A DNA stretch of 64,000 bases from Naegleria gruberi (taxonomy: Eukaryota), in the NCBI GenBank assembly GCA_000004985.1, contig GG738858.1, one strand, 5' to 3'. The position numbers and the translations under genes were made by a program. The notes below the pieces were generated by a model. The model was not told the origin of the DNA and searched no databases. It saw only the letters and a list, made by a program, of their open reading frames with translations. This document shows positions 1 through 64,000 of the stretch, one piece after another (the first letter of the stretch is position 1; each line of letters starts with the position of its first letter).

Positions 1-1086
1 GGAAAGACAACGCTCATGAATAGAATACTTGGAAATGCAAAACAAATTGCAATGCAATACATTCATAACGATATTTTAAACAATATTCGAAAGGTCTGCG
101 AAAAGTGTGTCAATACTCAATCCATTTCGTCTCGTTTACATCAGCAATACCTTTCGTATTGCAAAACACTGATTGAATCAGCTCCCAAGAAAGACTTGGA
201 ACAGTCACCAACCAATTCGAAAACAATGAATTCATTTCCATCAAAATCTTCACCAGCTTTGCTTGTTCCAAAAACGGCAGAAATGATCATTGATTTATGG
301 ACGAATTGTTTAGTTTTCAAAGAAACTTTTGACAAGTATAGGGATGAATTGAATGTGAGTGATTCGTGTGAATATTTCTTCAATTCTTCAACGTTGGATC
401 GATTGTGTAAGGCTTCGAATATTCCCAATTTTGAAGATTCTCTTCGTATTCGAATGGAAACTAAAGGAGTCGATACAAGAAAAGTGTACTATAGTGAAAC
501 AGAAGGATTTCCAAAACTCCAACAACTAGCTATGGATGAGAAATTCCTCAAACAATATCCTAACTGTATTTCTGTATTAGATTTTGGTGGAAATTGCCGA
601 AAGAAATGGAAAGGTTACTTCCACAACATTACATTATGTGTATATTTAGTCAATTTAAGTTCGTTTAATAAGAAATCAAAAGAAAATCCAGAAAAGAATG
701 AACTTGTTGATAGTTTAGAACTGTTTGAAGAAATGGTCAACCATGAAAGTTTCAACAATATTCCAATTCTTCTCCTATTTAATAAGGTCGAGAGATTTTC
801 AAGTCTAATTGAGAGTGGAAATGATTTATGTAAAATATTTCCAGAATATGAGAATAGAGGGCAATCTGCTAAAGAACGAATTGAATCTTCCCTTTCTTTT
901 CTAAAATTGAAATTTGAATCAAAAGCTTGGTCAAGGAAAGATTATTTACATTGTCGATTTGTTTCATTGCTGAATAATCAGGATTCCAATCAAGTGCTCA
1001 TGGAAATGCTAACACTAAGTAAATTACTGAAGGAAGATTTTGTTTCAGATAATATTGACAAGAAGAAGAATTGTCTCATCATGTAA
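1..1086 (+). CDS. G-alpha-like GTPase, paralog 1 (5'-partial, runs off window start) with C-terminal CaaX box
   Basis: Open in frame from nt 1 (GKTTLMNRIL = end of a P-loop) to TAA at 1084-1086. Has a helical-domain-sized insert after the P-loop, DFGGNCRKKW (switch II-like) and LLLFNKVERF (NKxD-like). Clear paralog of the complete gene at 2747-4124 (same order of motifs, same KKKxCxIM tail). Ends ...KKKNCLIM. Confidence 0.7.
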   Translation, partial: GKTTLMNRILGNAKQIAMQYIHNDILNNIRKVCEKCVNTQSISSRLHQQYLSYCKTLIESAPKKDLEQSPTNSKTMNSFPSKSSPALLVPKTAEMIIDLWTNCLVFKETFDKYRDELNVSDSCEYFFNSSTLDRLCKASNIPNFEDSLRIRMETKGVDTRKVYYSETEGFPKLQQLAMDEKFLKQYPNCISVLDFGGNCRKKWKGYFHNITLCVYLVNLSSFNKKSKENPEKNELVDSLELFEEMVNHESFNNIPILLLFNKVERFSSLIESGNDLCKIFPEYENRGQSAKERIESSLSFLKLKFESKAWSRKDYLHCRFVSLLNNQDSNQVLMEMLTLSKLLKEDFVSDNIDKKKNCLIM

Positions 1087-1187
1087 CTCTCAAACTTAAA
1101 GTTTCAGTAAAGTTCACTATTAAGATGAGGAAGCATCTCTTAGAAATTTAATATTTAATTGAGAGTGTTTAATTTACAGTTTTACAA

Positions 1188-1828
1188 TTAAAAAACCAGC
1201 ATCAAAGCCCAAACCAATACAACAGTCATTGAAACCACAATACTATTTGCAGCACTCTTACATAAAAACAATTGAGGGTGACCAACTTGATAAATATCTG
1301 AGCAGCTACCAAGCATATCCATCTGTTGCCATGTACAACTTGTTTTTTCACAATTACTAGAATCACAATAAGATAGGCCATAACAGTGAGCATCAGCTAT
1401 TGCGTATTTTTTGATTAGAGGAAGATAAACACATTTACCAATTTGGAACTTATTAATCTCAATAATCTTATCACCATTAAAATGACAATAATCACCAACT
1501 TCAAAATCATGAATAGACCACCACCCAATTTCAGAAAAATCAGCTGGTAATGGATATTTATCTCCATCATAGCATGTTGTGGCGTTCTTCCAACCGAACG
1601 AGCTTGGATAAGAATTAATGCAAGCAGGATTGTTGTTACACAATTATCGTCAACATGATATCTATAGTGAACGATATTAGCATCGGATGAACATGATGCA
1701 GTATTATAAATTTTGGTTAAAGCAAGAGAAGCATCACCTGCCTTAACATGTTGAAGATTTTCCATCAAGTCTACTACAACCATAACAGAAACTAGTAAGG
1801 CACAGAGGTTTTGAACATGTGAGGACAT
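1188..1828 (-). CDS. Cysteine-rich secreted / GPI-anchor-like protein; two exons (or frameshifted)
   Basis: ATG at 1828-1826 followed by hydrophobic signal peptide (LCALLVSVMVVV). Downstream frame (1188-1586) encodes more than 12 Cys and a C-terminal hydrophobic tail (VVSMTVVLVWALMLVF). The two frames are reconciled by a 53-nt intron 1587-1639 (GTAACA...GGAAG), giving ...HVDDNC|NATTCYDGDKYP...; alternatively a frameshift. Confidence 0.4.
1587..1639 (-). other. Putative spliceosomal intron (53 nt, GTAACA..AG)
   Basis: Only GT..AG interval of 40-140 nt that joins the signal-peptide frame to the Cys-rich frame with correct phase. Confidence 0.3.
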
Positions 1829-2746
1829 TTTTTTTAAGCATGTTGAATTTAATTGTAAAATTTCGAATCTCCCATTTATGGATATTTTGAATATTAATTA
1901 CAGGGTTGTGTTTTTGTAAAAAGTTCATCTGCTTAAATCTCTCCATGACCTTAATGCCCACAGGCAAAACCACTCACAACCATACGGTTGCGACTATTAT
2001 TCATGGTTCATTACCATGGTCGGTATTTTAAGTTTTGACCAAGCCATTCCTTACTGCATATAATTGATATGCTCCCCTTAACAACTTTTCAAGCAACAAG
2101 TTCAAACAATATTGAGATATTGAGCAAAATCTTTAAGAAAGACAATTTCCTCACACAATTAAATAGTATGGAATATATTCCAATCAATCACATCAATATC
2201 CCTATTCACAAGCTGATTTTCAATAAAAAACTGGAAAATTGACTTGAAATTTGACTTGTTCCTTAGAAATTCAAAGAAACTTGTTGAATCTGTGTGAAAA
2301 TTCAAAATTTACCTGCAACTATCAAAATTTTGGTTGAGTTTTTAATAAGGGCCTTTCTCTTTTAGTGAACTAAATTAATGGACTCAGTTCTGTAATGTTC
2401 TTATAAGTTTCGTTTGGAAAATTCTCTATTTTATTCTAAAGTCAAACAGAATGCAACAAAATATTGTATTTATTGGCCAATGCTCTTCGCATGAATGTTA
2501 AAGGTTTCTTTTCTCCGAACTTGCAACCATATAATACTCTTAATGAGAAACCATGAGTTTCGAATGAAAAATAGCTAAACCTTAACAACCATGGATTTCT
2601 AACCACAATTTTATAAGCAGTCCTTATTTAGAAAGTTGGTCAATGTCAAAATCGGCACTATTTTCCCAATGGAGGAACGAAAATAAATGTTATTCATGCG
2701 AGTTGGACTAAACCTTTCGGGTAGATTTACTAACAAAAAAAAAGAG

Positions 2747-4124
2747 ATGCTTCGCTCCACAGGTGATCGTTCTGAAGTCGATCTAGACGAAATGCTAGAG
2801 CAAGATCAAGCTAAAATACTTTTATTTGGTTCAGGTATGTTGTAATGCAAGCCAAATAGATTAAATTATTATTCGAAACTTAGGCGATAGTGGCAAAACA
2901 ACCTTGTTAAAACAAATTCACGGAATGACATTTTCCAAATATTACAATCCAACACGTCTCGTGGGATCCATTGTTCAAGACATTCTCAAGAATGTAAGAT
3001 TAGTTTGCGAGAGATGCATCGAGGGAGGACAGATTAGTCAGGAAGAGTTTTCACAATGTGACTATATCATTCAGATTGCAAAATCAACGAATAGCACCTC
3101 CACACCAAAGAAATCCACAAGCACAACTCAGGATTCACCACTTCCTAGCTCACCAATCAACACGCCAGATAAGAGATCAAGTTATGGAGCTAATGCATCA
3201 TCACCTGTTGGTGGTGGTGGACATGGTGCTTCACCTGGAAGTGGAGCTGGATCACCATCTCGCATGAATAACTTGGTGAGTAAGATGGACGATGATTTGC
3301 CTGATAAGATTCTGAGATTATTGAATCATTCAGAAATATTTAGGAAAACTGTCGAATCATGCAGGGAGAATGAAAGATTGTCGGATGGAATTGAACATTT
3401 TTTGTTAAATTCATCAAATTTGAGAAGAGTTTGTGAGTTTAATTATGTTCCTTCGATAGCAGATATTGTATATTCAAGACAGAAAACAGTGGGTCTCATA
3501 GAAACGAGTATAAGATATCATGAAGTTGATGGATTTCCAAAGAAGGAAATTCACAACTTTAACGATTTGGAAAAACAATTTCCTAGAACCTTAAAACTTG
3601 TTGATACCGGTGGTCAATCATCTGAAAGAAGAAAATACAAGAATGTTTCATTTAGTAGTGTAAGAGCCTGTGTTTTTGTGGTCAACATGTCAGGTTTCAC
3701 TAAAAGTCTATACGAGAATGAGAATGTTAATGATCTGATTGATTCCATTGAACTTTTCAAAGAGTTATTCAATCAGCCATTCTATGAAAATGTACCAATA
3801 CTATTACTATTCAATAAGATGGACATGTTTAGCTATCAAATTCAGAAAGGAAAAGATTTAAGTTCTCTCTTTCCAGAATTTGACAATAATGCAACGATTT
3901 TAGAGGAAAAAGTTGATAACTCTCTCAAATTCCTATTCAAAAAGTACAAGGATACTCTAAATTCTAATCCAATACGAGTGCAATACATGCCAACCGCTCT
4001 AACTGATTTGAAAGATGCTCAGAAAGTATTCGAAAGAGTTATGGAACTGAGCGAATTACTAACTTGTCCCGAAAGAAACAATGAAATGACTTCTAATGAT
4101 AAGAAAAAGTGTACCATCATGTAA
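2747..4124 (+). CDS. G-alpha-like GTPase, paralog 2 (complete, 2 exons) with C-terminal CaaX box
   Basis: ATG 2747. Exon 1 2747-2834 (MLRSTGDRSEVDLDEMLEQDQAKILLFGS-G), exon 2 2884-4124. Splicing restores the P-loop LLFGSGDSGKTTLLKQIHG. Switch I SRQKTVGLIET, switch II LVDTGGQSSERRKY, NKMD box (LLLFNKMDMF), helical insert between P-loop and switch I. TAA 4122-4124. C-terminus ...KKKCTIM (CaaX). No N-terminal MGxxxS/MGC lipidation motif. Confidence 0.8.
2835..2883 (+). other. Spliceosomal intron (49 nt, GTATGT...CTTAG), phase 1
   Basis: Splits Gly codon G|GC. Removal creates the canonical GxxxxGK(T/S) P-loop. Confidence 0.8.
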
Positions 4125-4148
4125 AATAAATATAATTCTCATTCATAT

Positions 4149-5828
4149 TTATTGAGATGGAGTTGAAGGATTCAACCATGGTTTAGTCACTCTTGATACT
4201 GCCTTTTCAGATTGGAGGAAGGAGAGCAAGAGGCCATAATTAGTGATTGGAACACCTGCTTTGGATAGGTCAGAGAGACGGGCATTCATCTTTTGCTTAT
4301 CAATCATACATCCTCCACAGTGAATAATGAGTTTGTATTGGGAGAGATCCTTAATAAGCTGATACTCTCTGCCAAAGACAATATCCACCTTGATATTTCC
4401 CTGTCCAAATCTTTTTTCAATTGCTCTTGGTATTTGAACAGTACCGATATCATCTGCAATTCTGTTGTGATTACAAGCTTCACAGAGTAAGACTGAATCG
4501 CCTGGTTGGAGAGCTTTGAATGCTTCAATTCCTTTCAAAAATTCTGAAAGTCTTCCATTACTCATAAAGTTAATCATAATGACACTGAATGTAGTGATAT
4601 CAATAATACTCTCCTTTGTTGCCTCATCAATAGTCCATGGATGCACAATATCCATAGCTTGCGAGTCGGTAATTAAGAGTTGTAATTTTCCATTTGAATT
4701 AAGAGTTTTGATGGCTTCGAGGAATCTCTTCTTCTCCTTTTCCACAAGCTCCTTATCCGAACTTCTTGCATGTTTCAAATTCATTCTATATGAAAATACA
4801 TTGCTATACTCCCTGAGTAAATATTCATGAACCATGGCTTGAGGTTTGAGTAATCTACCAGATGGTGTCTCCTCATCCATTGGAATATTCAAAAATACAG
4901 TAGAGTTTTCCATTAAATTTGGAAGTAATCTTGTTGGATACATTGGAGTAGAGCTTGCCTTCATTTTACTCTTCTTGTGGCAATCTTCAATGAACTTGAT
5001 ACATTTGGTGTGAGCAATTTTTGATTCCAAATCCACACATGTAGTTCCACAGAAGTACTTATTCATTTGAACATTTCCCTGTTGCTCAAATTCATTGACT
5101 TTCAAATCAGTTTCAATCGAATCCAGCTTATCACTCAAACTCTCCACAGATGATCTCTTCAACTCGGAAACATTGAATATAATACAGAATGGTCTTTCAT
5201 TCTTTTCACACTCACCAGTCAACCATTTGGCTTGTTGAACACTGCTACCATTGAAAGGATCCACCACTACAACCACAATATCGGACTCTTTAAGGGCAAT
5301 CAGTGTTTTTTGTCTCTTCTTTTCGCCAAGATCTGATGCCTCATCAGTACCTGGTGTATCAAATAACTTTGTTGGACCAATACCGTGCAACTCCATAGTT
5401 GTCATCTTTACATCAGCAGTTGTACCAGGTGTAGAATCCACAATACTAGTATTTGAATTGGTCAAACAGTTCATCAGAGTTGATTTTCCACTATTCATAG
5501 CTCCAACAATTGCAATATTTGTCCTTTCAATGTAAATCGAGCCAATATTATTAGCACTATCACTTAAACTCACTCCAGAATGGAATAATTGTTTAGAATT
5601 CATTGAAAATTCCTTCATCATTATCTTTGTATTCATCATCATTTTCCATTCCGATGATCTTTTCACAGCTGATAATAATGGAAAATCCAACAATGAATTA
5701 CATTGTTGTATTGGCAATGATCTCCTCACAAGAGGTGAGGAACACAATGTTCGGATCAAGTGTTGTTGATGTGATTTCATTTTTTTAAAGTGCTTTTTCA
5801 TAAAACTAACCTTTTTAGTAACTTTCAT
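4149..5828 (-). CDS. hydF: HydF-type [FeFe]-hydrogenase maturation GTPase
   Basis: GTPase motifs G1 GAMNSGKST, G2 TPGTT, G3 DTPG. C-terminal FeS-cluster signature LLCEACNHN ...(45 aa)... IIHCGGC matches HydF CxHx(44-53)HCxxC. About 90-aa basic S/R/L-rich region precedes the GTPase domain (possible organellar presequence; true start may be an internal Met of the 5828 ORF). Confidence 0.85.
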   Translation of the reverse strand: MKVTKKVSFMKKHFKKMKSHQQHLIRTLCSSPLVRRSLPIQQCNSLLDFPLLSAVKRSSEWKMMMNTKIMMKEFSMNSKQLFHSGVSLSDSANNIGSIYIERTNIAIVGAMNSGKSTLMNCLTNSNTSIVDSTPGTTADVKMTTMELHGIGPTKLFDTPGTDEASDLGEKKRQKTLIALKESDIVVVVVDPFNGSSVQQAKWLTGECEKNERPFCIIFNVSELKRSSVESLSDKLDSIETDLKVNEFEQQGNVQMNKYFCGTTCVDLESKIAHTKCIKFIEDCHKKSKMKASSTPMYPTRLLPNLMENSTVFLNIPMDEETPSGRLLKPQAMVHEYLLREYSNVFSYRMNLKHARSSDKELVEKEKKRFLEAIKTLNSNGKLQLLITDSQAMDIVHPWTIDEATKESIIDITTFSVIMINFMSNGRLSEFLKGIEAFKALQPGDSVLLCEACNHNRIADDIGTVQIPRAIEKRFGQGNIKVDIVFGREYQLIKDLSQYKLIIHCGGCMIDKQKMNARLSDLSKAGVPITNYGLLLSFLQSEKAVSRVTKPWLNPSTPSQ

Positions 5829-5971
5829 TATCTAAAAAGAACTCGACAGAATTTTGTAAAATTGCTGCATTCTTTACAATTAGAGAATCCTATTATTTCA
5901 ATAATAAGTTATGAATTTAATCTAGATTTCATTTTGGTTACTGTTTTGAAAATGCTGAAAATAATTCAAAT

Positions 5972-7462
5972 TTAGAAGGATAGGTTGAGAATGGATATTT
6001 CTGGTGGGCAGAATAATCGAAGAGGATAATGACTTCCTAAACCAGCAGAGGTGTGAATAAATTGTCTCCTCTCGATTTTGTAAGTTCTGTAAATGAGTTT
6101 GATTTGATAATCATCAGCCGAGTCGACTACATCAATATTTCTAGCTTGTTGTTTGTGATGATGGAGCACACTGTCGATGAGTGTAGAATCGTCCTGCAAT
6201 CTCAATTCATATAGACCAACTCCCCATTCCCAATACTTGCAAACATTCAATAGTCTTTGAACAATTCTCAATCCACTAATTCGTTGCCTTACAAATTTCC
6301 ACAGAGTAACCTTCTTGTAAATGAAAATAATTATTGGAATTATAGGAAGGTAGGTGAATATTCCTTCATTCATCTGATGAACCTGTTCATAGGAAAAATG
6401 ATGTTGAACAAAATGATCAAATGTTGCTTCCTTTACACTAAGTTTCCAAAAGAGTCCTAGTACGTTTTTCAGAATTATTGAAGGTATTGGTAATGTCACT
6501 TGGCCACCTAAATATTTGATAAATGAAATATGTTAAATATGTTAAAATTTAAAGAAAATATCGAACATACCATGAGTGTGTCCACACAAAACCAAATCAA
6601 AATGGAAAACGTCATTCTTAATCCAAGCAACAGTGTCTGGGTTGTGGCTCAATACAATTCTCAAAGTATTCTCCTTGATAGGACTCTCGTTCATTTCCTT
6701 TACAATTTTATGATAATTATCCCAATAGAGTGGACTGTAAAAATCTAAAAATCCCCACAACTCAATATCAAACTTGAATTCCTTAGTTTCCTTTGTAACT
6801 TTAGCAAAGAATTGATGATTATTAGCTTTTGAACCAGCATCTAATATTGTGACAGCTCTTGATAATTTTTTGATTACCTCCTCCTTATCGAGAGGATGGG
6901 TCTTACTCTCATCATGATTTCCTAACACTGCAAAAACTCCCAACTCTGAATATTTTGATAATTTAGAGAAGAAATTATCCACAACCCAATCCACATCAAC
7001 CTTGTAAAATTTATCAACAAAATCTCCAGTCAATACTATCATGTCAATATTTGGAATGTATTCAATTTCCACAAGAATATCCTTCAATTGTTGTTTGCTA
7101 ATCTTATGATATCGAACGTGTCGTCTCAACCAATACCAACAAGCCCAGATTTTAGTATAATACGAACCTGCTGATCCCAACCAATCTGGAGGATCTGCAT
7201 AATAATCAAAATGAAAATCAGTCAAATGTAATATTTTCAGTCGGCGTCTATTTACATGATTAGTTTTCAAGAAGGAAATTGCATCTACATCAGACAAATT
7301 AATATAATGTTCCTTGATATATAATTTACTAAACACATTCAACAATGGAAAGGTAATCCACTTGAATAATTGTACCAAAATTATTAAATATTCATATAAC
7401 AACATTCCGATCACTGATAAAAACGTTATGTTTCCATGTTTCTGCTTTGATAGTTTTTTCAT
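5972..7462 (-). CDS. Calcineurin-like metallophosphoesterase with N-terminal transmembrane segments (YkuE/TMPPE-like), 2 exons
   Basis: Motifs LHLTDFH, VLTGDFVD, VLGNHDE, LCGHTHG. Exon 1 7462-6571, exon 2 6507-5972. Splicing turns GHTHG|...|GQ into the canonical GHTHGGQ. Two hydrophobic helices at the N-terminus (LSVIGMLLYEYLIILVQLF). Confidence 0.8.
6508..6570 (-). other. Spliceosomal intron (63 nt, GTATGT...TTTAG), phase 1
   Basis: Donor immediately after CAT G; acceptor followed by GT GGC CAA, giving HG-GQ. Confidence 0.8.
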
Positions 7463-9221
7463 TTTTTTTTAATTTAAAAATCAAGAAATGTAGTTGAATG
7501 ATCAATTTCGATTTTTCTTATTTGCAAATATTATTGTAAATAGATTCAAGTAGTTGAAGCTCTAGTTGAAATACTACGTGTTTTCAATATTGTTGTGTGA
7601 TCATTGGAAAATAAAACGTGTCTTTTCCAGATTGTGGAAAATTCAATGCCTCGAATACTATGGAATATTGATCAATTTCTCATATTTATATATTTGAATA
7701 GGAGTATTGGAAGATTGGACAAGTTTTAAAGGTCAACCAAGAGTTTCACATGTGATGATGTTGAACAGTCCAGTCCCGTTGTATTTAAAATTTTTACATC
7801 TTCAAGTGACCTTTAGCATGCTTCATGAGATGAGCTGTTTTTTTCACCTTTGAAATCTTAAATGGTAAATCTTCTCCAAAAAGTATCTGTAAATATATGT
7901 ATCTGTCAGAGTCCCCCATAGCCTTTTGGAGATTTGAAACATATTTGTAACTATCTTCTATTCTTTTATTTTACTTGACGCTTTTAGATATAATGACGTT
8001 TTTATTTTGTTTCCGTTACACGTTTCCCTCTCCAAGAACCTCACAATTTGTTCGGCCGTTACGTTTCTAATATTATTTTTAATTAATTTTTTGTAACGGT
8101 CTTGAGTATTTTCATCTTCTGATGGCACGGAAGGAGAATAATTTGCTGGATTATTTGTCTTGAATTAAAGAATAATGGAAATGTATCTCAGGATAATATT
8201 CCAAATACTGGTGGTGTCTAGGGTGGTGTAGCTTCATCATTGATGAATTAATTACATTCCCTGCTGTTGATATTGTTGCCGATAGATGTTGTGAATTACA
8301 AAATCACTCATTTTTTTATCGTGTCAACCTCACTATACATAAAAGTCATTTTACAGAGTGTTCGTCGCATGGGGGACTCTGGTATCTGTTGAAAGTTATA
8401 CAGTAAAATTTTGTAATCCATCTCATTGTCTTCAATTTTACCTTTGAAAATGGTAAAACTCAAGATTCAACGATTTTCTCTGAAGAGACACTACCAACTA
8501 AAAAGGTGACCAAGAAAACGTTGAAAACCAACAACAGAAAATTGTAAATGAAAGTCATGGAAAATTACCAAGCGAAAATGCATAATAAGAACACGGAACT
8601 CGATATTGTTCTTTCACTGAAACATGCAACTTAAAAGTTTATTAAGAAGGCATAAGCTGGTGTACTCTCTAATTCAAAGATAGAAGACATGCAGGCTGAG
8701 TTGTGCAGATGAAAAATTGCGCGGTTCTTTGTGTTACTCTGTTTGGTCTCACTCTCCTCATCCATCATAGATCCAAAAAAAACGCAGGAGCAAAACAGAA
8801 AGCAAACACAGTGAGGGTTCTTCTTTGCTGATGGAAAATTAAAAACACAACAACAGAAAAAAATTATTATTATCGCCTGTTCTCCTATTGAATAGCTTGC
8901 CTGCCCTAATTATAGTGGTGCTGTGCTGCTTGAGTATTCTTCTATTATTATTTTAAAAGTGTATGATTAATATATTATTTGGTGCATCAAACCAACAACC
9001 TCATTGTACACCAACAACAACAACACATTGTCTTCCTATCTTCAGAAGAAATTTTGTAAACGGAATAATTATCCATCAGAAGAAGAAGGATTTAAATTAT
9101 ATATTATCACTTGAAAATTATTGATATCTATTCACGATTTTGATTACACATTTCGATCGAATAATATATCTGAAACAACTATTTGTAAATAATCAGCAAC
9201 AACATCATCAAACACTTTCCT

Positions 9222-11465
9222 ATGCAAAACCTTCCTCTTGCTTCTTCATCTGTCGATTCAAATAATCTAGTGCTAGTCATGAACGGAAATCCAACCACCA
9301 CGACAACAAGCACCACTACAAATAACAATAGTAGTGTCAACAATAGGCAAACTCCACAACAACCATTATTTATGAACCCTTCCCAATCCTTCCTTCCAAA
9401 ACAGCAACAACAACAACAAAACATGCCACAACAACAACCAATAATATTCTTCCAGAACCACCTCATGCCTCAAACACAAAATTCTCTCCCAACTACAAAC
9501 GGTGCAAACTCTACAAGTAGTACACCAGTAGCATCTAATGCATCAAATACGAGCACCTCTCAGAATGGAGAGAATGTTGTAGATGTGGAAAACTTTGCCA
9601 AATTCCAACAAGAGCAAGCAAAACAATTCAGTTTATTTCAACAACAACAAGCTGCTGCCTTCTTACATTTGGCCATTCAACAAAAACAATTGGAAGTCGC
9701 CCAATTCGCTAGTGCCATGAATATGCCGCTTCCAAATAGCTTCCTTATACCTAATAACAACACATCTACCAATTTCCATCCTGGAGGTCTTGTAAATTCG
9801 CAACCTATTTTCATTCCAAATAGTCATAATCCAGTCACACCTTTTGACCAGAATTCACCAATGAGTGAATCCATCCTAAGTTCTAGCCCATCCAACATGA
9901 CGGGTTTACATCATGTACATCACGCAGCTTCCTCCTCCTCAGATTTTGACGCTGAATCAACAGCTGCATCAGTAAGTGATAAGAGTCAAGTCTTATTATC
10001 CAACCAACGAAGAACAGGTCCTGTAAGAAGGTCCAGAAAAGGAGGTTGGTCAGAGGAAGAGGATGAAATGCTGAGAGCTGCAGTACAAACATATGGAGGG
10101 AAGAATTGGAAAAAGATTGCGGAAACACTTCAAAATAGAACTAGTGTGCAATGTTTGCACAGATGGCAAAAAGTATTAAATCCAAACCTTGTAAAGGGAC
10201 CTTGGACAAAGGAAGAGGATGACAAGATTTTACAACTTGTTAAAACATATGGTCCAGAAAATTGGAGCATGATCGCATCACATTTACCAGGAAGAATTGG
10301 TAAACAATGTAGAGAAAGATGGTACAATCACTTGGATCCTAGTATAAAGAAGGAACCTTGGACAGAGGAAGAAGAAACACTTCTTCTCGATGCTCAAAGT
10401 AAACTTGGAAATAAGTGGGCTGAAATTTCCAAACTCATCGTTGGACGTACAGATAACGCTTGCAAAAACCATTTCAATTCACTGATCGCTAGGGAAAAGA
10501 AGAAGGATACAACTAAAGAGACATCAAAATCAACAGAGCCAACACCAGTAAGAAAAACCAAAAAGACAACAAAGAAGGAAGATTCTGCTCTCAGTCGTGC
10601 CAGACACAAGAGATCAATCTCCGATACAGCATTCTATCAAAACTATCAATATGAATCGAGAGATTCTGGTACATTGACACTTTCTCCAATGGCTCAATCT
10701 AATAATTCCACTGGTTCTGGAGGAAACTCTCCAAATGCCAATAATTTGCACCATGCAAACAACAACACACTTTCAACCAACCACTTTTTCTCGAATTTAG
10801 CTCCTCCTACTCTCTTCCCATTCAATAGCAACCACATGATGATGCAAAACCCTAATTTAATGCAACAAAATGTAATACCAATCTTTAGACACAACAATGT
10901 ACAAAAACAACCACTACCAGCTTCTCAGAACGCATTTACACAGAATAACATCATTCCAAACATTGATATTTCCTCACCTGGTCTTTCGACACCAACAGAT
11001 CTCTTCCATGATTTGTCAGCTTTTGAGGCAGTGGTTCCTTCTAATAATAATAACAATGGAAATGGAGATGTAGATGTACTTGCAGATGTTCAAGATACAC
11101 TAATCAATCAAGTTGGTTCTGGGTTGATAAATAATTTCGATGTATTCGAAGCTCATGAAAGTGAAGTTTTAATACACAGCGAAGATAGTAACGATGAAAT
11201 GAACATTACACCAACACCTGGATCAAGGAATAGACCATCAACAGTTTTTAATGAAGATATGGACTTTAATGAATTTGATGGAGAATCAGATCTCAATAAT
11301 TTCCTGGATGATGATAACAATGATGATCAAATCAATAGCGGCCTATTCCCAATTCCTTTTGCTGACAGAGAAACCAAGAGAAAGAAGTTTAATCACGTTT
11401 TTCATAACAGATCGATATCATTCGATGTTTCCCAGTTAGGACAAAATAAGGACTTTTTCCTTTAA
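9222..11465 (+). CDS. R1R2R3 (c-Myb-type) Myb transcription factor with N/Q/T-rich flanking regions
   Basis: ATG 9222, TAA 11463-11465. Three consecutive Myb repeats with regularly spaced Trp: KGGWSEEEDEMLRAAVQTYGGKNWKKIA..., KGPWTKEEDDKILQLVKTYGPENWSMIA..., KEPWTEEEETLLLDAQSKLGNKWAEISK... Coding CAA/ACA/AAC low-complexity tracts. Confidence 0.85.
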   Translation: MQNLPLASSSVDSNNLVLVMNGNPTTTTTSTTTNNNSSVNNRQTPQQPLFMNPSQSFLPKQQQQQQNMPQQQPIIFFQNHLMPQTQNSLPTTNGANSTSSTPVASNASNTSTSQNGENVVDVENFAKFQQEQAKQFSLFQQQQAAAFLHLAIQQKQLEVAQFASAMNMPLPNSFLIPNNNTSTNFHPGGLVNSQPIFIPNSHNPVTPFDQNSPMSESILSSSPSNMTGLHHVHHAASSSSDFDAESTAASVSDKSQVLLSNQRRTGPVRRSRKGGWSEEEDEMLRAAVQTYGGKNWKKIAETLQNRTSVQCLHRWQKVLNPNLVKGPWTKEEDDKILQLVKTYGPENWSMIASHLPGRIGKQCRERWYNHLDPSIKKEPWTEEEETLLLDAQSKLGNKWAEISKLIVGRTDNACKNHFNSLIAREKKKDTTKETSKSTEPTPVRKTKKTTKKEDSALSRARHKRSISDTAFYQNYQYESRDSGTLTLSPMAQSNNSTGSGGNSPNANNLHHANNNTLSTNHFFSNLAPPTLFPFNSNHMMMQNPNLMQQNVIPIFRHNNVQKQPLPASQNAFTQNNIIPNIDISSPGLSTPTDLFHDLSAFEAVVPSNNNNNGNGDVDVLADVQDTLINQVGSGLINNFDVFEAHESEVLIHSEDSNDEMNITPTPGSRNRPSTVFNEDMDFNEFDGESDLNNFLDDDNNDDQINSGLFPIPFADRETKRKKFNHVFHNRSISFDVSQLGQNKDFFL
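9285..9470 (+). repeat. Coding ACC/ACA/CAA low-complexity tract (poly-T/N/Q) inside the Myb gene
   Basis: Runs such as accaccacgacaacaagcaccactaca and caacaacaacaacaaaac; produces the spurious poly-Cys ORF 9179-9466 on the opposite strand. Confidence 0.7.
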
Positions 11466-11466
11466 T

Positions 11467-12035
11467 TTACAATGAATAAAGGAATGGAGTATACCTCTTA
11501 TAAGTAATACTATCAGGTGGTCGTTTCTCTCTATCAGCCATATAGATTGAAAACTTTCTAGGAATACCATATTTCAGTGCATGACGATCTCCTTCCTTCC
11601 ACATATCCAATGCATATTTACCAGCTTCTAATTCATTTAAAATTAAATAGGGACTAAAATCATCTTTGGTTGCTTCAAAATGTGCTCTCAATGTCTAAAA
11701 TCAAAAGTATCAATAATTTTTAAATTATTATTCCAATCATCCAATAATAGCAATTAATATTATAAATATTAATTCAAATAATTATTATCAATTCCGAAAT
11801 TTAATTTACAAAATAAATCCAATTTGATATATACCTGTTTGCTAACTTCCCTCACAGCAAGAGGAAGTGTTTTATTCAATTGTCTAATCCACTCCCGATA
11901 CAAAGACAAAACCTTTGGCTTTGAATATTGTTCCACAAATAAATCCACATCATTTCCGAATGATTTTAATAATTTCCTCCTCTGAAAACTTCTCCGTATC
12001 TGATTAGGAATTGTATAGAATTCAAATCTTGGCAT
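11467..12035 (-). CDS. LYR-motif protein, NDUFA6/B14-like (mitochondrial complex I accessory subunit), 2 exons
   Basis: Exon 1 12035-11835 carries the LYR motif (KVLSLYREWIRQL). 140-nt intron. Exon 2 11694-11467 (TLRAHFEATKDDFSPYLILNELEAGKYALDMWKEGDRHALKY...) resembles the NDUFA6 C-terminal region. 142 aa total. Confidence 0.55.
11695..11834 (-). other. Spliceosomal intron (140 nt, GTATAT...TTTTAG), phase 0, very AT-rich
   Basis: Donor right after ...AAA CAG; acceptor TTTTAG followed by ACA TTG AGA. Confidence 0.6.
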
Positions 12036-12147
12036 TTTTAAATAATTTTTTTGATTTTTTAATAATTTTCAAAAGGAATTTAAATTTGGAACGAAAGAAA
12101 TCGGAGTTCAATTATAATTAAAATTTTCAAGAATACATTACAAAAAA

Positions 12148-12474
12148 ATGCAACCACATGATTCTCCTCGGATAGAGGAAGAAGAACCAATTCTTGAGAT
12201 GAATCGGCAACGTTTTCTATCAAGTAATGATGAAAATTCTTCATCTTTTCAAAATATTGAAAATATTGAAGATGGAAACCAAATTAATTCAACTCCAAAA
12301 ATAGATAATTTTCAAATGGAAACTTGTACAACTTGTAATAGAAATAATTGTAACAAGAATTCAATTTTAAAAATTCCAAAAATTAAAATTGTAAAGGAAA
12401 ATTTTGAACAATTACAAAATTGGATGTTTATTCACCATCCGAAACTCTATCATGTGATTGATGAAACTTGGTGA
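12148..12474 (+). CDS. Hypothetical small acidic protein (108 aa)
   Basis: ATG-initiated ORF in otherwise ORF-poor AT-rich DNA, divergent from the LYR gene; no recognisable domain. Confidence 0.3.
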   Translation: MQPHDSPRIEEEEPILEMNRQRFLSSNDENSSSFQNIENIEDGNQINSTPKIDNFQMETCTTCNRNNCNKNSILKIPKIKIVKENFEQLQNWMFIHHPKLYHVIDETW

Positions 12475-12802
12475 TACTTGAAGAATGCATTTATTTGTTT
12501 CTTTTTTGTTCCTTTAATTATTGTTGCCATTATTGTAGCGGTAATAATTTTGATTTTCAAGAATTAAACGAAACTTTAGAATTGGAAAATTGAGACGTGA
12601 CAAAGAATGAATTGAAAATCATTGTGAGATACTTTCATTGAAAATTCTTACACAATTCACCTTTTGAAATTCAATTTCTAATAGATTCCAACAAGTTTCT
12701 TCTCAAATAAATTGCATTCTTTTTCTGTAACTATTCTTCATATGAAAAACATCATTTCTCAAATGATTTTACAAAATTTATTACAAAAATATCTTTAAAA
12801 AA

Positions 12803-14329
12803 ATGTTTCAACATCTCGACAATGACTCCCTCGCAAATATTATGAATTTTCTCAGCCTTTTTGATGTGATTGAAAACTTGGCGTTGGTAAATTCGCGTCT
12901 TTTCCGTTTGATGAACTTGGAAAATGATCATCAAGGAACCATTACGAATTTATTGATGGAAAGAATTTTATTCTCGGAAGAGGAGATGGATCTGATTGGA
13001 ATGTTGAATAGATTGGAGAGGGCTGTGTGTTTTGAGTCTCTTCTGAGTGATTTGGAGAGGGAGGTTGTTGATTGTGGTGTTTTGAAGGAGATTTTTGAGA
13101 GGAATAAATATGAGGAGGTTTCAGTGAAGGAGTGTGTGAAGGGGATGGATTGGAAGAGAGTCGTTAGGATTGAGAAGTATGATGAATTGAGGATTTGTGT
13201 GGAGCTGGGGCGGAGATTAGGCTATTTGGATGCATGTTGGTTGTATGAAAATCAAAAAATAGGGAGGAAACCTTTCCAATTGTTTTATAGTCATGAAATG
13301 GATGGTTACTCTGAAGGTAATCTATTATTTCTAGATTTTCTGCAACTGGTTAAGGCATATGAATTGTCAATGGATAAGATTTACAAAATTCACCTCTACT
13401 TTGTCAATAATCAACTAAAAATCTCGAAAATAGTTTCTCGAGCAAGAGAGGGACAAAAATTAACTGAAAAGGAAATTTTAGTGAAGGATTACAAGTATTT
13501 ATATGAAAAAATGTTGGGATATAGTGGAATTGTTGGTACACTGGACTTGAAAGTGCTCTCTTACCAAGAAGGTGTAGAAAACAATGTTACTATTTCAACT
13601 GTGGATATTCAATCTGCAAAAGTTTATAGAAGCACTTGCTGTACTCTCAGAAATGGTGAGACTAATGTTGGTCAATTATTCGCAGTCAACCAATTTTTCG
13701 ATGCCATTTCAAGACCAACTAAATGTGGAGATTTGAGACTTTCCCAAAAAGGAGACATCACACTGTGGACTATTTCAAGACAGGAAATAAGGAAAATGAT
13801 TAGACCTTTTGTAATTTATCCAGTGTTGTATTTTCCATTAGCAATATATTCACATTTCAAGTTTGTGAATTATGACTTTGGATGGAATGAGACACAAGTT
13901 CATCCATATCTCCACTTTTTCGATTGTTTGGTTTTCACTTTTTTGAGCTTGGTTGGAATAGATAACTTGACAATTAGAATTCGTAGGATTCCCAGAAATG
14001 ATGCCATAATTATGTTGTTGTGCACTTTAGGAATATTTCTTGTCAAGTTAACTATTTGTATATTTGGAACGAGCCACCCACTTCGATCCTTCATTAACAC
14101 CTTTTCATTCTCTGCACCATTCATCCTCTCCAGTGTACCATTCATTTATGGATTAAATTTATATCCAAAGGCATTGTTCTGGTATTGGAGATCAACCAAT
14201 TGGTTCTATAATAATATAGTTGTGAAAAAAACAGGTGGATTTTTGAGGAAATGTGTGGATTGGATTACAAATTATTATTCCTTAAATGGTGTTCAGCATG
14301 ACAGTTCAACTCGTTGCGCAATTAATTAG
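12803..14329 (+). CDS. F-box-like protein with C-terminal multi-pass membrane region (hypothetical)
   Basis: N-terminal F-box-like helix pattern (LANIMNFLSLFDVIENLALVNSRLFRLM). C-terminal third contains 4-5 hydrophobic helices. 508-aa uninterrupted ORF. Confidence 0.55.
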   Translation: MFQHLDNDSLANIMNFLSLFDVIENLALVNSRLFRLMNLENDHQGTITNLLMERILFSEEEMDLIGMLNRLERAVCFESLLSDLEREVVDCGVLKEIFERNKYEEVSVKECVKGMDWKRVVRIEKYDELRICVELGRRLGYLDACWLYENQKIGRKPFQLFYSHEMDGYSEGNLLFLDFLQLVKAYELSMDKIYKIHLYFVNNQLKISKIVSRAREGQKLTEKEILVKDYKYLYEKMLGYSGIVGTLDLKVLSYQEGVENNVTISTVDIQSAKVYRSTCCTLRNGETNVGQLFAVNQFFDAISRPTKCGDLRLSQKGDITLWTISRQEIRKMIRPFVIYPVLYFPLAIYSHFKFVNYDFGWNETQVHPYLHFFDCLVFTFLSLVGIDNLTIRIRRIPRNDAIIMLLCTLGIFLVKLTICIFGTSHPLRSFINTFSFSAPFILSSVPFIYGLNLYPKALFWYWRSTNWFYNNIVVKKTGGFLRKCVDWITNYYSLNGVQHDSSTRCAIN

Positions 14330-14690
14330 GAAATTTACAAATATTGAAATTACAGTTTACAAAAAAGTTAGTGAGTGAAGGTAGTTTCGATCTACCACCT
14401 TAGAATCTACCAAGCTTCCTATGTTCTCCCATTTAAACTATTCACCCACAAATTCTTTTCTCTACATAATTCAAGCTTTATCCTAAAGTTCATCTATAAA
14501 TAGAGATGGTTTTGGTTTTGGATTAAATTTATAAAAAGAATGACAAGATAAATTGTTTGATATGAGAATATTGATATTTATTTGGTTACCAATAAGAGGT
14601 ATTGAATATTACCCAAAAAAAACAAAGTTTACAAAAAATGATAATATTTCAATACTATTGATTGTAATTAATATTGAAACGAATGATGAT

Positions 14691-14849
14691 TTACCAACCA
14701 GCTGGTTTACTACAAGTTGGACATTTCAAACCAACTTTTCCAGATGGAGAACTTTTACATCCAGGGCAAACTCTGTGGGAACAACCATTCTTACAAGAAA
14801 TTGAAGATAAAGTTGAAGCATTGAAACTACACCACTCACACTTGGCCAT
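14691..14849 (-). CDS. Mini RING-HC-type zinc-finger protein (52 aa), copy A; not in ORF track (<60 aa)
   Basis: ATG 14849-14847, TAA 14693-14691. Protein MAKCEWCSFNASTLSSISCKNGCSHRVCPGCKSSPSGKVGLKCPTCSKPAGW. Cys/His spacing C-x2-C-x15-C-x1-H-x2-C-x2-C-x11-C-x2-C fits the C3HC4 RING consensus. 51/52 aa identical to copy B. Confidence 0.55.
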   Translation of the reverse strand: MAKCEWCSFNASTLSSISCKNGCSHRVCPGCKSSPSGKVGLKCPTCSKPAGW

Positions 14850-15351
14850 TTCGAAAATATTTCTTTTGATTTTTGGGTTAATAACAAAACAGTTGAATTG
14901 TTTTTTTGTTTGGTGGAAAATGAAATCATGCAGTTGGTTGGCCTATTTATTGTATTTGTTGTTGGAAAGTTATTGGAAACAATCTCTTTGGAACAGGTCT
15001 GAACTTGGATTTTGAGCCACATTTCAATGAAAACACGTGTTGCAAGAAAAGTTCATGACCATCAATTTAATGTTCAGTATTTGTTCATGGTCACGACTGG
15101 ATCTTCAAGATCATAAAAGTTTCGAATAAATCCATGTTGTGTCCATTCTTGATAGTTAACCAATCAATGCAAGAGGGCTATTTAAATTGTAAAACGAAAA
15201 TAAATGGTGAAATAATACTATTCACTCACTGACTCCCTGAAACAATTCTAATATCTCATCATGCAAAATATCTTTCGAATAAATTGAGTTGATCCACAAC
15301 CAATTTCTCAAAACAAATCAAAAAAACAATTCTAAACAATCATTAATCAAA
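14850..15351. promoter_or_regulatory. Shared 502-bp divergent promoter region between the two inverted mini-RING genes
   Basis: Head-to-head arrangement. Both 5' flanks contain a CAAAAAAACAATTC motif about 40-55 nt upstream of the ATG. Confidence 0.35.
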
Positions 15352-15510
15352 ATGGCCAAGTGTGACTGGTGCAGTTTCAATGCTTCAACTTTATCTTCAA
15401 TCTCTTGTAAGAATGGTTGTTCTCATAGAGTTTGTCCTGGATGTAAAAGTTCTCCATCTGGAAAAGTTGGTTTGAAATGCCCAACTTGTAGTAAACCTGC
15501 TGGTTGGTAA
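15352..15510 (+). CDS. Mini RING-HC-type zinc-finger protein (52 aa), copy B
   Basis: ATG 15352, TAA 15508-15510. MAKCDWCSFNASTLSSISCKNGCSHRVCPGCKSSPSGKVGLKCPTCSKPAGW. Same C3HC4 spacing. The ORF track extends it upstream with a non-ATG start. Confidence 0.55.
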   Translation: MAKCDWCSFNASTLSSISCKNGCSHRVCPGCKSSPSGKVGLKCPTCSKPAGW

Positions 15511-15663
15511 AATTGACCAACTCAAGTTGGAATCTTTCGTTTTTTTGCTAAAGTTTCTTTTTTTTTTCGATATTTCAGATTCCCTTATTCTAATAGTTTA
15601 CATTCCAATAAATGCAACAAATTTAAACTAATGTTTCCATAATAAGAATTATATTTAATGAAT

Positions 15664-16611
15664 TTAGTATACGCATTCTTTCAATGATTTTCCATATTTA
15701 CGCAATTGATTAAAGATTCTAATCAATTGTTCACAATCTTCAATCTTTGGCAATTGATTTCCAGTTTCAAAAGTTGCCGTAGTTTTCTTGGCATCACCAA
15801 CCTCCTCACTGTCCATAATCTTTCCAAAATATTCTCTACTCTGCATCAATTTATCTTCCCATTTGTCTGCGAATGAGCTCACTTCTTTACTTTTTAGGCA
15901 AGAGTTCATGGCCACAGGGATAGCCACACTGCATCCAACTGCCATGGCCACACCAACTCCAGCCACAATAGGAACTCCCACAAAAGCACCAATAAATGTA
16001 GTAATTGCAGCAATTCCCAATCCAACTAACCCAACCAAGGACACAATTCCCAAAATAATGCATGCCCAAAAGTATTTCTTTGCTTTGGCTCTCAGAATAT
16101 TCTCAATATGATTCACAGAAGATTCAAGAGTGCTTCTATACCGTGGATGTGTAATCAGTTTCAAATGATCATGAATTACTGTCATTCTCTTCACATAGGA
16201 TTCCTGGTTGACTTGGTTGAAAATGTCCTTAAATAGCTCAACACCCATTTCACCAATTTCAATAAGGAAATTTCCATGTAACAATATAGCATAAATAGCT
16301 TCCCTAAATGATTCTCTTTCACTTTCTTTCAGAAACAAGTAACAATCCTTAATGCATTTACTCATTTCTTGCTCAGTCGATGAAAAATCTTGTTTTTCCA
16401 TTTCGTCTGCAATTTCTTTCAAATCTTTCTTGTCGTCGTTGTTGTCATTATGAATTGGCTTGTTCTCATTGCTCAGGTCTATATTTTGCCAGGTTTCAAT
16501 GTAGACGTAATCGTCCAAGATGTCAAAACAATCGACAATGTCAAGGCAAGTTTGTTGAGTTTCTTCTGGTTTCTGATTGGAACTATCTTTCTTTGTGTGC
16601 CGTTGACCCAT
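15664..16611 (-). CDS. N-myristoylation-motif protein with C-terminal glycine-zipper membrane hairpin, paralog A (unknown family)
   Basis: ATG 16611-16609. MGQRHT (Gly2, Thr6 = N-myristoylation consensus). Helical N-terminal ~190 aa, then ILGIVSLVGLVGLGIAAITTFIGAFVGVPIVAGVGVAMAVGCSVAIPV (about 48-aa GxxxG-rich hairpin), then ~70-aa tail. 315 aa. Paralog of 17947-18894. Confidence 0.75.
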   Translation of the reverse strand: MGQRHTKKDSSNQKPEETQQTCLDIVDCFDILDDYVYIETWQNIDLSNENKPIHNDNNDDKKDLKEIADEMEKQDFSSTEQEMSKCIKDCYLFLKESERESFREAIYAILLHGNFLIEIGEMGVELFKDIFNQVNQESYVKRMTVIHDHLKLITHPRYRSTLESSVNHIENILRAKAKKYFWACIILGIVSLVGLVGLGIAAITTFIGAFVGVPIVAGVGVAMAVGCSVAIPVAMNSCLKSKEVSSFADKWEDKLMQSREYFGKIMDSEEVGDAKKTTATFETGNQLPKIEDCEQLIRIFNQLRKYGKSLKECVY

Positions 16612-16968
16612 TTACTTGAATTGCCGTTTTTTTTGAAAATATTAATGGAGTTGTGGCACAGATATTTATTCGAAACGTGAATTGACAATTGATTTTCTCT
16701 CAATCACTTGTTTGTCTCAAACTTGTAAATTTCTGCTACGATAGAAGGAGGTACATTAATTCTACTCCTATCCTTAAATGACAAGATGTTGGAATGTGCT
16801 AAAAAACGTGATCATTCTTTACAATTTTAACAAGATTCGAAACTTTCCATTGGGTAAAGACTAAATATAAAAAGACTGCAGCTCCACAAATTACCAAGTT
16901 ATCTCCAACCTCTTGAAATATTGAAATTTTGAATCGATTCAATTCTATCTTAAATATTGTAAAAAAAA

Positions 16969-17904
16969 ATGAGTAAACGAAACAGACAAGATTTCGAATA
17001 TATTAAATTAATTACCAATTCGGAGGAAATATTCACGGAAGAGAAAGCAAAAGCTATGAAACTGCACCACCAACAACACGAAGATAATGACATATTTTCC
17101 GATGATATTTGCTTTGAAATAATTTCCATGCTTGATGATTCGTGGTTTATTCTAAATAATTGCACTTTAATTTCAAAACAATTCTGTCAGGTGATCAAGG
17201 AACGCTCTAAACTAGTTATTCAATTTAAAAAACCATTGACAGAGAGACGAGTTGAATTATTAAGGAAAAGTCAATTTATGAATTGTATTGTTAATGTTAA
17301 ATTTAATGAAATGTTGTTGGAATTGAGAGAAAATATCAAATTTATAAGTGAAATGAAACAATTAACATCACTTGATGTTTCTGACAATGAAATTGGAAAT
17401 GTAGGAGCTAAACATATAAGTGAAATGAAACAATTAACATCACTTAATATATGTAATAATCGAATTGGTGATGAAGGAGCTAAATTCATAAGCGAAATGC
17501 AACAATTAACATTACTTGATATTTCTGATAATCATATTGGTGATAAGGGAGTTAAATTTATAAGTGAAATGAAACAATTGACATCATTCAATATTTCTGA
17601 TGATCTAATTGGTAATGTAGGAGCCAAATCTATAAGTGAAATGCAACAATTAACATCACTTGATGTTTCTGATAATCATATTGGTGATAGTGGAGTAAAA
17701 TTCATCAGTGAAATGAAACAATTAACATCACTCAATATTGCTATCAATCGAGTTGGTGATGAAGGAGCCAAACTCATAAGTGAAATGAAACAATTAAGAT
17801 CACTTAATATTTCTGACAATGAACTTGGTGATGAAGGAGTCAAATTCATAAGTGAAATGAAACAATTAAGATCAAATTGTTTGGGTATTGTACAGCAGAA
17901 TTGA
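16969..17904 (+). CDS. F-box-like / RNI-type leucine-rich-repeat protein (FBXL-like)
   Basis: ATG 16969. N-terminal F-box-like segment (DDICFEIISMLDDSWFILNNCTLISKQFCQVI) followed by about 8 near-identical 24-aa LRRs (ISEMKQLTSLDVSDNEIGNVGAKH...). Confidence 0.85.
   Translation: MSKRNRQDFEYIKLITNSEEIFTEEKAKAMKLHHQQHEDNDIFSDDICFEIISMLDDSWFILNNCTLISKQFCQVIKERSKLVIQFKKPLTERRVELLRKSQFMNCIVNVKFNEMLLELRENIKFISEMKQLTSLDVSDNEIGNVGAKHISEMKQLTSLNICNNRIGDEGAKFISEMQQLTLLDISDNHIGDKGVKFISEMKQLTSFNISDDLIGNVGAKSISEMQQLTSLDVSDNHIGDSGVKFISEMKQLTSLNIAINRVGDEGAKLISEMKQLRSLNISDNELGDEGVKFISEMKQLRSNCLGIVQQN
17338..17880 (+). repeat. Tandem 72-bp coding repeat (about 7.5 copies, more than 85% nt identity) encoding the RNI-type LRR array
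   Basis: Repeated ataagtgaaatgaaacaattaacatcact...ggtgat/ggaaat...ggagctaaa units visible by eye. Confidence 0.85.
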
Positions 17905-17946
17905 AAGATTGTTCAACAAATTATTTTCCAAAATGATTTAATTATT

Positions 17947-18894
17947 CTAAATGACACATTCTTTCAATGCTGTTCCATACTTGCTCAATTGATAAAAGAT
18001 ATTAATCAAGTGTTCACATTCTTCAATCTTTGGCAACTTGTTGGCATTTTCATAATCCTTGGTGGTCTTTTCAGCTCTGGTAAATTCTGAACTTTCCATT
18101 GCATTCTTAAAACATTGTTTGCTTTCCATCAATTTATCTTCCCAATTGCCTGCGAATGAACTGACTTCAGTGGCTTCCATGCAAGAGTTCATGACCACAG
18201 GAATGGCCACACTGCATCCAACTGCCATGACCACACCAACTCCAGCCACAATAGGAACACCCACAAAGGCACCAATCACTGTTGTAATTGCAGCAATTCC
18301 CAAACCAACCAAACCAACCATGGACACAACTCCCAAAATAATACTTGCCCAAAAGTATTTCTTTGCTTTGGCTCTCAGAATATTCTCCATATGTTTAATG
18401 GAAGTTTCAAGTTTAGTTAAATATTTGGCATTGTCAAAGTAATCTTCCCAAAACTTGTAAATTGCATTCATTCTCTTTTCATATGATCCTTGGTTGACTT
18501 GATTTAAAATATCAGTAAATAGTTCAACTCCCAATTTACCAACTTTAATAAGGTGATTGCCATGGAGAACGATATTTTCAATTGCCTTGTAAAATGGTTC
18601 TCTCTCACTTGGTTTTAGAAACAGATAACAATCTTGAACACATTTTTGGATTTCGTTTTGAGTTTCAAAAATGTCAGTTTTTTGCAATTCTTTGGAAATT
18701 TCCTTCAAATCTTTCTTGTTTTCTTTCAATTCAATATTTTGCCAATAGTTTTCTATATAAACTCGATTCTCAATCATGTCAAAACAATCAACAATGTCAA
18801 TACTCGTTGAAGAATCTGTTTCTTGAGCAAGTTGCTTGAGATTGAGAGATTGGTGAAGGCCTGTGTCCTTCTTTGTGGTTTGGCGTTGACCCAT
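17947..18894 (-). CDS. N-myristoylation-motif protein with C-terminal glycine-zipper membrane hairpin, paralog B
   Basis: ATG 18894. MGQRQT. Same architecture and length (315 aa) as paralog A. Hairpin ILGVVSMVGLVGLGIAAITTVIGAFVGVPIVAGVGVVMAVGCSVAIPV. Confidence 0.75.
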   Translation of the reverse strand: MGQRQTTKKDTGLHQSLNLKQLAQETDSSTSIDIVDCFDMIENRVYIENYWQNIELKENKKDLKEISKELQKTDIFETQNEIQKCVQDCYLFLKPSEREPFYKAIENIVLHGNHLIKVGKLGVELFTDILNQVNQGSYEKRMNAIYKFWEDYFDNAKYLTKLETSIKHMENILRAKAKKYFWASIILGVVSMVGLVGLGIAAITTVIGAFVGVPIVAGVGVVMAVGCSVAIPVVMNSCMEATEVSSFAGNWEDKLMESKQCFKNAMESSEFTRAEKTTKDYENANKLPKIEECEHLINIFYQLSKYGTALKECVI

Positions 18895-19337
18895 TGTTTT
18901 TGTTTTTTTAAAACGTGAGTTTTGTTAGAAACGTGAAACTCAAAACATATTTATTCGAAACGTGATGCGTGTGGTGTTGACCATCATGTCAATTTCTGGT
19001 ACGATAGTAGGTTTATTACAAATTTCTTGTTTTTAATTGGTGAGATGTAGGAGAATATTGTTTTCTTTCTCATCGACTGTGTAACCATTCAATTCGATTT
19101 GCTCCTTAGATCCACCAATATCATTATATGTAATTCCGCAGTCCTAATTGTAACACTGGCATCAATTTTTGGAGGGAGTGGAATACGAATTTGATATTTT
19201 GTACGATCAACACCAATACGTACCAGTTGCCATGAAAGGTATGAGCCTGAGCGAATTCTTCTCTCGATTATTTAACATTGAGTTTTCATAACAAATAAAA
19301 CTCAAATCAGAACTGTTTACTAATATTATTTTGAAAA

Positions 19338-21515
19338 TTAAAGTATTTTCTTTTCGAGTTGTTTGAGAATATTTTCGAGTAACTCAACAATTTTTGTGGT
19401 TCTGTTTTTGCACTTGGTTTCATCGAAATCTGAGAGATTAGTCAATTTCTTGACTTCGTTGTTGATATTCAATGGTTCCTTATTCAAGTATTTCAATCTG
19501 TTTTCATCTGTGGTATCCTTTGTGAATGATTTACCACATAGAGTAAAGTTACCAATTTGGAGATAGCAATTATCCATCTTCTTAGCCAATAATGGTTTGA
19601 TATTGCATAACTTGAGATTACGAGGATATTGCAAGTCGAAATTAGATGCATTCGGATCAGAAAGGAAGTCTTCAATGATTGGTAAAACAGTTGAGAAAAT
19701 CTTTTTAAGCTCATTACTTTGTTTCTTCTTTGATGGGGCAGTGCTGTCATTATTGGCTAATCTAATGATCTTCTTGCTCCATTGTGAATAATTGGATTCC
19801 TCACTGTCATCACTTGCCTTTTTGCCTCCCTTTTTCTTGCTCTTTGTCTTGGTCAATATGGTTGTGAGTTCCTTAAAATCAACAACTTTGTTGTTCAAAA
19901 GATTACTGATCTCAGCCATCATGTAAGAGAACTTGACCTTGGCAAAGTCACACAAGCAAACTTGGAGTACGTGATTGTGCCAAATTGCAATTAATTGCAA
20001 TACATCTGCTTCTTCAACCTTGGAACTGACATTATAGGTGAGAAAGTGTTGGCCATGTTCCTTGCAATGTGCAATAGCAATAAGAGTTGCTAGGACTATA
20101 TCTGAGGCCACTTTTTGTGCCTTTGGGAGGTAATTTTCAGCAATGTGGTGTGTTCTGCTGATCATCTTGTTAATAAGGTGATTCTTCTCATTATTAGTGG
20201 AGAATACAGGACGATTTGCTGAACTCTTTGATTGATGACCAATGAAAATAGGAGTCATGTAATTGTTCATGAAAGTTTCACCAAGATTTTCAATATTGAC
20301 AGTTGTCTTCATGTGGGAGGCAATTTGGTCAAGAAGTTTCAAATATTCTCTATTGCTAACATTCACATTCTTTGTTGGGTGTAGCAATTGATGAATGTTT
20401 TCAAGAATATTTGAGAAATCTTCGCCAACTTCTTGATACATGTGATTCCAAGAATCAACCATTTCTTGATTCTTTTGGTGATTGTGGCAACCAAATAATC
20501 TTCCAAAATCAAGCTTGAGTTTGTCCATTGGTGACAAATCCTTTCCTCTCAAATTCAAAGTACCAAAGATTGCTAGTTCATTAGCATGTTCTGGAACTGT
20601 AATGGTAACAACAATACAATTGTGACTCAAGAAGTGAATGAAATCAACCATTTCTTCTTGTTTCTTGAAAAGCTTTTTGATTTTAAGGATGGAATGCAAG
20701 AAGTTTTTGGCACAATTCATGGCAGAAGTGGAAGTAATCTCCTTTGCTTCTTCGAGCTTGGTGATTATTTCATCAACCTTGCTCTTCTTAAAGTCACCCT
20801 CGTCCATACTGGCCTTCTTTAAAATGTTAGCAAATCCCTTCTCTTCGACAATGTACTTTTTAAAGAATGTCTTTTCCTTTCCTGCTACACCTTCTTCATC
20901 ATTGCAAACCTCAATTCTTGCTTGACCTTTCAGAGTTCCCTTGTGAATCTTCAAGTAAACTTTGCTAATTGTCTCAAAATTTTCTTCATACTTTTTCTTA
21001 TTGATACATTCTCTGAGGGCAGAGTAAAGAATGGAGAGAGAGGTCAATCTTTGTTGACCATCTATTACTTGTTGTCTGTTACCTGCCTTTAGGACAATGG
21101 AGCCAATAAAGTAGCTGCTCTCTGGTTCATTCTTGTTATACTCATTGTAGACATCATCAAGAAGGTCCATAATGTTGTCGATCTCCCAAGCATAAGGACG
21201 TTGGTATTCAGGAATAGAATAGCACAATTCAAAAAGATTGTCAATTGCTCTATTGTTGGTGGTCAACTCCCAAGCTCTTCTTTCTGAGGCAACTATCTTT
21301 GGAGGAACAGGTGGACTGAATGTGAGTGGAGAATCTGTTGAAAATGGAAGAGAGGTATCACTCTTAGAGCTTGATGGAGTTGCTGGTTGTGAAGAAGAGG
21401 AAGGAGTACTGGCGATAATGGTTTGTTCCTTCTTGGTCTTCTTCTTGTCTTTCTTTGGGGTAATGTCAGAGCAGTCTCTGGTGTTTTTCTCTTCTTGTCT
21501 ACCCCCTTTGACCAC
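19338..21515 (-). CDS. DUF262 (GmrSD / ParB-like N-terminal domain) family protein with long C-terminal region; 5' end unresolved
   Basis: Hallmark DUF262 motifs IPEYQRPYAWE and SYFIGSIVLKAGNRQQVIDGQQRLTSL. S/T/P/K-rich N-terminal low complexity. C-terminal region with His-rich patches (THHIAENYLP, IAHCKEHGQH, IWHNHVL), possibly DUF1524/HNH-like. The 725-aa ORF has no ATG before the domain. An ATG at 21574 lies in another frame just upstream of a homopolymer at 21502-21506. Confidence 0.75.
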   Translation of the reverse strand: MVKGGRQEEKNTRDCSDITPKKDKKKTKKEQTIIASTPSSSSQPATPSSSKSDTSLPFSTDSPLTFSPPVPPKIVASERRAWELTTNNRAIDNLFELCYSIPEYQRPYAWEIDNIMDLLDDVYNEYNKNEPESSYFIGSIVLKAGNRQQVIDGQQRLTSLSILYSALRECINKKKYEENFETISKVYLKIHKGTLKGQARIEVCNDEEGVAGKEKTFFKKYIVEEKGFANILKKASMDEGDFKKSKVDEIITKLEEAKEITSTSAMNCAKNFLHSILKIKKLFKKQEEMVDFIHFLSHNCIVVTITVPEHANELAIFGTLNLRGKDLSPMDKLKLDFGRLFGCHNHQKNQEMVDSWNHMYQEVGEDFSNILENIHQLLHPTKNVNVSNREYLKLLDQIASHMKTTVNIENLGETFMNNYMTPIFIGHQSKSSANRPVFSTNNEKNHLINKMISRTHHIAENYLPKAQKVASDIVLATLIAIAHCKEHGQHFLTYNVSSKVEEADVLQLIAIWHNHVLQVCLCDFAKVKFSYMMAEISNLLNNKVVDFKELTTILTKTKSKKKGGKKASDDSEESNYSQWSKKIIRLANNDSTAPSKKKQSNELKKIFSTVLPIIEDFLSDPNASNFDLQYPRNLKLCNIKPLLAKKMDNCYLQIGNFTLCGKSFTKDTTDENRLKYLNKEPLNINNEVKKLTNLSDFDETKCKNRTTKIVELLENILKQLEKKIL

Positions 21516-22296
21516 TCGGGAACCCCTGCTTCACATTCAACTTCATGAACTATTTCACTATTGAAACAGTTCATGTGTTGAAATAAAACAAGAGTCTTTA
21601 AAAGAATGTAGCAGATGTACTGGCACCTATATAACGTGAATTGGTATTTATCACCAACCCTCTACAACATAGACACGAAATTCTATTGATCGTCGGGAAC
21701 GGGTCGAGCTGTCTTTTAGGACCTAACTAGACCAGCAATAGAAGATCTTGATATCGGTTTAATACCTGGGTTATTTTACACCCTGAAGTTTTGTCTTCAA
21801 TAAATTCAACAATAAATTGTGGTTTGCTCTCATTTTCCATTATCTTGTGTTTAATCACTTGAATGAAAACCAAGCAAGGTGCTAAGAGTTTGGTGAATAA
21901 ACGTCTAGAATATGTGAAAAAATACTATATTATTTAAATCAATGAACAATATCTTACTATCTTATTTAAAAGTTTAAATCAATAAATAAGATTTCATTAT
22001 TTTGTTTTGGAAAAATAGCTCAAAAATATTGGCAACACAATCAACAAATTCTTAGAGTTTTCACATCTTAAGATGTAACTCCAAGAAATTTTCATCATCA
22101 TGTGAATAATAGTAATTTTTGGAATTAATCCTTCGCCATGATTTGGAAATTATTTTATTATTCAAGTTGGTAAACCATCATCGGAACAACTACCAATCAT
22201 CACCATGTAATAATATTATTTGTGGAAAAATCTGAAAATAGTGAAATTCAATATTTTCACTAAAATCATCATTACCAGATTCATATAATAATTGAA

Positions 22297-24425
22297 TTAG
22301 TGAAATCTCGGATTTCCATACCTTTCAAAAGCTACCTTCACAGCAACAACCTTTCCTTGATCTAACTTGTACAAACAAGGATAAATTCCATCTCCAATTG
22401 CAGTGGAAGAGTAAACACCAAATGGAAACATGGTGCAATCATCATTTTGGTTTTCAGTCTTGATTTGCAGAATTGCATCCTTCCACTCTAAACTTTCTTG
22501 ATTGGTATTCTTGAACAAATTATTATCTTCATACTTGTCTCCATCAATAAATCCAATTCCATGATCCAAACCTACAATTGCAGAAACATGCCAACCATGC
22601 TTGATTTCCATGTCAAAATTATCAAAATCCTCATCAAATATATGTCCAGGAGTTTCCCAATCAGTTCTGATGTTAGAATTGTCCAAACTATGTTCATAAT
22701 TGTAAATTAAAACTTGTCTGACACCACCTGATAATTTCAATTGCTTAACTTTCCAATTCCATTTTTAACATTCTCAATGAGTGAACTTTCTGAATCTCTA
22801 TCTGTTGTGAAATCGATGACCTTAATCTTACCAGATTCGATCAACAATTCCTCTCGTTTCATGTTGATAATCCACTCATCCTTCAAATCAACTCTTGGTT
22901 TTTGTGGCAAATCATTTCCACTTCTTGGTTCAACAATTCCAAAAGCTTCTTCATTCTTTTTGGTAAAGAACCTATTTGGATTTTGTGGCAACTTTTCAAT
23001 TCGATACGAATGATATTTGTTTGAATAGACTGCAACGTGAACTTTACCATCAATAACATCCAAAACATATCCAAATTCATACTCATTATTTCCTCTATAA
23101 ATTGGAGCTCCTAAATGATTGGAAAACTCCTTCACGTCAATTTCTTGATAATTTTCACTACACAATTCTGGAAACATTTCTTTACATTTGATTCCACAAA
23201 CGATTTGAAAATCACACATTCTTGCACTCTCCTTAATTTTGTAAATATGTTCTCCTCTAAAGTTTCTAGCACTGCTAATTTCCTTCTTGGTGAGAAGTGA
23301 AATTTTCGGATGACTTTCCATTTGGTGAGTTTTAAAAGCAAATTCCTTTTGAATTTCTTCCTTACTCCAATAAGGGAGCCACTTGATTGAATTTAAATCA
23401 ACCTTAACTACTTCTTCACATTTCAAATCAATATAGAATAGACATGACTTTAAATCTTCACTCCACAATATTGTTGTGTCTCCATTTTTTCCATAATAAG
23501 AAGTTGCTGATTTCTGATACTTTCCTTCGTGAATATTAGAAAGAGAACCAGGTCTATAACAATAAACTTGTTCTGAACCAAAGAAAATGATTCCAGAATT
23601 TTGTGTTGGAATAATTGAGTTAGGAATAATATCATTAATCCATGGTAAGTGATTGTCGGCTTTCAAAGATTTCATATCCTTATCAAAGAATATTTCAATT
23701 AATCTATGATCTGCTGAAAAGAATGATCTAACAGAATTACCTTCCTTATACGGAATATTCGAATGTGATTCGGAATATGTTGAGCTTGATTCAAAACTAA
23801 AAAACATGCTTTCGTCTGATAGAGCAAACTGTTCGAAATCTCTTGTTTCTCTATTGAAAAGGAAAAAGTTACAACCATAGAATAAACCATTCAATGAATA
23901 TTTTCTATCCGAAACATCCTCACATGGAATATAACAGTGAAACAATTGCTTTAGAATTTTTCGATCGAGAGTTATACTCTTCTGAGGTTGCTTACCAGAT
24001 AAATCAACCAATTGATAAATATAATCCTTCTCTGATGTTGGTGTGGCCATGAGAACGTGGCCATCGAAAATTCCCACAAAATGATCAAATTCTAAAGTAG
24101 GTTTGGACAATGGTTCGATATTCCTATCCTTCATCATGGACAATTTTCCATCAATCATCATAACTGCACTAACAACCTTCGGATCCAACACATTTCTCTC
24201 TGTGTCCATGCAAATAGATGGATTTTCCTCGCATTTTACAATCTTCCATTCCTTCAGAATTTTGGAAGAGCCAACCTCGATGAGGGTACTCATCTTACGA
24301 TATCTCTTCATCAGAAAGTAGGATGAACAGTATGGGAGTGCCACATTGGGATGAGACACATCGTAGGACATTTTTTTTAATGTGGATCTGTCAACTCCTG
24401 AATTACCATAATTATTAAGTCTCAT
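22297..24425 (-). CDS. Hypothetical protein (about 710 aa) with interrupted reading frame near 22737-22745; candidate pseudogene or sequencing frameshift
   Basis: 562-aa ORF (24425-22737) and 147-aa ORF (22740-22297) are contiguous on the same strand with protein-like composition in both; +1 frame change within about 10 nt (ggaaagttaagcaattgaaattatcagg). No plausible intron of 40 nt or more. Confidence 0.45.
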
Positions 24426-24455
24426 GAGTTGATTTTAGCCATCAATATTCCTTGG

Positions 24456-27400
24456 TCAAACTTCTAATAAACTGTTAAAATCAATTGCCCTTCGGAATAT
24501 CTTGGAACCACTTTCAACAATTCTATTATTCTTATTCATTCGTTTTAGGAATTCAGTATTGTATCTTAATGAATAGTGAGCGTAACAAAGTGCTTCAATA
24601 TTGATATCCATTGCCTTTTCAATAAAATCTTCATCGGAAATAATTTCATAGGATGCAAGTTTAAGTGAAGTAACATCACTTTGTACAGCTTTCAATACTA
24701 TTTCAGGATCGTTTCTCATATCAAATGATGCATAACAGAAAGAATTAAACGATTTCCCCTGACCAGAAGCATACATTACACACTCCTTATCCCCAAGGAA
24801 TTTGTTGGATGCATACTGAAGTGCTTCTTCATGGTTTTGAACACATTTCAGGACGACATTTCTGTTATATGCAAACTTATGAGGCACATACTGTAAAACC
24901 TTTCCGTTAACTCCAGCACATTCTAAAATAAACTCTTCCTCATGCTGTAACTCTTCACTGGCAAACAGGAATGCAATAGCATCAGATTTGATAGCTTTTA
25001 ACATAATTTCTCTATCATTTTTGAATTCATGTTTCAACTCGTTAGACAAGTACATAATTGATCGACCATTAAGTTCCAGTGATTTTAAAGCAATTTCTCT
25101 GTCTTCCCTTAATGTAATTGGTATAAAAAGTATATCAAATTGCTTAGGTTCAATTTCTAAAATAAAGGTCCTATCTAGTCTAAGTCTATTCGAAACATAC
25201 ATAAGATTCATCATCCTAGCATTAACAGCTAAAAGGGCAAATTGTCTATCATCTCTAAAAGTATAATCAAATTCATTAAGAGACTTAATACTTAATGCTA
25301 TGGCAGCCATTTCCTTATTGAGAGGAAATGGGATGTTGAGATGTGGCGGTAACCATTTTCTTAACGCTTCCAACACTTCTCCATCACTTTTCATTTCTCC
25401 AGAGGCATAGCGATAACAGCTTGCTGAATATTTTAATCCTGTTAAAATTAATTCCTTGTCATTTTGCAAATCTTCTGATAGGTAGTTACATCCATGACGA
25501 ATTGCATTTAGAGCAATTTCTCTATCATTTCGCAAATATTTTGGAATATATTGAATCAAATAACCATTAATCCTAGTTAACTTCCTAATAAAATCAATAT
25601 TGTTCCTTAATCTTTCAGACACGTACTCGAAAGATGAAGCATTCTCTGAGAATGCAATTGCTTGCACTATTTCCTCCTCATCTCTGTATTCTTCTGGAAC
25701 ATATTTCAGAGGATGAGTATCATATCTGCAAGCTTCATAAACTATTTCTCTATCTAATTCTGATTCATTGATATTTCTTAAGCTCAATCCGTTTCGTACT
25801 GCAACGATTAACAATTCTCTGTCTTGTTGGAGAGAATGACTGGCGTATTTCAAGTTATTTCCATCTAATTGGACAGCCTCTAATACTATGTCTCTGTCTT
25901 GTTTGTATTCTTGTGGTATTTCTTCAATACTTCCAATTCTTCTTACGTATTCTAATATTAAATCTCTATCTTCCTTCAGACTATATCCCAAAAAGTCAGA
26001 TATATTTGACATTGAATTTCTAATTGCTTTTACAACAAAGTCTCTCGAATTTTTCCAAGATTCAGGAGCATACTCAAAGTAGCATCCGTCTCTACCTATT
26101 AAAAACTCTAGTATCTCCTTATCTGTTTTTAATTCTTCTGATGCATAATTATAATTACCAGTATCATATAAAAGTGCTTCCTGTAACAATGACTTATCAT
26201 TTTGCAATTCCGCTGATGCAAACTTTAGAGCTCCGTAATGTTCTTTTATCGCCAACCTGATTATTTCTCGGTCATTTCTTAACTCGTCGTTCAACGATTC
26301 TAAAATTTTACGATCTTGTAATATATAGTCCAATACTAGTTGTCTACTGTTTTTTAGTTCGCCCTTGCAATGTTCTAAGCATACAGGATCTATTCTAATA
26401 ATTCTCAACTGTCTTTCCTCATTAAGAGAATTGAAATAATCTTTAGAAGTCCACATTGCTGAACTATACTGACATTGAATATCAATTAGTTCATCAACAA
26501 AATCACTATGATTAACTAGAGACGAACCACCATAATCAAGAAAGCTTAATGAATTACCTGCTCCTGAAATGCATTCTAGAACGAATTCACGGTCATGAAT
26601 TAATTCTCGAGCGATTCTACTGGAGAATGCGCTAGAATTAACAGAAGAACCAAGCAATACAAGTTCCTTCACAAAACTTCTATCACTACAGAAGTAACCA
26701 TGATCCACATAATACAAAGCCATTCCATTAGATTTTACAGCCTCCATAACAATCTCTTTGTCTTTCTTCAGTTCTTTTGAAACATCCTTCAAACTGTCTC
26801 CTTTCATTTTTACAATTTGTAAAACAAACTCTCTGTCTGATCTTAATTTTTCAGACGCATACGAAAATGAAAACCCTGAATTTTTAGCAGCTAGTAAAAT
26901 AACCTCTTTGTCATTGGAAAATGTTGGAGCATGCTGGAGAACACACGAATATTTAGAATTCTTGATAGCTTCCATCACTATTTCTCTATCTTTTAAATGT
27001 TCTGGAACATACTCGATAACCAAACCATCTTGTTTCACTGCTTCCAACACAATATCTCTAGAATTTTTCAATTGGGATGAAGCAAATTTTAAACATTTTG
27101 GTTGTTGTTTGATAGCTAATTTCATTAATTCATCATCATTATGAAATTCTGGGAGATGTTCAAATAAAATTTCCTCATCATAATATAAGTTTGATTTCAA
27201 TTTTAACACTTTCAAGATAAATTCTCTTTGGCTTTTCAATTTCTTACCAACAAATTTAATTGCCGAATAATGTTCTCGAAGTGCTACCAAAGCAACAGTT
27301 TCATCATTTTGCAAATCCTCTGATGCATATTCTAATAATTGTCCTTCAATTTTAAGAGTTTTTAAAAAGGCTAATTTGCAATCATTGTCAGGAAATGGAT

Positions 27401-27626
27401 GATCTTGAATATATTCACAAGCTGGAATGTTCTTTCTCTTCTTAAATTGTTGTACATGTTCATAAATCTTGTTGTTTTTAGAAACCCGTTCCTTGCAGAC
27501 TGCCGAAAAATGGTTTGCAAGTAAAATAAAACTCAGAGTTTCGGATGCTGAATTGTTAAATACGACCTGATGGTCATTGGAAGGCAAAAAATTTATCAGC
27601 AAATCTGAGAATGAATCTTTCACCAT
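24456..27626 (-). CDS. Giant tandem-repeat protein (1056 aa) built of about 25 helical 38-40-aa repeats, DUF4116-like
   Basis: Recurring unit D(R/K)E(I/F)VLEAVKQDGxxLxYASEELKND (e.g. DREFVLQIVKMKGDSLKDVSKELKKDKEIVMEAVKSNGMALYYV). Single uninterrupted ORF. Confidence 0.7.
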   Translation of the reverse strand: MVKDSFSDLLINFLPSNDHQVVFNNSASETLSFILLANHFSAVCKERVSKNNKIYEHVQQFKKRKNIPACEYIQDHPFPDNDCKLAFLKTLKIEGQLLEYASEDLQNDETVALVALREHYSAIKFVGKKLKSQREFILKVLKLKSNLYYDEEILFEHLPEFHNDDELMKLAIKQQPKCLKFASSQLKNSRDIVLEAVKQDGLVIEYVPEHLKDREIVMEAIKNSKYSCVLQHAPTFSNDKEVILLAAKNSGFSFSYASEKLRSDREFVLQIVKMKGDSLKDVSKELKKDKEIVMEAVKSNGMALYYVDHGYFCSDRSFVKELVLLGSSVNSSAFSSRIARELIHDREFVLECISGAGNSLSFLDYGGSSLVNHSDFVDELIDIQCQYSSAMWTSKDYFNSLNEERQLRIIRIDPVCLEHCKGELKNSRQLVLDYILQDRKILESLNDELRNDREIIRLAIKEHYGALKFASAELQNDKSLLQEALLYDTGNYNYASEELKTDKEILEFLIGRDGCYFEYAPESWKNSRDFVVKAIRNSMSNISDFLGYSLKEDRDLILEYVRRIGSIEEIPQEYKQDRDIVLEAVQLDGNNLKYASHSLQQDRELLIVAVRNGLSLRNINESELDREIVYEACRYDTHPLKYVPEEYRDEEEIVQAIAFSENASSFEYVSERLRNNIDFIRKLTRINGYLIQYIPKYLRNDREIALNAIRHGCNYLSEDLQNDKELILTGLKYSASCYRYASGEMKSDGEVLEALRKWLPPHLNIPFPLNKEMAAIALSIKSLNEFDYTFRDDRQFALLAVNARMMNLMYVSNRLRLDRTFILEIEPKQFDILFIPITLREDREIALKSLELNGRSIMYLSNELKHEFKNDREIMLKAIKSDAIAFLFASEELQHEEEFILECAGVNGKVLQYVPHKFAYNRNVVLKCVQNHEEALQYASNKFLGDKECVMYASGQGKSFNSFCYASFDMRNDPEIVLKAVQSDVTSLKLASYEIISDEDFIEKAMDINIEALCYAHYSLRYNTEFLKRMNKNNRIVESGSKIFRRAIDFNSLLEV

Positions 27627-27715
27627 TTTTTTTGTAAAATTGCTAAAAATAAGTTTTCTAATTAGAAATAATTGTTATTGCTTTTGGTCATATCATCATT
27701 AGATCATTAAATTGT

Positions 27716-28714
27716 TTACAAATTGGAGTGAGATTCTGTTTGAAATTCTAGAGTTGTGAGAACAGGTTGGTGATCGCTTGCATTCATCTCATAGCCATCA
27801 ATGACTTTACAATCCAAACATTTGAAAAATTGTTTCGAATAGACACAATGATCCAATCTCTTGTGCCACCAATAAGTGTATAATCCCCATACGAATTTGA
27901 GAGGCCATCTGTGAGTTTCTCTATTTTGTGGAACAAATTCGTTAAGGGCATCTTGAAATAGATTTGATAATTTCAAAAATTCACACGATGGATCATTGTC
28001 ATGCTCGTTGTAATCTCCAAGGATAACTATTGGACAAGTGGTATTTCCGAATGAAATAATTCCAATTCCCTCTAAATAATTGTATAGATATTTGATTTCA
28101 TTCAAGCGATAGACATTTGTCATTCGAGCTGTCCACAAACTTGCAGATCCATCATCATTCAAAGGAGGTCTCAAATGTACATTTACCAACAGTACTTGTT
28201 TCACATTTCCTGTTGTCTTCTCAGGTACCTTTACTGTTATCAAATGCATTGGAAACCAACTCCCATCCACAACTTTCTTTCCATATTGATCCTTGGCATT
28301 TGTCGCAAGAGTTATTTGAGAATTTTCCAAAAATTCATACTTGCTCAGAAAGGCCATCCCTCCAGCTGCACCATGATTATAAAAAACATAATGTGGATAG
28401 AGTGAAATCAATGATTGTTCCTCCTTGAATTTTTCATCTAAATTTCCATTTAAATTTTGATCCAAATTTCTAACGTCCTTCCATTTAATTTGTTTAAAAG
28501 CACTTTCATATCCAGCATGTGTCTCCTGTAGACAAATTACATCAGCCTCCGATCGGAAGAGTGCATGAAATACAAATAATGCATTTGATTCTAATTTGGA
28601 TTTGGTGGCATAGACGAAATTGACATTGTAATTTAGAATTTTTAGATAGGAAGAAGCAACATTTGATGAAGATCCTCCGTGAGTGTGAATAGTTGATCTT
28701 TTGTTATCACTCAT
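27716..28714 (-). CDS. Endonuclease/exonuclease/phosphatase (EEP) family protein
   Basis: ILNYNVNF...ADVICLQETH (N-terminal Mg-binding region), VILGDYNE and NASDHQPV (C-terminal SDHxP) motifs in the canonical EEP order. 332 aa. Confidence 0.8.
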   Translation of the reverse strand: MSDNKRSTIHTHGGSSSNVASSYLKILNYNVNFVYATKSKLESNALFVFHALFRSEADVICLQETHAGYESAFKQIKWKDVRNLDQNLNGNLDEKFKEEQSLISLYPHYVFYNHGAAGGMAFLSKYEFLENSQITLATNAKDQYGKKVVDGSWFPMHLITVKVPEKTTGNVKQVLLVNVHLRPPLNDDGSASLWTARMTNVYRLNEIKYLYNYLEGIGIISFGNTTCPIVILGDYNEHDNDPSCEFLKLSNLFQDALNEFVPQNRETHRWPLKFVWGLYTYWWHKRLDHCVYSKQFFKCLDCKVIDGYEMNASDHQPVLTTLEFQTESHSNL

Positions 28715-29327
28715 TTTTTTTTATTGGATTGTTGTAAACTGTTCTATTGAACTCATTCTAAATAAAGAAGACAATAGCGTGACGTATTGAATTACGTCAC
28801 CATAATTTGAAAGAAATTCTCATAGTATTATCGAACCTGTGTCCATGAAATAATAAGAATATGGAAGATTCGCAACAAGTGATCATTGCTAAAATAGATG
28901 TAAATAAGGCTCTTAAAATTGTCAAACTCGTAGTTTTCTCTGAAGAACAAGTGAATAGTACATTTTCTTCCCTTAATTTTTTTAAGGAGTAAATTTGTAA
29001 TTAAAACAAAACCAAAATTGTGCACAGGTTGTGATTATTGAACTAAATTGTTAAACTTTAAGATTCAGATTGATCGGGTGTGAATAGTTTAATTGGGAGA
29101 ACGTAGGCACTGTTTAGAATCTAAGGTGGTAGATCGAAGCTACCTTCACACTCTTTAAAATCCTTTTTAAATTTTAACCTTTTTGAATATTTCACTATCA
29201 ATTTTACCTTTCAAAGCGCTTTACAATATTTTCAGTCACTTCACCTTTTTCAAATTGAAACTTCACACAATTTCCAAACCAATTAAAGCGCGATATAGAA
29301 GAAATTCAGAGAAATAATCAAAAAAAA

Positions 29328-31457
29328 ATGTCGAAATCTCCTTCATCTGCTGTTAAACGTTTAATGAGAGATTGGAAGGAGGTTCTCGATTATCCATTAG
29401 AATATATCTATGCCCAACCATATCCAATTATGAATAATGGACAAGTAGAAGGATATGACATGTACAATTGGTTTGCAACATTGCTGGTTCCTGAGAGTGT
29501 TAGTACATGTACTGCAATTTCATTGACCTTAACTTTCAATGATAATTATCCAATTGTTCCACCAAATGTGAAATGTCTTTCCGTTATTGCCCATCCTCAT
29601 GTATTTGGTTCATATATTTGTTTAGACATGCTATCAGTTCCTTACAAGTATAACGGTACATGGGATTCCTGGTCTGCTTGGTCTTCCACATACTCTGTCT
29701 TATCCATTTTACTTCAATTAGAATCATTCTTGTTGGATAAGTATTTATATTCGAAATTTTCGGTTATCAAGAATGCAGAATATAAAGAACTCATTGAAAT
29801 GGGACATGATCCAAAGAATGCCAAGTTTTGGCCTTGGGCTCCGCATTGGGGCTCTATAAACTCTCAAATTCCAACAGCATTGAAATCATCTAATGAGATT
29901 GGAAACACTCAAATACTGAGAACAAAATCATCCAAAAGTAAGAAAATCAATATCAATGGTTCTTCCACTGCTACATTGGATGTTATTCAATCAGAGTGGA
30001 AAGGAGCTAGCAGCACATTGGAAGTTCTTTCCTCACTCAAATCAAACGATAATCAGTTCAAAGGAGAAAAATCGAGCAAAACGAATACTTCAATCGTTAT
30101 GATTAATGGAAAACCAATGGAAAAGATTACTAACACATTTGGTGAAGTAGTATTGACTCAAAATCAAGTAATGGAAAGTTTAAGACACAGAGCTAGCTTA
30201 TTGAATGTGAAACCTACTGAAATAGTTTCATATAAAGACTTGAAATTCAACCATCGATTGGATATTATGAAATTACCACCAGAAATTATCAGAGAAATAT
30301 TCAGTTATTTAGACTTTTCAGATTTGAAGAGTGGTGTGGAACAGACATGTCACTATTTGAAAGGTATTGCATCGAGCAAAGCAATCATTCAGGAACGGGA
30401 ATTAATATGTTTCCATTCAAAAGTCACATTTAAGGAAGATACTTTGGGAATTGGATTGAATGTTGAAGTTAAACCAAACGGTTACGTTGATAATATCAGT
30501 TCTCCAATGGACCTAGTCTCTAGAAATGCCTTTTACAATGATAATGCTGTAAAGAGTGCTTGGGGAATTGAAACCAAATTCTGGATTCCAATTTTTATCA
30601 ATAAGAAACATGCTGACTTTGAATTATTCAAATCAAGTGTGAAAGCCATTTACAATGCTCATCCTTCCATCACCAAGGAAAAGTCAAAGACTTACTCTGA
30701 TCTCTTCAATTCTCCAGAAGTCTACATTGATCTGATTTGCAAGATTATGAACTCAATGATAGTTGACCTCATGAAGGGTGAAGTACATGCCTCAATCAAG
30801 TATTTGCAAGGTTATTTGTATTTCCACAGATGGCTGCTATATATCTTGGAAATCTTCCCATTTACAACCAATGCCATTGAAAGAAAGGTCAAGAATTTCG
30901 TTAATCGCGAACATTTGAGAAACAAATATAATTGTCCAAACTTGGGTGAGTTCTTAATCTTGCTGTCAGTGCTGGGACCTGCAAATTTAAATTGGGATTC
31001 AGTCAAGTATGCCATTGTGGAAGAAACTTGCACTAGAAATGTGTTGTGGGCTGTTAAAATGTTTCCAGAATTGGCAAATCTTTCAATCGAGCAACCTAAA
31101 CGAATTGAAAAGACTTGGAAGGCAAATATGGTTTCTTGCAAATTGCTAATGTTCCACGTCTTTTTCTTAAAGACAGTAATTGAGAAGGAGCACGCAGGAA
31201 GATCTTTGGATGAAGTTGCCAGATTATATGATTTGAATTTTGGATTATCACCTGAAACTCAAGATGGACAAGATTTGGAAGAGTTGGTACAGGTTGCCAT
31301 TTTCAAGAATAATAATGCACAGGACTTTGAAGAATTCTTGGAATATGTGGGGTTGGATGAGCAGCTGAATAGTCGAGAAAAGATATTGACCTTTTTGGAA
31401 TATTGTGTGAAAACCTCTGAACAGAGAAGATACCACAAAGTTCCTCCAAATAAATAA
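29328..31457 (+). CDS. Ubiquitin-conjugating-enzyme (UBC/E2) domain fused to an F-box-containing C-terminal region
   Basis: N-terminal UBC fold with AVKRLMRDWKE, YNWFATLLVPE, NYPIVPPNVKC and active-site region HPHVFGSYICLDML (HPN-Cys motif). After a low-complexity linker, F-box LPPEIIREIFSYLDFSDLKSGVEQTCHYL. 709-aa continuous ORF. Confidence 0.7.
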   Translation: MSKSPSSAVKRLMRDWKEVLDYPLEYIYAQPYPIMNNGQVEGYDMYNWFATLLVPESVSTCTAISLTLTFNDNYPIVPPNVKCLSVIAHPHVFGSYICLDMLSVPYKYNGTWDSWSAWSSTYSVLSILLQLESFLLDKYLYSKFSVIKNAEYKELIEMGHDPKNAKFWPWAPHWGSINSQIPTALKSSNEIGNTQILRTKSSKSKKININGSSTATLDVIQSEWKGASSTLEVLSSLKSNDNQFKGEKSSKTNTSIVMINGKPMEKITNTFGEVVLTQNQVMESLRHRASLLNVKPTEIVSYKDLKFNHRLDIMKLPPEIIREIFSYLDFSDLKSGVEQTCHYLKGIASSKAIIQERELICFHSKVTFKEDTLGIGLNVEVKPNGYVDNISSPMDLVSRNAFYNDNAVKSAWGIETKFWIPIFINKKHADFELFKSSVKAIYNAHPSITKEKSKTYSDLFNSPEVYIDLICKIMNSMIVDLMKGEVHASIKYLQGYLYFHRWLLYILEIFPFTTNAIERKVKNFVNREHLRNKYNCPNLGEFLILLSVLGPANLNWDSVKYAIVEETCTRNVLWAVKMFPELANLSIEQPKRIEKTWKANMVSCKLLMFHVFFLKTVIEKEHAGRSLDEVARLYDLNFGLSPETQDGQDLEELVQVAIFKNNNAQDFEEFLEYVGLDEQLNSREKILTFLEYCVKTSEQRRYHKVPPNK

Positions 31458-31576
31458 GGTCTTTATCAATAAATCCAAATATTTTCCTCTTGTGTCACAA
31501 TTCAAACTTCATTCTAATCAATACTACCATTCTCAAATTATTATTATTCATATAACAGTTCTTCTGAAGGAATAAA

Positions 31577-32641
31577 TTACTTGTTGGCCAGTTCAAAATT
31601 CAATCCATCCAATATTTGTGTTACAACAGTTGCTGTATATCCCCACAATGGAACATAAGGTATTGTCTGGTTGTGAGTAATGGAGTGAATATTTTTCAAA
31701 TGATACAGAGGTCCATAGTGTGTTGATGTTGGAGCCATAATAGTTTTACCAAGTGGTTCGTATAGAGAGACATTTGGATTGGCAATCAAATCCAATAATC
31801 TAATTTCAAAAACATGTGCAATTTCATCAGATTGCAAATGATATGGAATTTCAGATTCACAATCCACTATTCTTCCAATAAATGGTTGAACATTGAAATT
31901 CCTAGCACCTGTCGTTGTACTAGGAAGTGTATCATTGAGCAGTTCAACATTTTTCAATCCAATTTCCTCAAAAGTTTCTCTCATTGCTGTTTCCAACAAG
32001 TTTTTATCCAACTTTTCATCAAAAACTCCACCAGGAAATGAAACTTGACCTGTTAATACATACGTATACAATTAATTCATCACAAATTCACACAAAATTA
32101 ACATACCAGCATGTTGATAATTAGTATTCTTCTTGGCAGGTGTCTTTTGCAATAACACAAGATAGGGAATCCTTCTTCCTTCCTTTTCACTCCACCTCTC
32201 CACAAACAATGCCATCACTGCAGAAGATCTCACACTCTCATCAGGTTTCCTCGACAACCTCATCAAGTTTCCATTTCCATTGTATTCGTGAAAGGTAGAT
32301 CTTGGTACTATAGCAGAATCTCCACTTGTTGCCAATTTTCTAAAATCCATCTTCTTTAATATTTCCATCAGGGAATTATCATGTTGTTGTTCTAGAAAGG
32401 CTTGAACATTTGCAAAGTTAATATTGGATACTTCGGATAGGGCTTGTTCAAACTTGATTCTCTGCTGTGAATTTATGGTATGAAAATTACATTGATCCTT
32501 TTGCTTTTTCATCAAATTGACACAATTAATTAGTGATGATCTTTTAGTTAGTGATGATGCACAAGTTGATGATCGATTCAACATTGTATTAATGCAATTA
32601 ACATTAGGCTTAGACAACACAACAGCACGTTTCATCATCAT
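31577..32641 (-). CDS. Nudix hydrolase, NUDT7/NUDT8-like CoA diphosphatase, 2 exons, with N-terminal presequence-like region
   Basis: Exon 1 32641-32107 (...VLLQKTPAKKNTNYQHAG), exon 2 32049-31577. Splicing gives HAGQVSFPGGVFDEKLDKNLLETAMRETFEEIGL = Nudix box GX5EX7REUXEEXGU preceded by the GxVSFPGG signature of CoA pyrophosphatases. N-terminus MMMKRAVVLSKPNVNC...SSLTKRSSL is presequence-like. Confidence 0.85.
32050..32106 (-). other. Spliceosomal intron (57 nt, GTATGT...TTAACAG), phase 1
   Basis: Donor after GCT G; acceptor before GT CAA GTT, producing Gly-Gln-Val of the GQVSFPGG motif. Confidence 0.85.
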
Positions 32642-32705
32642 TTTTTAAATTTATTCTTTTCATTCCGATCGGAGGTAAAATTCTTCATTTCAAGGAAGAA
32701 TAGCA
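32642..32705. promoter_or_regulatory. 64-bp bidirectional promoter region between the Nudix CoA diphosphatase and the hotdog-like gene
   Basis: Start codons at 32641 (minus) and 32706 (plus) are separated by only 64 bp. Confidence 0.35.
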
Positions 32706-33395
32706 TTGATGATAGGAAAATTAAAATCAAAAAATTGCATATTTTTGATTACATTGTTACTACTTATTCATCACCTGCAGCAGCAGTTTGTTATCGAAAT
32801 GTTGTTCTACTTGTTTGTAATTCTACTTGTTGTGATTGCACTTCTTGGTCTTGTCTATGTCTTGCCAATTGTAAAGGTTAGAACTGCTCGTCCGATGAAG
32901 ATTTATGAAACCATTCATAGTTTACCATTGATTGGAAAGAGTGCTATTGCTGATTGGTACTTGTCCAAGATTATTTCTCTTTCTGCTCCTTACACTGCAT
33001 CAATTAGTCCAACTATTGAAGTAATGAGTGATGAAAAGACAGTGATTAGTATTCGTGAAAAGTATTCAATGAAGAATCCATTCAACTCTATTCATGCTGC
33101 TGCTTTGGTCAATTTGGGAGATTTAGTTTGTGGAATTCAAGTCACCAATCAAACTGGAGCCAAAAAATTGAGAGCCATTCCTGTTGAAATTAAGGCTGAA
33201 TATCCTAAAAAATCGAGAGGTAAAATTACAGCCACTTGTGAAACTATTCTTACAGATGTGAGTGAAATGCAACAAGTTAATGGTAAGCCTTGTATTAATG
33301 CAATTGCAGAGTTGAGAGATGAAAGTGGAGAATTGACTGCTAAGGTAACCATGTTGTGGAGTGTCGCTCCAATCCCTGATAAAAAGAAGGATTAA
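32706..33395 (+). CDS. Hotdog-fold thioesterase-like protein (PaaI/DUF4442-like) with N-terminal membrane anchor
   Basis: Hydrophobic N-terminus (LFYLFVILLVVIALLGLVYVL). NPFNSIHAAALVNLGDLVCG resembles the N-x-x-G-x-x-H-G/A-G thioesterase core motif. 229 aa. Confidence 0.5.
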   Translation: MMIGKLKSKNCIFLITLLLLIHHLQQQFVIEMLFYLFVILLVVIALLGLVYVLPIVKVRTARPMKIYETIHSLPLIGKSAIADWYLSKIISLSAPYTASISPTIEVMSDEKTVISIREKYSMKNPFNSIHAAALVNLGDLVCGIQVTNQTGAKKLRAIPVEIKAEYPKKSRGKITATCETILTDVSEMQQVNGKPCINAIAELRDESGELTAKVTMLWSVAPIPDKKKD

Positions 33396-33611
33396 AATGT
33401 TCAAGTTCAACACTAATATGTTCTGCTTTCAAATTAGATCTCAATGATTGTTCACATAGTAAAAGGCCGCCAACTTTGCGAATAGTTCATTCTCTCAGTG
33501 CCAATAAGGATCTTGTTTATATGATGCGAAGGGGTGATTCCAAATATCCAATGTATGTAATAATAAGGATTATGTATTGAACATGCTAGATACCTTCCAT
33601 TGTTTACCCAA

Positions 33612-34808
33612 TCAATTAAGCTTATCTACAATGTCCCTCAGTTGAATGCATGATTGCTTGTAGTTTTTGAAACTTTCAGATGATTCTTCATATGAACCTA
33701 TTAAATCCTGTAAAACATTATAGGATTGCACACTCTGATATAACTTTCCAGAACTCACAAGGACTGAGCCAAGAGTGAGGGCACGAGTCCAACTGGTCAT
33801 TGATTCCCAGAATTTAATTCCAGTGTAAATATTTGAAATTAGAGAAACACTGCCTTCAATGCCTGAAAAAATAGCTGTTCTTTGGTGAGATTGGCATTTG
33901 GAGATTTCATTCTTCATGGACAATATCTCCTTTTCGAGACATCTTTCCACACTCTCAATATTTCTAATGAATCTCTTATAGTGCTCCCATGTTTTCTTAT
34001 CCATAAAATCGAGTACATCATCAATGATAAACAGTAAATCCATTTTGGTATTGTCAAGTATGGATTTGTAATTGGCATGTGTTTCTGTATAGACCTTGAC
34101 ACAATCTGAAACCTTTTTGTGAAGACTTGCAATATCATACACACCACGAATCATGATCGAAACCATTGCTGTTGATATAATTACATTTGATTTAATTTCC
34201 ACTTCCTTCTCATAAATTTCCATAATTTTTCTAGATTCTTCCTCTGTATTGTTATCAGTTTCTGTTGCTACTTGATTGACAATTTCTGAAACATTACTTT
34301 TTTCAATAGTAGCCCCATTAACAGCAGTCTGAGGAGTGGACTTCACTGGTTCACTCTTATCCGATGAGGATGAGGTCATTGAATTACTGATCGTATCACA
34401 TAAATGTCGTTGAACTCCCAAAGCCAAACACTTTTTATAACTATCATAGACCTTATCCAAAGATTCATTCAGGACAGGCTTTGGATCTTCCTTCTTTTCC
34501 AACAATTCCACAACTTTTCTCTTCAACTCGACTTGTGTTTCCGAGGCTACTTTTTTAGCATTGGAAAAACCTTGAAAATCCAAAGCAAATCCAGCCGATG
34601 ATGATAAAAACATGATATAATCATTTGGAGAATTAAAATTTGATTTTAAAAAGCGTTGAAAAATTCCTAATGATGTTTTCTTTTCTTCTTGTTTTGAAAA
34701 TGGAAATTCATCATTGGAATAAACATGATGGACTTGATCATTTTCAATTTGTGATCGGAGAGTAATGAGTTGTCCACGAAGAGTTTCAACCAGTGAATTG
34801 TCTTGCAT
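33612..34808 (-). CDS. Hypothetical protein (398 aa), no recognisable domain
   Basis: Long uninterrupted ATG-initiated ORF with balanced composition and coiled-coil-like C-terminal half. Confidence 0.5.
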   Translation of the reverse strand: MQDNSLVETLRGQLITLRSQIENDQVHHVYSNDEFPFSKQEEKKTSLGIFQRFLKSNFNSPNDYIMFLSSSAGFALDFQGFSNAKKVASETQVELKRKVVELLEKKEDPKPVLNESLDKVYDSYKKCLALGVQRHLCDTISNSMTSSSSDKSEPVKSTPQTAVNGATIEKSNVSEIVNQVATETDNNTEEESRKIMEIYEKEVEIKSNVIISTAMVSIMIRGVYDIASLHKKVSDCVKVYTETHANYKSILDNTKMDLLFIIDDVLDFMDKKTWEHYKRFIRNIESVERCLEKEILSMKNEISKCQSHQRTAIFSGIEGSVSLISNIYTGIKFWESMTSWTRALTLGSVLVSSGKLYQSVQSYNVLQDLIGSYEESSESFKNYKQSCIQLRDIVDKLN

Positions 34809-34960
34809 TTTTTTTTTAATATATTATCATAAATATTAATATTTTACAAAATCCAATCAATTTAAAGAGATTCCAATGATTGATTGCATCCATTCTTGTA
34901 ATGAGGATTAATGAGAATAAATGAATTAATTTCATTTATTAGAGATTTAATCTCATTGGA

Positions 34961-35413
34961 TTACTTCATAAAAGTGAGACACTTTTCAATCATTGATTTT
35001 TCATCAATTTCATTTCTATTGCTGCAATGAATGGTTGTAGAAAGACCTGTCAACTTGTGTTTGACAGTTTTCACAATGGCAGCAACTTGAAACTTTTCCT
35101 TTACATTAGTTTCGTTTGGACACCAAGTGATAAACATCATTTTAGTTCTGGATCCTTCCTTGACTTGTGAATTTGTATTTTGGCTTGGCATTTCAAAGTC
35201 CAAATGATAAATAATAAATCTTGTATTCTTTTCGGGGAGTTGGTTTGTCAATTCTTCCAATGTTGAAAGTTTGGTCAAGTCGTGATCGATCAGAACAGAA
35301 TTTTCCTCCACTTTTAACACTAGGAATTTTAATTCTTTGTGATCTCCCTTTCCCATTCTCATCTCTTCATAGGTTTGAATAATTTCGTCGTCAAATTGAC
35401 AATTTAGCATCAT
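34961..35413 (-). CDS. ADF-H domain protein (cofilin/actophorin-like)
   Basis: 150 aa. Pattern RFIIYHLDFE...KMMFITWCPNETNVKEKFQVAAIVKTVKHKLTGLSTTIHCSNRNEIDEKSMIEK matches the ADF/cofilin fold order (beta-strand YxLD, WxPd, K.KM.YAs, GI...iqatd). Confidence 0.65.
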   Translation of the reverse strand: MMLNCQFDDEIIQTYEEMRMGKGDHKELKFLVLKVEENSVLIDHDLTKLSTLEELTNQLPEKNTRFIIYHLDFEMPSQNTNSQVKEGSRTKMMFITWCPNETNVKEKFQVAAIVKTVKHKLTGLSTTIHCSNRNEIDEKSMIEKCLTFMK

Positions 35414-35877
35414 TTTCAGTCTATTCGAATGTTGTTGTATTTTTGTTTGTGAAATATGAACCTAAAGTGAAAATATGGAAGCAAATTGAAAGCAACATTC
35501 CACTTCTACTGAATTACTATTTCCCAGCTAAAACACTTCCACTTGATAAAATCCTTAATATTTATTGAATCAGTAGAGGACAAGGAACAACATTTCATAC
35601 AATGTTCAAGTAAGGTACTGTATTAATGTGGGATTTCCCCTTTTTCAATGTTGCTTACGGTTTTCCACAAGTATCACCCAAAAAACATCACAAGAAGAAA
35701 ATCTTGTGGATATCTCTTTGAAAGCTCCAAAATCTTAATGCACATTTAAAATACCTTATATAATCTAATGAAATGCTCTACGGATTCATACCGTTTTGAG
35801 TGTTGTAATTTACAAAAATGGTTTATCGTAGTCACTTCTCGCGCAATCCTTCCAAGTGAGTTAAAGTAACAGTATCA

Positions 35878-35990
35878 TTTAGGCGCCATCATGCTGAACT
35901 GCTTTACTGGTTTCGTGAACAGGATCACACGGGTGGGTTGCTGGACCATTGAACGTTCTACTTTGGCGCTGAATTTTTTCCCTCAAACTG
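35878..35990 (+). ncRNA. Candidate small structured RNA (GC-rich ~105-nt island ending in T6, Pol III-terminator-like)
   Basis: aggcgccatcatgctgaactgctttactggtttcgtgaacaggatcacacgggtgggttgctggaccattgaacgttctactttggcgctgaatttttt sits inside AT-rich intergenic DNA. The ...GCUGAAUUUUUUCC 3' end is Sm-site/Pol III-terminator-like. Identity not established. Confidence 0.2.
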
Positions 35991-36255
35991 TGTTTGTAGC
36001 TGTGCACAGGGATTTGGAGATAATTGATTTGGTGCCTTATTAGTGCAGATTTGGGCAATATTTGGATAAATATCTGTGTTGTATGTAAAATCTTTGATAT
36101 TTTATTTACATTGTTCTTGTTTGTTTTTATGCACATTGGTTTGGGGGTAGAATGATTTGAGGTGTGGGATTAACAATTTGATTAGGGTTTTCTAATCAAA
36201 TGTTGTTGTATATGATGTTGTGGGTGATGATATTGAGGATGGTGTTGATGAATAC

Positions 36256-37317
36256 TTATAAATATAATTCTTCTGAAGAATGGTTGGATGAATCAGATCC
36301 TCCCTTCTTCATCTCTGCCAATTTCAAGAACCATTTTTGAGCGTGGCTGGCGATTTGAGTTCTCTTTCTTGTTTGGACATAGTTTTCAGAAATGAGTTTC
36401 CAGTTCTTACCAACTTCTTCAAGACCTTTGAGGAATTGCTCATGTTCAGATCTTGTCCAAGTACCAGTATTGAATTTCTTCCCTTCTTCTTCATCAGTTG
36501 AGGAGGAAGAACTTGATCTCTTCTTTTGAGTAGCATGTTTTGGTTTTTGGATTTTTGACAAGGAGGCTTTTGGAGTGTCATCTCTAGTTGGTGATTTGCA
36601 TGATGAGGATTCAGATGCAAAGCTTGGACTCTTTCTATGAATATCAGTAACAGAGCTTGACCTAGAAGTAGAGACAACACCAATAATCTTTGAACGAGAA
36701 ATGAGAGAAGGAGAAGATATGGAATCAACTGGGTGGAATGAACTCAAATGAGGTGAATGATCGAACTTTGGAGCATAGTAATGACTTGTTCTAATAGGAG
36801 AGTGTACTTCTTGAACTCTGATGATAGGCAATTTGGATTGACTAGATTTGAATGTTTCAGGTGTCATTGTTGCAAGATGTATCAGATCATTAGGAATGGA
36901 ATGTGGTTGTTGATTTTGATAGGCAGAGGTGGAGTAGCATGTTGTAAGAGTTGTGCTATTACTAGTGGATGATCTGACTTTACATGCTTGGTTAGTGGCA
37001 TGTTTAGTACTATTCAGAGAAAATCTGAACAATTCATAACAGTTCGTACTAGAATGGATGTCACTTGAAGCAAGTTTTGGTTCAAGGAGAGGAGTTGATG
37101 ATTGTTTGCTTTCAGACATTTTTTCAAGATTGTATGTTGATACATGTTGACCAAAAGCACTATTAATCATCAATGAGTGTTTGGATAATATAGATAATGG
37201 GATTTGTGTTATCTCTGGATTTGATTGCATATTTGGAGTTGGGATGTTAGAGGCCAAAGGAGAGATGGCAGCAATCAATCGACTGTTTGATGGCTGACTA
37301 GATGTAGTAGTTATCAT
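36256..37317 (-). CDS. Single-repeat Myb (SHAQKYF-class) transcription factor with S/T-rich N-terminal region
   Basis: C-terminal Myb/SANT repeat GTWTRSEHEQFLKGLEEVGKNWKLISENYVQTRKRTQIASHAQKWFLK (SHAQK(Y/W)F signature). 353 aa. Confidence 0.8.
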   Translation of the reverse strand: MITTTSSQPSNSRLIAAISPLASNIPTPNMQSNPEITQIPLSILSKHSLMINSAFGQHVSTYNLEKMSESKQSSTPLLEPKLASSDIHSSTNCYELFRFSLNSTKHATNQACKVRSSTSNSTTLTTCYSTSAYQNQQPHSIPNDLIHLATMTPETFKSSQSKLPIIRVQEVHSPIRTSHYYAPKFDHSPHLSSFHPVDSISSPSLISRSKIIGVVSTSRSSSVTDIHRKSPSFASESSSCKSPTRDDTPKASLSKIQKPKHATQKKRSSSSSSTDEEEGKKFNTGTWTRSEHEQFLKGLEEVGKNWKLISENYVQTRKRTQIASHAQKWFLKLAEMKKGGSDSSNHSSEELYL

Positions 37318-40300
37318 TCTTGATGAGTGGCTGAGCTGTTTTTTTGGATTAAGTGTCTTCTCTTTGATATGATATCAGTATGGAAAGTATGTTTCCAGTT
37401 CTGGGTGATGGATCGTGAAGTGAGTTACTTTTTGTAATTAGGGAGATGGATAAAACAACAATGTAATCTTCTTATTGTTGTTGTATTCGTGGTTCTTGAT
37501 GATGATGATTGAAAATCAAGGATGAACTGACTTGGCGGGGAGTTACTCTAAGGCAATAATATATTATACTACACGTGAGTTGTTGGTAAATGGTATTAAT
37601 TGTTTTTTTTCTAACAAGCAAGATTAATAACACAAGTGAAGTGCTGCTGGCTGTGTGTAATACAGGATAAGTTGGTAAGTTGTGTGTGTGCAGGTGTTTA
37701 ACAAGTTTCAAGATTTGGCAATGCTCTTCGTTCTAGAGAGTGTTGAATCTATCTCTACTCAAATTTGAAGGTATTATTAATTAATGAGGGTTCAGATTAT
37801 ATAGAAAAAAGAGGGGCAATACGTTGTCCAAATGCAAAAAGGGGCGAAGTACATTTCGAGGCCATTGATTAAGGTTTCAACGTAGTCGAGCCCAAATAAA
37901 TCAAGAAGTATAATTAAGGTTTGTAAGGTCATGTTTGTTCGGTGAGAGAATTACATTCGATCAATTAAGAATTTCGGTTGGATGAGGAGTACAGTAGTTT
38001 ACGTGCACGCATGTTTCAGCAGAGCCATTCACATGTGTGAATTTGATAATGATGTTCCACATCAGAGTTTCATGAAAGAGCACATCGAACAATCAATGGA
38101 TCACACAACATAACACATTAGCATAGAGTTATTCGTTTGGAAGGTTCAAAGATCGTGCGGTAAGCTATTCATCGTAGTGGAATTTTCAACAACTTACGTT
38201 TTGGATGTTATTTTACGAGAGTGAATATTTGGTATTGTTGATAGCAAAAAAGAACAATGGTATTGTCGAGTAGTTGTTTGGCAATCTCTCGGTTGCTATG
38301 AGCGATTCGATTCTGGAGATATAAGATTGTTTACTAGAGTATCAAATTGACAAGTGTCAAACTGGTCTGTCAAGGATAACGAATGATAACGAAGATATCT
38401 AGAAAACGAGAGTTTAGAGGGTGTTCTTTTTTTTCGAGCAAGATAATCTTTTGGATGATAAAGTATCCTATTTATCCTCCCATTTATAGCCAAATCACCC
38501 ACTCAACGAATCACTCAACAATGCAAAAGATACACAACACGTACTTGACTTGTTGCAAGATCACACACATGAATGTTCTCAATATCTTCTTGGATTGCCT
38601 TCTTCAATTGGTCAAAGCAAGTCAACTACAAAAAACGCGGTGTTCGTGTTGGATAGATTTGGACCTTTAAGACTGCCTTTCCCGAACCATTATATCAATT
38701 TTCATTGAATGATTTGGATCAATACAAATGAACTTTTGGTTGTTTTTCTTTGATTGGTGTAATTGAACGAAAATCATCTCGCCACATTCCAATCGAGACA
38801 TTGCAATCCATAGCTATATATTCGAAACGATATCTCTATTAAGGACGGCAATGTTGCAACTCCATAATGAAGATTCTGTAAGTGTAGGTATTCAGACACT
38901 TACCAATTGACAATGGAATGGATTAAAGTTGTCAAACTAATTTTTCTTCAATGGTTTCTAACAATATTACAACAACATTCAGATTCATTAAATCACCACA
39001 ATATATTAATTGATACCAACTGACATCAACATTTTTTGGTAAGATAATTTATAAAATTGCAGATATAAGAGAATCACTTCCAAAAACACCATATTAAATC
39101 TAAAAGAACATGTCAATGAAAACGGAATCTACTTCCGTCTTGGATATTTCGCCATAACAATATCATACATGGTTAGGACACACATGCTAATTAGGTTCAT
39201 TATCAAAATCATATCTGTTGCAATGAGTGGATAATTTTGATAGTTTTCATAACATCATTTTGATTACTTGGTTATTTTCGATTCACAACATTTAGCCATG
39301 ATTCAACTCAGTTATGGTAAGAATTGAAAACTGTAGATTGGGATTAGTTGGAAATTGGAAATGTTGTAACAGAGGTCAATAAGTGCGGCACATATCTACT
39401 GAAAAGTGAAAACTTTGTTTCGAATTTGTAACTTTCGTTATCGTTGTATAAGAAACCTTGAATAGTAGGTACTATGTAATTATGACTTTCCATAGTAGAT
39501 ATTATTGTTATCAATGTTGATCTTGTAATCTTTACTAGTCCTCTAACTGATGGGCTATAACTCCTCTTATCATGAATCTTCGTTATTCGCTTCCTATTTC
39601 GAATAACAATGAAGGATAGGGAAATGGATAATCCTCGTAACATAGTAACATTCTTCTCACCTACTCAATCAAGTTGTCAATAGGTAAATTAAGAAACATT
39701 TCCAACCATATTGAAAAATTTTCATGTCTACTGTAGCTGTAACATGTCAAGAGCTCTGAGGTAGATTACTGTAGATAATTCAATTTACAGTTGATACTGT
39801 TCTCAATTCTCAGTAAAATTGTAATTGAAAATCATTACTTTGAGAGTTTTTCACCTGTTTTCAATGTAATCAGCTTGATACAATGAAGATTATGTTTTTT
39901 GTTTTGATTACAGCAGAGGATGAACATTTGAAAAATTTGAGTGATTGTAATAGATGGATTTCAATGCAAATTGTCCATTTCACGATTATTCTCCTATCGG
40001 AAAATATGAGCTAGACGAAATAGTGGCGAAACCATTGAGATCCTTCCTGATTACAGAATTCTGTGAAGGTTACTCAACCTGAACAGAAAGTTTCATCCTT
40101 AGTTAAAAATTGGCACCTGTTCGCCTGCTATTATGGAATACTTTCTTTTTGGATTGATTTTATCTTTTAATAAGCTTGCTCAAACCATCATCCACTTGGT
40201 CAGTATTAAAACAGCTGGGATTCTCTAATTTACAGAGATCATACCAGAAAATCATTAGTGTTTGGAACTGAGGTTTGTAAATTTTGTCCAGGGAGTTATT

Positions 40301-40419
40301 TTTTCTGAGTTACTGATCCACAAACCATTCGTCTTCTTTTATTTCTACGGAGAAGAAACTCCACAACACCATTGCCAAAACATTTTTTAAATTGTTTTAT
40401 TTTTTTAATTTTAAAAAAA

Positions 40420-43384
40420 ATGAGAAAAACTCTGATTGGCCGAAAAGCTGGAGACTCGGACCAATTCAAAGAGAAAAAGTCGGCAACAACAACATCACGA
40501 TCAACATTCTCTCTAGGAATACCCTTTAGGAAGAAGAAGGAAGCTCCTCCTGATAAGAGTAGTACATTTACGGGTGAGAGAAGGAGAAGTGATGATTCGA
40601 AATTAAATGATTTATCATCATTGGAAAATGGTGAAAAGAGAAGGTCTTCATTTTCGGAACAAAATGATAAAAGACAATTCGGATTGATTATGGATCAAGA
40701 AAATTTGGTTTCGAAAGAAAACTTTAAATTAACTGATGATAACATGTTAATGCCTGGAACTGCAGACGAATATAACGAGGATTTACTTCTTCACAAAGGT
40801 TATTTAGTGAAAGAGGGAGGAAATATTCACAATTGGAAGGTAAGATATCTAGTTGACTAGAAATTATTTAAAATCAAATTAGAGGAGATATTTTAAATTA
40901 TTCACAACAAGAATAGAATACTACAAGGATGAGGAACAAACCAAAGCCATCAAGAGCTTCCCAATTACTAAATCTACACAGGTTGGTGAAGCCCCTGAAA
41001 AAGGAAGCTCTAAACCTAACACTTTCAAGGTTGTGACAGCCGATAGAACATTGTTTTTATCAGCATCAAACAGAGAACAAATGTTCGATTGGATTAAGAA
41101 GATTACAACAGCAGCTCGTTCTATACATTTAGTTAAACCAAAACTAATGTCTCCATTTTTACATTTGCAAAAAGTGCCACTACTTAAAAAGAGTGCACCA
41201 AACTTTAAGGATTATTTAAGCTCTGCTGTAGAAAAGAAGAGGAAAATCAAGTCAACGAGTGCACTTTCCACAACTCCATTTGAGCAGTTAACAACAACAT
41301 TCACTCTCAATGAAAAGGAAACTAAAAGAACACTGGACGAATTTATCAAGCTATTTTTCGAAACTCAAACCGAAATTAATATTCAAAGCGCCTTAGTGAA
41401 AAAATCATACAAGAATATGTTCACGCAAATCAAGTCCTGTTCCAATTCTTCCACATTTGATTATGTTTTAAAAGGTACATGTCAATATGAAAAACCACAA
41501 CCATTTATTGGAGGATTTCCAATTTTCCTCAAAGGAACGTATTATATTGTTGTAAATTCTGATCAGGATATTTACTGGATTGGTTTCAAGAGTACCATCC
41601 TCAGAAAGGAAACCACTATTTTGGCAGATTTAAACGACGCCAAACGTGTAACTTACAAAGCTACTCAACAAGGAAAAGATGAGAGTTTTCACATTTCATT
41701 TGAATTTGATATATTGCATCAAGCAAAAGAAAAGGGTTCATTCTCTGCTATGGCCAACACTCAAAGCAATAAGATTGAATTTAGATTTTCAGATAGAAAT
41801 TTGTGGAGTTTTATAATCTTCCAACTTACAAGATTGAAAATTTCAGTCGTAGAAGGAGAAACACTGTTTACGAGTGATATTCCAGATGAAGAGCCTAACA
41901 TTGCTGAGAGATCTAGGGCCAAATCTTCTGCCGCACTTCCTTCTCTTCTCACAGAGGCCAAACAAGAGAGCAAGACTGATGTGCCAAGTGTTCAAAATAT
42001 TGAACCTACACCTCTCAAAGAGGAGAAACCTTTCGAAAGTGATGAAGAAAGTGAAACAAGCAATACTGATGACTCCCTAATGGAAAACGAAAAGGATACT
42101 GAACCCCTGACAGAAAATGATGAACTTACAGTAATTGAGAAATCTGAAAAGGTTTCTACTCCAATACCTGTCGAAGCAGAATCAATGTATTCAAAGAAGG
42201 TAAAGAAAAAGGAAAATTTAATATTCGATGCTTTCCACAATATCAAACGTTTAGAGAATTGTGCCCAAGATGAATTCATTTCAATATTTTCTCAAATTTA
42301 CTATAACCAATTCATTTCCAAATTTTCTTCTCGAGGTCCAGTTGGTGATTTTATTGTGTTTGCTGATGAGAGAGTGATAGATAAGATGTTCTCTTCCTTC
42401 TTGAAGGATAAGGAAAATTCACTAATAGCTACAGGAATGCTCTATATCACTAACCATTTCCTTTGGTTTGATTCCATTGACGATACTAGTGGAAAACCAC
42501 AAAACTATCAATGGATGATCCATCTCAAAGACATTGTCTCTATCAAAATTAATTTATCTGTATATATAATCAAGCTAGAACTTAATCAAAAACAAGTGTT
42601 ACATATTTCACTTACTGGTGAGGAATTCAATACTGGTTCGTTGAAACATGAATATGGTTTCAATGATTTGGTAACACTAGATATTAATGCTGTAACATCA
42701 ATGAGAGAAAAAAGATTTCTTTCATCTCTGCGAGTTGTATATTGCCTTGTAAACAAGATTCAATTTGCCTATAATTTGGATAGACAAGTATTTCACTATG
42801 ATGATAATTTAATTGCTTCTATTGGAAAGGAGGAAACTGATGATTGGTTAGATACTGATGACAGTGAAACAAATAGTGACAGCTCTGTTGAACTCAGTCT
42901 TCTAAAAGTGGGTAGTGTAAGAGAAACCATGATTACCAATTATTTTGAAAGGAATCAACAAGAAGATTCACCAACTGTTATTATACATAGTGAAACTGAT
43001 TTTGATGATACGACATTTGATGGAGAAAATGATGATAACCAAGAGGAATACTTTGACCTTCAATCATTTGATTTGGAGCTTGTAAAGAAGTTTAAAAACA
43101 AAAAGGTTACCCTAATGGCCAGACAAAATGTTGTTGATGATGGCAAGTTGATACATATTAAGGACAATAATGAAAAGACCATAGCAGAGATACGTGTTGA
43201 CAAATTCACCAATGTTGCACTAGTAGGCAAGAATGGATTTGCATTAACCCATCTGAAACGAAACAAGAAGGAAACCAAAAAAGACATAGAAACCCTTAAA
43301 TTCGAGTGTAAATCAACAGCATCTGCAAGTGATGTTGTTAACTATCTTTCAGAATTCATTTCAGGAGCCAATGAAGATATTTAA
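40420..43384 (+). CDS. PH-domain protein (about 975 aa), 2 exons
   Basis: ATG 40420. Exon 1 to 40839 (...LLLHKGYLVKEGGNIHNWK), exon 2 40883-43384 (RRYFKLFTTRIEYYKDEEQTKAIKSFPI...FKVVTADRTLFLSASNREQMFDWIKKITTAA). Splicing reconstitutes a canonical PH domain (G-x-L-x-K-x-G...W-K-R-R-Y-F-x-L...Y-Y-K...W-I-x-x-I). Confidence 0.8.
40840..40882 (+). other. Spliceosomal intron (43 nt, GTAAGA...AATTAG), phase 0
   Basis: Donor right after AAG (K of NWK). The acceptor AG is the last two nt of an in-frame TAG, so the unspliced ORF ends ...NWKVRYLVD*. Confidence 0.8.
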
Positions 43385-43493
43385 CTTATTAAATAACAAG
43401 CAAACCTAATTTTTTAAATCAATACTTTTTAATTAATTTAATTACTTAAATTATTGTTAAATTATAAATTCCATCTATGAATTCAATACTTAT

Positions 43494-44971
43494 TTATTGA
43501 ATACTCCTTGTTCTGTCATAATATTCTGTTGGATTGTTGTCTCCATTCAAAAGAGAACTTGATTCTTCCACAGTTTGGTCCAAAATAGCATCACTCATAT
43601 CCTTATCTCTTTTTGAACTCTTTGAAACGAATTTAGCTGATTCTTTGATTTTTCTCCAAGAAGGAATGGAAACTATCGCAATTCCAATAAAAATCAAAAA
43701 CATGCCAACAAATTCAATTATTGGAATATAGAATGGGATGTTTTCCCATTCTCCAAGGAATATGGCACCTTCTGCAACACCGAATATCTATTAAAATTTA
43801 GTAAATTAATCAAAATAAACTATTAATCTAAATAATTGAAATAATACGAACCGGCAAAAGGTAACCCACCAAAGATTGTTTTGTGCTTCCAATCTTCTTG
43901 ATTAGATAGAAGAAACAGACATAGGCAACACCAGTCGAAACAATTCCCAAATAGGCAACTGAAATCCAAGCAAGATAGTTGGCATGTTTGAAATAGCTCA
44001 AATGTCTTTCATCAATACCAAGATCATAAATCAAAACACCAAGTAAGGCAAAGAGTGAAGCTGAGAAAATTTGACCACAAGCAGTAAACAAACTTGGAAC
44101 ACCATCAAAATACTTTTTAGAAATCACAGAAGCAACACCATAGGAAGCAGCTGCAAGAGTAACAGTTACATAGCCAACTATTTGTCCATCATCTGGTGTT
44201 TCACCTATAATGACTTGCTGTAAACAAACCAAAATGACTCCACCAAAACCAACAATTAATCCCACTAATTTAAGAAAGGTAATTCTCTCCCCTTTCAATG
44301 TAAAATGGGCAATAAAGATGGAAAATAATGGAATGGAACTGTCGAGAATTGATGCAATACCTGAATTAATAGATTGTTCAGCAAATGCAACAAGAATGAA
44401 TGGCACAGCATTGTTGAAAAATCCCAATACCATCATCATCAAGATTGTCTTAATTCCTCTATGCTTGTTCACTTGTGTTCTAAATTCCTTGCTCTTCACA
44501 AAATTGAATATGAACAGCACTAACATGAATATTCCACCAATCAATAGACGCAAAAACACTACACTAAATGCACTGAAACCAAACTTTGGATCAACAGATA
44601 ATTTAATAACTGTTACTTTTGTTAGCATTCGAAATAATTTTCATCAACTTACATGAAACTATTTGACAGACACATTATCATGATAATTAGAATATATATA
44701 TTCAAATCAACTTACAAGCACTACCCCAGATAGCTCCTAGAAATATAAAAACAACAACACTGCCAAATGTACAACTTAAATTTTGAACAGGTTCCGATGT
44801 TGTTGGAGCAGCCTCCTCCTGCTGTTCTTCTCCACCAGCTTCCACATCATTTTCCGAATATTCTTGGTCATGATGTTGTTTTCTATAGACTTGAATTTGC
44901 TGTTGCAAGGCAGCTTCCTCTTCATTTTGATATCCTATCGAAGAGCTGTTGAAATTCTCTTGATTTTCCAT
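43494..44971 (-). CDS. EamA/DMT-superfamily transporter, 3 exons, acidic N-terminal extension
   Basis: ATG 44971. Exon 1 44971-44716 (acidic Q/E-rich N-terminus then TM1 ...VVVFIFLGAIWGSA), exon 2 44615-43852, exon 3 43787-43494. About 10 predicted TM helices, duplicated EamA-like halves (AIWGS...K...P, ...LLP-IFGVAEGAIFLGE). Confidence 0.75.
43788..43851 (-). other. Spliceosomal intron (64 nt, GTTCGT...TAATAG), phase 0
   Basis: Joins ...VGYLLP to IFGVAEGAIFLGEWENIPF, which continues into the 43494-43703 ORF. Donor GTTCGT is less canonical than the others in this window. Confidence 0.55.
44616..44715 (-). other. Spliceosomal intron (100 nt, GTAAGT...ACAAAAG), phase 1
   Basis: Donor after GCT T; acceptor before TA ACA GTT gives ...AIWGSA-L-TVIKLSVDPKF. 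Contains an internal second gtaagttgat copy. Confidence 0.65.
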
Positions 44972-45252
44972 TGATGTTGTTGTTATTGATGACGTGAAAT
45001 TGTTTTTTTAAATCAAATATCGAACAATGGTATGTTGTCTATTATGATGTGGTAATGGTAATAATTGTTGCGACAATATTTTGATTTTTTTCAATCTCCT
45101 TGATTTTCTCAGTGCTTCTTCTTCTTCTTACTGTTGAAGAGTAGTTTCAGTTAAAGCTCTCAAGTGTTGGGTGGACTTCGGAGTTTTGTTTTTCTTCCCT
45201 TTGAGAAGAATCTTCACCATTAATTCATCCATGGTTTACAAATTTTTTCATC

Positions 45253-47593
45253 TCACTCTAAGCGTGAGTAGCTCACTTCGTCGTAGGCAAATCCTTCGGA
45301 TGGATGTTCATTTTCTATTGAGGATGTAATTGGTTGTTGTTGTATCATATCAGAAATGTCAATATGTTCATATGGTTGTACATTGGCTTGGAATGAGTTA
45401 TTGACAAATACTTGACGAAGAATTACCAGCTCCCTTTCTTTTAAATATCTTTTGATTCTTTTCCCAACACAAATCATGCACAATAATAGATAGATGACAC
45501 AATTGTAGGACTCGACAACAACCTTATTGGAAGGATATAGTGCATAAGAGACGGCAAAACCCAATCCTGTAAAACAAATGGAGAGTACATCATGGAGGAA
45601 GTAGCTGAAAAATCTTGTGGATATCCAGAATCCTGTCTGTGAAAGAGTAAGTCTCTGGACCAGGTAAAATATCATGAACAATACGGTTGGCACTCCGAAT
45701 GAGAGGAGGAGTATCAAGAATTTTGTAATCTTAAAGTGTGTTAGTCTCCTTTGAAAGTGGAGCACTTACCTTAAATTGAAATAAGGGAACCTTCAATCTG
45801 ATAAATATCTTGGCTCCATAAATTACCAGTAAAAGCATGATCATTACAAACATGAATGTTGTACAAGCATAGAAAATCATAATTCCATAGAATAAATGAA
45901 TTGATAATTCAAACGAGACAAATACAAGAGAACTAACTAGGATAAAGACCATGATCACTGAGAGTGGAATGACAATCGCTAGCGAAATGTTGTGACTATT
46001 CTTTTCAACTCGAATCATTGTATCGATCCATAATGCCAATACAAACAATAAACTCGAATAATAACCAGCGTATCCATTCACAATTAAGTGAATACTATGA
46101 ATTGAAAACCCAGTATCAAGGAATAAGGCATTCTCCACTAAAAAACTAATACTTCCCCAAACCAGTGTTATCGCAGAAATAAATCGAATATTAAATAATA
46201 TTCTCATCCAACTCTTTCCAATGGCAGAGGAAGCATTGTTCTTGTAGAAATAAACTCCCTTCCTTAGAACCTTGTTGATTTGCTTTGGTCCTCTCTTTCT
46301 AAATGCTTTGTGAAGTTTTGGGATTTCAATATTACTCTTTGATATTTTCAAAATTAGTTCCATAATACCTTGAACTGTGAGAGGAATGCAAATCAATAAT
46401 GCTGCTATTAAAAATACCAATAGCTCGAATGCTAAATAGATTTTTCTTAGAACGCCTGATTCGTAGGCAGGATACCACAAATCATTGTAGTAATCACATT
46501 TTGTGGCAATTCTAATAATTGAATCTGACTGAGTTACATTAACATCAGATCCTTGTTCAAGCAACGTGGCCCGTGATGGACAAAAGCAAAGACTATATCC
46601 TGTAAGGAAAAAAGAATAATCTCCAGCCATATTGTATGTGACAATTTTGCCAATACTACTCATTGGAACTCCTTCAAGATCTTCCTCAGTAGCTTCTGAT
46701 GATTCACAGGAGAATGGATAATCAATAGTCATACAGATATCTCTATTCTCAATAACAGGATCTTTTCTATAATCACGACAAGCTCTACAAGCTGAAAAAA
46801 CATCAACAAGTTCAAAGCCAAACGAAAAGTTATGATTGAAAGAGGGAATCATTTGATTGAGAAGTGCATTATACTCGTCAGAAATGAAATCATCTTCCTG
46901 TGGAATCAATTTTCTTGATTCAATACTTTCAATATACCTCGAAACAAAATAAAGTGTTAATCTCTTTCCAAAAAATTCATCCTGCTTAATGTCATCCAAA
47001 GATGTGGGTATCAATTCAGTTAGGTTAATTCCAAATTTCTTTTCCTGATTAAATAGTTTTTCCTTCTCCCCTTGAGAAAAACATAATAATTGATCGCACA
47101 CATCTCCTAAATTATCTTTGAAATCCAACTGATCACACACATATGTTTTCTCTCCATGTTGATAAGAAGCATCTTCATCTGGATCAAAAAGGGACAACAT
47201 TGGTCCATCAGGTATTTGTTGATATAATGCAGGACATGAAAGTGGATTTGGTTGCTCCTTAAACCTTATGGTCCATTCACTTTGATTATAGAGTGGAATG
47301 TAAATATTAGTCAATCTATCTAAAACAGATGTTGAATAATGATTCTTACTATCGGGAGCATACAAGTATTTTCTCCAGTGTTTTCCATAAATCATGTAAG
47401 GGCAAGACGAAGGTGATACTGTATTATTGAGTGCATCATCTTGCTGTTGAAGATTTTGTGATATCATTTCACTTTCAAATGTTGATGCAAAGCAACTAAC
47501 ACCATTGCTACTAATTTCACTAATATACAATGCTACTATTATTACAACAAGGAGGAAGATTGAATCATTCCGCACCTTTTGAACATTAAACAT
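45253..47593 (-). CDS. Seven-transmembrane receptor-like protein with large cysteine-rich N-terminal ectodomain (candidate GPCR), 2 exons
   Basis: ATG 47593 followed by signal peptide (MFNVQKVRNDSIFLLVVIIVALYISEISS). About 330-aa Cys-rich extracellular region, then 5 TM helices in exon 1 (to 45770) and 2 more in exon 2 (45729-45253) = 7TM. Confidence 0.65.
45730..45769 (-). other. Spliceosomal intron (40 nt, GTAAGT...CTTTAAG), phase 0
   Basis: Canonical AAG|GTAAGT donor after ...PLFQFK. The only in-phase acceptor gives ITKFLILLLSFGVP... (TM6). Confidence 0.6.
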
Positions 47594-48053
47594 TCTCTGA
47601 TCAAACAATTCGTTTAATGATTTGACTCGAGTTGGTTGGATCTCTTCTTTTCATTAAGGCTAAAAAGCCGCTCCACAATAAACGATTAAAATTACGACCC
47701 CTTCCCTCCACAACAGTACAATAAAAGATGGATACTATAAAGTAGGGTTGCTGAAAAGATATTATCTCTTTTTTTTTTCTTTCTAAATTGGTGATTTTCA
47801 TGAGCGTGGAGTGCACAGAGGAGTGTAGGAGATTGTACAGAAAGAAACAAGTGAATTTCCAAGAGTGTGGTCGTATAATGCATGCATTGAATGGCCATAT
47901 TAGAGTACTGATAGAGTGTTATCTTGCTACTAGTTGGTTCCAATATCTGTCACTTCCAAAATGTCATAAAGCTCTCTTGCAAGGTGTTAGTTTTTTTAAA
48001 ACATTTTTAATTTAAAAATAAACTTTCAAAATGATTTTGAATCTGAAAAAAAA

Positions 48054-50345
48054 ATGAGCCATGACCAGGACGTTATGATGAGTGAAGGAAGAAATTCTGC
48101 CTCCGATGAAATTTCATCAAAGAAGAATATGGAAATCGGAAAGGAATTAAAATTAACGAGAATAATTGTCAAAGGATTACCATCACATGTAACAAATTCA
48201 CAGTTCAAAAAATTATTTGAAGAATTTGGACAAGTAACCGATGCCAAGATTATGCAAACCAAGACTGGTAAAAGTAGATGTTTTGGATATATAGGATATA
48301 AGAAACACGAGGAAGCTGTACATGCTATCAATGAAAGACATCAAACTTTTATTGGTATGGCTAAAATTATTGTGGAGTTTGCTTTGCCATATAATGATTC
48401 GAGATTAGATGCTCCAAGGAGTAAACATTCAAATGTTAAAGCAGCCACATCAGCATCAGGTGTTAAATCGAGTACTTTTGAAAAGAAGGACGTTAATGAA
48501 GAAGTGGACCAATTTCTTAATGTCGGAAAGAAAAAGGCATCAGCTCCTAAATTTTGGGAAAACGATCTTGAAGATGAATTTGATGATCAATTAAAGAAGG
48601 ATAAAATTATAAACGAGAAGGACGATAATAACGAATCAGCAACAAAGAAGAAACGTGAAGAGGACTCAAAGATAGAACCTGCAGAAAAGGAAGACGTTTT
48701 ATATTTTGATGAGAATGATGATGAAGATACTGGAAGATTGTTTGTTTACAATTTGCACTTTACAACAACAGAAGACGAATTGAAGGAATTATTTGAACCA
48801 TTTGGTGAAATTTCCGAATTACACATTCCAATTGATAATGAAACCAAAATCTCAAGAGGTGTTGCCTTTGTTCATTTCTTGATCCCAGAAAATGCTGACA
48901 AGGCCAAAAAGGCTCTCCATAACTCAATCTTCCAAGGAAGAATGATTCACATTGCCAAAGCTAAGGAGAAGCCAAACTTTAATGTAGAGAAGGAAAATAT
49001 GTTCTTGGGTAAATCAAAATTCAAAAGAGAACAACTCAAGAAATTGAGAGAACAAGCTGGATCATCACATAATTGGAATGCAACACATATGGCCACTAAT
49101 ACTGTCATGGAAAGTATGAGTAGACAACTAGGTGTATCAAAGAGCGAATTATTGATGAATAACAAGGATTTTTCAAATGTAGATGATAATGCTGCTGTGA
49201 GGATGGCCTTGGCAGAAACTGAACTTATCAAACAAACTAAGGAAGAACTCCAAGATCACGGTATTAATTTGGATTTATTGAATAAGCCTGCTAACCAAGT
49301 CAAACAATCTAGAACCACCATCCTCGTCAAGAATATTCCATTCAATGAAAATACTGAAAAACTGAAACAAGAACTCTATGATCTCTTTGCTTTCAAAACA
49401 AGAAGAATTTCCAGACTAATTATTCCATCATCAAGAACCATTGCTCTCATTGAATTTTATGAACCAGTTGAAGCAAGACAAGCATTCACTCACTTGGCTT
49501 ATAAGAATTTTTACAATGTTCCACTCTATCTTCAATGGGCTCCAGAAGGTGTTTTACCTCCAAAGAAAGAAGAAGAAAAGAAGGAGAAGAAGGAAGAGCA
49601 AGAAAAGAAGGAAGAAAAGAAGAAGGAAGGTCCAGTTAGAGTTGCTGATGAAGGTGACGATAATCAACAATCCACCGTCCTCTTTATCAAAAATCTTAAC
49701 TTTAAGACAACTGAAGACAGTCTCAGAGAATTATTCAAGAGTTATAATCCAAGATCTGTTCGTATTGTTGTTGAAAATGGTAAAAGCAAAGGTTTTGGTT
49801 TCGCTGAATTTAACAATGTTAAAGAAGCTGTTAAAGCACACGAGGAATTACACAATGCCCAATTAGATAACCACATCCTAGTTATTCACTACTCAAATAT
49901 TCAATCCAATGTAAAGACTTCAACAGAACCAAAACTCAAAAAGCAAGATGTTTCATTCAAGGATGAAGAAAAGGGTGTTACTGTTACCTTCAAAAAGTTG
50001 GTTGTCAGAAACGTTGCTTTCGAAGCTACTCGTCAAGATTTACTCCAATTGTTTAGTGCCTATGGTCAAGTTAAAACAGTTCGTTTACCAAAGAAGGTTG
50101 GTTCAAACTCTCACAGAGGTTTCGCTTTTATTGAATTTGTCTCACCAAAAGAATGTCATGCTGCCTACCAAGCTCTCAAACATAGTCACTTGTATGGCAG
50201 AACCTTAAAAATTGAATTCTCAGAAGATGTCAATATGGATAATATCAAAGATGTACATGCAAGACAAAAAGAAGATTATTTGGAAAAGGAATCATCGACA
50301 AGGAAGAATAGTTCAGGAAAACGTAAAAGAGATGCCTTCTTGTAA
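48054..50345 (+). CDS. Multiple-RRM nucleolar RNA-binding protein, Mrd1/RBM19-like (5 RRMs)
   Basis: ATG 48054. Five RRM domains with RNP1-like octamers (RCFGYIGY, RGVAFVHF, RTIALIEF, KGFGFAEF, RGFAFIEF) separated by K/E-rich linkers (KKEEEKKEKKEEQEKKEEKKKEG), which is the Mrd1/RBM19 arrangement. Confidence 0.85.
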   Translation: MSHDQDVMMSEGRNSASDEISSKKNMEIGKELKLTRIIVKGLPSHVTNSQFKKLFEEFGQVTDAKIMQTKTGKSRCFGYIGYKKHEEAVHAINERHQTFIGMAKIIVEFALPYNDSRLDAPRSKHSNVKAATSASGVKSSTFEKKDVNEEVDQFLNVGKKKASAPKFWENDLEDEFDDQLKKDKIINEKDDNNESATKKKREEDSKIEPAEKEDVLYFDENDDEDTGRLFVYNLHFTTTEDELKELFEPFGEISELHIPIDNETKISRGVAFVHFLIPENADKAKKALHNSIFQGRMIHIAKAKEKPNFNVEKENMFLGKSKFKREQLKKLREQAGSSHNWNATHMATNTVMESMSRQLGVSKSELLMNNKDFSNVDDNAAVRMALAETELIKQTKEELQDHGINLDLLNKPANQVKQSRTTILVKNIPFNENTEKLKQELYDLFAFKTRRISRLIIPSSRTIALIEFYEPVEARQAFTHLAYKNFYNVPLYLQWAPEGVLPPKKEEEKKEKKEEQEKKEEKKKEGPVRVADEGDDNQQSTVLFIKNLNFKTTEDSLRELFKSYNPRSVRIVVENGKSKGFGFAEFNNVKEAVKAHEELHNAQLDNHILVIHYSNIQSNVKTSTEPKLKKQDVSFKDEEKGVTVTFKKLVVRNVAFEATRQDLLQLFSAYGQVKTVRLPKKVGSNSHRGFAFIEFVSPKECHAAYQALKHSHLYGRTLKIEFSEDVNMDNIKDVHARQKEDYLEKESSTRKNSSGKRKRDAFL

Positions 50346-50481
50346 ATTTTATATTAACAGAATTGTAAATAAAAAAATATTTTCAAACTAATTGTTTTAA
50401 AGGCAAAAAATTGTTTGGCGCCAAAAACTACAATTTGTTCGTTTTTTATCAACCTCCCTCAAAAAACAAACTTTAAAAAAA

Positions 50482-51450
50482 ATGGCCCAATATCTGAAGG
50501 AGACTGTTGCTCCATTATTAGCTAAGGGAATTGCCGAATGTATTGAAGCTCAGCCTCAGGATCCAATAGAGTATCTGGGGTTATGGATGCTTCATCAACA
50601 ACAAAAAGAACAATTGCGGGAAAAGAGAAGGAAACAAGAAGAGGAAAATGAGAGAATTCTTAAGGAGTGGATGGAAACAAAAGGAAAATTATTGGAAAAA
50701 GCTGTGGAAAGAATACAAAACGTTGTCAGAGACTTTATTCACAGACAACGAAAGGATAAGGAAAGTGAACAAAGAAAAGTTGTTGCTTTGGAACAAATTT
50801 GGAAAGATTTAATGTCTAAAGCAGCTGTTGATCAAAAGATACAAGAAAATGAAGCTAAGGAACATTCAGAAGCTCTTGCTGAAAAAGAAAGAGTTGTTCA
50901 CGAAAAGATGTTCGAAGCATCAAAGGAATTTATCACCAAGTTAGAAAAGGATAGAATTACATTAATCAAGAAGGCATTTAGACCACCAACTTGTGTACCT
51001 AGAATAATTAAAGCTGTATTATTAGCCATAGGAGAGAACCCTAGAGACCTTAAAGATTGGAATATGGTTAAGGATAAAATAGGAACTCCAACTACATTTA
51101 TGAGAAAATTAATAGCTCTAGATCCTGTAACATGCCTCAATCAACCAACCAGGTTTAGAAGAATTCAAAATATAATGTCAAAGTGGGATCTCGAAACTGT
51201 AAAACAACAATCGACGGTTGCGTTCTTGCTATTCCAATGGCTGGCCAACTTAGTCTCATTCAGAGAAAGTTTGATACAAGTTAAGAAGGCAAGGAATGAA
51301 GAATTAGACGAGGAATCGGATCCAGATGCTTTGGAATTCTATGAGGATGATGAAAAGGATCCACCACAAGAAGTAGGATCTGAAGAAACACCCAAAGAAG
51401 ATAAACCACAAGACTCTGACGATGCTGACAATCAAGATGATGATGAATAA
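50482..51450 (+). CDS. Dpy-30-motif (RIIa-like dimerisation/docking) coiled-coil protein with acidic tail
   Basis: N-terminal YLKETVAPLLAKGIAECIEAQPQDPIEYLGLWML matches the Dpy-30 motif pattern (Y-L-x-x-T-V-x-P-L-L-x-x-G-L...P-x-D-P-I-E-F-L). Long E/K coiled coil. D/E-rich C-terminus. Confidence 0.6.
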   Translation: MAQYLKETVAPLLAKGIAECIEAQPQDPIEYLGLWMLHQQQKEQLREKRRKQEEENERILKEWMETKGKLLEKAVERIQNVVRDFIHRQRKDKESEQRKVVALEQIWKDLMSKAAVDQKIQENEAKEHSEALAEKERVVHEKMFEASKEFITKLEKDRITLIKKAFRPPTCVPRIIKAVLLAIGENPRDLKDWNMVKDKIGTPTTFMRKLIALDPVTCLNQPTRFRRIQNIMSKWDLETVKQQSTVAFLLFQWLANLVSFRESLIQVKKARNEELDEESDPDALEFYEDDEKDPPQEVGSEETPKEDKPQDSDDADNQDDDE

Positions 51451-51478
51451 ATATAATAGTTTATTAAATAACACTAGC

Positions 51479-54400
51479 TCACATTTCTCTTTTTATTTTT
51501 GTTGCTCTTTTTGGGATGGTCTTTGTTGGAGCTTCGTCATCTGACATTTCTGAATCCTCATCTGATTCTTCATCAGAATCAGCATCTTGATCTGACGCAA
51601 CGAATTCATCATCAGACTCTGAAGATGATTTTCTCTTTGTACCTCTCTTATTTCTATTGGAGGTTTTAGTTTTGGCTGGCTTTTCAGGAACTTCCTCATC
51701 AAAGCAAGCTGCCAATAAATCATAATGGCCTCCATCATCAGCAAGTGTATCTGGTGTATTTCCATCATTATTAGTAACATTCTTGTCACATCCCTGTTTC
51801 AATAGGAATTTGGCGAGAGGGGTAAATCCTTCTCTGCAAGCAATATGCAATGGAGTGTTACCTTCATCATTCTGAATATCCAATGATGCGCTATATTTGA
51901 GAAGAATTTCCAAAATAGCCAACTTTTCTTTGATAACAGCAGCTGTACTCTTATTATTATCAGGAGCCATACAGGCATAGTGAGCGAGAGTATCATTGGA
52001 TTGATCGCCTAGTTTGAGAATTTCACTAATTTCTGAAAACTCTCCACCATTGAATGTTTCAAAAGTGGACATGTACTCCAAGTATGATTTGAAAACTTCA
52101 AGCTTTCCTTCTTGAGAAGCAACCATCAAAACACTAGCACCTTGGTCAGTAAAGATCTTGTAATCTCTATCCTTTTCTATTGACGTATTTCTTTGCTCCA
52201 TTCTCAAAGATAATATTCTATTTAGCAAATCTACCAAAATATTTTCAGAAACAGCTTGTAACATGAATGATTCCAAACATTCAACTGGCAAGTCTCTAAT
52301 AAAGAATTTAGCTCTTTCAAGCAATTTTTCAGCATTAGGTGCTTCCTTTCTAATTTTACATGACGAGTCAATGTGTTGGAGAATCAACTCTATAGCTTCA
52401 CTATTTGAATGAATTATGGCATAGACAATAGGAATAGCCTTATTATTATCAGGCATTAAAATGTTAGCTCCCTTCTGAATGAGAAGAGTAACAACTTCAG
52501 AATAACCTTCTTCACATGCAACATGGAGAGGAGTCACAAGTGACTTGGCGGTTTGATGATTAATGAATACATCTGGATGTTCAACAATCTTGGTAATAAT
52601 CTCCATTGATAAACCTCCTTCAATAGCTAACATCAAAGCGCTTGGTCTATCCTCATCTACATAATCTAGAATAGTATCACTTGCAATATCAACTCCAGAT
52701 TCCAACATTTTCATGGCTAACTCTTCAAGTTTTTCAATAGAGGTATTGTAATCTGCTTGATTAATCTCTTTTTCATTTAAGAAGTGTTTTAAATCTTTGG
52801 AATTTCTTAAAAGTAGGATAATTGGAGAAACATTATTTCCATTAACGAAATTCTTGGACTCATTTGTTAACAAGTACTGAGAAGCATCATAGTTAGCAAA
52901 ACTGATAGAGACCATTAGTGGTGTATTCTTTTCAGCATCAAGTGCAAGAGGATCTGCTCCGACAGAAATTAATTTAGCACATGACTTGGCATACTTGTCT
53001 GAAATTGCACATTGGTGAAGTACTGTATATTTCTTTTCCTTATCCTGAGTCATAATGAGTTGTTTAAGTTGTTCAGCAGACAAGATCAAAGAAAGACTAT
53101 CAATCACACTGTCTAAATCTTCTATTGATTCCTTCTCAATAGCTACATGCAAGAAAGTTTTTCCACTTGAATCTAATTGTTGAACGTTAGCTCCATTGGC
53201 AATTAACCATTTAACAAGTAAAGTTGTGTCCTTAGGTAAGGATACACAATAATAGATCAAAGAAGCAGAACTACTGTCTGGAGAGTAATTCAAAATAGAA
53301 TCCTTCTTTTCTGGCATAACAGAAAGATATTGATTGAGGAAAGAAGTAGAAAATGATGATTCGGATTCAAGAATTTCTGTGAAAATAGTCTTGGAACTAA
53401 TAACATCACCATCTTCATCCTTTCTAATTATCAACTCTTTAAAGTTATTCTCAAAGTTATTATTCATCAAAGAGATGAGAATGTTGGCAGTCTTGTCATT
53501 TCTAGGAGCATTGTTAAAGAAGACAAGTAAGATTGGTGTCATTTCTTTGGCATTAGCAATCTTCAAGTAATTTTCAACATAATCTCCCTTTGAATAATAA
53601 TCTAAGAGTAGTTTTACACCTCCGCTATGTCTATTTTCAACTGCATAGTGCAAACATGTGTTTCCAAGAAGGTCGCGTGCACTCAAGATGCCTGTTAAAT
53701 TTCCTCTTTGTGCAAGCCTATCCAATACCATTTGCAAACAAATTGTAAGATCGTCAGAGTCTTTTTCTGGTGGACACAACATTAAACTGTGCAAAATTGA
53801 TTGTGACTTGTTGTTCTTTGCATCCAAAGAATGATTCTTTTCAATTAAATACTTGGCAACTTGAATATTTCCGTTCATGCAAGCAAGATGAAGTCCTGTA
53901 TTTGAATCAGTGTCAATTTGTAAAACTGGTTCTGGTGAAATGAGAGTACAAATTTCCAAACTACCAAAAGCACAAGCACAGAGGTAAGGTGTTAATTGTC
54001 TATCTTCGATGGATTGTTTGCTGATAGTTGGAAGTTCAGATGGAGATTGATCAACTCTCAACAAACTTTGGAATGAATAATTTAGCTTTTCAGAAGTGGT
54101 TGGCTTGGATTTACTTTGCTTTTGTTGAGCAGTAGTAAATCTAGCAGAAAGTAATAAGTTACGAGGGAAAATTTCAACAAATTTGTTAATAATTGGTAAG
54201 AGATTCTTCCTGTTGAACAATAGGGTTTGATAAATCATGTTCACAGATGGTGAAATAGATTCAGCATTAATCAGTCTGAGCACATAGTTTACGCAATCAA
54301 TATCTCCATATCTACAAGCGGCACAAGCTCCACTTATACCATCACAAATACTATCTGTCAATAAATCCAATCCAAGATTTTGAATCTTCTTCAATGTATC

Positions 54401-56698
54401 AACAGTTACAGAATCTTTGAGTTCCTGTACAGTCATCCAAGTTGGAATGAAAGGGTTAGGGTTTTCTTCTTCCAATTTCTTTTTCTTATTCTTTCTGGAC
54501 TTTTCATCGTTGGAAGCAGCACCTACCACCACAATTTCACTGAAGAGTATTTCCATCTTTGGAGAAATATCTTTTCTCAAACTTGCATAATATGCAAAAG
54601 GAAGATCAATAGTGAACAAGCATCCTATAAGTGTAACACTTTCAACTTCTTTTGGAAGTGAAGTAAAGAATTGTTTTAAAGAATTAGAGTTGAACCTTTG
54701 GCCAATTAGTGTGAAATCTTTCAAAGATTCGGACAAGTATGAATTCTCGAATAACTTTTTAAAGTTATCAACATTGACTTGATTTAAAACCAGTTTGGTT
54801 ACATCTTTCTTTTCAACTTTAAGGTTATCCAACTTTGACTTTCTCTTATTTGGATCATTTTCTTTTGAAACGAGTTGTCTACGGACTGAAATAACATCCA
54901 CATCTTCAATATAATCTTCTCTCATACTATAAAATCTGTTAATGGCACCTTTAGCATTACTGACACCTGAAACTTTTTTCAAATAAAGAGTATCTAATTG
55001 CAAGTATGCAACTTGACAAATTTCTGAAAATCTCTTGGAAACTTGACAGAAAGATCCATAATCTGGGAAAGAAGGAAGAAAATGTAAAATGTAATAAATA
55101 ATTCTATCTGGGAGAGGTTTCAAAATATCAATTCTTGATGAAGGAACTGATGGTTTAGCAATTGGCTTTTCCTTTGTTTGAGGGGTTTTTGTTTGAGCAG
55201 TTTTAGGAGTTTTAGGGGTTTTAGCTTGGGGAGTTGGTTTTTCTTTTTTGGATGTGTTGGATTTCTTACTTGGTGTTGTGCTAGCACTTGGAGTTGAGCT
55301 ATCTCTTCTCTTCTTTGCATATCCCGATTGTTCGAAAACTATTTCTCTTAGATTGTTATTAACTGGTGGGAATTGTACGTTTTGGAATTGAATTTGTTGA
55401 CCCATGCCACGATTCATAGAATTGTTCATATTCATGCTCATGTTGTTCATACTATTCATATTATTCATGTTGTATGAGCCAAACATGTTTTGGTTATTTA
55501 AATTATTTGGTTGGTTGAATTTGCTCATATTGTTATTAGAAATATTCATGGAAGGGATTTGTTGGTTGACAAAATTTTGGTTGGTAAATTGGTTCTGTCT
55601 ATTATAGGAATTTGGGCTTAATACAGGATTTTCCATAGACTTCCAGCTATTATTCATAGGTGGTGAGTTTGGAATGTTATTCGAAATGTTAATATTGTTC
55701 ATTGGGTTAATATTGTTTGTTGGAATTAATCCATTATTGAACATGGTGTTGACATTACTATTGTTATTATAGATATTATTGTTCATATCAATTGAACTGT
55801 TCATGTTACTTCCATTAGATGCCAATAGCATATTAAACAATTCTATATTGGTAGTTTGCTGTTGGTTATTCAACAAGTTGTTTACGAGACCTGAGTTTGC
55901 ATTGTTGACAACATTCAATTGTGGATTTTGATTCATGGAGAGAACACTTGATGGGTTTTGTGTTTGATAATTATTGGAAGATTGATTAAAATTCATCCAT
56001 TGATTACTTTGTTGATCAACTACACCGACATTATTATTCAATTGACTTGTGAAATTTTGATTAGCTGTATTCATGGATGGAATAGAAATTTGATGACTTG
56101 TTTGTTGATTGAAATTAACAGTAGTTGGATTCAACAATTGACTAATCCCACCTAATGTTGTTTGTGATACATTATTATTCAATGCATTAATGTTCGAATT
56201 GATACTATTATGCAACAATCCTTGAATTGATGATGGAGAAGGAAGTAAAGGAGCATTTTGATTGTTACTACTCATTGTTGGAGAAGACATGCTCGAAAGG
56301 ACAGATTTTGTTGTTGAAAGCATAAATTGGGAAATATTATCCCCTACTTGATTGTTATTATTACCAATTGTTGTTGGAATGTTACTCAATGTTGAGGCTG
56401 TTGCTGATGATGGAATGTTGGGTATATTAAAGGCAGAAAGATTAGCAGCACCGCCATTAACGTTCATTGTTGTTGATGAAGATGAATTGGTTGGAATGGT
56501 TACTAGGCTATTATTACTAGTTGAACCATTAACGACTTGTAAGTTTGTTGTTGGGTTGAGAGCAACATTGGAAGTCATTGCAGCGCCACCAACACTTCCA
56601 TCAGGTACCACCGTTCCGTTATTATTATTGTTGTTGAAGACATTATTGTTATTGGTGGGAGAGTGTTGAGGTGGTGAGGACATTGGTTGGTTGAACAT
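51479..56698 (-). CDS. Giant ankyrin-repeat protein (1739 aa) with N/S/Q-rich N-terminal low-complexity region, F-box-like motif and acidic phospho-Ser-like C-terminus
   Basis: About 480-aa N/S/T/Q-rich N-terminus. F-box-like LPDRIIYYILHFLPSFPDYGSFCQVSKRFSEIC. More than 12 ankyrin repeats (e.g. TPLHVACEEGYSEVVTLLIQKGANI, GNTPLHIACREGFTPLAKFLLKQGCDKNV). C-terminal SDDEFVASDQDADSDEESDEDSEMSDDE. Confidence 0.85.
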   Translation of the reverse strand: MFNQPMSSPPQHSPTNNNNVFNNNNNNGTVVPDGSVGGAAMTSNVALNPTTNLQVVNGSTSNNSLVTIPTNSSSSTTMNVNGGAANLSAFNIPNIPSSATASTLSNIPTTIGNNNNQVGDNISQFMLSTTKSVLSSMSSPTMSSNNQNAPLLPSPSSIQGLLHNSINSNINALNNNVSQTTLGGISQLLNPTTVNFNQQTSHQISIPSMNTANQNFTSQLNNNVGVVDQQSNQWMNFNQSSNNYQTQNPSSVLSMNQNPQLNVVNNANSGLVNNLLNNQQQTTNIELFNMLLASNGSNMNSSIDMNNNIYNNNSNVNTMFNNGLIPTNNINPMNNINISNNIPNSPPMNNSWKSMENPVLSPNSYNRQNQFTNQNFVNQQIPSMNISNNNMSKFNQPNNLNNQNMFGSYNMNNMNSMNNMSMNMNNSMNRGMGQQIQFQNVQFPPVNNNLREIVFEQSGYAKKRRDSSTPSASTTPSKKSNTSKKEKPTPQAKTPKTPKTAQTKTPQTKEKPIAKPSVPSSRIDILKPLPDRIIYYILHFLPSFPDYGSFCQVSKRFSEICQVAYLQLDTLYLKKVSGVSNAKGAINRFYSMREDYIEDVDVISVRRQLVSKENDPNKRKSKLDNLKVEKKDVTKLVLNQVNVDNFKKLFENSYLSESLKDFTLIGQRFNSNSLKQFFTSLPKEVESVTLIGCLFTIDLPFAYYASLRKDISPKMEILFSEIVVVGAASNDEKSRKNKKKKLEEENPNPFIPTWMTVQELKDSVTVDTLKKIQNLGLDLLTDSICDGISGACAACRYGDIDCVNYVLRLINAESISPSVNMIYQTLLFNRKNLLPIINKFVEIFPRNLLLSARFTTAQQKQSKSKPTTSEKLNYSFQSLLRVDQSPSELPTISKQSIEDRQLTPYLCACAFGSLEICTLISPEPVLQIDTDSNTGLHLACMNGNIQVAKYLIEKNHSLDAKNNKSQSILHSLMLCPPEKDSDDLTICLQMVLDRLAQRGNLTGILSARDLLGNTCLHYAVENRHSGGVKLLLDYYSKGDYVENYLKIANAKEMTPILLVFFNNAPRNDKTANILISLMNNNFENNFKELIIRKDEDGDVISSKTIFTEILESESSFSTSFLNQYLSVMPEKKDSILNYSPDSSSASLIYYCVSLPKDTTLLVKWLIANGANVQQLDSSGKTFLHVAIEKESIEDLDSVIDSLSLILSAEQLKQLIMTQDKEKKYTVLHQCAISDKYAKSCAKLISVGADPLALDAEKNTPLMVSISFANYDASQYLLTNESKNFVNGNNVSPIILLLRNSKDLKHFLNEKEINQADYNTSIEKLEELAMKMLESGVDIASDTILDYVDEDRPSALMLAIEGGLSMEIITKIVEHPDVFINHQTAKSLVTPLHVACEEGYSEVVTLLIQKGANILMPDNNKAIPIVYAIIHSNSEAIELILQHIDSSCKIRKEAPNAEKLLERAKFFIRDLPVECLESFMLQAVSENILVDLLNRILSLRMEQRNTSIEKDRDYKIFTDQGASVLMVASQEGKLEVFKSYLEYMSTFETFNGGEFSEISEILKLGDQSNDTLAHYACMAPDNNKSTAAVIKEKLAILEILLKYSASLDIQNDEGNTPLHIACREGFTPLAKFLLKQGCDKNVTNNDGNTPDTLADDGGHYDLLAACFDEEVPEKPAKTKTSNRNKRGTKRKSSSESDDEFVASDQDADSDEESDEDSEMSDDEAPTKTIPKRATKIKREM
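55260..56698 (-). repeat. AAT/AAC/CAA-rich coding low-complexity tract (poly-N/S/Q) at the 5' end of the ankyrin gene
   Basis: Encoded runs NNNVFNNNNNNG, NMNNMNSMNNMSMNMNNSMN. Generates several spurious opposite-strand ORFs (55404-55607, 56352-56669). Confidence 0.7.
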
Positions 56699-57086
56699 TT
56701 TTTTTCACTCGAGAAGAGGAAGATTTTAACCCAACACAAAAATCAGAGAAAGTGGAATTTATTATTGAAGATTGTGTAGGAAAATGAAATGTTTTGAACA
56801 ATGTTCATGATGGTTAGGTGAAATATTGTGAAAGAGGAAGGGTCACGGTTAGTTTGAAAATGTTGAAAGGTTTTATTTTTCTTATCAACATAAGTTTAGT
56901 CTGAAAAATGTTTGAACATGTGGTAATTACGTTGGAAACAACTCCTCTCTAGCAATTTAAAATGTGTGTGCTGATAGTGAAAACAATTAATTTGAATTCA
57001 CCTTGGCAATTATATTAACCCTTCCTAAATCTTTGTACAAACACCTCGGTAAATGGTGTAAAATTTTTCAAGTACTTTTGATTCAT

Positions 57087-57935
57087 CTAGTGACGGTCAT
57101 CATCTTCCTTGTGTTCATCGTCATAATGTTGATCATTATTGTGAATATCATCCTCATGTTTCACTGGTTTTTCTTCCCATGAATAACTTGCTCTGTTAAT
57201 TCTTGGTTTTCTTTGGTATCTTGGTGGAATGACTGTGGTCTTTTCTTGTTGTTGAGATGAATTTTCACCACGATGTTCAGCATCAGTGTTGGCTTGATGT
57301 GCTGGTTTGTTAATTAAGTCAGCAACCTTTCTTTCAAAATCCGCATCATAATCACGAGCAGAAGTCAAATCACCTGGACTGTATCTATGTTTTGGATCAT
57401 CAACTTGTGCCAAAAGCTTTCTAAGTTGATAACCATATGGTGTTTGTACTTGAGAGAAAGTATATGTATAAGTTTCCATTCTCTTGTTTCCAATATATCC
57501 AAGAGCATAGGCGAAAATACCTGCTTGAACGGCAAATGAAGCGAATGGATTCAATGTACGCCAAGGCCTAATTTTACAAATATTCTTGATGATGTAGGCA
57601 CGGAGGGGATAATAGTACATTCCCTTTCTATGACCAGCTGTAGCAACCCATGAAACAAGAGTAGCAACAGAGAGGGATTTCAAAATATTATTAGAATTAA
57701 TTGCAGCCAATCTCATTCTTGCAACATTGTCTTCGGGTTGTAATTCATACATGTTATCACTTTGCCATTGATACATATATCGTCCAATTTTTGCTACTTT
57801 TTCAACAGATGTACTTCCTTCCACCTTAATAGAATTTGGATCCTTTAGAAATACAAATGGTTCTTTTCCTTTGGATTGAACCAGGGGATTTGTTGGTTGT
57901 CCTCTAGCTTGTTGTTGTTGTTGATAGGAAGACAT
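57087..57935 (-). CDS. Hypothetical protein (282 aa) with central hydrophobic segment and His/Asp-rich C-terminus
   Basis: ATG-initiated ORF, Q-rich N-terminus (MSSYQQQQQARGQ), hydrophobic stretch FASFAVQAGIFAYALGYIG, acidic/His-rich tail. Confidence 0.5.
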   Translation of the reverse strand: MSSYQQQQQARGQPTNPLVQSKGKEPFVFLKDPNSIKVEGSTSVEKVAKIGRYMYQWQSDNMYELQPEDNVARMRLAAINSNNILKSLSVATLVSWVATAGHRKGMYYYPLRAYIIKNICKIRPWRTLNPFASFAVQAGIFAYALGYIGNKRMETYTYTFSQVQTPYGYQLRKLLAQVDDPKHRYSPGDLTSARDYDADFERKVADLINKPAHQANTDAEHRGENSSQQQEKTTVIPPRYQRKPRINRASYSWEEKPVKHEDDIHNNDQHYDDEHKEDDDRH

Positions 57936-58003
57936 TTTTTATTTTTATCTTTTTAATCAATTTTTAATAAGCCGATGATGATAAGAACCTTCATCAAGAA
58001 GTG

Positions 58004-61000
58004 ATGGAAAACAAACTCAAAAGTTGTTCCTCCGAAGTTGAAAGCTGCAGTATGACCTCATCATTATCATCACCGTACAGTAAGCAATATATATTTCAGC
58101 ATGATCATCCTACTACATTCATTAAAAAAATGATCAATTGGTTAGGAAGCACATTGGGAAGTGCATTGGATTTGAATTTGGTTACCTCAGTTGTGAGTGA
58201 TACCTTAACAAATAACAAATCATCATCAAATTCCAATACTGCCTTGTTGGCACAATCAACGAGTGATGCTGTCTCTGATGAATTTGCTGCCTTCATCACA
58301 AAGATTGGAAAGACAAGATGTAGAGAATCGGAGAATGAAACTGTGCTATCGATGAAAGAAGCCTTAAAGGAAAAATTGGAGGATCCTCTATTAATTAATA
58401 ATCGATTGGAGATGAAGGATGTCTTATTGAGGTTAATATATTGTGAAATGTTGGGACATTCTATTGATCAATTCGGATCAATTCATTTGGTTAACTTTAT
58501 TGCATTGAATGATTTGACTTTATATGAGAAGAGGTTATCTTATTTGGCTGCTGGATTGATATTACATAGGAAACATGAAATGATTCTACTGATTATTAAT
58601 TCAATTCAGAAGGATTTGAGGAGTAAGAGATATATGATTGTACTTTCAGCATTGATTGCTGCCTCAAAATTATTGAATTATGAAACCATACCTGCTGTAT
58701 TACCATTTGTTATTCCTTTATTGAAACATCAGAGGTCAGAGGTGAGAAAGAAGGCAATCTCAACTTTGCACGCATTCTACAATATTGAGAAGGAGGAAAG
58801 TGATGATGTAGAATCTTATAATGGAACTTATTTACAATATATTGACACAATGTTAAATGATTTTGATCCAATGGTGTTATCAGCAACCATTTGTTTCCTT
58901 TCAGATTACGTTGCTGATTGTCATGTTAGATTGATTAAGGAGAAGAAAAATTCTTCCTCCACCGAAAGTCAAGGTCAAAAGACAATTGATCCAAAAGTTT
59001 TAAAATTGACATCCTATGTTGTCTCGATTTTCAATCAAATTATAGAATACAATATTGAGCAGGATTACATGTACTCAAAATTACCAGCTCCATGGTTTCA
59101 GATAAAAATCCTTCAGGTATTCACATTGTTGGGAAGACAAAACAAGAGTACCAGCCAAGAACTGTACGAGCTGATACGGACAGCTTACAAAAAAGCTGAA
59201 AGAGCAGAGAATGCAACTGGTATTGCAATCATGTTTCAGTGTGTGAAAACAGCAATCAATATCTATCCTTCACAACACATGCTGCAATTTATTTACGATT
59301 CTGTAACGAGATTCATTTGGAATAATGACATGAAAGTACCCAACATTAGATACACAGCCTTGGAAATGTTAAGAATGGTGCTGAGATATAATACTGAATT
59401 GGTGGCCCTCCACCAAGAAATGATTATCGATTCTCTGAGTAGTAATGACGAAACAATTCAAAAACTCACTTCAAGATTGCTAACACGAATGGCCAATCAA
59501 AGCAATACAAAGACAATTCTCGATCGATTAATCAAATATCTGGCCTATGTAATTTCTGTGAATGATATTTTTATGGCTGAGGAGTTGGTAGCAAATATTA
59601 GAAATATTTTTGATAGGTTCACTGATGACTACTATTGGTATGTGGAAATAGTTGTTGACTTTCTTAAAGCAGTAGGAGACGAAAAGAACACAAAAAACCA
59701 ACCCCTTATTGAGGATCAAGTTGTAAATATTATTGTAAAAAATATTTTAGATGAAACTAAACTGGATGAAGAGCTGGGACCTTTTATAATTGAGAGGTAT
59801 TACAAGTTATTATACGATCAAGTTTATACTGACTCGAAATTATTTCCTAATTGTCTCTTTACTGTAATAGTTTATGTGTTGAGAGGATTGAGCTCTTATG
59901 TAGATGACCACAAGGAAAATGAGGAAGAGCCATCCAAAGAGAATATTATTGAACTCTTCTTGAGCTTGATAAACTCATCACTATACTTTGATTCAAGATT
60001 GAAGAGTTGTATCATTAGTTCATCCATGGAAGTATATTTAAAAATCAAAAGTCCAGACGACCTTGGTGAAAGAATCACCTCTGCCCTACTACCACTGAAA
60101 AATAGTAGACATGAAGATGTATTTGAAAGAACGTATCAATTAATGTCCTTATGTGAATTTGACAATCCAAAGAGTTTGAATGATTTGGATGAATTAATTT
60201 ATTCTGAAGAAAATACAAAAGTGGATTCTTCTTTAAGCTTTTTGCAATCCTATGTTGAAAGCTTGAAGGAGGAAGGACTTCCTGTCTATTCACAAGAATT
60301 GAAGGAAGAGGTTATGGAGAAACAAAAGCTTCTCACACACAAGAGACATTCAAAGAAGAAAGATTTGATCATTGTTATTGACAAAGTGGAGCCAGTGGAA
60401 ATTAACTTTAAAGGAGATGATCTTGATACTCGTATCAGGAATAGTAAAAAGGTATGGTCTCAAGAGGACTGTTTGGAAGAAACACCAAATAGAGTGGAAG
60501 AAGAATCAGAGACCATTAAGGCTATGAAAGCTAAAATTAAGAAGAAGAGATTGCAGAAGGAAATGGAAGAAAAGCAAAAGGAAGAGGAGGAAAAGAAAAA
60601 CCTAACAGAAGAGGAGAAAACCGGGGAAGAAGAGTCCATGAGTGATGGGAATAATTCTGAAACAACTAAAGAGGATGAAAAAGAAGAGGTTAAAACCACA
60701 GAACCAGAGAAGGTAGCAAAAGAAAAGACAATAGAAAAAGTACAAACACCCCAAACGCCACAATTTATTCCAATACCATTTCCTTATCCCTCTTATGATC
60801 CAGCTCAAATGGCTTCATTTTATCAATACCCTCAAGCATTCCAAATGCCATATGGTCAGCAGATTCCTGGCCAGCCATTACAATATGTTTATGTGCCACC
60901 AACAAACAGTCAATTGATGCAAATGATGCAAATGCCACATCAACCATTTCCATTCATGCCAGTTAATCAAATTAATCAAGGATCAGGAAGCCCACAATTT

Positions 61001-61297
61001 GGATACCCTGTCAGTCAACAAGTGCCAGGTCACGTTTTTCAACCAATACGACCTGCCACACCAAATAATCCAACTATCCAGCCAGTTTTTCCAAATCAAG
61101 TTGTACAACAAACACATCCTATTCAACAAACAGAAGCAATTACAGAAGTACCAAAAGCTGTAGAGGAAGTTAAAGAAAGCATTGAGGATGTTGAACAACA
61201 GGTTCAAAAAGAAGAGGAAGAGCAAGATGTATCTCCAACAACAGAAAGCAATGAAGAAAACCAAGATTCAGAGTTAATTATTAATATGACATGCTAA
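58004..61297 (+). CDS. AP-4 adaptor complex subunit epsilon (adaptin N-terminal HEAT/ARM trunk + Q/P-rich C-terminal region)
   Basis: First in-frame ATG 58004 (ORF track starts at a GTG). Strong adaptin large-subunit signatures closest to AP-4 epsilon: RLIYCEMLGHSID, EKRLSYLAAGLILHRKHEMILLIINSIQKDL, ETIPAVLPFVIPLLKHQRSEVRKKAISTLHAFY, KLPAPWFQIKILQVFTLLG. TAA 61295-61297. Confidence 0.8.
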   Translation: MENKLKSCSSEVESCSMTSSLSSPYSKQYIFQHDHPTTFIKKMINWLGSTLGSALDLNLVTSVVSDTLTNNKSSSNSNTALLAQSTSDAVSDEFAAFITKIGKTRCRESENETVLSMKEALKEKLEDPLLINNRLEMKDVLLRLIYCEMLGHSIDQFGSIHLVNFIALNDLTLYEKRLSYLAAGLILHRKHEMILLIINSIQKDLRSKRYMIVLSALIAASKLLNYETIPAVLPFVIPLLKHQRSEVRKKAISTLHAFYNIEKEESDDVESYNGTYLQYIDTMLNDFDPMVLSATICFLSDYVADCHVRLIKEKKNSSSTESQGQKTIDPKVLKLTSYVVSIFNQIIEYNIEQDYMYSKLPAPWFQIKILQVFTLLGRQNKSTSQELYELIRTAYKKAERAENATGIAIMFQCVKTAINIYPSQHMLQFIYDSVTRFIWNNDMKVPNIRYTALEMLRMVLRYNTELVALHQEMIIDSLSSNDETIQKLTSRLLTRMANQSNTKTILDRLIKYLAYVISVNDIFMAEELVANIRNIFDRFTDDYYWYVEIVVDFLKAVGDEKNTKNQPLIEDQVVNIIVKNILDETKLDEELGPFIIERYYKLLYDQVYTDSKLFPNCLFTVIVYVLRGLSSYVDDHKENEEEPSKENIIELFLSLINSSLYFDSRLKSCIISSSMEVYLKIKSPDDLGERITSALLPLKNSRHEDVFERTYQLMSLCEFDNPKSLNDLDELIYSEENTKVDSSLSFLQSYVESLKEEGLPVYSQELKEEVMEKQKLLTHKRHSKKKDLIIVIDKVEPVEINFKGDDLDTRIRNSKKVWSQEDCLEETPNRVEEESETIKAMKAKIKKKRLQKEMEEKQKEEEEKKNLTEEEKTGEEESMSDGNNSETTKEDEKEEVKTTEPEKVAKEKTIEKVQTPQTPQFIPIPFPYPSYDPAQMASFYQYPQAFQMPYGQQIPGQPLQYVYVPPTNSQLMQMMQMPHQPFPFMPVNQINQGSGSPQFGYPVSQQVPGHVFQPIRPATPNNPTIQPVFPNQVVQQTHPIQQTEAITEVPKAVEEVKESIEDVEQQVQKEEEEQDVSPTTESNEENQDSELIINMTC

Positions 61298-62836
61298 TTG
61301 ACCAAAACAATATCTGATCTGAGATAAAATTTCATAATAGATTGTACCATATCAAACAAGTTGATCAGAGAAATGGTATCTGTTGGATTAGAAAGGTGTA
61401 AATATTGAGGATCTACATAATCACCTTCCTTAACATTATCCGTAATTTTACAACAGGTATTCTTATCATAACCAGATGAAGAAATACCAAACCAAATAAT
61501 ATCTCGTAAGCAACAATTCAATTCTGAGTGGTATGGTTGAGTTTCAATATTTTCAACATCTCTCAAACAATAAACTAGTGTATGGAGCTTGCTTTTTTGA
61601 TATCCTCCACTATTTAGTGAATTAATAAGGAAAACCAGACATTCAAAATACTTTTCCTCTAATAGTTCAACTTTGGAGCAATTCGAATTCAAGATACAAG
61701 TAATAACCGGTGATTTTTCCCCACTATGATTCGAAATAGCTACATATTTAACCATTCCATCATGATGAATAGCTTCCTCATAATCTAATCCAATTATTGA
61801 CTCTAAATCAACTTTAGAAATGAAATCATCAATTAACATTTCCTCTAAAATTAAAATTGGTATTGGTGTGATACCGCAAATATCTGATATTTTGTTTAGG
61901 TTACTATCGTCAATTTGGGAAATAAATATTATTCCATTATTACTCATTTCAATAGCTAAATTTTCTTCTACTTCTCCATTGCAAAATATAATGTCAATCT
62001 CATTTTGTTTTAAAATTGAAATAATGGAAGAATCCTTCACATTTCCTTCAATTAAAATACATTTGCCAGATCTTCCACTGAGAGGTAAATTATTTTTCTT
62101 CATATTAACTACTAATCCATCAACAATTCTACTCTTTGTACATCCCATCACTTTAATACAATTAATTATTCCAGTACTTATCAACATTGACACTGAATTA
62201 ATTTCCGAATTAATTTTCAATTTCATCAATGTTTCCACAGCCAATTCCATCATCTCATTTTCATTTGATGCTTTCAAGATCATTTTCAAAAATTGCTCCT
62301 TCTCCTCAAATTTACTCTCGCTCACAATAATTCTCATTCTGCAAGTATCACAAAATTTCTCAATAGATGTTAATAAATCCTCTCCTGAATATCCAATTTC
62401 CATCAATCTCGAACATTGTTTTGCCATCAATCCAATTAAACTAACCACTTCTGCAGATGACTATTAAAAATTCAATCAACACTTCTCATCTCAAACCTAC
62501 AGTAATTGTATATTTATCCTTATTATCATTCAGCAATAATTCCCTCATCATTAACAAGAACACATGCCTCATTGAAACATTCGCCAAAAACTTCTCCACT
62601 CTACAACAAACAGTCGTCTGTACATTTTCAGAAACTCCTCCTTGGTCCCTCCTCCAACAATATCGATCCGTGATGAATTTTGTATTTTGTATTACGCCGT
62701 GTTCTTCCATCGTTAAAAAGGAACTCAAACTTGATACGCACAAATAATGAACAATTTGCAAGCCTTCCCTGATCAATTCTTCTTGTTTCCGCGAGGTTTT
62801 ATTTGTATTGAAGTTGGTCATTGTATGTTGCGCCAT
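61294..62836 (-). CDS. Divergent group-II chaperonin (CCT/TCP-1)-like protein, possibly BBS-type chaperonin-like; 2 exons
   Basis: ATG 62836-62834. Exon 1 to 62501, exon 2 62460-61294. The segment DIIFCNGEVEENLAIEMSNNGIIFISQIDDSNLNKISDICGITPIPILILEEM follows the chaperonin apical-domain pattern (qkgIdd.a.hyL.k.gi.avrrv.k.dl.ria.atGa.iv). About 500 aa; no canonical GDGTT ATP motif recognised. Confidence 0.5.
62461..62500 (-). other. Spliceosomal intron (40 nt, GTAGGT...TTTTTAATAG), phase 0
   Basis: Donor after ATT ACT. The acceptor AG is part of an in-frame TAG; downstream frame continues TCA TCT GCA GAA GTG (SSAEV...). Confidence 0.6.
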
Positions 62837-62884
62837 TTTTTTTTTAAAGTTTACAAAACAAATTTGTAAAATACTGAATTAAGA

Positions 62885-63748
62885 TTACCAAGTATTTCCA
62901 GAATTTTTTGGAATATCGCCAGTTAATCGATGCTTTCCAATAACTCCAAAATATTCTTCCAATAACCATAATGAAGTTGAATAAAATCGTTTAACTTGCT
63001 CATGACCTAAACAATATCTTGCAAATGAGGCAACATTTGTACAACCATCTGGAATTTTAAAGAATAAAGCAAACGAAATATCTTCTTTGAAGAATCTATT
63101 CGAAATTAGTTGTAAAATTTCCATAGTGTATGATGTATGCACGCCCAAATACAAAGTATCAATTCGTTCCATAATTAAAGATTCATATTCTGAGGGTTCG
63201 TACAGTTTCGAATGACATAGAATTGGAATAATGTTAGTTCTCTTTTGAGCTAACTTGACACAAGTTTCATAATGTTCCACACATCTAAACAATGCATAAA
63301 CCTTTCCACTACTTTCCACAATTTCAGAACAATACGAAACTTCAACAGGTAACACCTCCACACACATTATCCTAAACCCCTTTCTCACCACAAACGCTTC
63401 ATAATCTAAAAAGTTTGGAAGCTGTGAACGATTCCAATCCCAAATTCTATATTTCACTCCCTTAACAACACAACACTCATCTCCGAATAATAAGTCCGCA
63501 TCTTCTTCCTCAAAAGAATTTACAATCGAGGCGAAAAAATCATCTTGTTCATCATCATTTGCAATTTGCTTTGTACAAGATGTCAATTTAAATAAACGAT
63601 CGGAAATGCTGGAAACTGATTCCACTGTAAATTCTTGTTCATCTTCAAATTTTTGTGAATTTTCCAGATTTGTTTCCAGTAGATTAGGTATTTTATGATT
63701 CGTGATTTCTTCTGGATTTGAAATGGCTGCTGCTGGAGAAGTGATCAT
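62885..63748 (-). CDS. Hypothetical protein (287 aa), no recognisable domain
   Basis: ATG-initiated uninterrupted ORF with protein-like composition; acidic N-terminal third. Confidence 0.5.
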   Translation of the reverse strand: MITSPAAAISNPEEITNHKIPNLLETNLENSQKFEDEQEFTVESVSSISDRLFKLTSCTKQIANDDEQDDFFASIVNSFEEEDADLLFGDECCVVKGVKYRIWDWNRSQLPNFLDYEAFVVRKGFRIMCVEVLPVEVSYCSEIVESSGKVYALFRCVEHYETCVKLAQKRTNIIPILCHSKLYEPSEYESLIMERIDTLYLGVHTSYTMEILQLISNRFFKEDISFALFFKIPDGCTNVASFARYCLGHEQVKRFYSTSLWLLEEYFGVIGKHRLTGDIPKNSGNTW

Positions 63749-64000
63749 TTTTTTTGGAGAGTGAAAATTATATTATGAATTGGAATGTTCAAAATATAAT
63801 GAATTTAATTTGTCAACCCAACAACAACTTTACAAAGTTCCATAATAGGATTGCAACATTTTTGTCCATAGTGAACTTTAATTTCCAAAGTTCAAGGCAA
63901 TTTTTACAAATTCCAATGCTGGAATGAACAAAAATTTAAACCTATCCGAATAGTAACCAAGGTACATTACTTCCGAATCGGAATGTTTTTGTAAAGTTCA

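Follow-up and report, generated by a model that had tools for sequence, protein, structure and literature searches.

Heterotrimeric G-protein alpha subunits typically carry an N-terminal myristoylation or palmitoylation site (MG..., with a nearby Cys), although this site does not strictly define the family. Two genes at one end of a 64,000 nt stretch of Naegleria gruberi DNA (contig GG738858.1, assembly GCA_000004985.1; from here: the window) raise the question of whether a G-alpha protein may be held at the membrane by its own C-terminus instead. A preliminary description, made from the sequence of the window, had noted G-alpha-like genes ending in a CaaX prenylation box. Here we examined the family membership of the two proteins, their termini, their catalytic motifs and their relatives. 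Our favored reading, which we consider somewhat probable, is that they are G-alpha proteins with a predicted farnesyl/polybasic anchor, probably uncoupled from receptors.

Two G-alpha genes in the window

Both genes, the upstream copy 1 and the downstream copy 2, encode members of the heterotrimeric G-protein alpha family, as the preliminary description had proposed. In a search with the Pfam model PF00503 (G-alpha; curated cutoff 48.8 bits), copy 2 scored 229.9 bits over model positions 15-331 of 333 and copy 1 scored 178.7 bits over positions 54-328. Phmmer searches against solved structures yielded Gi, Go and Gt matches with E-values down to 4e-24 for copy 2 and 4e-20 for copy 1. The fold evidence from AlphaFold and Foldseek covers copy 2 and confirms the assignment. 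In its model (pTM 0.72), the helices at residues 52-212 between beta1 and switch I constitute the inserted helical domain, in which residues 101-161, a low-complexity insert, have pLDDT values below 50. The best 50 matches listed by Foldseek in the PDB were all G-alpha proteins, with target-normalised TM-scores of 0.71-0.88 over about 400 columns.

The intron of copy 2 splits the P-loop GSGDSGKT over positions 2828-2900. The spliced product matches an annotated N. gruberi "predicted protein" (P0001) with 100% identity over 442 aa, which confirms both the source organism and the gene model. Copy 1 is present in the window from the P-loop residues GKTT, encoded by the very first letters, to its stop codon. 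Its exon 1, MLKNTLALSGVEFDDEDPVLDSENPKILLLGS, lies outside the window and was recovered together with a 41 nt intron from a 98%-identical metagenome contig (L001).

The genes had been called tandem paralogs, and both are located where they had been placed, but they are not strictly adjacent because a small gene on the minus strand lies between them. This gene is an intact ORF of 213 aa in L001, while in the window it falls into two frames, split near position 1631. The preliminary description had also listed a 7TM receptor gene. The window does contain an ORF with about 7-8 hydrophobic segments at a distance of 41 kb from the pair, but the Pfam search matched it to no family, and a link between this 7TM-like gene and the G-alpha pair finds no support. 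The coordinates of all features are compiled in Table 1.

Table 1. Positions of the G-alpha genes, their motifs and neighboring genes in the window
Feature	Position	Strand	Remark
Copy 1, exon 2 (G-alpha gene)	1..1086	+	5' end cut by the window
Copy 1, switch I RMETKG	451..468	+	catalytic Arg, Thr and Gly kept (alignment)
Copy 1, beta2-beta3 hairpin insert	493..564	+	SETEGFPKLQQLAMDEKFLKQYPN, about 20 residues (alignment)
Copy 1, switch II DFGGN	580..594	+	Asn instead of catalytic Gln
Copy 1, G4 motif NKVE	781..792	+	instead of NKxD
Copy 1, extension after alpha5	1030..1083	+	KKKN-CLIM at 1060-1083; stop codon 1084-1086
Small gene, Cys-rich protein with signal peptide	1188..1828	-	outside the G-alpha pair
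Copy 2, exon 1	2747..2834	+	MLRSTGDRSEVDLDEMLEQDQAKILLFGS plus first base of a Gly codon
Copy 2, intron	2835..2883	+	49 nt, GTATGT...TAG, phase 1, within P-loop codons
Copy 2, exon 2	2884..4124	+	remaining P-loop, helical domain, switch regions, NKMD, alpha5, tail
Copy 2, Ser/Thr/Pro/Gly-rich low-complexity insert in the helical domain	3084..3260	+	predicted disorder
Copy 2, switch I RQKTVG	3477..3494	+	catalytic Arg and Thr present
Copy 2, beta2-beta3 insert	3519..3587	+	HEVDGFPKKEIHNFNDLEKQFPR, homologous to copy 1 insert (alignment)
Copy 2, switch II DTGGQ	3603..3617	+	catalytic Gln present
Copy 2, G4 motif NKMD	3813..3824	+	matches NKxD
Copy 2, flexible extension after alpha5	4062..4121	+	TCPERNNEMTSNDKKKCTIM; KKK-CTIM at 4101-4121; stop codon 4122-4124
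7TM-like ORF	45731-47608	-	about 7-8 hydrophobic segments; 41 kb from the pair

The two termini

The C-termini had been described as KKK(N)C(L/T)IM, a polybasic stretch followed by a CaaX box with X = Met. The window encodes exactly such tails: the proteins end in DKKKNCLIM (copy 1) and DKKKCTIM (copy 2), with the stop codon immediately following and the Cys precisely at position -4 (CLIM-TAA at 1072-1086 and CTIM-TAA at 4110-4124). In both boxes a2 is Ile and X is Met, whereas a1 is Leu in copy 1 and the non-aliphatic Thr in copy 2. The a1 position of CaaX boxes is permissive. The farnesylation rule of Zhang and Casey (1996), in the form cited in PMC8003949, calls for an aliphatic a2 and for Met, Ser, Gln, Ala or Cys as X. 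Both tails satisfy these sequence rules for a farnesylation-type CaaX box, which supports their predicted prenylation, and the KKK directly upstream would provide a second membrane signal in both copies.

These tails are not the result of chance. The window has 69 stop-to-stop ORFs with a length of 100 codons or more, and none besides these two ends in a strict CaaX box. Given the local residue frequencies, C-x-I-M at a C-terminus is expected at about 3e-5 per protein. The two tails are identical at 7 of 8 aligned positions, compared to 31% (BLASTP) to 36% (MAFFT) for the whole proteins; the PILLLFNK core is the only other stretch reaching this level of identity.

A different explanation would be a gene-model artefact, with transcripts spliced past the CaaX codons, or with copy 1 as a decaying pseudogene. 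The latter would fit the several degenerate catalytic motifs of copy 1 and the finding that its sole protein match was the metagenome ORF, with no NCBI-sourced protein found. However, the stop codon follows the CaaX box at homologous positions in both copies, the annotated copy 2 protein has the same end, and no good splice donor of the GTAAGT or GTATGT type was found to overlap either tail. Furthermore, the ORF and the splice sites of copy 1 are intact in the second strain, represented by L001, and its tail is unchanged there; the dN/dS ratio between the two sequences is 0.146 (P = 2.5e-4). Copy 1 is a maintained gene under purifying selection, and we regard an artefact as highly improbable.

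At the other end of the proteins, copy 2 starts with MLRSTGDRSEV and copy 1 with MLKNTLALSGV. The start of copy 1 lies outside the window, therefore its lack of MG can be checked only through L001. Neither Gly2 nor any Cys ahead of the P-loop was found in copy 2 or, via L001, in copy 1. These N-termini show that both copies lack a recognizable acylation site, in agreement with the earlier statement that neither begins with MGxxxS or MGC. In the AlphaFold model of copy 2, a single short helix (residues 13-18) precedes beta1.

Relatives, shared history and catalytic motifs

To place the tails in context, we compiled 243 G-alpha relatives with a minimum length of 250 aa, consisting of the pair and 241 others, with 231 starting with Met. 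An MG start was present in 146 of these 231 sequences. A polybasic CaaX tail was found in none of the 241 others, and we found no report of a native CaaX-bearing G-alpha in the literature searched. The view that such a C-terminal anchor is unusual for a G-alpha was thus well founded.

Five of the 241 possess a Cys at position -4, in Gi/o-type endings (CGLY, CGLL, CELF or CGDH) lacking basic residues. Their existence would be compatible with an unprenylated tail Cys in the pair, either as a relic of the Gi/o-type cysteine (the pertussis-toxin site in CGLF) or with another role, e.g. in palmitoylation or a basic targeting patch. In a study that Jones and Spiegel are said to have published in J Biol Chem in 1990, wild-type Gi alpha was reportedly not isoprenylated unless its C-terminus was mutated, which would point the same way. 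But the Gi/o cysteine is part of the final helical turn of alpha5 (...NLxxCGL[FY]) without a basic run, whereas the Cys of the pair is situated about 15-19 residues past the end of alpha5. In the copy 2 model, alpha5 corresponds to the helix 405-423, and Cys439 lies beyond it in a disordered linker (residues 424-442, pLDDT below 50). In addition, KKK precedes the Cys and (L/T)-I-M follows it; Met is also the X residue of K-Ras4B (CVIM) and of the N. gruberi G-gamma (CMIM). An unprenylated Cys therefore appears improbable to us, and a farnesylation-type box remains the preferred reading of the tails.

Database searches across other species yielded no close ortholog of the pair: the self scores were 892 and 626 bits, and the next-best match scored 163 bits. 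Matches in the other Heterolobosea Willaertia and Acrasis were generic, at about 125 bits. Hence, the conservation of the tail is seen in two paralogs and one near-identical strain. The number of G-alpha subunits in N. fowleri is 13. For N. gruberi, 44 G-alpha subunits have been reported, some with degenerate motifs or without N-terminal lipid sites (PMC8584482).

Despite their low overall identity of about 31-36%, the two copies share several derived characters. The P-loop intron is at the same position and in the same phase in both; both contain the beta2-beta3 insert, which was absent from ten other aligned G-alpha proteins; and both have Leu at the Ala position of the G5 motif, in addition to the tail. 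Therefore, the tail is old and was retained. The pair, we think, rather probably represents old, diverged paralogs from the large lineage-specific G-alpha expansion of N. gruberi in which the mode of membrane attachment was changed.

The catalytic residues differ between the copies. Copy 2 has both the catalytic Arg and the catalytic Gln and should cycle, while copy 1 has kept the Arg but has Asn in place of the Gln. The suggestion of degenerate motifs in copy 1 holds for DFGGN and NKVE, to which the P-loop GSNDCGKT (from L001) adds a Gly to Asn change at the position of Ras G12; it does not hold for the supposedly weak switch I, as all three conserved residues of RxxTxG (Arg, Thr and Gly) are retained in RMETKG. 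Hydrolysis is slowed by substitutions of the P-loop Gly (PMC9283941). Because of the P-loop Asn, the Asn for Gln and NKVE for NKxD, copy 1 is probably GTPase-impaired, and would be either locked in the on state or a nucleotide-independent scaffold. The binding of guanine nucleotides by copy 2 may be abnormal as well, judging from the G5 Ala to Leu change and a Tyr replacing Trp in switch II (ERRKY).

Proposed anchoring and comparison with known systems

In the reading that we favor, the N-terminal myristoyl or palmitoyl groups would be replaced by a flexible stretch of about 15-20 residues past alpha5 that ends in KKK(N)-C-(L/T)-I-M. Protein farnesyltransferase, for which a gene exists in the N. 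fowleri genome (PMC7560193), would farnesylate the tail Cys (X = Met), followed by removal of the three terminal residues and carboxymethylation. The farnesyl group and the lysines together would keep the protein at the acidic inner leaflet of the plasma membrane, similar to K-Ras4B.

In canonical G-alpha proteins, the free alpha5 C-terminus enters the activated receptor, and G-beta-gamma is bound by the long N-terminal helix. The lipid-tethered, extended C-terminus and the short, acidic N-terminus of the pair suggest that neither copy would, most likely, rely on a receptor to drive nucleotide exchange, and that perhaps G-beta-gamma would not be needed either. Possibly, both would activate themselves and be switched off by RGS proteins, like other Naegleria G-alpha subunits, which can self-activate and are regulated by 7TM-RGS proteins (PMC9283941).

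Alternatively, both copies may be canonical heterotrimeric subunits, in which the prenyl tail merely substitutes for the N-terminal lipid, and G-beta-gamma binding and 7TM activation are kept with altered docking. In favor of this, none of the main catalytic and switch residues is missing from copy 2, genes for G-beta, G-gamma and candidate 7TM receptors exist in Naegleria (PMC9283941), and the window itself contains a 7TM-like ORF. Yet this ORF is 41 kb away and matched no family. It is established for GPCRs that the receptor core needs a free alpha5 end; here, about 15-20 further residues follow alpha5, and this end, if anchored, would be fixed at the membrane. The helix ahead of beta1 is very short in the copy 2 model, and in both copies the 20-residue beta2-beta3 insert adjoins the switch regions. 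We consider canonical coupling unlikely and prefer anchored proteins uncoupled from receptors. It is conceivable, though we offer this tentatively, that the pair represents a previously undescribed G-alpha class that converged on the K-Ras4B mode. Such proteins would be permanently anchored by a farnesyl/polybasic signal on their own C-terminus and need neither G-beta-gamma nor a receptor as exchange factor, with the GTPase-dead but selected copy 1 as a constitutive or scaffolding partner.

As in other members of PF00503, the Ras-like GTPase domain of the pair is combined with an inserted helical domain. Copy 2 displays the P-loop, RxxTxG, DxxGQ and NKxD motifs, and its fold matches Gi, Go, Gt, Gq, Gs and plant GPA1. 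Among Naegleria G-alpha proteins, some were already known to have degenerate catalytic motifs or to have lost the N-terminal lipid site (PMC8584482), and on the N-terminal side of switch I, Nf G-alpha-6 has a low-complexity insert comparable to that in the helical domain of copy 2 (PMC9283941). The pair differs from G-alpha proteins in general by the lack of Gly2 or Cys lipid sites, the very short N-terminal helix, the 15-20-residue C-terminal extension with its polybasic CaaX box, the 20-residue beta2-beta3 insert and the Ala to Leu change in G5. With Gi/o/t proteins, which end in CGLF or CGLY, it has in common a Cys at position -4. There, however, this pertussis-toxin ADP-ribosylation site belongs to the receptor-binding end of alpha5, is followed by Gly-Leu and a final Phe, Tyr or Leu, lacks a basic run and is not a prenylation site.

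Rheb also provides an example of one type of lipid anchor being swapped for another within a conserved GTPase family, but there the prenylated C-terminus is ancestral and was altered in multiple lineages (PMC5869587). Here, N-terminal acylation would have given way to a C-terminal CaaX box within the G-alpha family, a swap for which we found no report in the literature. K-Ras4B (CVIM) is similar in the lysine run abutting C-a-a-M and in the flexible, hypervariable-like linker past the last GTPase helix. It differs in being a small GTPase, whereas the carrier here is a G-alpha of 40-50 kDa with a helical domain, and in having six or more lysines compared to three in the pair, whose modification is predicted. 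Within the heterotrimer, a C-terminal CaaX box is normally found on G-gamma, the prenylated part. With CCMIM as the end of its G-gamma (PMC3508898), N. gruberi already uses boxes with X = Met in its G-protein system. In the pair, the box is located on the alpha subunit itself, and G-beta-gamma would then be dispensable for membrane anchoring.

Gene structures and family membership

The window contains about 33% G+C, and short introns interrupt its long ORFs. The spliced product of copy 2, the downstream of two neighbouring G-alpha genes (exons 2747-2834 and 2884-4124), is an annotated N. gruberi "predicted protein", with 100% identity over 442 residues. Its intron in the annotated model is exactly the one placed by the preliminary description, which had been made from the sequence alone. 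Exon 1 of the upstream gene, copy 1, which was taken from L001 (ENA ERZ929261, contig k127_97127), reads MLKNTLALSGVEFDDEDPVLDSENPKILLLGS. This environmental metagenome contig from a Naegleria gruberi-like strain has ~96% DNA identity to the locus over 2.2 kb, and contains a 98%-identical copy 1 together with 1.5 kb of upstream sequence. There, a 41 nt intron (GTAAGT...CAG) matching that of copy 2 in codon position and phase is followed by NDCGKTTL…. Both copies begin in the same start-codon context, an A run followed by GA(G/AC)ATGCT (window 2731-2749; L001 1330-1349), and because of this shared context ATG 2747 is favoured over the in-frame upstream ATGs 2687 and 2696.

Features of the G-alpha locus and of other genes in the window
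Feature	Coordinates	Strand	Remarks
Copy 1	1-1086	+	window edge cuts gene at P-loop GKTT
Copy 1 tail	1060-1086	+	…SDNIDKKKNCLIM-TAA
Small Cys-rich secreted-type protein gene	1188-1828	-	between copies 1 and 2; L001 counterpart 2679-3320
Copy 2 intron	2835-2883	+	49 nt, GTATGT...TAG, phase 1, inside P-loop codons (…LLFGS/G DSGKTT…)
Copy 2 tail	4101-4124	+	…MTSNDKKKCTIM-TAA
[FeFe]-hydrogenase maturase HydF homolog	4149-5828	-	559 aa, directly downstream of copy 2
GmrSD_N ORF	19338-21515	-	725 aa, 112 bits
7TM-like ORF	45731-47608	-	plus probable downstream exon; region overall 45200-47700, apparently one intron

The Pfam G-alpha profile scored 229.9 bits for copy 2 and 178.7 bits for copy 1, placing both far above the threshold of 48.8 and confirming their initial assignment to this family. 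By sequence, both copies also matched G-alpha chains of solved structure (Gi, Go, Gt and Naegleria or plant). The AlphaFold model computed for copy 2 with a 12-sequence alignment as input (pTM 0.72) consists of a Ras-like and a helical domain; the best 50 matches listed by Foldseek against the PDB were all G-alpha subunits (target-normalised TM-score 0.71-0.88). Profile scores, solved-chain matches and the predicted fold of copy 2 together settle family membership and identify copies 1 and 2 as genuine G-alpha paralogs.

Both genes share one orientation and are 1.66 kb apart. They are neighbouring paralogs and not, in the strict sense, the tandem initially described, since the Cys-rich protein gene intervenes on the opposite strand. 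The protein encoded by the latter has a signal-like N-terminal segment and a hydrophobic C-terminal segment and gave no Pfam match. Its ORF is intact in L001 (213 aa) and lies in two reading frames in the window, with a break near 1631 that may reflect either an assembly error or a frameshift specific to the strain.

Among the other genes, the HydF homolog comprises the HydF tetramerisation and dimerisation domains, a GTPase domain and an N-terminal extension of ~100 residues; it is an anaerobe-type maturase, yet the host is an aerobic amoeba. The match to GmrSD_N is strong; type IV restriction endonucleases of bacteria carry this domain at their N-terminus, and it is unusual in eukaryotic nuclear genes. 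The ORF may derive from horizontal acquisition. The ORF previously called a 7TM receptor does encode 7-8 hydrophobic segments, following a large N-terminal region (~440 aa), but a Pfam search that admitted E-values up to 1 gave no family match, and no RGS domain was found in it. Eukaryotic gene order follows no operon logic. With no family match and 41 kb between them, a functional tie of this ORF to the G-alpha pair was rejected.

Polybasic CaaX tails and short N-termini

Both genes end, as first described, in a polybasic stretch plus a C-terminal prenylation (CaaX) box. In each copy, three lysines stand immediately ahead of a box with Cys at -4, Ile at the third position (a2) and Met as the last residue (X), in agreement with the sequence rules for farnesylation-type CaaX, and TAA follows directly. 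From local residue frequencies, C-x-I-M is expected at a C-terminus in ~3e-5 per protein, and of the 69 ORFs in the window with 100 codons or more, only these two have strict CaaX endings. Identity between the tails is 7/8, compared with 31% (BLASTP) to 36% (MAFFT) overall; the PILLLFNK core of the GTPase domain is the only other region as identical. The tails are not due to chance.

In the copy 2 model, alpha5 corresponds to helix 405-423 and pLDDT is < 50 throughout residues 424-442, which would put the CaaX box at the tip of a flexible linker that extends ~15-20 residues past the normal G-alpha C-terminus. On account of this position and the sequence context, we rejected the Cys as a relic of a Gi/o-type pertussis-toxin site, and they make it improbable that the residue stays unmodified, be it as such a relic or in another role.

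At the opposite end, neither copy starts with MGxxxS or MGC, as had been noted: Gly2 is absent from both, copy 1 being read with its L001 exon, and so is any Cys ahead of the P-loop. N-myristoylation and N-terminal palmitoylation are therefore excluded at the sequence level, and the acylation sites are likewise missing if copy 2 is read from the alternative in-frame ATG 2687 (MLFMRVG…). Only 22-25 residues, mostly acidic, precede beta1, and in the copy 2 model a mere short helix (residues 13-18) takes the place of the long alphaN helix with which canonical G-alpha binds G-beta-gamma.

Catalytic motifs, selection and distribution

Copy 2 retains GSGDSGKT, RQKTVG with the catalytic Arg and Thr, DTGGQ with the catalytic Gln, and NKMD; it departs in switch II (Trp to Tyr) and in G5 (TALTD instead of TCATD). 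Its residues 101-161 (3084-3260) form a disordered 60-residue Ser/Thr/Pro/Gly-rich insert in the helical domain, largely missing in copy 1. N. fowleri G-alpha-6 has a low-complexity insert on the N-terminal side of switch I, and its deletion abolished activation (Bosch et al., PMC9283941).

The degenerate DFGGN (switch II, catalytic Gln to Asn) and NKVE (G4, in place of NKxD) reported for copy 1 are both present, whereas its supposedly weak switch I is not weak, as RMETKG keeps Arg, Thr and Gly. In addition, its P-loop GSNDCGKT has Asn where Ras has Gly12 and Gi-alpha1 Gly42, and G5 reads VSLLN. Replacing that P-loop Gly or the switch II Gln is the classical way to abolish GTPase activity. In N. 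fowleri G-alpha1, a variant P-loop (23-TAQ-25, with Ala at that Gly position) was shown by experiment to slow hydrolysis and to abolish RGS responsiveness (Bosch et al., PMC9283941).

With L001 serving as a second allele, copy 1 differs at 10 synonymous and 6 non-synonymous sites (dS 0.048, dN 0.007, dN/dS 0.146; binomial P 2.5e-4 against neutrality), with no disruption of its ORF, splice sites or tail. This ratio rules out copy 1 as a pseudogene. Together with the annotated model and the homologous stop positions in both copies, it leaves hardly any room for the explanation that the architecture is a gene-model artefact or belongs to a pseudogene.

The copies also share the P-loop intron, a beta2-beta3 hairpin insert of ~20 residues with GFPK that is absent in the ten other aligned G-alpha, and Leu at the G5 Ala position. 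Since tail, acylation-site loss, intron, insert and G5 Leu are held in common, the ancestor of the pair already had this architecture. The main argument for a functional tail is that the polybasic CaaX has persisted in both descendants although they have diverged extensively.

A HMMER search of 1.84 billion representative proteins with a two-copy profile scored the copies themselves at 892 and 626 bits and the next match at 163, with ~3,200 G-alpha relatives at E <= 1e-10. The best named matches, some of which are long multi-stretch proteins, were generic G-alpha of chytrids, protists and a Caenorhabditis species. Heterolobosean relatives (Willaertia magna, Acrasis kona) reached only ~125 bits and have MG starts and ordinary C-termini. 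Two JGI metagenome scans, one querying a single protein and one the alignment of both copies, yielded no orthologs, only two generic 38%-identity fragments (L002, L003). No other Naegleria paralogs came up in word-index searches, whether the query was copy 2, copy 1 or a 12-sequence profile, the index being too insensitive for so divergent a pair. The drop in score, the distant heterolobosean relatives and the lack of a closer metagenome match point to a deeply diverged branch that, as far as public data show, is limited to N. gruberi.

Termini were surveyed in those 243 of the relatives retrieved that have 250 residues or more, a set apart from the other ~42 N. gruberi G-alpha. Besides the two copies, only five have Cys at -4, in the Gi/o-type endings CGLY, CGLL, CELF or CGDH; this is the context of the pertussis-toxin site, where the Cys belongs to alpha5 and no basic run precedes it. 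MG starts occur in 146 of the 231 relatives beginning with Met. A CaaX box on G-alpha is thus as unusual as first thought: the polybasic form was in no other G-alpha sampled, and the searchable literature yielded no account of a G-alpha that naturally carries a CaaX box; earlier comparative work may mention one. In a review of how G-alpha interacts with membranes, prenylation figures solely in connection with G-gamma (PMC8003949). A further review counts 44 G-alpha subunits in N. gruberi and states that in some Naegleria G-alpha the catalytic motifs are degenerate or the residues for N-terminal tethering are missing (PMC8584482), so that both traits are known already in general terms. The preliminary observation thus holds, and its reading is in essence correct. 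What is new relative to the G-alpha sampled is, on sequence grounds, the predicted membrane-anchor arrangement; the protein family itself is well known, and the pair does not amount to a new kind of system.

A putative C-terminal membrane anchor

From the sequences of this one species we infer that the CaaX Cys would be farnesylated, the last three residues cut off and the new terminus methylated; farnesyl and lysines would then hold the protein at the plasma membrane in the fashion of K-Ras4B. A farnesyltransferase gene in N. fowleri (PMC7560193) and an N. gruberi G-gamma ending in CCMIM (PMC3508898) make prenylation machinery plausible in Naegleria. As a whole, we consider this anchoring model probable, with appreciable room for doubt.

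Copy 2 would act as a cycling switch and copy 1 as its hydrolysis-deficient or nucleotide-independent partner. In canonical G-alpha, an activated receptor takes up the free C-terminus of alpha5, and G-beta-gamma is bound through alphaN; given these roles, receptor-catalysed exchange seems unlikely and G-beta-gamma may be dispensable. Such independence from both is a tentative suggestion from structural knowledge, which could well prove wrong. Canonical heterotrimeric function with the anchor alone swapped is, for its part, unlikely, as the alpha5 end is extended and tethered and the N-terminus is short. The receptor-independent reading fits the Naegleria setting of self-activating G-alpha subunits under a large family of 7TM-RGS GTPase-activating proteins (Bosch et al., PMC9283941).

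If the anchoring model is correct, the pair offers a testable entry into why Naegleria retains dozens of G-alpha paralogs, catalytically degenerate ones included. Textbook G proteins carry fatty acids at the alpha N-terminus and a prenyl group on gamma, the free C-terminus of alpha being the receptor-docking element. A Ras-style prenyl anchor on this docking end would, if true, be a clear natural case of a receptor-uncoupled design. Membrane-anchor swapping is known for small GTPases and would then extend to the heterotrimeric family; in the model of copy 2, the CaaX-bearing flexible linker resembles the Ras hypervariable region.

Follow-up and report, generated by a model that had tools for sequence, protein, structure and literature searches.

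Two probable 52-codon genes with RING-like cysteine/histidine spacing form an inverted pair in Naegleria gruberi

RING domains present an E2-binding surface with a hydrophobic residue between the first and second zinc ligands (C1 and C2), another on a central helix, a proline after C7, and an arginine, lysine or asparagine linchpin after C8. RINGs of the BARD1 type are inactive on their own. RBX1/ROC1 and APC11 (84-113 aa) are small, RING-dominated modules within larger ligases; their RING-H2 comes with a third zinc site, and their N-terminal extension contributes a strand to the C-terminal domain of the cullin or of APC2. To our knowledge, no characterized RING protein is as short as 52 residues, APC11 having ~84 aa. 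At the level of DNA, gene conversion is common between inverted repeats. Tiny cysteine-rich proteins are also described in prokaryotes as the C(P)XCG mini-proteins, exemplified by HVO_2753 of Haloferax volcanii. Such zinc-finger proteins (PMC11241148), like small double zinc ribbons, have fewer than 70 aa and four close cysteine pairs, of which two are CPxC; they contain no further domain, and annotation easily misses them. PMC11241148 also cautions that, in archaeal mini-proteins, cysteine patterns can overstate metal occupancy, a matter that AlphaFold2 does not resolve.

The locus described here lies in a 64-kb window, the whole stretch of N. gruberi DNA that was analysed (33.8% GC, with many long intronless ORFs). 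Its neighbours, whose 3′ ends face each other across 1.33 kb, are a 508-aa ORF (12803-14329, + strand; no Pfam match) and a gene for a putative 315-aa membrane protein (15664-16611, − strand). As an earlier note on this DNA had claimed, two divergent mini-genes are found there, copy A at 14691..14849 on the − strand and copy B at 15352..15510 on the + strand, each with 52 codons and a stop. Copy A encodes MAKCEWCSFNASTLSSISCKNGCSHRVCPGCKSSPSGKVGLKCPTCSKPAGW, and the copy B protein is the same save for residue 5 (E in A, D in B), which confirms the reported identity of 51 of 52 residues. The peptides CEWCSFNASTLSSISCK and CDWCSFNASTLSSISCK are specific to copies A and B, respectively, and a further peptide is VGLKCPTCSKPAGW. 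The pair had been called invisible to an ORF track of at least 60 aa, which is not strictly so for copy B, where TTG starts give a 73-aa ORF (15289-15510). In most long ORFs of the window a run of 5-10 A directly precedes the ATG; in the mini-genes this run is shorter (gaaATG, aaaATG).

A repeat search recovered one long inverted repeat at this locus, with 165-nt arms that are 95% complementary and 492 nt apart. The left arm (14690..14854) consists of the coding sequence of copy A, 1 nt past its stop and 5 nt 5′ of its ATG, and the right arm spans 15347..15511. In an ungapped comparison, the copies are alike from ~5 nt 5′ of the ATG to 1-2 nt past the stop. The spacer between the divergent genes (14855..15346, 492 nt) presumably holds both promoters; it has neither an Rfam match nor a conserved ORF. 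Eight nucleotides differ over the 159 nt of coding sequence, seven of them synonymous third-position changes. The description of many differences as synonymous stands, with the correction that GAG versus GAC, cited as one such example, is the single non-synonymous change (E/D).

A third sequence was available for comparison. Among 5.8 billion protein clusters the only homolog was P0001, a protein of 52 aa with 92% identity, encoded on a 5.9-kb metagenome contig (L001). This contig is likely derived from an organism of the Naegleria clade, since the best named matches of the neighbouring 810-aa gene are in N. lovaniensis (42%) and N. fowleri (39%). It ends 362 nt 5′ of its mini-gene, so that the state of any second copy in that species falls outside its span. 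A HMMER profile search of 1.84 billion representative proteins returned nothing but P0001 at E<=0.001, and a viral scan for relatives gave no match. One locus from a scan of metagenome DNA was rejected as spurious. Exact look-ups of the copy A and copy B proteins found no record in any protein collection searched, and none of the entries from the homology search came from N. gruberi, N. fowleri or N. lovaniensis. The mini-genes are unannotated and absent from all protein collections searched. On the evidence of these searches the family has no detectable relatives beyond the metagenome copy, and it appears to be lineage-restricted and specific to Naegleria.

Regions around the gene for HydF were also retrieved from N. 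lovaniensis (L004) and Willaertia magna (L005). The HydF ORF of the window (4149-5828, −) matches the [Fe]-hydrogenase maturation protein of N. gruberi at 100% identity, with 79% identity in N. lovaniensis and 67% in W. magna. In L004 the Metallophos, HydF and three-repeat Myb genes are syntenic with the window, and synteny breaks after Myb (window 9222-14329 versus L004 1-7701). The adjacent N. lovaniensis DNA, represented by L004 only, contains neither the mini-gene pair nor the 508-aa ORF nor the 315-aa genes, an absence that covers just the HydF-adjacent segment, as synteny ends before the neighbours of the pair. Two window ORFs, 5972-6499 (−) and 6542-7462 (−), both map onto the 472-aa N. 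lovaniensis Metallophos gene (L004 8443-9919); these are probably two exons of one gene with a ~42-nt intron, or the result of a frameshift.

The silent differences had been read as purifying selection on the peptide, and the substitution analysis bears this out. Between copies A and B, Nei-Gojobori estimates gave dS 0.25, dN 0.008 and omega 0.03, and at least seven synonymous changes out of eight would arise by chance with P = 1.2e-4. Against L001, dS was 0.44-0.49 and omega 0.07-0.10, with 11-12 of 16 differences synonymous (P=6e-6), and 48 of the 52 residues are invariant across A, B and the L001 protein. When the A-B differences were polarised with L001, four private changes fell on each lineage: three synonymous changes and D5E in copy A, which has no frameshift or stop, and four synonymous changes out of four in copy B. 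The binomial estimate of P under neutrality was ~0.03 for copy A and ~0.002 for copy B. Because the changes so polarised are three synonymous and one conservative in A and all synonymous in B, each copy appears to be under constraint on its own.

The reading frame is delimited by similar comparisons. Of the six frames, the sense frame alone is uninterrupted in all three of A, B and L001. Codon statistics are just as good for the antisense frame, whose ORF spans copy A with 113 aa, but a stop interrupts it in B and in L001. In-frame stops stand immediately 5′ of the ATG in L001, which excludes a longer N-terminus and indicates that the ORF makes up the whole gene, as opposed to one exon of a larger one. 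Codon-usage scores were 0.31 bits per codon for copy A and 0.24 for copy B. Long ORFs in the window score 0.18-0.47, a range that includes both copies, and both exceed the short-ORF mean of 0.08 +/- 0.15. Given the selection on the peptide, the sole open sense frame and the confinement of homology to the interval between start and stop codons, copies A and B are very probably real, selected, single-exon protein-coding genes.

Each protein contains nine cysteines and one histidine. The potential ligands are C4, C7, C19, C23, H25, C28, C31, C43 and C46, and the ligand span of 43 residues leaves nine others. The earlier note proposed a complete C3HC4 RING, and the spacing does fit: the consensus C-x2-C-x(9-39)-C-x(1-3)-H-x(2-3)-C-x2-C-x(4-48)-C-x2-C matches residues 4-46, a fit seen in 2 of 200,000 composition-preserving shuffles. 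The same residues also match a pattern of C4 knuckle pairs in sequence (C-x2-C-x11-C-x3-C, then C-x2-C-x11-C-x2-C), again with 2 of 200,000 shuffles. Judged by ligand spacing, the sequence fits two sequential C4 zinc knuckles as well as it fits a RING-HC. Spacing patterns for RING-H2, PHD, FYVE, B-box, ZZ, MYND, zf-HIT, RanBP2 and RBR-IBR did not match.

Membership of the RING family, the other part of that proposal, received no significant support from profiles or structure. With RING profiles, the best match, PF14835 zf-RING_6 (BARD1-type; E=0.086), scored 13.2 bits where the Pfam gathering cut-off is 35, and the L001 protein scored 12.2 bits with the same profile. A phmmer search of the PDB returned mostly RING domains (BARD1, RING1B/RING2, BRE1, TRIM32, TRAF6), together with the Slp4 FYVE-like and TAF3 PHD domains, all non-significant at E>=0.6. 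Among the weak matches, only RING domains (zf-RING_6, and BARD1, RING1B/RING2 and BRE1 in the PDB) are full-length with the cysteines in register. Searches with the L001 protein and with the C-terminal half gave zf-Mss51 (0.07-0.16), Zn_ribbon_FGT1_2 (0.17), YacG (0.27) and zf-RING_4, with E between 0.07 and 0.4 and all far below cut-offs. The N-terminal half had no match in the profile search, and the mini-protein had none in NCBIfam. The two AlphaFold models were unreliable (pLDDT 52-53); these low-confidence models contain a beta-hairpin at residues 6-9/17-20 and no helix, and fold searches with them found no match. "Mini-RING" seems a reasonable label for the Cys/His spacing; as a claim of membership of the RING family it is partly supported, not demonstrated.

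Compared with RING-HC domains of the BARD1 type, the mini-protein likewise has eight canonically spaced ligands, a C-x-H-x2-C-x2-C segment and a final CPxC. It differs in a score far below threshold, in having neither flanking helices nor a predicted central helix, and in lacking a linchpin, while the extra Cys19 permits another topology. Read from the sequence, the features that favour a RING are C-x-H-x2-C-x2-C, a valine before C5, Trp6 between C1 and C2, and CPTC in final position among the ligand pairs; Pro44 follows C7. The residue after C46 is serine (glycine in L001), as opposed to the arginine, lysine or asparagine of a linchpin. The C-terminal half, CPGC-x11-CPTC, resembles an ordinary small zinc ribbon.

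We tentatively favour a RING-like, non-catalytic binding module, and two other readings of the protein have to be set beside it. In one, the product would be a double zinc-knuckle or zinc-ribbon mini-protein, with C4/C7/C19/C23 and C28/C31/C43/C46 as the two sites and H25 not a ligand, that would bind nucleic acid or protein and have no role in ubiquitin biology. This appears somewhat unlikely. Both halves share C-x2-C-x11-C, the predicted models offer a hairpin and not the helix of a RING, and the C-terminal half weakly matches Zn_ribbon_FGT1_2 (E=0.17), YacG (0.27) and zf-Mss51 (0.16), but none of these zinc-ribbon matches is significant, and NCBIfam, which is rich in prokaryotic zinc-ribbon models, is silent. 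Such mini-proteins are a documented class, and the C(P)XCG proteins (PMC11241148) resemble the N. gruberi product in size, in their four close cysteine pairs with two CPxC, and in containing no further domain. They differ in being prokaryotic and in not being known to carry the C-x3-C pair and the embedded C-x-H, and no profile match connects the two. The closing pair of the first knuckle-like unit, which is C-x3-C and not C-x2-C, also speaks against this reading, as does C23-x-H25-x2-C28-x2-C31, a RING hallmark whose His25 is invariant among the three sequences, as 48 of the 52 residues are. The other reading, in which a minimal RING E3 would act autonomously, or a catalytic subunit of the RBX1/APC11 kind would recruit and activate an E2, possibly together with F-box or UBC-F-box proteins of the region, is considerably less probable. 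In its favour are the fit to the C3HC4 consensus, Trp6 at the usually hydrophobic, E2-contacting position between C1 and C2, Pro44 after C7, and a UBC-F-box fusion gene in the window (29328-31457). Against it, the linchpin position holds serine or glycine, no central helix is predicted, and the closest weak match is to the BARD1 type. The suggestion of an RBX-like module fared no better: the mini-protein resembles RBX1 and APC11 in being small, but with a single histidine it does not have the RING-H2 pattern, only Met-Ala-Lys precedes the first cysteine, leaving no cullin-binding strand, and HMMER detects no sequence similarity. The F-box genes lie at least 14 kb away, and neither a cullin nor Skp1 was found in the window.

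The genomic surroundings had been invoked for a ubiquitin connection. The UBC-F-box fusion does exist, at 29328-31457 (+), with scores of 51 bits for UQ_con and 30 bits for F-box-like. Its 709-aa product is an unusual E2-F-box fusion, with UQ_con at residues 31-139 and the F-box at ~314-350. The description of the window as rich in F-box proteins went too far: an F-box match turned up in 2 of the 30 scanned ORFs, and one of the two, in a 1739-aa ankyrin protein, is below the Pfam threshold. The scan of these 30 ORFs revealed no cullin, Skp1 or RING protein, and no functional link emerged between the mini-genes and the UBC-F-box or F-box genes.

Several other features of the neighbourhood can be recorded. 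The 315-aa gene beside copy B has a paralog at 17947-18894 (−), in the same orientation and 60% identical. Both products have a Gly/Val/Ala-rich hydrophobic stretch resembling a membrane segment, without a solid Pfam match, and a gene for an LRR_6 protein (16969-17904, +) lies between them. A 725-aa ORF (19338-21515, −) has a GmrSD_N domain (the N-terminal domain of DUF262-type restriction endonucleases; E=4e-32) and could have been acquired from bacteria. A 1056-aa protein (24456-27626, −) consists of 22 DUF4116 repeats (E=3e-185), and two G-protein alpha subunit genes are found within 4 kb of each other (16-1086 and 2904-4124, both +).

Outside the coding sequences the two copies have little in common. 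The earlier note held that the duplication included the promoter. A common upstream motif was confirmed, and the statement is true for at most a 19-20-nt element, not for a wider promoter. Upstream similarity between A and B is limited to CAAA(T)CAAAAAAACAATTC, with a score reached by 1 of 300 shuffles. In the 64-kb window CAAAAAAACAATTC has exactly two occurrences, one 5′ of each copy, both in the orientation of the gene. In copy A the motif region is ACCAAACAAAAAAACAATTC (14895..14914, −), part of a 20-nt inverted repeat with 90% identity, and in copy B it is ACAAATCAAAAAAACAATTC (15313..15332, +), with the same position and sequence in L001 (ACCAATCAAAAAAACAA). Its 14-nt core lies at -59..-46 in A versus -34..-21 in B, 25 nt farther from the ATG in A. 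Downstream, a T-rich patch lies at +38..+76 of copy A (14615..14652, −) and at +16..+55 of copy B (15527..15565, +), an offset of 22 nt. This similarity of ~40 nt was reached by 2 of 300 mononucleotide shuffles and, in such low-complexity sequence, is weak evidence; the patches are possibly an element of the 3′ end.

The upstream region of copy B (15187..15346, +) is instead collinear with L001 201-354 and has no counterpart at copy A. The alignment, over ~170 nt, scored 51, a value that none of 300 shuffles reached (highest score 34), and it includes the block ATAAATGGTGAAATA (15200-15214, +), exact in L001 at 218-232, which lies ~140-150 nt 5′ of copy B and has no second exact copy within the window. 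The 12-mer TTTCGAATAAAT occurs exactly four times in the 64 kb, all inside 4 kb: at 15273-15284 (+), which is -79..-68 of copy B, at 15120-15131 (+), at 16664-16675 (−) and at 18949-18960 (−). Two of these point at copy B, and the 12-mer also stands ~55-65 nt 5′ of the ATG of each 315-aa paralog; it is absent at copy A. With at most one mismatch there are seven matches versus 1.8 expected, a number reached by 0 of 100 shuffles. This 12-mer may be a cis-regulatory element common to a locally co-regulated cluster.

The coding sequences and flanks therefore tell discordant histories: site groupings in the coding sequence (12 A=B, 4 B=L001, 4 A=L001) place A with B, whereas the flanks place B with L001. 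For homology limited to the coding sequence, the best explanation is either an older duplication with later gene conversion between the inverted copies or a duplication of only ~250 bp followed by indels in the flanks, because the flank motif and the T-rich patch alone are common and both are displaced by indels. High coding identity that collapses at the borders is likewise seen in inverted paralog pairs homogenised by gene conversion, but in the mini-genes a ~250-bp duplication with later flank indels would look alike.

Two further readings concern the copies themselves. Copy B alone might be functional, copy A being a duplicate with little promoter sequence that is decaying into a pseudogene. 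Copy A does not have the ~170-nt upstream region common to B and L001 nor the TTTCGAATAAAT element, the only amino-acid change (D5E) falls on its lineage, and homogenisation by gene conversion would keep it intact without selection. Yet it is intact, it retains the A-rich motif and an A-rich start context, and since the split from B (dS 0.25) it has gained three synonymous changes and one conservative change, a pattern with P ~0.03 under neutrality; decay of copy A is accordingly a very unlikely account. More improbable by far is an element acting as nucleic acid, whether as a foldback element, a terminal-inverted-repeat element or a locus for hairpin RNA, with arms that would be open by chance. 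A read-through transcript of 14680-15520 would form a near-perfect stem of ~165 bp (-372 kcal/mol, z=-30), but such a stem is trivially true of any inverted repeat. The substitutions sit at third codon positions in one frame only, the arm ends coincide with start and stop codons, and L001 keeps a single arm with its upstream region. The genes also point outward, so that their own transcripts are not self-complementary, and there is neither a target-site duplication beside the arms nor an Rfam match.

In the RING-like reading that we favour tentatively, the product of each copy would be a cytosolic protein of 52 aa, with little beyond a single cysteine-rich module for binding metal. Zinc binding is probable. 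Two zinc ions could be held in a RING-like cross-brace, by C4/C7 with C28/C31 and by C23/H25 with C43/C46, leaving C19 spare; this topology is a plausible if uncertain proposal, and sequential knuckles are a rather more doubtful one. The product might then be a small module that binds without catalysis, pairing or competing with another RING protein or binding E2s weakly. We infer a non-catalytic module and not a self-sufficient, substrate-targeting E3 because the protein lacks any further domain, no central helix is predicted, and serine or glycine occupies the linchpin position. Two divergently transcribed copies could provide higher dosage or separate regulation. Any link to ubiquitin is unlikely, and a genuine E3 or E2-activating function decidedly more so. 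The boldest version, a true free-standing 52-residue RING acting in trans on the Naegleria ubiquitin system, where it would either be a minimal activator of E2s or cap E2s or RING partners as a decoy, from a gene pair kept identical by gene conversion, strikes us as a long shot.

None of these outcomes would overturn current understanding or introduce a new kind of system. The mini-gene pair is a concrete example of how the public N. gruberi gene set misses conserved, selected genes of fewer than ~60 codons. If the product is a true RING, it would offer a minimal model for what RING folding and E2 engagement require. If it is a true double zinc knuckle, it would extend to a eukaryote a class of tiny zinc fingers studied mostly in archaea and bacteria. 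In either case, the pair would be a clear, small example of homogenisation limited to the coding region between inverted paralogs.

Follow-up and report, generated by a model that had tools for sequence, protein, structure and literature searches.

The window that we analysed is a 64,000-nucleotide stretch of contig GG738858.1 of Naegleria gruberi. It holds two minus-strand nuclear genes annotated as hypothetical proteins, designated here paralogs A and B, which stand on either side of an LRR ORF (Table 1). A preliminary description of this DNA had reported two minus-strand 315-aa ORFs with MGQRxT starts around an LRR gene; their coordinates and starts (MGQRHT and MGQRQT) are as described, and the overall protein identity, given there as moderate, is 60%. 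At the nucleotide level, the identity is 73.5% over 912 codon-aligned nucleotides. The paralogs are tandem copies on the same strand, 2283 bp apart at a constant offset, and their DNA similarity comprises the CDS, 11 nt on its 3' side and about 135 nt of the promoter. Both ORFs are intact, with an overall dN/dS of approximately 0.3, and purifying selection acts on both paralogs. An 85-nt match of 65% identity downstream of paralog A, which bears on whether the LRR gene was part of the original duplication unit, was too weak to claim, and this possibility was dropped. A possible relationship between paralog B and a neighbouring 508-aa gene, suggested by a weak tblastn match (E = 0.15), found no backing from hhalign (probability 1.5%). 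Neither paralog turned up in expression or proteomic records when the literature and its supplements were searched with the gene identifiers, and exact-protein contig look-ups in the context search gave no matches.

Table 1. Features of the paralog pair and of the ORF between its members
Feature	Coordinates	Strand	Description
Paralog A	15664..16611	minus	315-aa ORF; NAEGRDRAFT_47681 / XP_002679323 / D2V9F2, identical to the annotated N. gruberi protein
Putative gene-conversion tract, A	15898..16104	minus	aa 170-238, ENILRAKAKKYFW plus hydrophobic hairpin; 92.3% nt identity to the B tract; holds a perfect 42-nt run
Hydrophobic segment, A	15898..16071	minus	aa 181-238, about 58 aa; hairpin of two predicted helices joined by a GAFVGVP turn
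N-terminal MGQRHTK, A	16591..16611	minus	fits PROSITE-style M-G-{EDRKHPFYW}-x-x-[STAGCN]-{P}
Promoter 19-mer, A	16662..16680	minus	TCACGTTTCGAATAAATAT, exact; 51-69 nt upstream of ATG
LRR_6 (RNI-like) ORF	16969..17904	plus	311 aa; Pfam LRR_6, 7e-35; unannotated; last repeat cut short
Paralog B	17947..18894	minus	315-aa ORF; NAEGRDRAFT_79063 / XP_002679324 / D2V9F4, 100% identity and coverage
Putative gene-conversion tract, B	18181..18387	minus	aa 170-238; same evidence as the A tract, offset 2283 nt
Hydrophobic hairpin, B	18181..18354	minus	aa 181-238; same basis as A
N-terminal MGQRQTT, B	18874..18894	minus	fits the same N-myristoylation pattern
Promoter 19-mer, B	18947..18965	minus	TCACGTTTCGAATAAATAT, identical to A; 53-71 nt upstream of ATG

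Besides the 19-mer common to both promoters, the window contains four copies of the motif GAAACGTGA, where 0.27 would be expected; three of these copies lie within the A and B promoters. Neither motif was seen near the start of the LRR ORF.

The ORF in the middle had been described as an F-box/RNI-LRR gene. The LRR_6 assignment holds, but no F-box or F-box-like domain was detected by Pfam (E ≤ 10) in its N-terminal 129 aa. Its best database match is 64% identical, and its closest relatives (60–66%) include many N. gruberi paralogs across other scaffolds, none of which has a precomputed F-box. The preliminary description had also speculated that the pair and the LRR gene might work together as one coordinated sensor/effector unit, which we consider highly improbable. 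The case for it is one of physical adjacency: the LRR ORF and paralog A are divergent, with 357 bp of intergenic DNA between them, and 42 nt separate the end of the LRR ORF from the stop codon of paralog B. Against it, the hairpin family consists of two members at one locus in the collections searched, the LRR ORF is unannotated with a truncated last repeat, neither promoter motif of the pair was seen next to its start, and none of its relatives on other scaffolds is accompanied by a hairpin gene, because no other hairpin genes exist. With a single such locus, the proposed unit receives no comparative support, and the LRR ORF is probably unrelated to the hairpin pair.

Predicted membrane hairpin and lipid anchor

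As previously proposed, both N-termini match the N-myristoylation motif, and on this basis Gly2 is predicted to be N-myristoylated. The MGQRxT start is kept in both paralogs, while residues 7–30 have diverged with indels. It is followed by the remainder of an acidic and poorly conserved N-terminal stretch of 75 residues, three helices, the basic juxtamembrane sequence RAKAKKYFW, a Gly/Ala/Val-rich uncharged segment of approximately 58 residues, and three further helices. The segment contains no charged residue, reaches a Kyte-Doolittle mean of 2.7 over 19 residues, and includes Pro214 and Pro232.

The preliminary description had called this segment a GxxxG-rich glycine zipper, a name that its sequence does not bear out. 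Nine Gly residues (188, 194, 197, 199, 208, 212, 218, 220, and 226) form one strict GxxxG motif, G208-G212, which is flanked by T204 and V216, and the number of small-xxx-small pairs is six to eight. The canonical patterns (G/A/S)xxxGxxxG and GxxxGxxx(G/S/T) are absent from the hairpin of both paralogs. The hairpin shares with glycine-zipper membrane helices an abundance of Gly, Ala, and Ser, but in addition to having a single GxxxG, its small residues are spread around the helix rather than being placed on one face (mean resultant length of 0.42 in helix 1 and 0.12 in helix 2).

The hydrophobic segment is predicted to insert into the membrane as a helical hairpin, so that the N-terminal and the C-terminal helices would both face the cytosol and pack into one bundle. 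Such an arrangement recalls the dually anchored monotopic or hairpin proteins (flotillin/reggie and caveolin), which likewise combine an N-terminal lipidation motif with a long uncharged segment of hairpin length and have both soluble parts on one side of the membrane. Cys238, a conserved juxtamembrane residue of the pair, could be acylated, which would extend the likeness. Unlike these proteins, the pair has no SPFH, caveolin, or other recognised domain, its lipidation is a motif match, and its hairpin is placed centrally, flanked on both sides by helices of a single bundle. Because the paralogs have a near-identical hairpin and common promoter motifs, they are probably co-expressed and could associate through the small-residue-rich hairpin. 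Their diverged soluble parts may differ in binding partners. As a working guess, the bundle may serve as a membrane-anchored scaffold or adaptor.

Family searches and fold comparison

A word-indexed search of 5.8 billion proteins returned only paralogs A and B themselves. An exhaustive profile search of 1.84 billion representative proteins returned the pair together with two repeat proteins, one of TPR type and one HAMP-like; both were rejected as relatives, being sums of low-complexity matches over 7–8 stretches. No relatives were found in back-translated scans of metagenome and viral contigs, and megablast of the region against a phage collection gave no match. Pfam searches at E ≤ 10 with the whole proteins and with the N-domain, hairpin, and C-domain separately gave only sub-threshold matches (DUF2207_C at 19.9 bits against a cut-off of 33, DUF6861, HHD_RTEL1, a holin family, and SseC), which we treated as compositional, and the PDB profile search gave only aquaporin transmembrane noise. 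The proteomes of N. lovaniensis and Willaertia magna are within the database family searched, and no homolog was found in either, whereas the positive control HydF was recovered from them at 79% and 67% identity, respectively. As far as these collections reach, the genes are a lineage-restricted orphan pair with two members.

These results agree with the earlier statement that the proteins cannot be assigned to a known family. They give no support to the resemblances that had been suggested along with it: neither HeLo/MLKL-like nor Bcl-2/colicin-like proteins appeared among the Pfam (E ≤ 10) or PDB matches or among the top 50–60 fold matches, and the same was true of ApoL. Mic10 and certain other small membrane proteins have a Gly/Ala-rich two-helix hydrophobic hairpin, so the hairpin of the pair might have been conserved because the pair is a diverged member of a housekeeping family of this type (MICOS Mic10, TIM17/22/23, HIG1, reticulon/REEP, caveolin, or oleosin). 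However, no family of this kind, including MICOS and TIM subunits, was found by the profile searches with the whole proteins or the isolated hairpin at E ≤ 10, the PDB gave no relatives, and N. lovaniensis and Willaertia magna, where orthologs would be expected, yielded none. We regard this explanation as close to refuted.

An AF2 model of residues 75–315 had a pLDDT of 63.6 and a pTM of 0.56, with 70–85 in the soluble helices; the full-length model (pLDDT 44) was too poor for use. The model, which is of moderate quality, is a seven-helix bundle in which two long helices run into and out of the hydrophobic segment, and the hairpin lies between helices 4 and 5. Both AF2 models make the hairpin helical, with low confidence, and in the model of residues 75–315 it is the least confident part, at a pLDDT of 40–48. 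In Foldseek searches, generic helical bundles matched best, no match fell below E = 0.1, and TM-scores did not exceed 0.38.

Some alpha-pore-forming toxins of the ClyA family work as adjacent A/B gene pairs. The pair might be read as a latent membrane-permeabilising two-component pore former with a ClyA-family layout, whose helical bundle shields or positions the hairpin, although we judge this to be very unlikely. Like members of this family (ClyA, YaxAB/XaxAB, Nhe, Hbl, Ahl, and Mak), the paralogs are all-helical proteins of approximately 300 aa encoded by two related adjacent genes. The predicted order of seven helices with a hydrophobic piece between the fourth and fifth would also fit the published description of the family, a five-helix bundle (alpha1, 2, 3, 6, and 7) whose variable membrane-active part lies between alpha4 and alpha5 (PMC6162564). 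Furthermore, ClyA, AhlB, SmhB, and MakA predominate among the natural-protein entries of the Foldseek list, but as weak matches with scores in the generic helical-bundle range. The pair has no sequence similarity to toxin families in Pfam (HlyE, HBL, and related, E ≤ 10) or in the PDB, and the hairpin, which is the crucial element, is where the model is least reliable. The hydrophobic segment is also longer and more uniformly apolar than the beta-tongue of ClyA. Finally, the pair is eukaryotic and apparently cytosolic, with no signal peptide-like start; its uncharged segment and myristoylation motif suggest a constitutive anchor at the cytosolic face rather than a soluble secreted toxin. It would be a long shot to propose that the proteins are eukaryotic, cytosol-facing, lipid-anchored relatives or analogues of the ClyA-type two-component toxins, in which a membrane is permeabilised or remodelled by a hairpin that the bundle releases or positions, and in which the membrane pieces of the two subunits stay matched through gene conversion. 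The pair would matter more only if this weak resemblance were real, in which case a fold known so far from bacterial toxins (PMC6162564) would have a eukaryotic, intracellular member.

Identity mosaic between the paralogs

The divergence between the paralogs is not uniform. In the tract that codes for the basic motif and the hydrophobic segment, 16 of 207 nt differ and the amino acid identity is 91%, whereas the four segments flanking it show 62–79% nucleotide identity. dS is 0.21 in the tract and 1.24 in the rest (95% bootstrap intervals of pS, 0.08–0.29 and 0.51–0.71), and dN is 0.043 and 0.315, respectively; the drop is approximately six-fold for both. Accordingly, omega is nearly the same in the tract (0.21, interval 0.06–0.55) and in the rest (0.25, 0.14–0.39). 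The edges are sharp, with 7 of 10 codons differing at aa 160–169 and four consecutive non-synonymous codons at aa 239–242. The identity mosaic with flanks diverged at synonymous sites, which the preliminary description had noticed in the sequence, is thus confirmed by the dS values along the genes.

Several statistics place the synonymous mosaic beyond chance, with moderate, not overwhelming, support. Among conserved degenerate residues at aa 162–241, identical codons are used at 55 of 64 (86%), compared with 25 (40%) expected at saturation from the codon usage of the window; outside this region, the figures are 78 of 119 and 57.5. After stratification by amino acid, a Mantel-Haenszel test gave z = 3.46 (p = 3e-4), for a region that had been picked beforehand from the same data. 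An unbiased max-chi-square scan over all segments gave a permutation p of 13/300 (about 0.04), and its best segment, aa 139–255, is wider than the sharp tract. The longest perfect run between the paralogs, 42 nt, was equalled in 0.05% of site shuffles (p = 0.0005). The GC content of the tract is 45%, compared with 36–37% for the genes. ORFs of 107 and 127 aa on the opposite strand also overlap it.

The mosaic had been attributed to either gene conversion or extreme constraint on the hairpin. Because dN and dS are both lowered while omega remains steady, the tract appears younger rather than more constrained, and conversion explains it better than extreme constraint does. An old tract could instead have been held similar by selection at the nucleotide level, for instance on codon choice for co-translational membrane insertion, on an mRNA element, or on an overlapping feature, or by a local mutational cold spot; we consider this unlikely. 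It would fit the observations that the tract is also the part best conserved at the protein level, that its composition is distinct, and that the synonymous dip is only moderately supported by the unbiased scan, and the antisense ORFs could be taken as an overlapping feature. In a comparison of these two paralogs, such constraint or a cold spot is not phylogenetically separable from conversion. However, protein-level constraint alone would have lowered omega in the tract, the excess of identical codons persists after amino acid stratification and comparison with codon usage, and folding of the tract mRNA gave no excess of structure (z = -1.4 and -0.5). The antisense ORFs arise because codons rich in GGN, GCN, and GTN yield no antisense stop codons.

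Ectopic gene conversion is therefore the best reading of the mosaic, as inferred from these two sequences. In this scheme, an old duplication (dS above 1) would have come first, and the tract of one copy would later have been overwritten by the sequence of the other, in an event about one sixth as old as the duplication; whether this conversion took place, in which direction, and when are all read from the same two sequences. The pattern resembles interlocus gene conversion between tandem paralogs in its short contiguous tract of about 200 bp within otherwise old duplicates, in the parallel synonymous and non-synonymous drop with sharp edges, and in the placement of the copies 2.3 kb apart in the same orientation. 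It differs in that the comparison here comprises two sequences. Partial conversion between neighbouring duplicates is an ordinary event, and Naegleria genomes encode genes for homologous recombination and mismatch correction (PMC9928731).

Taken as a whole, the genes are somewhat more probably than otherwise lineage-restricted tandem paralogs encoding myristoylated membrane-hairpin helical proteins in which the hairpin tract has been gene-converted. If so, the locus shows partial gene conversion in Naegleria cleanly and on a small scale, and flags an uncharacterised, species-restricted membrane protein. Such a pair is unsurprising: species-specific genes of unknown function are numerous in Naegleria genomes, and the core of the genus amounts to only 25% of its pangenome (PMC9928731). 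In annotation, a predicted lipid anchor, a predicted topology, and a common promoter motif could then be added to two hypothetical proteins.

A minor correction concerns the register of the tract. The preliminary description had reported a segment of about 210 nt with approximately 92% identity, including a perfect 40-mer. The similarity was reproduced, and the window holds exactly two copies of the 40-mer, at 16065 and 18348. The coordinate pair given for the segment (15891–16100 and 18183–18392) is 9 nt out of register and has 32% identity, whereas the in-register partner of the first interval, 18174–18383, is 90.5% identical to it.

Synonymous and nonsynonymous divergence along the two paralogs

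Paralog A and paralog B, both of 315 residues, are located on one 782-kb scaffold. Their ORFs begin at the earliest possible start codon past an in-frame stop, and the annotated models comprise the same 315 residues. DNA similarity between them extends across the coding sequences and 11 nt beyond the stop codons on the 3' side, and recurs in blocks of the promoters. The codon-aligned sequences are 73.5% identical (60% at the protein level). The paralogs differ at just 16 of the 207 nt encoding aa 170-238, hereafter the tract (92.3% identity). Both edges are sharp: 7 of the 10 codons at aa 160-169 differ, and on the other side all four codons of aa 239-242 carry replacements. These edges set the tract bounds in the table.

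Features of the paralog pair and its surroundings
Feature	Position	Strand	Details
Paralog A	15664-16611	-	NAEGRDRAFT_47681 / XP_002679323 / D2V9F2
Paralog B	17947-18894	-	100% identity, full length, to Naegleria gruberi NAEGRDRAFT_79063 / XP_002679324 / D2V9F4
Tract	15898-16104 (A), 18181-18387 (B)	-	putative conversion tract
Segment	aa 1-61		nt identity 0.67, dS 1.97, dN 0.31
Segment	aa 62-169		nt identity 0.67, dS 1.01, dN 0.34
Segment (tract)	aa 170-238		nt identity 0.92, dS 0.21, dN 0.043
Segment	aa 239-281		nt identity 0.62, dS saturated, dN 0.38
Segment	aa 282-315		nt identity 0.79, dS 0.65, dN 0.17
Exact 19-mer TCACGTTTCGAATAAATAT	16662-16680 (A), 18947-18965 (B)		51-71 nt upstream of ATG
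Second block CTATCGTA(G/C)CAGAAATT	16728-16744 (A), 18991-19007 (B)		~115-135 nt upstream
LRR ORF	16969-17904	+	311 aa
G-alpha genes	16-1086, 2904-4124	+	Pfam G-alpha 5e-52, 8e-58
HydF	4149-5828	-	559 aa
508-aa ORF	12803-14329	+	
Inverted repeat	14690-14854, 15347-15511		165 nt, 95% complementary, 492-nt spacer
LRR-like piece	14803-14884		85 nt
Cys-rich ORF	15289-15510	+	73 aa
GmrSD_N / DUF262 protein	19338-21515	-	725 aa, domain 4e-32
DUF4116 protein	24456-27626	-	1056 aa, Pfam 2.7e-185
UQ_con / F-box-like protein	29328-31457	+	709 aa

The preliminary description of this locus is borne out as an observation, with small corrections to coordinates and to the description of a motif. Its shared 40-mer occurs as exact copies at 16065 and 18348, inside a 42-nt perfect run. 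The segment pair that it singled out is indeed highly similar, but the B copy had been placed 9 nt out of register; the identity is 32% in that register and 90.5% after moving B to 18174-18383. The identity mosaic, synonymous sites included, is real, with moderate statistical support: dS is 0.21 in the tract, compared with values from 0.65 to saturation in the other four segments, and the bootstrap intervals of pS are fully separate (0.08-0.29 inside it, 0.51-0.71 elsewhere). Expectations for codon identity were set from codon usage in 20 long ORFs of the window: where A and B encode the same residue, they also use the same codon at 55 of 64 positions within aa 162-241 (25 expected at saturation) and at 78 of 119 outside (57.5 expected). 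Valine codons are identical in 11/11 cases inside and 2/6 outside, and the test stratified by amino acid gave z = 3.46 (p = 3e-4). Because this region had been picked beforehand from the same data, an unbiased max-chi-square scan was also run, which gave p = 13/300 with aa 139-255 as the best segment.

Probable gene conversion and the alternative of constraint

Strong constraint at the protein level alone lowers dN and omega and leaves dS high, whereas a younger common ancestry lowers dN and dS in parallel. In the tract, both are lowered approximately six-fold, and omega is 0.21 (interval 0.06-0.55) compared with 0.25 (0.14-0.39) outside. Of the two explanations proposed earlier, gene conversion or extreme constraint, the omega values thus speak against the latter at the protein level. 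Constraint at the nucleotide level or a cold spot may also account for the similarity, as A and B are the only sequences compared, with no outgroup; the mRNA folding energy of the tract is not unusual (z -1.4 and -0.5), and the antisense ORFs across it result from its Gly/Ala/Val codon content. The copies are in direct orientation, 2283 bp apart, and Naegleria genomes encode genes for recombination and mismatch correction (PMC9928731). Together, the steady omega, the lack of a folding signal, the close direct copies and the recombination genes favour an ectopic gene conversion of ~207 bp between A and B, which would be roughly six times younger than the duplication. The pattern itself is genuine but evolutionarily commonplace: on the favoured reading, a partial conversion between tandem paralogs, here in an uncharacterised, lineage-restricted gene pair.

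The shared promoter blocks are a candidate cis-regulatory element. GAAACGTGA has four copies in the window (0.27 expected), three of which lie within the A and B promoters, and this clustering suggests common regulation.

Predicted protein architecture and family searches

The MGQRxT start is kept in both proteins, though residues 7-30 have diverged with indels, and both N-termini match the N-myristoylation pattern, as had been claimed. Residues 181-238 carry no charge (19-residue hydropathy mean up to 2.7), contain a GAFVGVP turn, follow a basic RAKAKKYFW stretch, and have a length that fits a two-helix hairpin. Such a hairpin would leave the two soluble parts facing the same side of the membrane, and the myristoylation motif with a start unlike a signal peptide would make that side the cytosol. 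The pair are probably N-myristoylated, hairpin-anchored helical membrane proteins. The label "glycine zipper" does not hold in the strict sense, since there is one GxxxG and no GxxxGxxxG-type pattern; the small residues spread beyond a single helix face. Seven cysteines are common to A and B, among them Cys238 at the hairpin end, whose acylation is only a guess.

AF2 modelled the full-length protein poorly (pLDDT 44) and aa 75-315 with moderate confidence (pLDDT 63.6, pTM 0.56; 70-85 in the soluble helices and 40-48 in the hairpin). The second model has seven predicted helices, of which helix 4 enters the hydrophobic segment and helix 5 leaves it. Foldseek found no match in the PDB under E = 0.13. 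The predicted order of parts is that of the ClyA family, whose hallmark is a bundle of five helices and, between alpha4 and alpha5, a membrane-active insert (PMC6162564).

A word-indexed search of 5.8 billion proteins detected no relatives of the pair, and neither did scans of metagenome and viral contigs. When 1.84 billion cluster representatives were searched exhaustively with an HMMER profile, the only matches were the pair itself and two repeat proteins, which were rejected as spurious. HydF, encoded in the same window and used as a positive control, recovered its orthologs from N. lovaniensis at 79% and from Willaertia magna at 67%, so related proteomes were present in the search; either the family is confined to the N. 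gruberi lineage, or it has diverged too far to be recognised. In Pfam at E <= 10 there were solely sub-threshold compositional matches and in the PDB profile search only transmembrane noise, in agreement with the earlier view that no known family can be assigned. HeLo/MLKL, Bcl-2 and colicin, the pore-former analogies drawn in the preliminary description, found no support in the Pfam, PDB or database searches, nor did ApoL or the housekeeping candidates Mic10, TIM17 and HIG1.

The LRR ORF and neighbouring genes

The ORF between the paralogs encodes a clear LRR_6 protein, but the F-box ascribed to it is not matched at its N-terminus, even at E <= 10. No annotated N. gruberi protein is identical to it (best match 64%), and the GenBank accessions of A and B are consecutive, so nothing is annotated between them. 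Its last repeat is incomplete and it ends 42 nt from the paralog B stop codon; it could be a gene that the annotation missed, or a pseudogene fragment. Its closest relatives, 60-66% identical, are encoded on many other N. gruberi scaffolds. The hairpin genes occur at one locus only, and the proposed sensor/effector unit has no positive evidence. Directly 3' of paralog A lies an inverted repeat, one arm of which holds a Cys-rich ORF, and an 85-nt piece there matches the 5' part of the LRR coding sequence at 65% similarity (E = 2.7e-4); these may be decayed 5' fragments of LRR genes.

The window is AT-rich (GC ~33%), with ordinary eukaryotic gene content: two G-alpha genes, HydF, Myb, RRM, and a UQ_con + F-box protein. 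The G-protein alpha-subunit genes are in tandem, a further local duplication. The HydF hydrogenase maturase ORF is longer than the annotated protein (543 aa, 97% coverage), a small discrepancy in start codon or gene model. The 508-aa ORF, whose exact sequence is absent from the protein collection, is unrelated to the hairpin pair; it has a weak N-terminal F-box-like match (Pfam F-box E = 0.03, under the cut-off) and several hydrophobic segments at its C-terminal end. Immediately upstream of paralog B, a GmrSD_N / DUF262 domain, more familiar from the restriction and defence enzymes of bacteria, is encoded here on a eukaryotic nuclear scaffold. Farther along are a protein with ~25 DUF4116 repeats and one that joins a ubiquitin-conjugating domain to an F-box-like domain, an unusual E2/F-box combination.

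Follow-up and report, generated by a model that had tools for sequence, protein, structure and literature searches.

A protein family joining an E2 domain, an F-box, and a UBR4-like module in Naegleria gruberi and its relatives: candidate natural E2-E3 chimeras

The E3 module of UBR4 (human p600, Arabidopsis BIG) consists of a hemiRING and a UZI subdomain, which bind and activate a recruited RAD6-type E2, UBE2A (PDB 8B5W, 8BTL; PMC10873205; PMC12286842). The hemiRING has a single C2HC zinc site (C-x2-C ... H-x2-C) and touches UBE2A at Arg7, Arg8, Arg11, Arg95, and Ser97 (PMC10873205), the alpha1-2 loop of the UZI subdomain carries a diglycine element that contacts ubiquitin Ile36, and ~100 helical residues before the hemiRING raise the affinity for UBE2A 75-fold (PMC10873205; PMC12286842). 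In the UBR1-RAD6 pair, represented by yeast Ubr1-Ubc2 (PDB 7MEY), the E3 has a full two-zinc RING and a UBR box, and the E2 is again a separate protein. A UBC domain and an E3-like function share one polypeptide in the E2/E3 hybrids UBE2O and BIRC6 (BRUCE), and an E2 has been joined artificially to a RING through a short Gly-Ser linker in UbcH5B-GS-MIB1 ccRING3 (PDB 8V0D), a fusion described by its authors as having the standard E2-RING interface (bioRxiv 10.1101/2024.03.01.582834). Canonical SCF F-box proteins such as Skp2, Fbxw7, and beta-TrCP place a folded domain directly after the F-box: an LRR, WD40, or other receptor. Here we describe a protein from Naegleria gruberi, NAEGRDRAFT_65426, in which a UBC (E2) domain, an F-box, and a UBR4-like module form one chain. 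The fusion family to which it belongs is unstudied, and the module itself was previously unrecognized; no description of the UBC-F-box-UZI fusion was found in the full-text literature, a body that covers few subscription journals, so that an earlier mention, for example in surveys of the E2 family, is possible.

NAEGRDRAFT_65426 occupies positions 29328..31457 on the + strand of the window, the 64,000-nucleotide stretch of contig GG738858.1 (assembly GCA_000004985.1) that was analyzed. It is an intron-less ORF of 709 codons plus a stop, with its ATG at 29328 and its stop codon at 31455-31457, and its translation agrees throughout with the annotated N. gruberi protein (100% identity, 100% coverage). 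The original prediction, made from the DNA letters alone, had reported a 709-codon open frame in AT-rich DNA, and the frame is indeed without a break, in DNA of ~34% GC. The genes on either side are unrelated and give no functional clue, as expected for a eukaryote.

The extent of the family is visible only by an exhaustive HMMER search with a profile of the C-terminal module, which retrieves 3019 cluster representatives with E<=1e-3, of which 1111 reach E<=1e-30; a word-indexed homologue search with the same profile returned 10 proteins. Members range across Heterolobosea, Amoebozoa, and green algae, and their database labels read only "UBC core domain-containing" or "hypothetical." The same fusion is found in relatives near and far. 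A second N. gruberi protein, the paralogue NAEGRDRAFT_59412, and N. lovaniensis show the same domain order. All three parts also follow one another in this order at the N. fowleri locus, where unannotated exon fragments immediately before a truncated annotated "F-box protein" code for the UBC. In the amoebozoans Arcella, Pellita, and Protostelium, Pfam detects the F-box as well as the UBC. In Acanthamoeba and Klebsormidium, Pfam detects the UBC alone, and the F-box region is found only by a family-derived F-box HMM. Among 160 family proteins (24 plus 136 new ones), 111 have a UBC, 76 an F-box region, and 59 both, and many of the members without one domain are fragments. The UBC and the C-terminal module make up the conserved core, and the F-box is an accessory found in about half of the members; it is because many members keep the first two without a detectable F-box that we take the E2 and the module to be the conserved pairing. 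The prior rarity of such architectures is the one point in favor of an artefact, in which two or three adjacent genes are read as one ORF or the sequence is misassembled. The unbroken ORF, the complete and ordered N. fowleri locus, and the repetition of the domain order in the paralogue, other Naegleria species, and further supergroups, with transcriptome-derived sequences among them, make this extremely improbable. The original prediction had judged a chance fusion of two ORFs very unlikely, and since the same architecture occurs in several supergroups, a chance or annotation fusion is rejected.

The UBC domain spans residues 3-139 (29334..29744, + strand). Pfam UQ_con (PF00179) matches residues 31-139 (E=1.2e-13; 51.3 bits, cut-off 27), and the scores of nine other members of the family lie between 16 and 90 bits, with the UBC fragment P0059 at the bottom. 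This match and the motif itself bear out the UBC fold and the HPH-x5-ICLD cysteine context of the original prediction. In PDB alignments, the active-site stretch is H89-P90-H91-VFGSY-I97-C98-L99-D100 (29592..29627, + strand), and the predicted thioester cysteine, Cys98 (29619-29621, + strand), is in register with the active-site Cys of UBE2G2, RAD6/UBE2A, and UBE2D; the Asn of the HPN motif, on the other hand, is replaced by His91. The third position of this motif is N in 56/96 and H in 32/96 family UBC domains. The catalytic Cys is kept in 91/96, and conservation is also strong in the ICLD flank, the GWS motif, and the crossover helix. UEV-type pseudo-E2s are characteristically without a catalytic Cys, and because this residue is conserved family-wide, a decoy or UEV identity, which had been proposed for the case of an inactive Cys, is unlikely and was rejected. 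The domain ends after the crossover helix alpha2: in every member tested, Pfam UBC matches break off at profile position 110-119 of 140, PDB alignments stop near UBE2A residue 120, and the usual C-terminal helices alpha3 and alpha4 are missing.

Comparison of a family UBC profile with PDB sequences places RAD6/UBE2A/UBE2B on top at 104 bits, with the best 15 matches all of RAD6 type (104-97 bits) and UBE2D next at 96. Among E2s of known structure, those of RAD6 type thus appear to be nearest to the fused UBC, by a small margin of only ~8 bits over UBE2D. Residues K10, R11, and R14 in helix alpha1 of NAEGRDRAFT_65426 align with Arg7, Arg8, and Arg11 of the UBE2A surface that faces the UBR4 hemiRING, and S119 aligns with Ser97. 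Across the family, these positions are K/R in 65/96, R in 88/96, R/K in 70/96, and S/T in 96/96 domains, respectively, and the position of Arg95 is Gly in 91/96 and Ala117 in NAEGRDRAFT_65426.

The F-box (residues 312-356; 30261..30395, + strand) adjoins the RING-like domain directly and lies 0-39 aa before the C-terminal module across the family. The sequence L316-PPEIIREIFSYLDFSDL, put forward earlier as a textbook F-box, is confirmed: Pfam F-box-like (in a test with PF12937 and PF00646) matches residues 315-350 (E=3.8e-7; 30.2 bits, cut-off 24.3), so that both profiles named in the original prediction, UQ_con and F-box, score above their curated cut-offs. Members from Arcella, Pellita, and Protostelium and one JGI member also have an F-box above the Pfam threshold. 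The canonical LPxE...L...VC..W pattern is present, and the F-box of the predicted model has a three-helix fold that fits the F-box of Skp2 to 1.0 Å; both the signature and the three-helix structure are those of Skp2, Fbxw7, and beta-TrCP, as is the folded domain directly afterward. Whereas a receptor follows in those proteins, NAEGRDRAFT_65426 has an E3-type module there and an E2 in the same chain. The F-box may couple the protein to Skp1 and cullin. [quoted passage not shown] We find this doubtful, given that a plain E2-binding helix is not expected to hold an F-box signature across supergroups, that the model superposes so closely on Skp2, and that significant PDB matches of the family F-box profile are almost exclusively F-box proteins, many of them in Skp1 complexes, with E down to 1.6e-15.

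The original prediction recognized two real domains, the UBC and the F-box, and missed the C-terminal ~350 aa, for which structure comparison of the predicted model indicates the fold of the UBR4 hemiRING-UZI E3 module. The model, built from ~20 sequences (pLDDT 89.8), has a RING-like cross-brace packed on a bundle of ~11 helices. The RING-like domain, comparable to the UBR4 hemiRING, covers residues 357-460 (30396..30707, + strand) and starts with ELICFHSK; the all-alpha domain, comparable to the UZI subdomain, covers residues 461-705 (30708..31442, + strand) and ends in a conserved S697...Y702-H703. Only structure comparison was informative for this region. A Pfam scan of the C-terminal 354 aa in 20 members gave no credible family (best E=0.016, scattered), and the module profile found chance-level matches among PDB sequences (E>=0.2), with no UBR protein at E<=10, so that homology of the module to UBR4 rests on predicted structure. 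The structural match to yeast Ubr1 is much weaker than that to UBR4. NAEGRDRAFT_65426 also differs from UBR4 in size and composition, with 709 aa against ~5,200 aa and no UBR box or other UBR4 domain by Pfam (no zf-UBR match in a whole-protein scan at E<=1).

The zinc ligands of UBR4 are mostly replaced. By spacing and secondary structure, their counterparts are C361-x2-S/T364 ... D/E395-x2-S398, of which C361 alone is a residue that typically binds zinc; the C2HC site is not conserved, and the RING-like domain may thus do without zinc. U-box domains are zinc-free RING folds that are still able to activate an E2. No counterpart of the diglycine element is clearly kept in the family: in the presumed equivalent loop (484-489), G484 is present in 67/150 sequences and Gly at 485 in 32/150, next to S489 in 144/150. 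The lost zinc ligands, HPH for HPN, and the missing alpha3 and alpha4 weigh against an active E2-E3 chimera, as do the changed residue at the Arg95 position and the poorly kept diglycine. The first three speak for a pseudoenzyme or regulator, in which an inactive UBC and an inactive RING-like domain would tie up Skp1, ubiquitin, or E1, or act as an adaptor for SCF substrates. Such a loss of activity seems improbable to us in view of the retained catalytic Cys, which pseudo-E2s of the UEV type lack, the strong conservation around it and in the GWS motif and crossover helix, and the U-box precedent for E2 activation without zinc.

The full-length model (pTM 0.74) aligns 180/211 residues of the UbcH5B-ccRING3 chain 8v0d_A at 2.8 Å, compared with 110-130 residues for UBC-only chains. 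An alignment of this length with an E2-RING fusion suggests that UBC and RING-like domain dock on each other within one chain. The order, E2 then RING, and the predicted rigid-body arrangement are the same as in the engineered protein, whereas the junction here is natural and ancient and consists of a ~130 aa disordered linker plus the F-box. UBE2O/BIRC6 class membership was considered and rejected, as only the generic UBC fold is common. According to the model proposed at first, the F-box would bring the tethered E2 to Skp1-Cul1-Rbx1, with Rbx1 as the activating RING and the module as a substrate-binding or scaffold part. The F-box is genuine, the module sits where F-box proteins have their receptor domain, and its E3 function may have gone with its zinc ligands, all of which speak for this model. 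We nevertheless consider it unlikely: the module folds like an E3 module that activates an E2, the predicted structure sets the UBC on it in E2-RING-like geometry, and many members have UBC and module without a detectable F-box. With UBC and module as the family core and the F-box as an accessory, the partner of the E2 is most likely the RING-like domain of its own chain and not cullin-bound Rbx1.

Our preferred reading, to which we give a probability of roughly 0.55, is that NAEGRDRAFT_65426 is a natural, self-contained E2-E3 chimeric ubiquitin ligase that docks on Skp1 by its F-box. The N-terminal, RAD6-like UBC would be charged with ubiquitin on Cys98 by the cellular E1, the C-terminal RING-like domain would grip it at the usual E2-RING interface, and this contact would promote discharge of ubiquitin onto lysines. 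Docking of the F-box on Skp1, with or without a cullin, would provide localization or access to substrates. In UBR4, which recruits its E2, a backside helix together with a lock loop keeps free UBE2A tightly bound; in NAEGRDRAFT_65426, the covalent link would replace both. A more elaborate scheme, which we regard as rather unlikely, is an SCF with two catalytic heads, in which the F-box puts the E2-E3 chimera in the substrate-receptor place on Skp1-Cul1-Rbx1. The head of UBR4 elongates chains, and the RAD6-like/UBR4-like head would extend or branch chains started by Rbx1, or the reverse. Were this true, a built-in E3-E3 (E4) assembly would be present in a single F-box protein conserved across several supergroups. 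In a more radical variant, which we consider less likely, the RING-like domain would use its invariant Cys361 as a second catalytic cysteine, taking over ubiquitin from Cys98.

With a UBR4-type module and an E2 nearest to RAD6 in one natural chain, the family would provide comparative-genomic evidence for the UBE2A-hemiRING pairing, independent of human UBR4, from which the evidence came till now. With a family of at least 3,000 sequence clusters, the hemiRING-UZI fold would be an older, portable E3 module with a distribution beyond the giant UBR N-recognins, and the family may show a hemiRING losing its last zinc site, a parallel to the origin of U-boxes from RINGs. An F-box directly before the module suggests an undescribed link of Skp1/SCF to RAD6/UBR-type chemistry. 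For studies of E2~Ub activation, a protein of ~80 kDa with E2 and E3 fixed at 1:1 would be handier than the 574-kDa UBR4.

The linker between UBC and F-box (residues 178-309; 29859..30254, + strand) is Ser/Lys/Asn-rich and predicted to be disordered, with pLDDT <50 at 178-278 and 296-309 in the full-length model, and cannot be aligned among homologues. Before it, residues 140-177 (29745..29858, + strand) form a post-UBC tail of low to moderate model confidence. Both Cys of a tail motif, C-x(1-3)-C-x-H, are absent from the Naegleria clade, with only G159-H160 left in NAEGRDRAFT_65426; the motif occurs in most relatives, being present in 77/115 family members that have both the UBC and the C-terminal module.

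The 709-codon ORF at 29328-31457 (+) encodes a protein that matches NAEGRDRAFT_65426 of Naegleria gruberi at 100% identity from end to end; the gene lies on a 782-kb contig, and the GC content around it is about 34%. The original prediction that this single ORF joins an E2 to an F-box is confirmed: Pfam UQ_con matches residues 31-139 (E=1.2e-13, 51.3 bits against a cut-off of 27), Pfam F-box-like matches residues 315-350 (E=3.8e-7, 30.2 bits against a cut-off of 24.3), and Cys98 falls on the catalytic cysteine when aligned to solved E2s. The active-site motif H89-P90-H91-x5-I97-C98-L99-D100 and the F-box sequence L316-PPEIIREIFSYLDFSDL are likewise present as described. Both domains of that picture are thus real, but it lacked a conserved C-terminal region of about 350 aa, which, with the UBC domain, is where whole-protein homologues align, the middle being variable.

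This region opens with ELxCFHSK..EDxLGIG and closes with S..K.YH, and neither Pfam nor the PDB sequences gave a match to it, profile searches included. The AlphaFold2 model of residues 356-709, built from 20 sequences, is confident (pLDDT 89.8, pTM 0.89) and comprises two domains, a small beta-rich one and then an all-alpha one, with the fold of the hemiRING-UZI E3 module of human UBR4 (8B5W and 8BTL, free and UBE2A-bound; PMC10873205). In UBR4, the hemiRING is a RING-like cross-brace with a single zinc site (C4838, C4841, H4887, and C4890), the UZI subdomain is an 11-helix bundle packed on it, and the module recruits UBE2A/UBE2B specifically via UBE2A Arg7, Arg8, Arg11, Arg95, and Ser97 (PMC10873205). 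In the SIFI structure, UBE2A sits in a "three-sided embrace" of backside helix, hemiRING, and lock loop, a unit that acts as a K48 chain-elongation centre (PMC12286842).

By a small margin, the fused E2 appears to be of the kind used by the UBR4-type module. When 18 family UBC domains were combined into a profile and searched against PDB sequences, the top 15 matches were all RAD6/UBE2A/UBE2B/Ubc2 (104-97 bits), followed by UBE2D at 96 bits or less, and because this bit margin is small we call the domain closest to RAD6 rather than a RAD6 orthologue. Among 96 family UBC domains, the equivalent of UBE2A Ser97 is Ser/Thr in all 96 (S119 in the query), that of Arg8 is R in 88 (R11), that of Arg11 is R/K in 70 (R14), and that of Arg7 is K/R in 65 (K10); the Arg95 position is mostly Gly (Ala117 in the query). 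The domain differs from a textbook E2 in two notable respects. In every member tested, the match covers the first 115 or so of the 140 positions in the Pfam model, which means that helices alpha3 and alpha4 are absent, and in one third of the 96 domains, the query included, His takes the place of the Asn of HPN. Beside these departures stands a catalytic Cys in 91 of the 96, and we consider it quite unlikely that the query is a pseudoenzyme.

The full-length AlphaFold model aligns 180 of 211 residues at 2.8 Å with 8v0d_A, a chain of an engineered UbcH5B-ccRING3 fusion. UBC-only chains align over 110-130 residues, and RING-first fusions align through their UBC part alone (4r8p_L, 118 residues), so it must be the RING part of 8v0d_A that supplies the roughly 50 extra residues. 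Read most simply, this means that AlphaFold seats the UBC domain against the RING-like domain of its own chain in the 8V0D geometry, described by its authors as the standard E2-RING interface (bioRxiv 10.1101/2024.03.01.582834), and docking within one chain is what we chiefly, though indirectly, infer from the model. All functional claims made here derive from structure prediction and sequence comparison, and on this basis we favour, with a probability of about 0.55, a natural E2-E3 chimera in which Cys98 is charged, the UBC domain is engaged in cis, and the F-box is on Skp1. E1 would charge Cys98, the RING-like domain and helical cap would grip the same-chain UBC and so promote ubiquitin discharge, the F-box would put the enzyme on Skp1, and gene fusion would stand in for the extra grips that UBR4 needs on free UBE2A. 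Besides the F-box and a disordered linker, we found no recognisable substrate-binding domain in the query; that Rbx1 on the cullin is the real activator, leaving the module as a receptor or scaffold, seems to us improbable.

Profile matches identify the family F-box as a true one. Built from 30 segments and searched at E≤0.01, the profile matched 45 PDB sequences, of which 44 are F-box proteins by name, a fragment of Skp2, or proteins that bear an F-box, among them SKP2 (1.6e-15), FBXW7 (1e-13), FBXL5, FBXW8, beta-TrCP, and others; the lone match without an F-box name, 11xu_A1, is weak (E=0.002). We regard as improbable the alternative in which the F-box helices, rather than binding Skp1, work intramolecularly like the UBR4 backside helix.

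In the RING-like domain, conservation was counted over 150 complete modules: C361 (30408-30410, +) is C in 149, H428 (30609-30611, +) is H in 145, and D395 (30510-30512, +) is D in 133 and E in 15 (Asp/Glu in 148/150); the counts at the other positions are S 136 and G 11 for S398, S 71 and T 70 for S364, and H 112, Y 25, and F 12 for H363. From spacing and secondary structure, UBR4 C4838-x2-C4841 would correspond to C361-x2-S/T364, and H4887-x2-C4890 to D/E395-x2-S398, just before a helix. If this equivalence holds, three of the four UBR4 zinc ligands are replaced by hydroxyl or carboxylate residues, as in U-boxes relative to RINGs. Because the C2HC site that defines a hemiRING would then be lost, the domain is better termed a fold-level relative of the UBR4 hemiRING than a hemiRING in the strict sense, and it is possibly zinc-free. 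Cys361, His428, and Asp395 could form a residual metal site or might, in principle, make up a reactive Cys-His-Asp arrangement. Some 20-30 residues past the UBC domain, 77 of 115 members with UBC and module carry a C-x(1-3)-C-x-H motif, which suggests a small zinc knuckle; in the Naegleria clade, including the query (aa 140-177; 29745-29858, +), both cysteines are lost and G-H alone is kept.

Searched exhaustively with HMMER, the module profile retrieved 3019 cluster representatives at E≤1e-3, of which 1111 passed E≤1e-30. Family members with named sources come from Heterolobosea (N. gruberi, with two paralogues, N. lovaniensis, N. fowleri, and Percolomonas), Amoebozoa (Acanthamoeba, Arcella, Pellita, and Protostelium), and the green lineage (Klebsormidium and Apatococcus). 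Scanning 160 proteins (24 from the whole-protein search and 136 new from the HMMER search) with family-built HMMs, we detected UBC in 111 and the F-box region in 76, with 59 proteins carrying the two together; fragments make up a large part of the remaining proteins. The fusion looked for in relatives therefore recurs, and that it is an annotation artefact is extremely improbable. In these architectures, the F-box often stands in a fixed position next to the module. Other accessory domains vary, namely vWA (P0008/P0024), SPRY (P0013/P0018), S1 (P0016/P0017), TerD (P0020/P0022/P0036), and LRR with RRM (P0059/P0099), and therefore UBC plus module is the constant core. These domains look like targeting modules, and their diversity hints that paralogues are directed at different targets. 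S1 and RRM are annotated RNA-binding families, and TerD is stress-associated.

Each part of the query is of an already known kind, and E2/E3 hybrid enzymes such as UBE2O and BIRC6 are known. To our knowledge, a UBC domain and a RING-type activator do not occur together in a single natural chain in any such hybrid, nor does any of them contain an F-box. In the open-access literature we found no description of the family and no fold assigned to its C-terminal module. What would surprise a specialist is that an E2 closest to RAD6 is naturally fused to a UBR4-type module, that the hemiRING may here take a zinc-free form, and that the adjacency of module and F-box is conserved.

In N. fowleri (VFQX01000068.1, 2576-4629, around gene FDP41_009268), the gene model annotated as a 474-aa "F-box domain-containing protein" is truncated: the UBC lies just upstream in two ORF pieces in different frames (2576-2803 and 2698-2973), and the conserved C-terminal KGYH end lies in a piece just downstream (4444-4629), which implies small introns or frameshifts missed by annotation. 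In the window, the two adjacent ORFs at 31577-32641 (-) are one NUDIX gene split by a 57-nt intron (about 32050-32106) with GTATGT...ACAG ends, whose exon joining gives back ...YQHAG|QVSFPGG; short introns are thus possible in genes here, the E2-F-box-E3 gene itself being without one. The flanking genes, an endonuclease/exonuclease/phosphatase-family protein (27716-28714, -; E=7.4e-14) and a DUF4442 protein (32706-33395, +; E=1.2e-19), show no obvious functional connection with the ubiquitin gene. The stretch at 24456-27626 (-) encodes a 1056-aa protein in which DUF4116 repeats take up nearly the whole length (E=2.7e-185, with 22 matched stretches).
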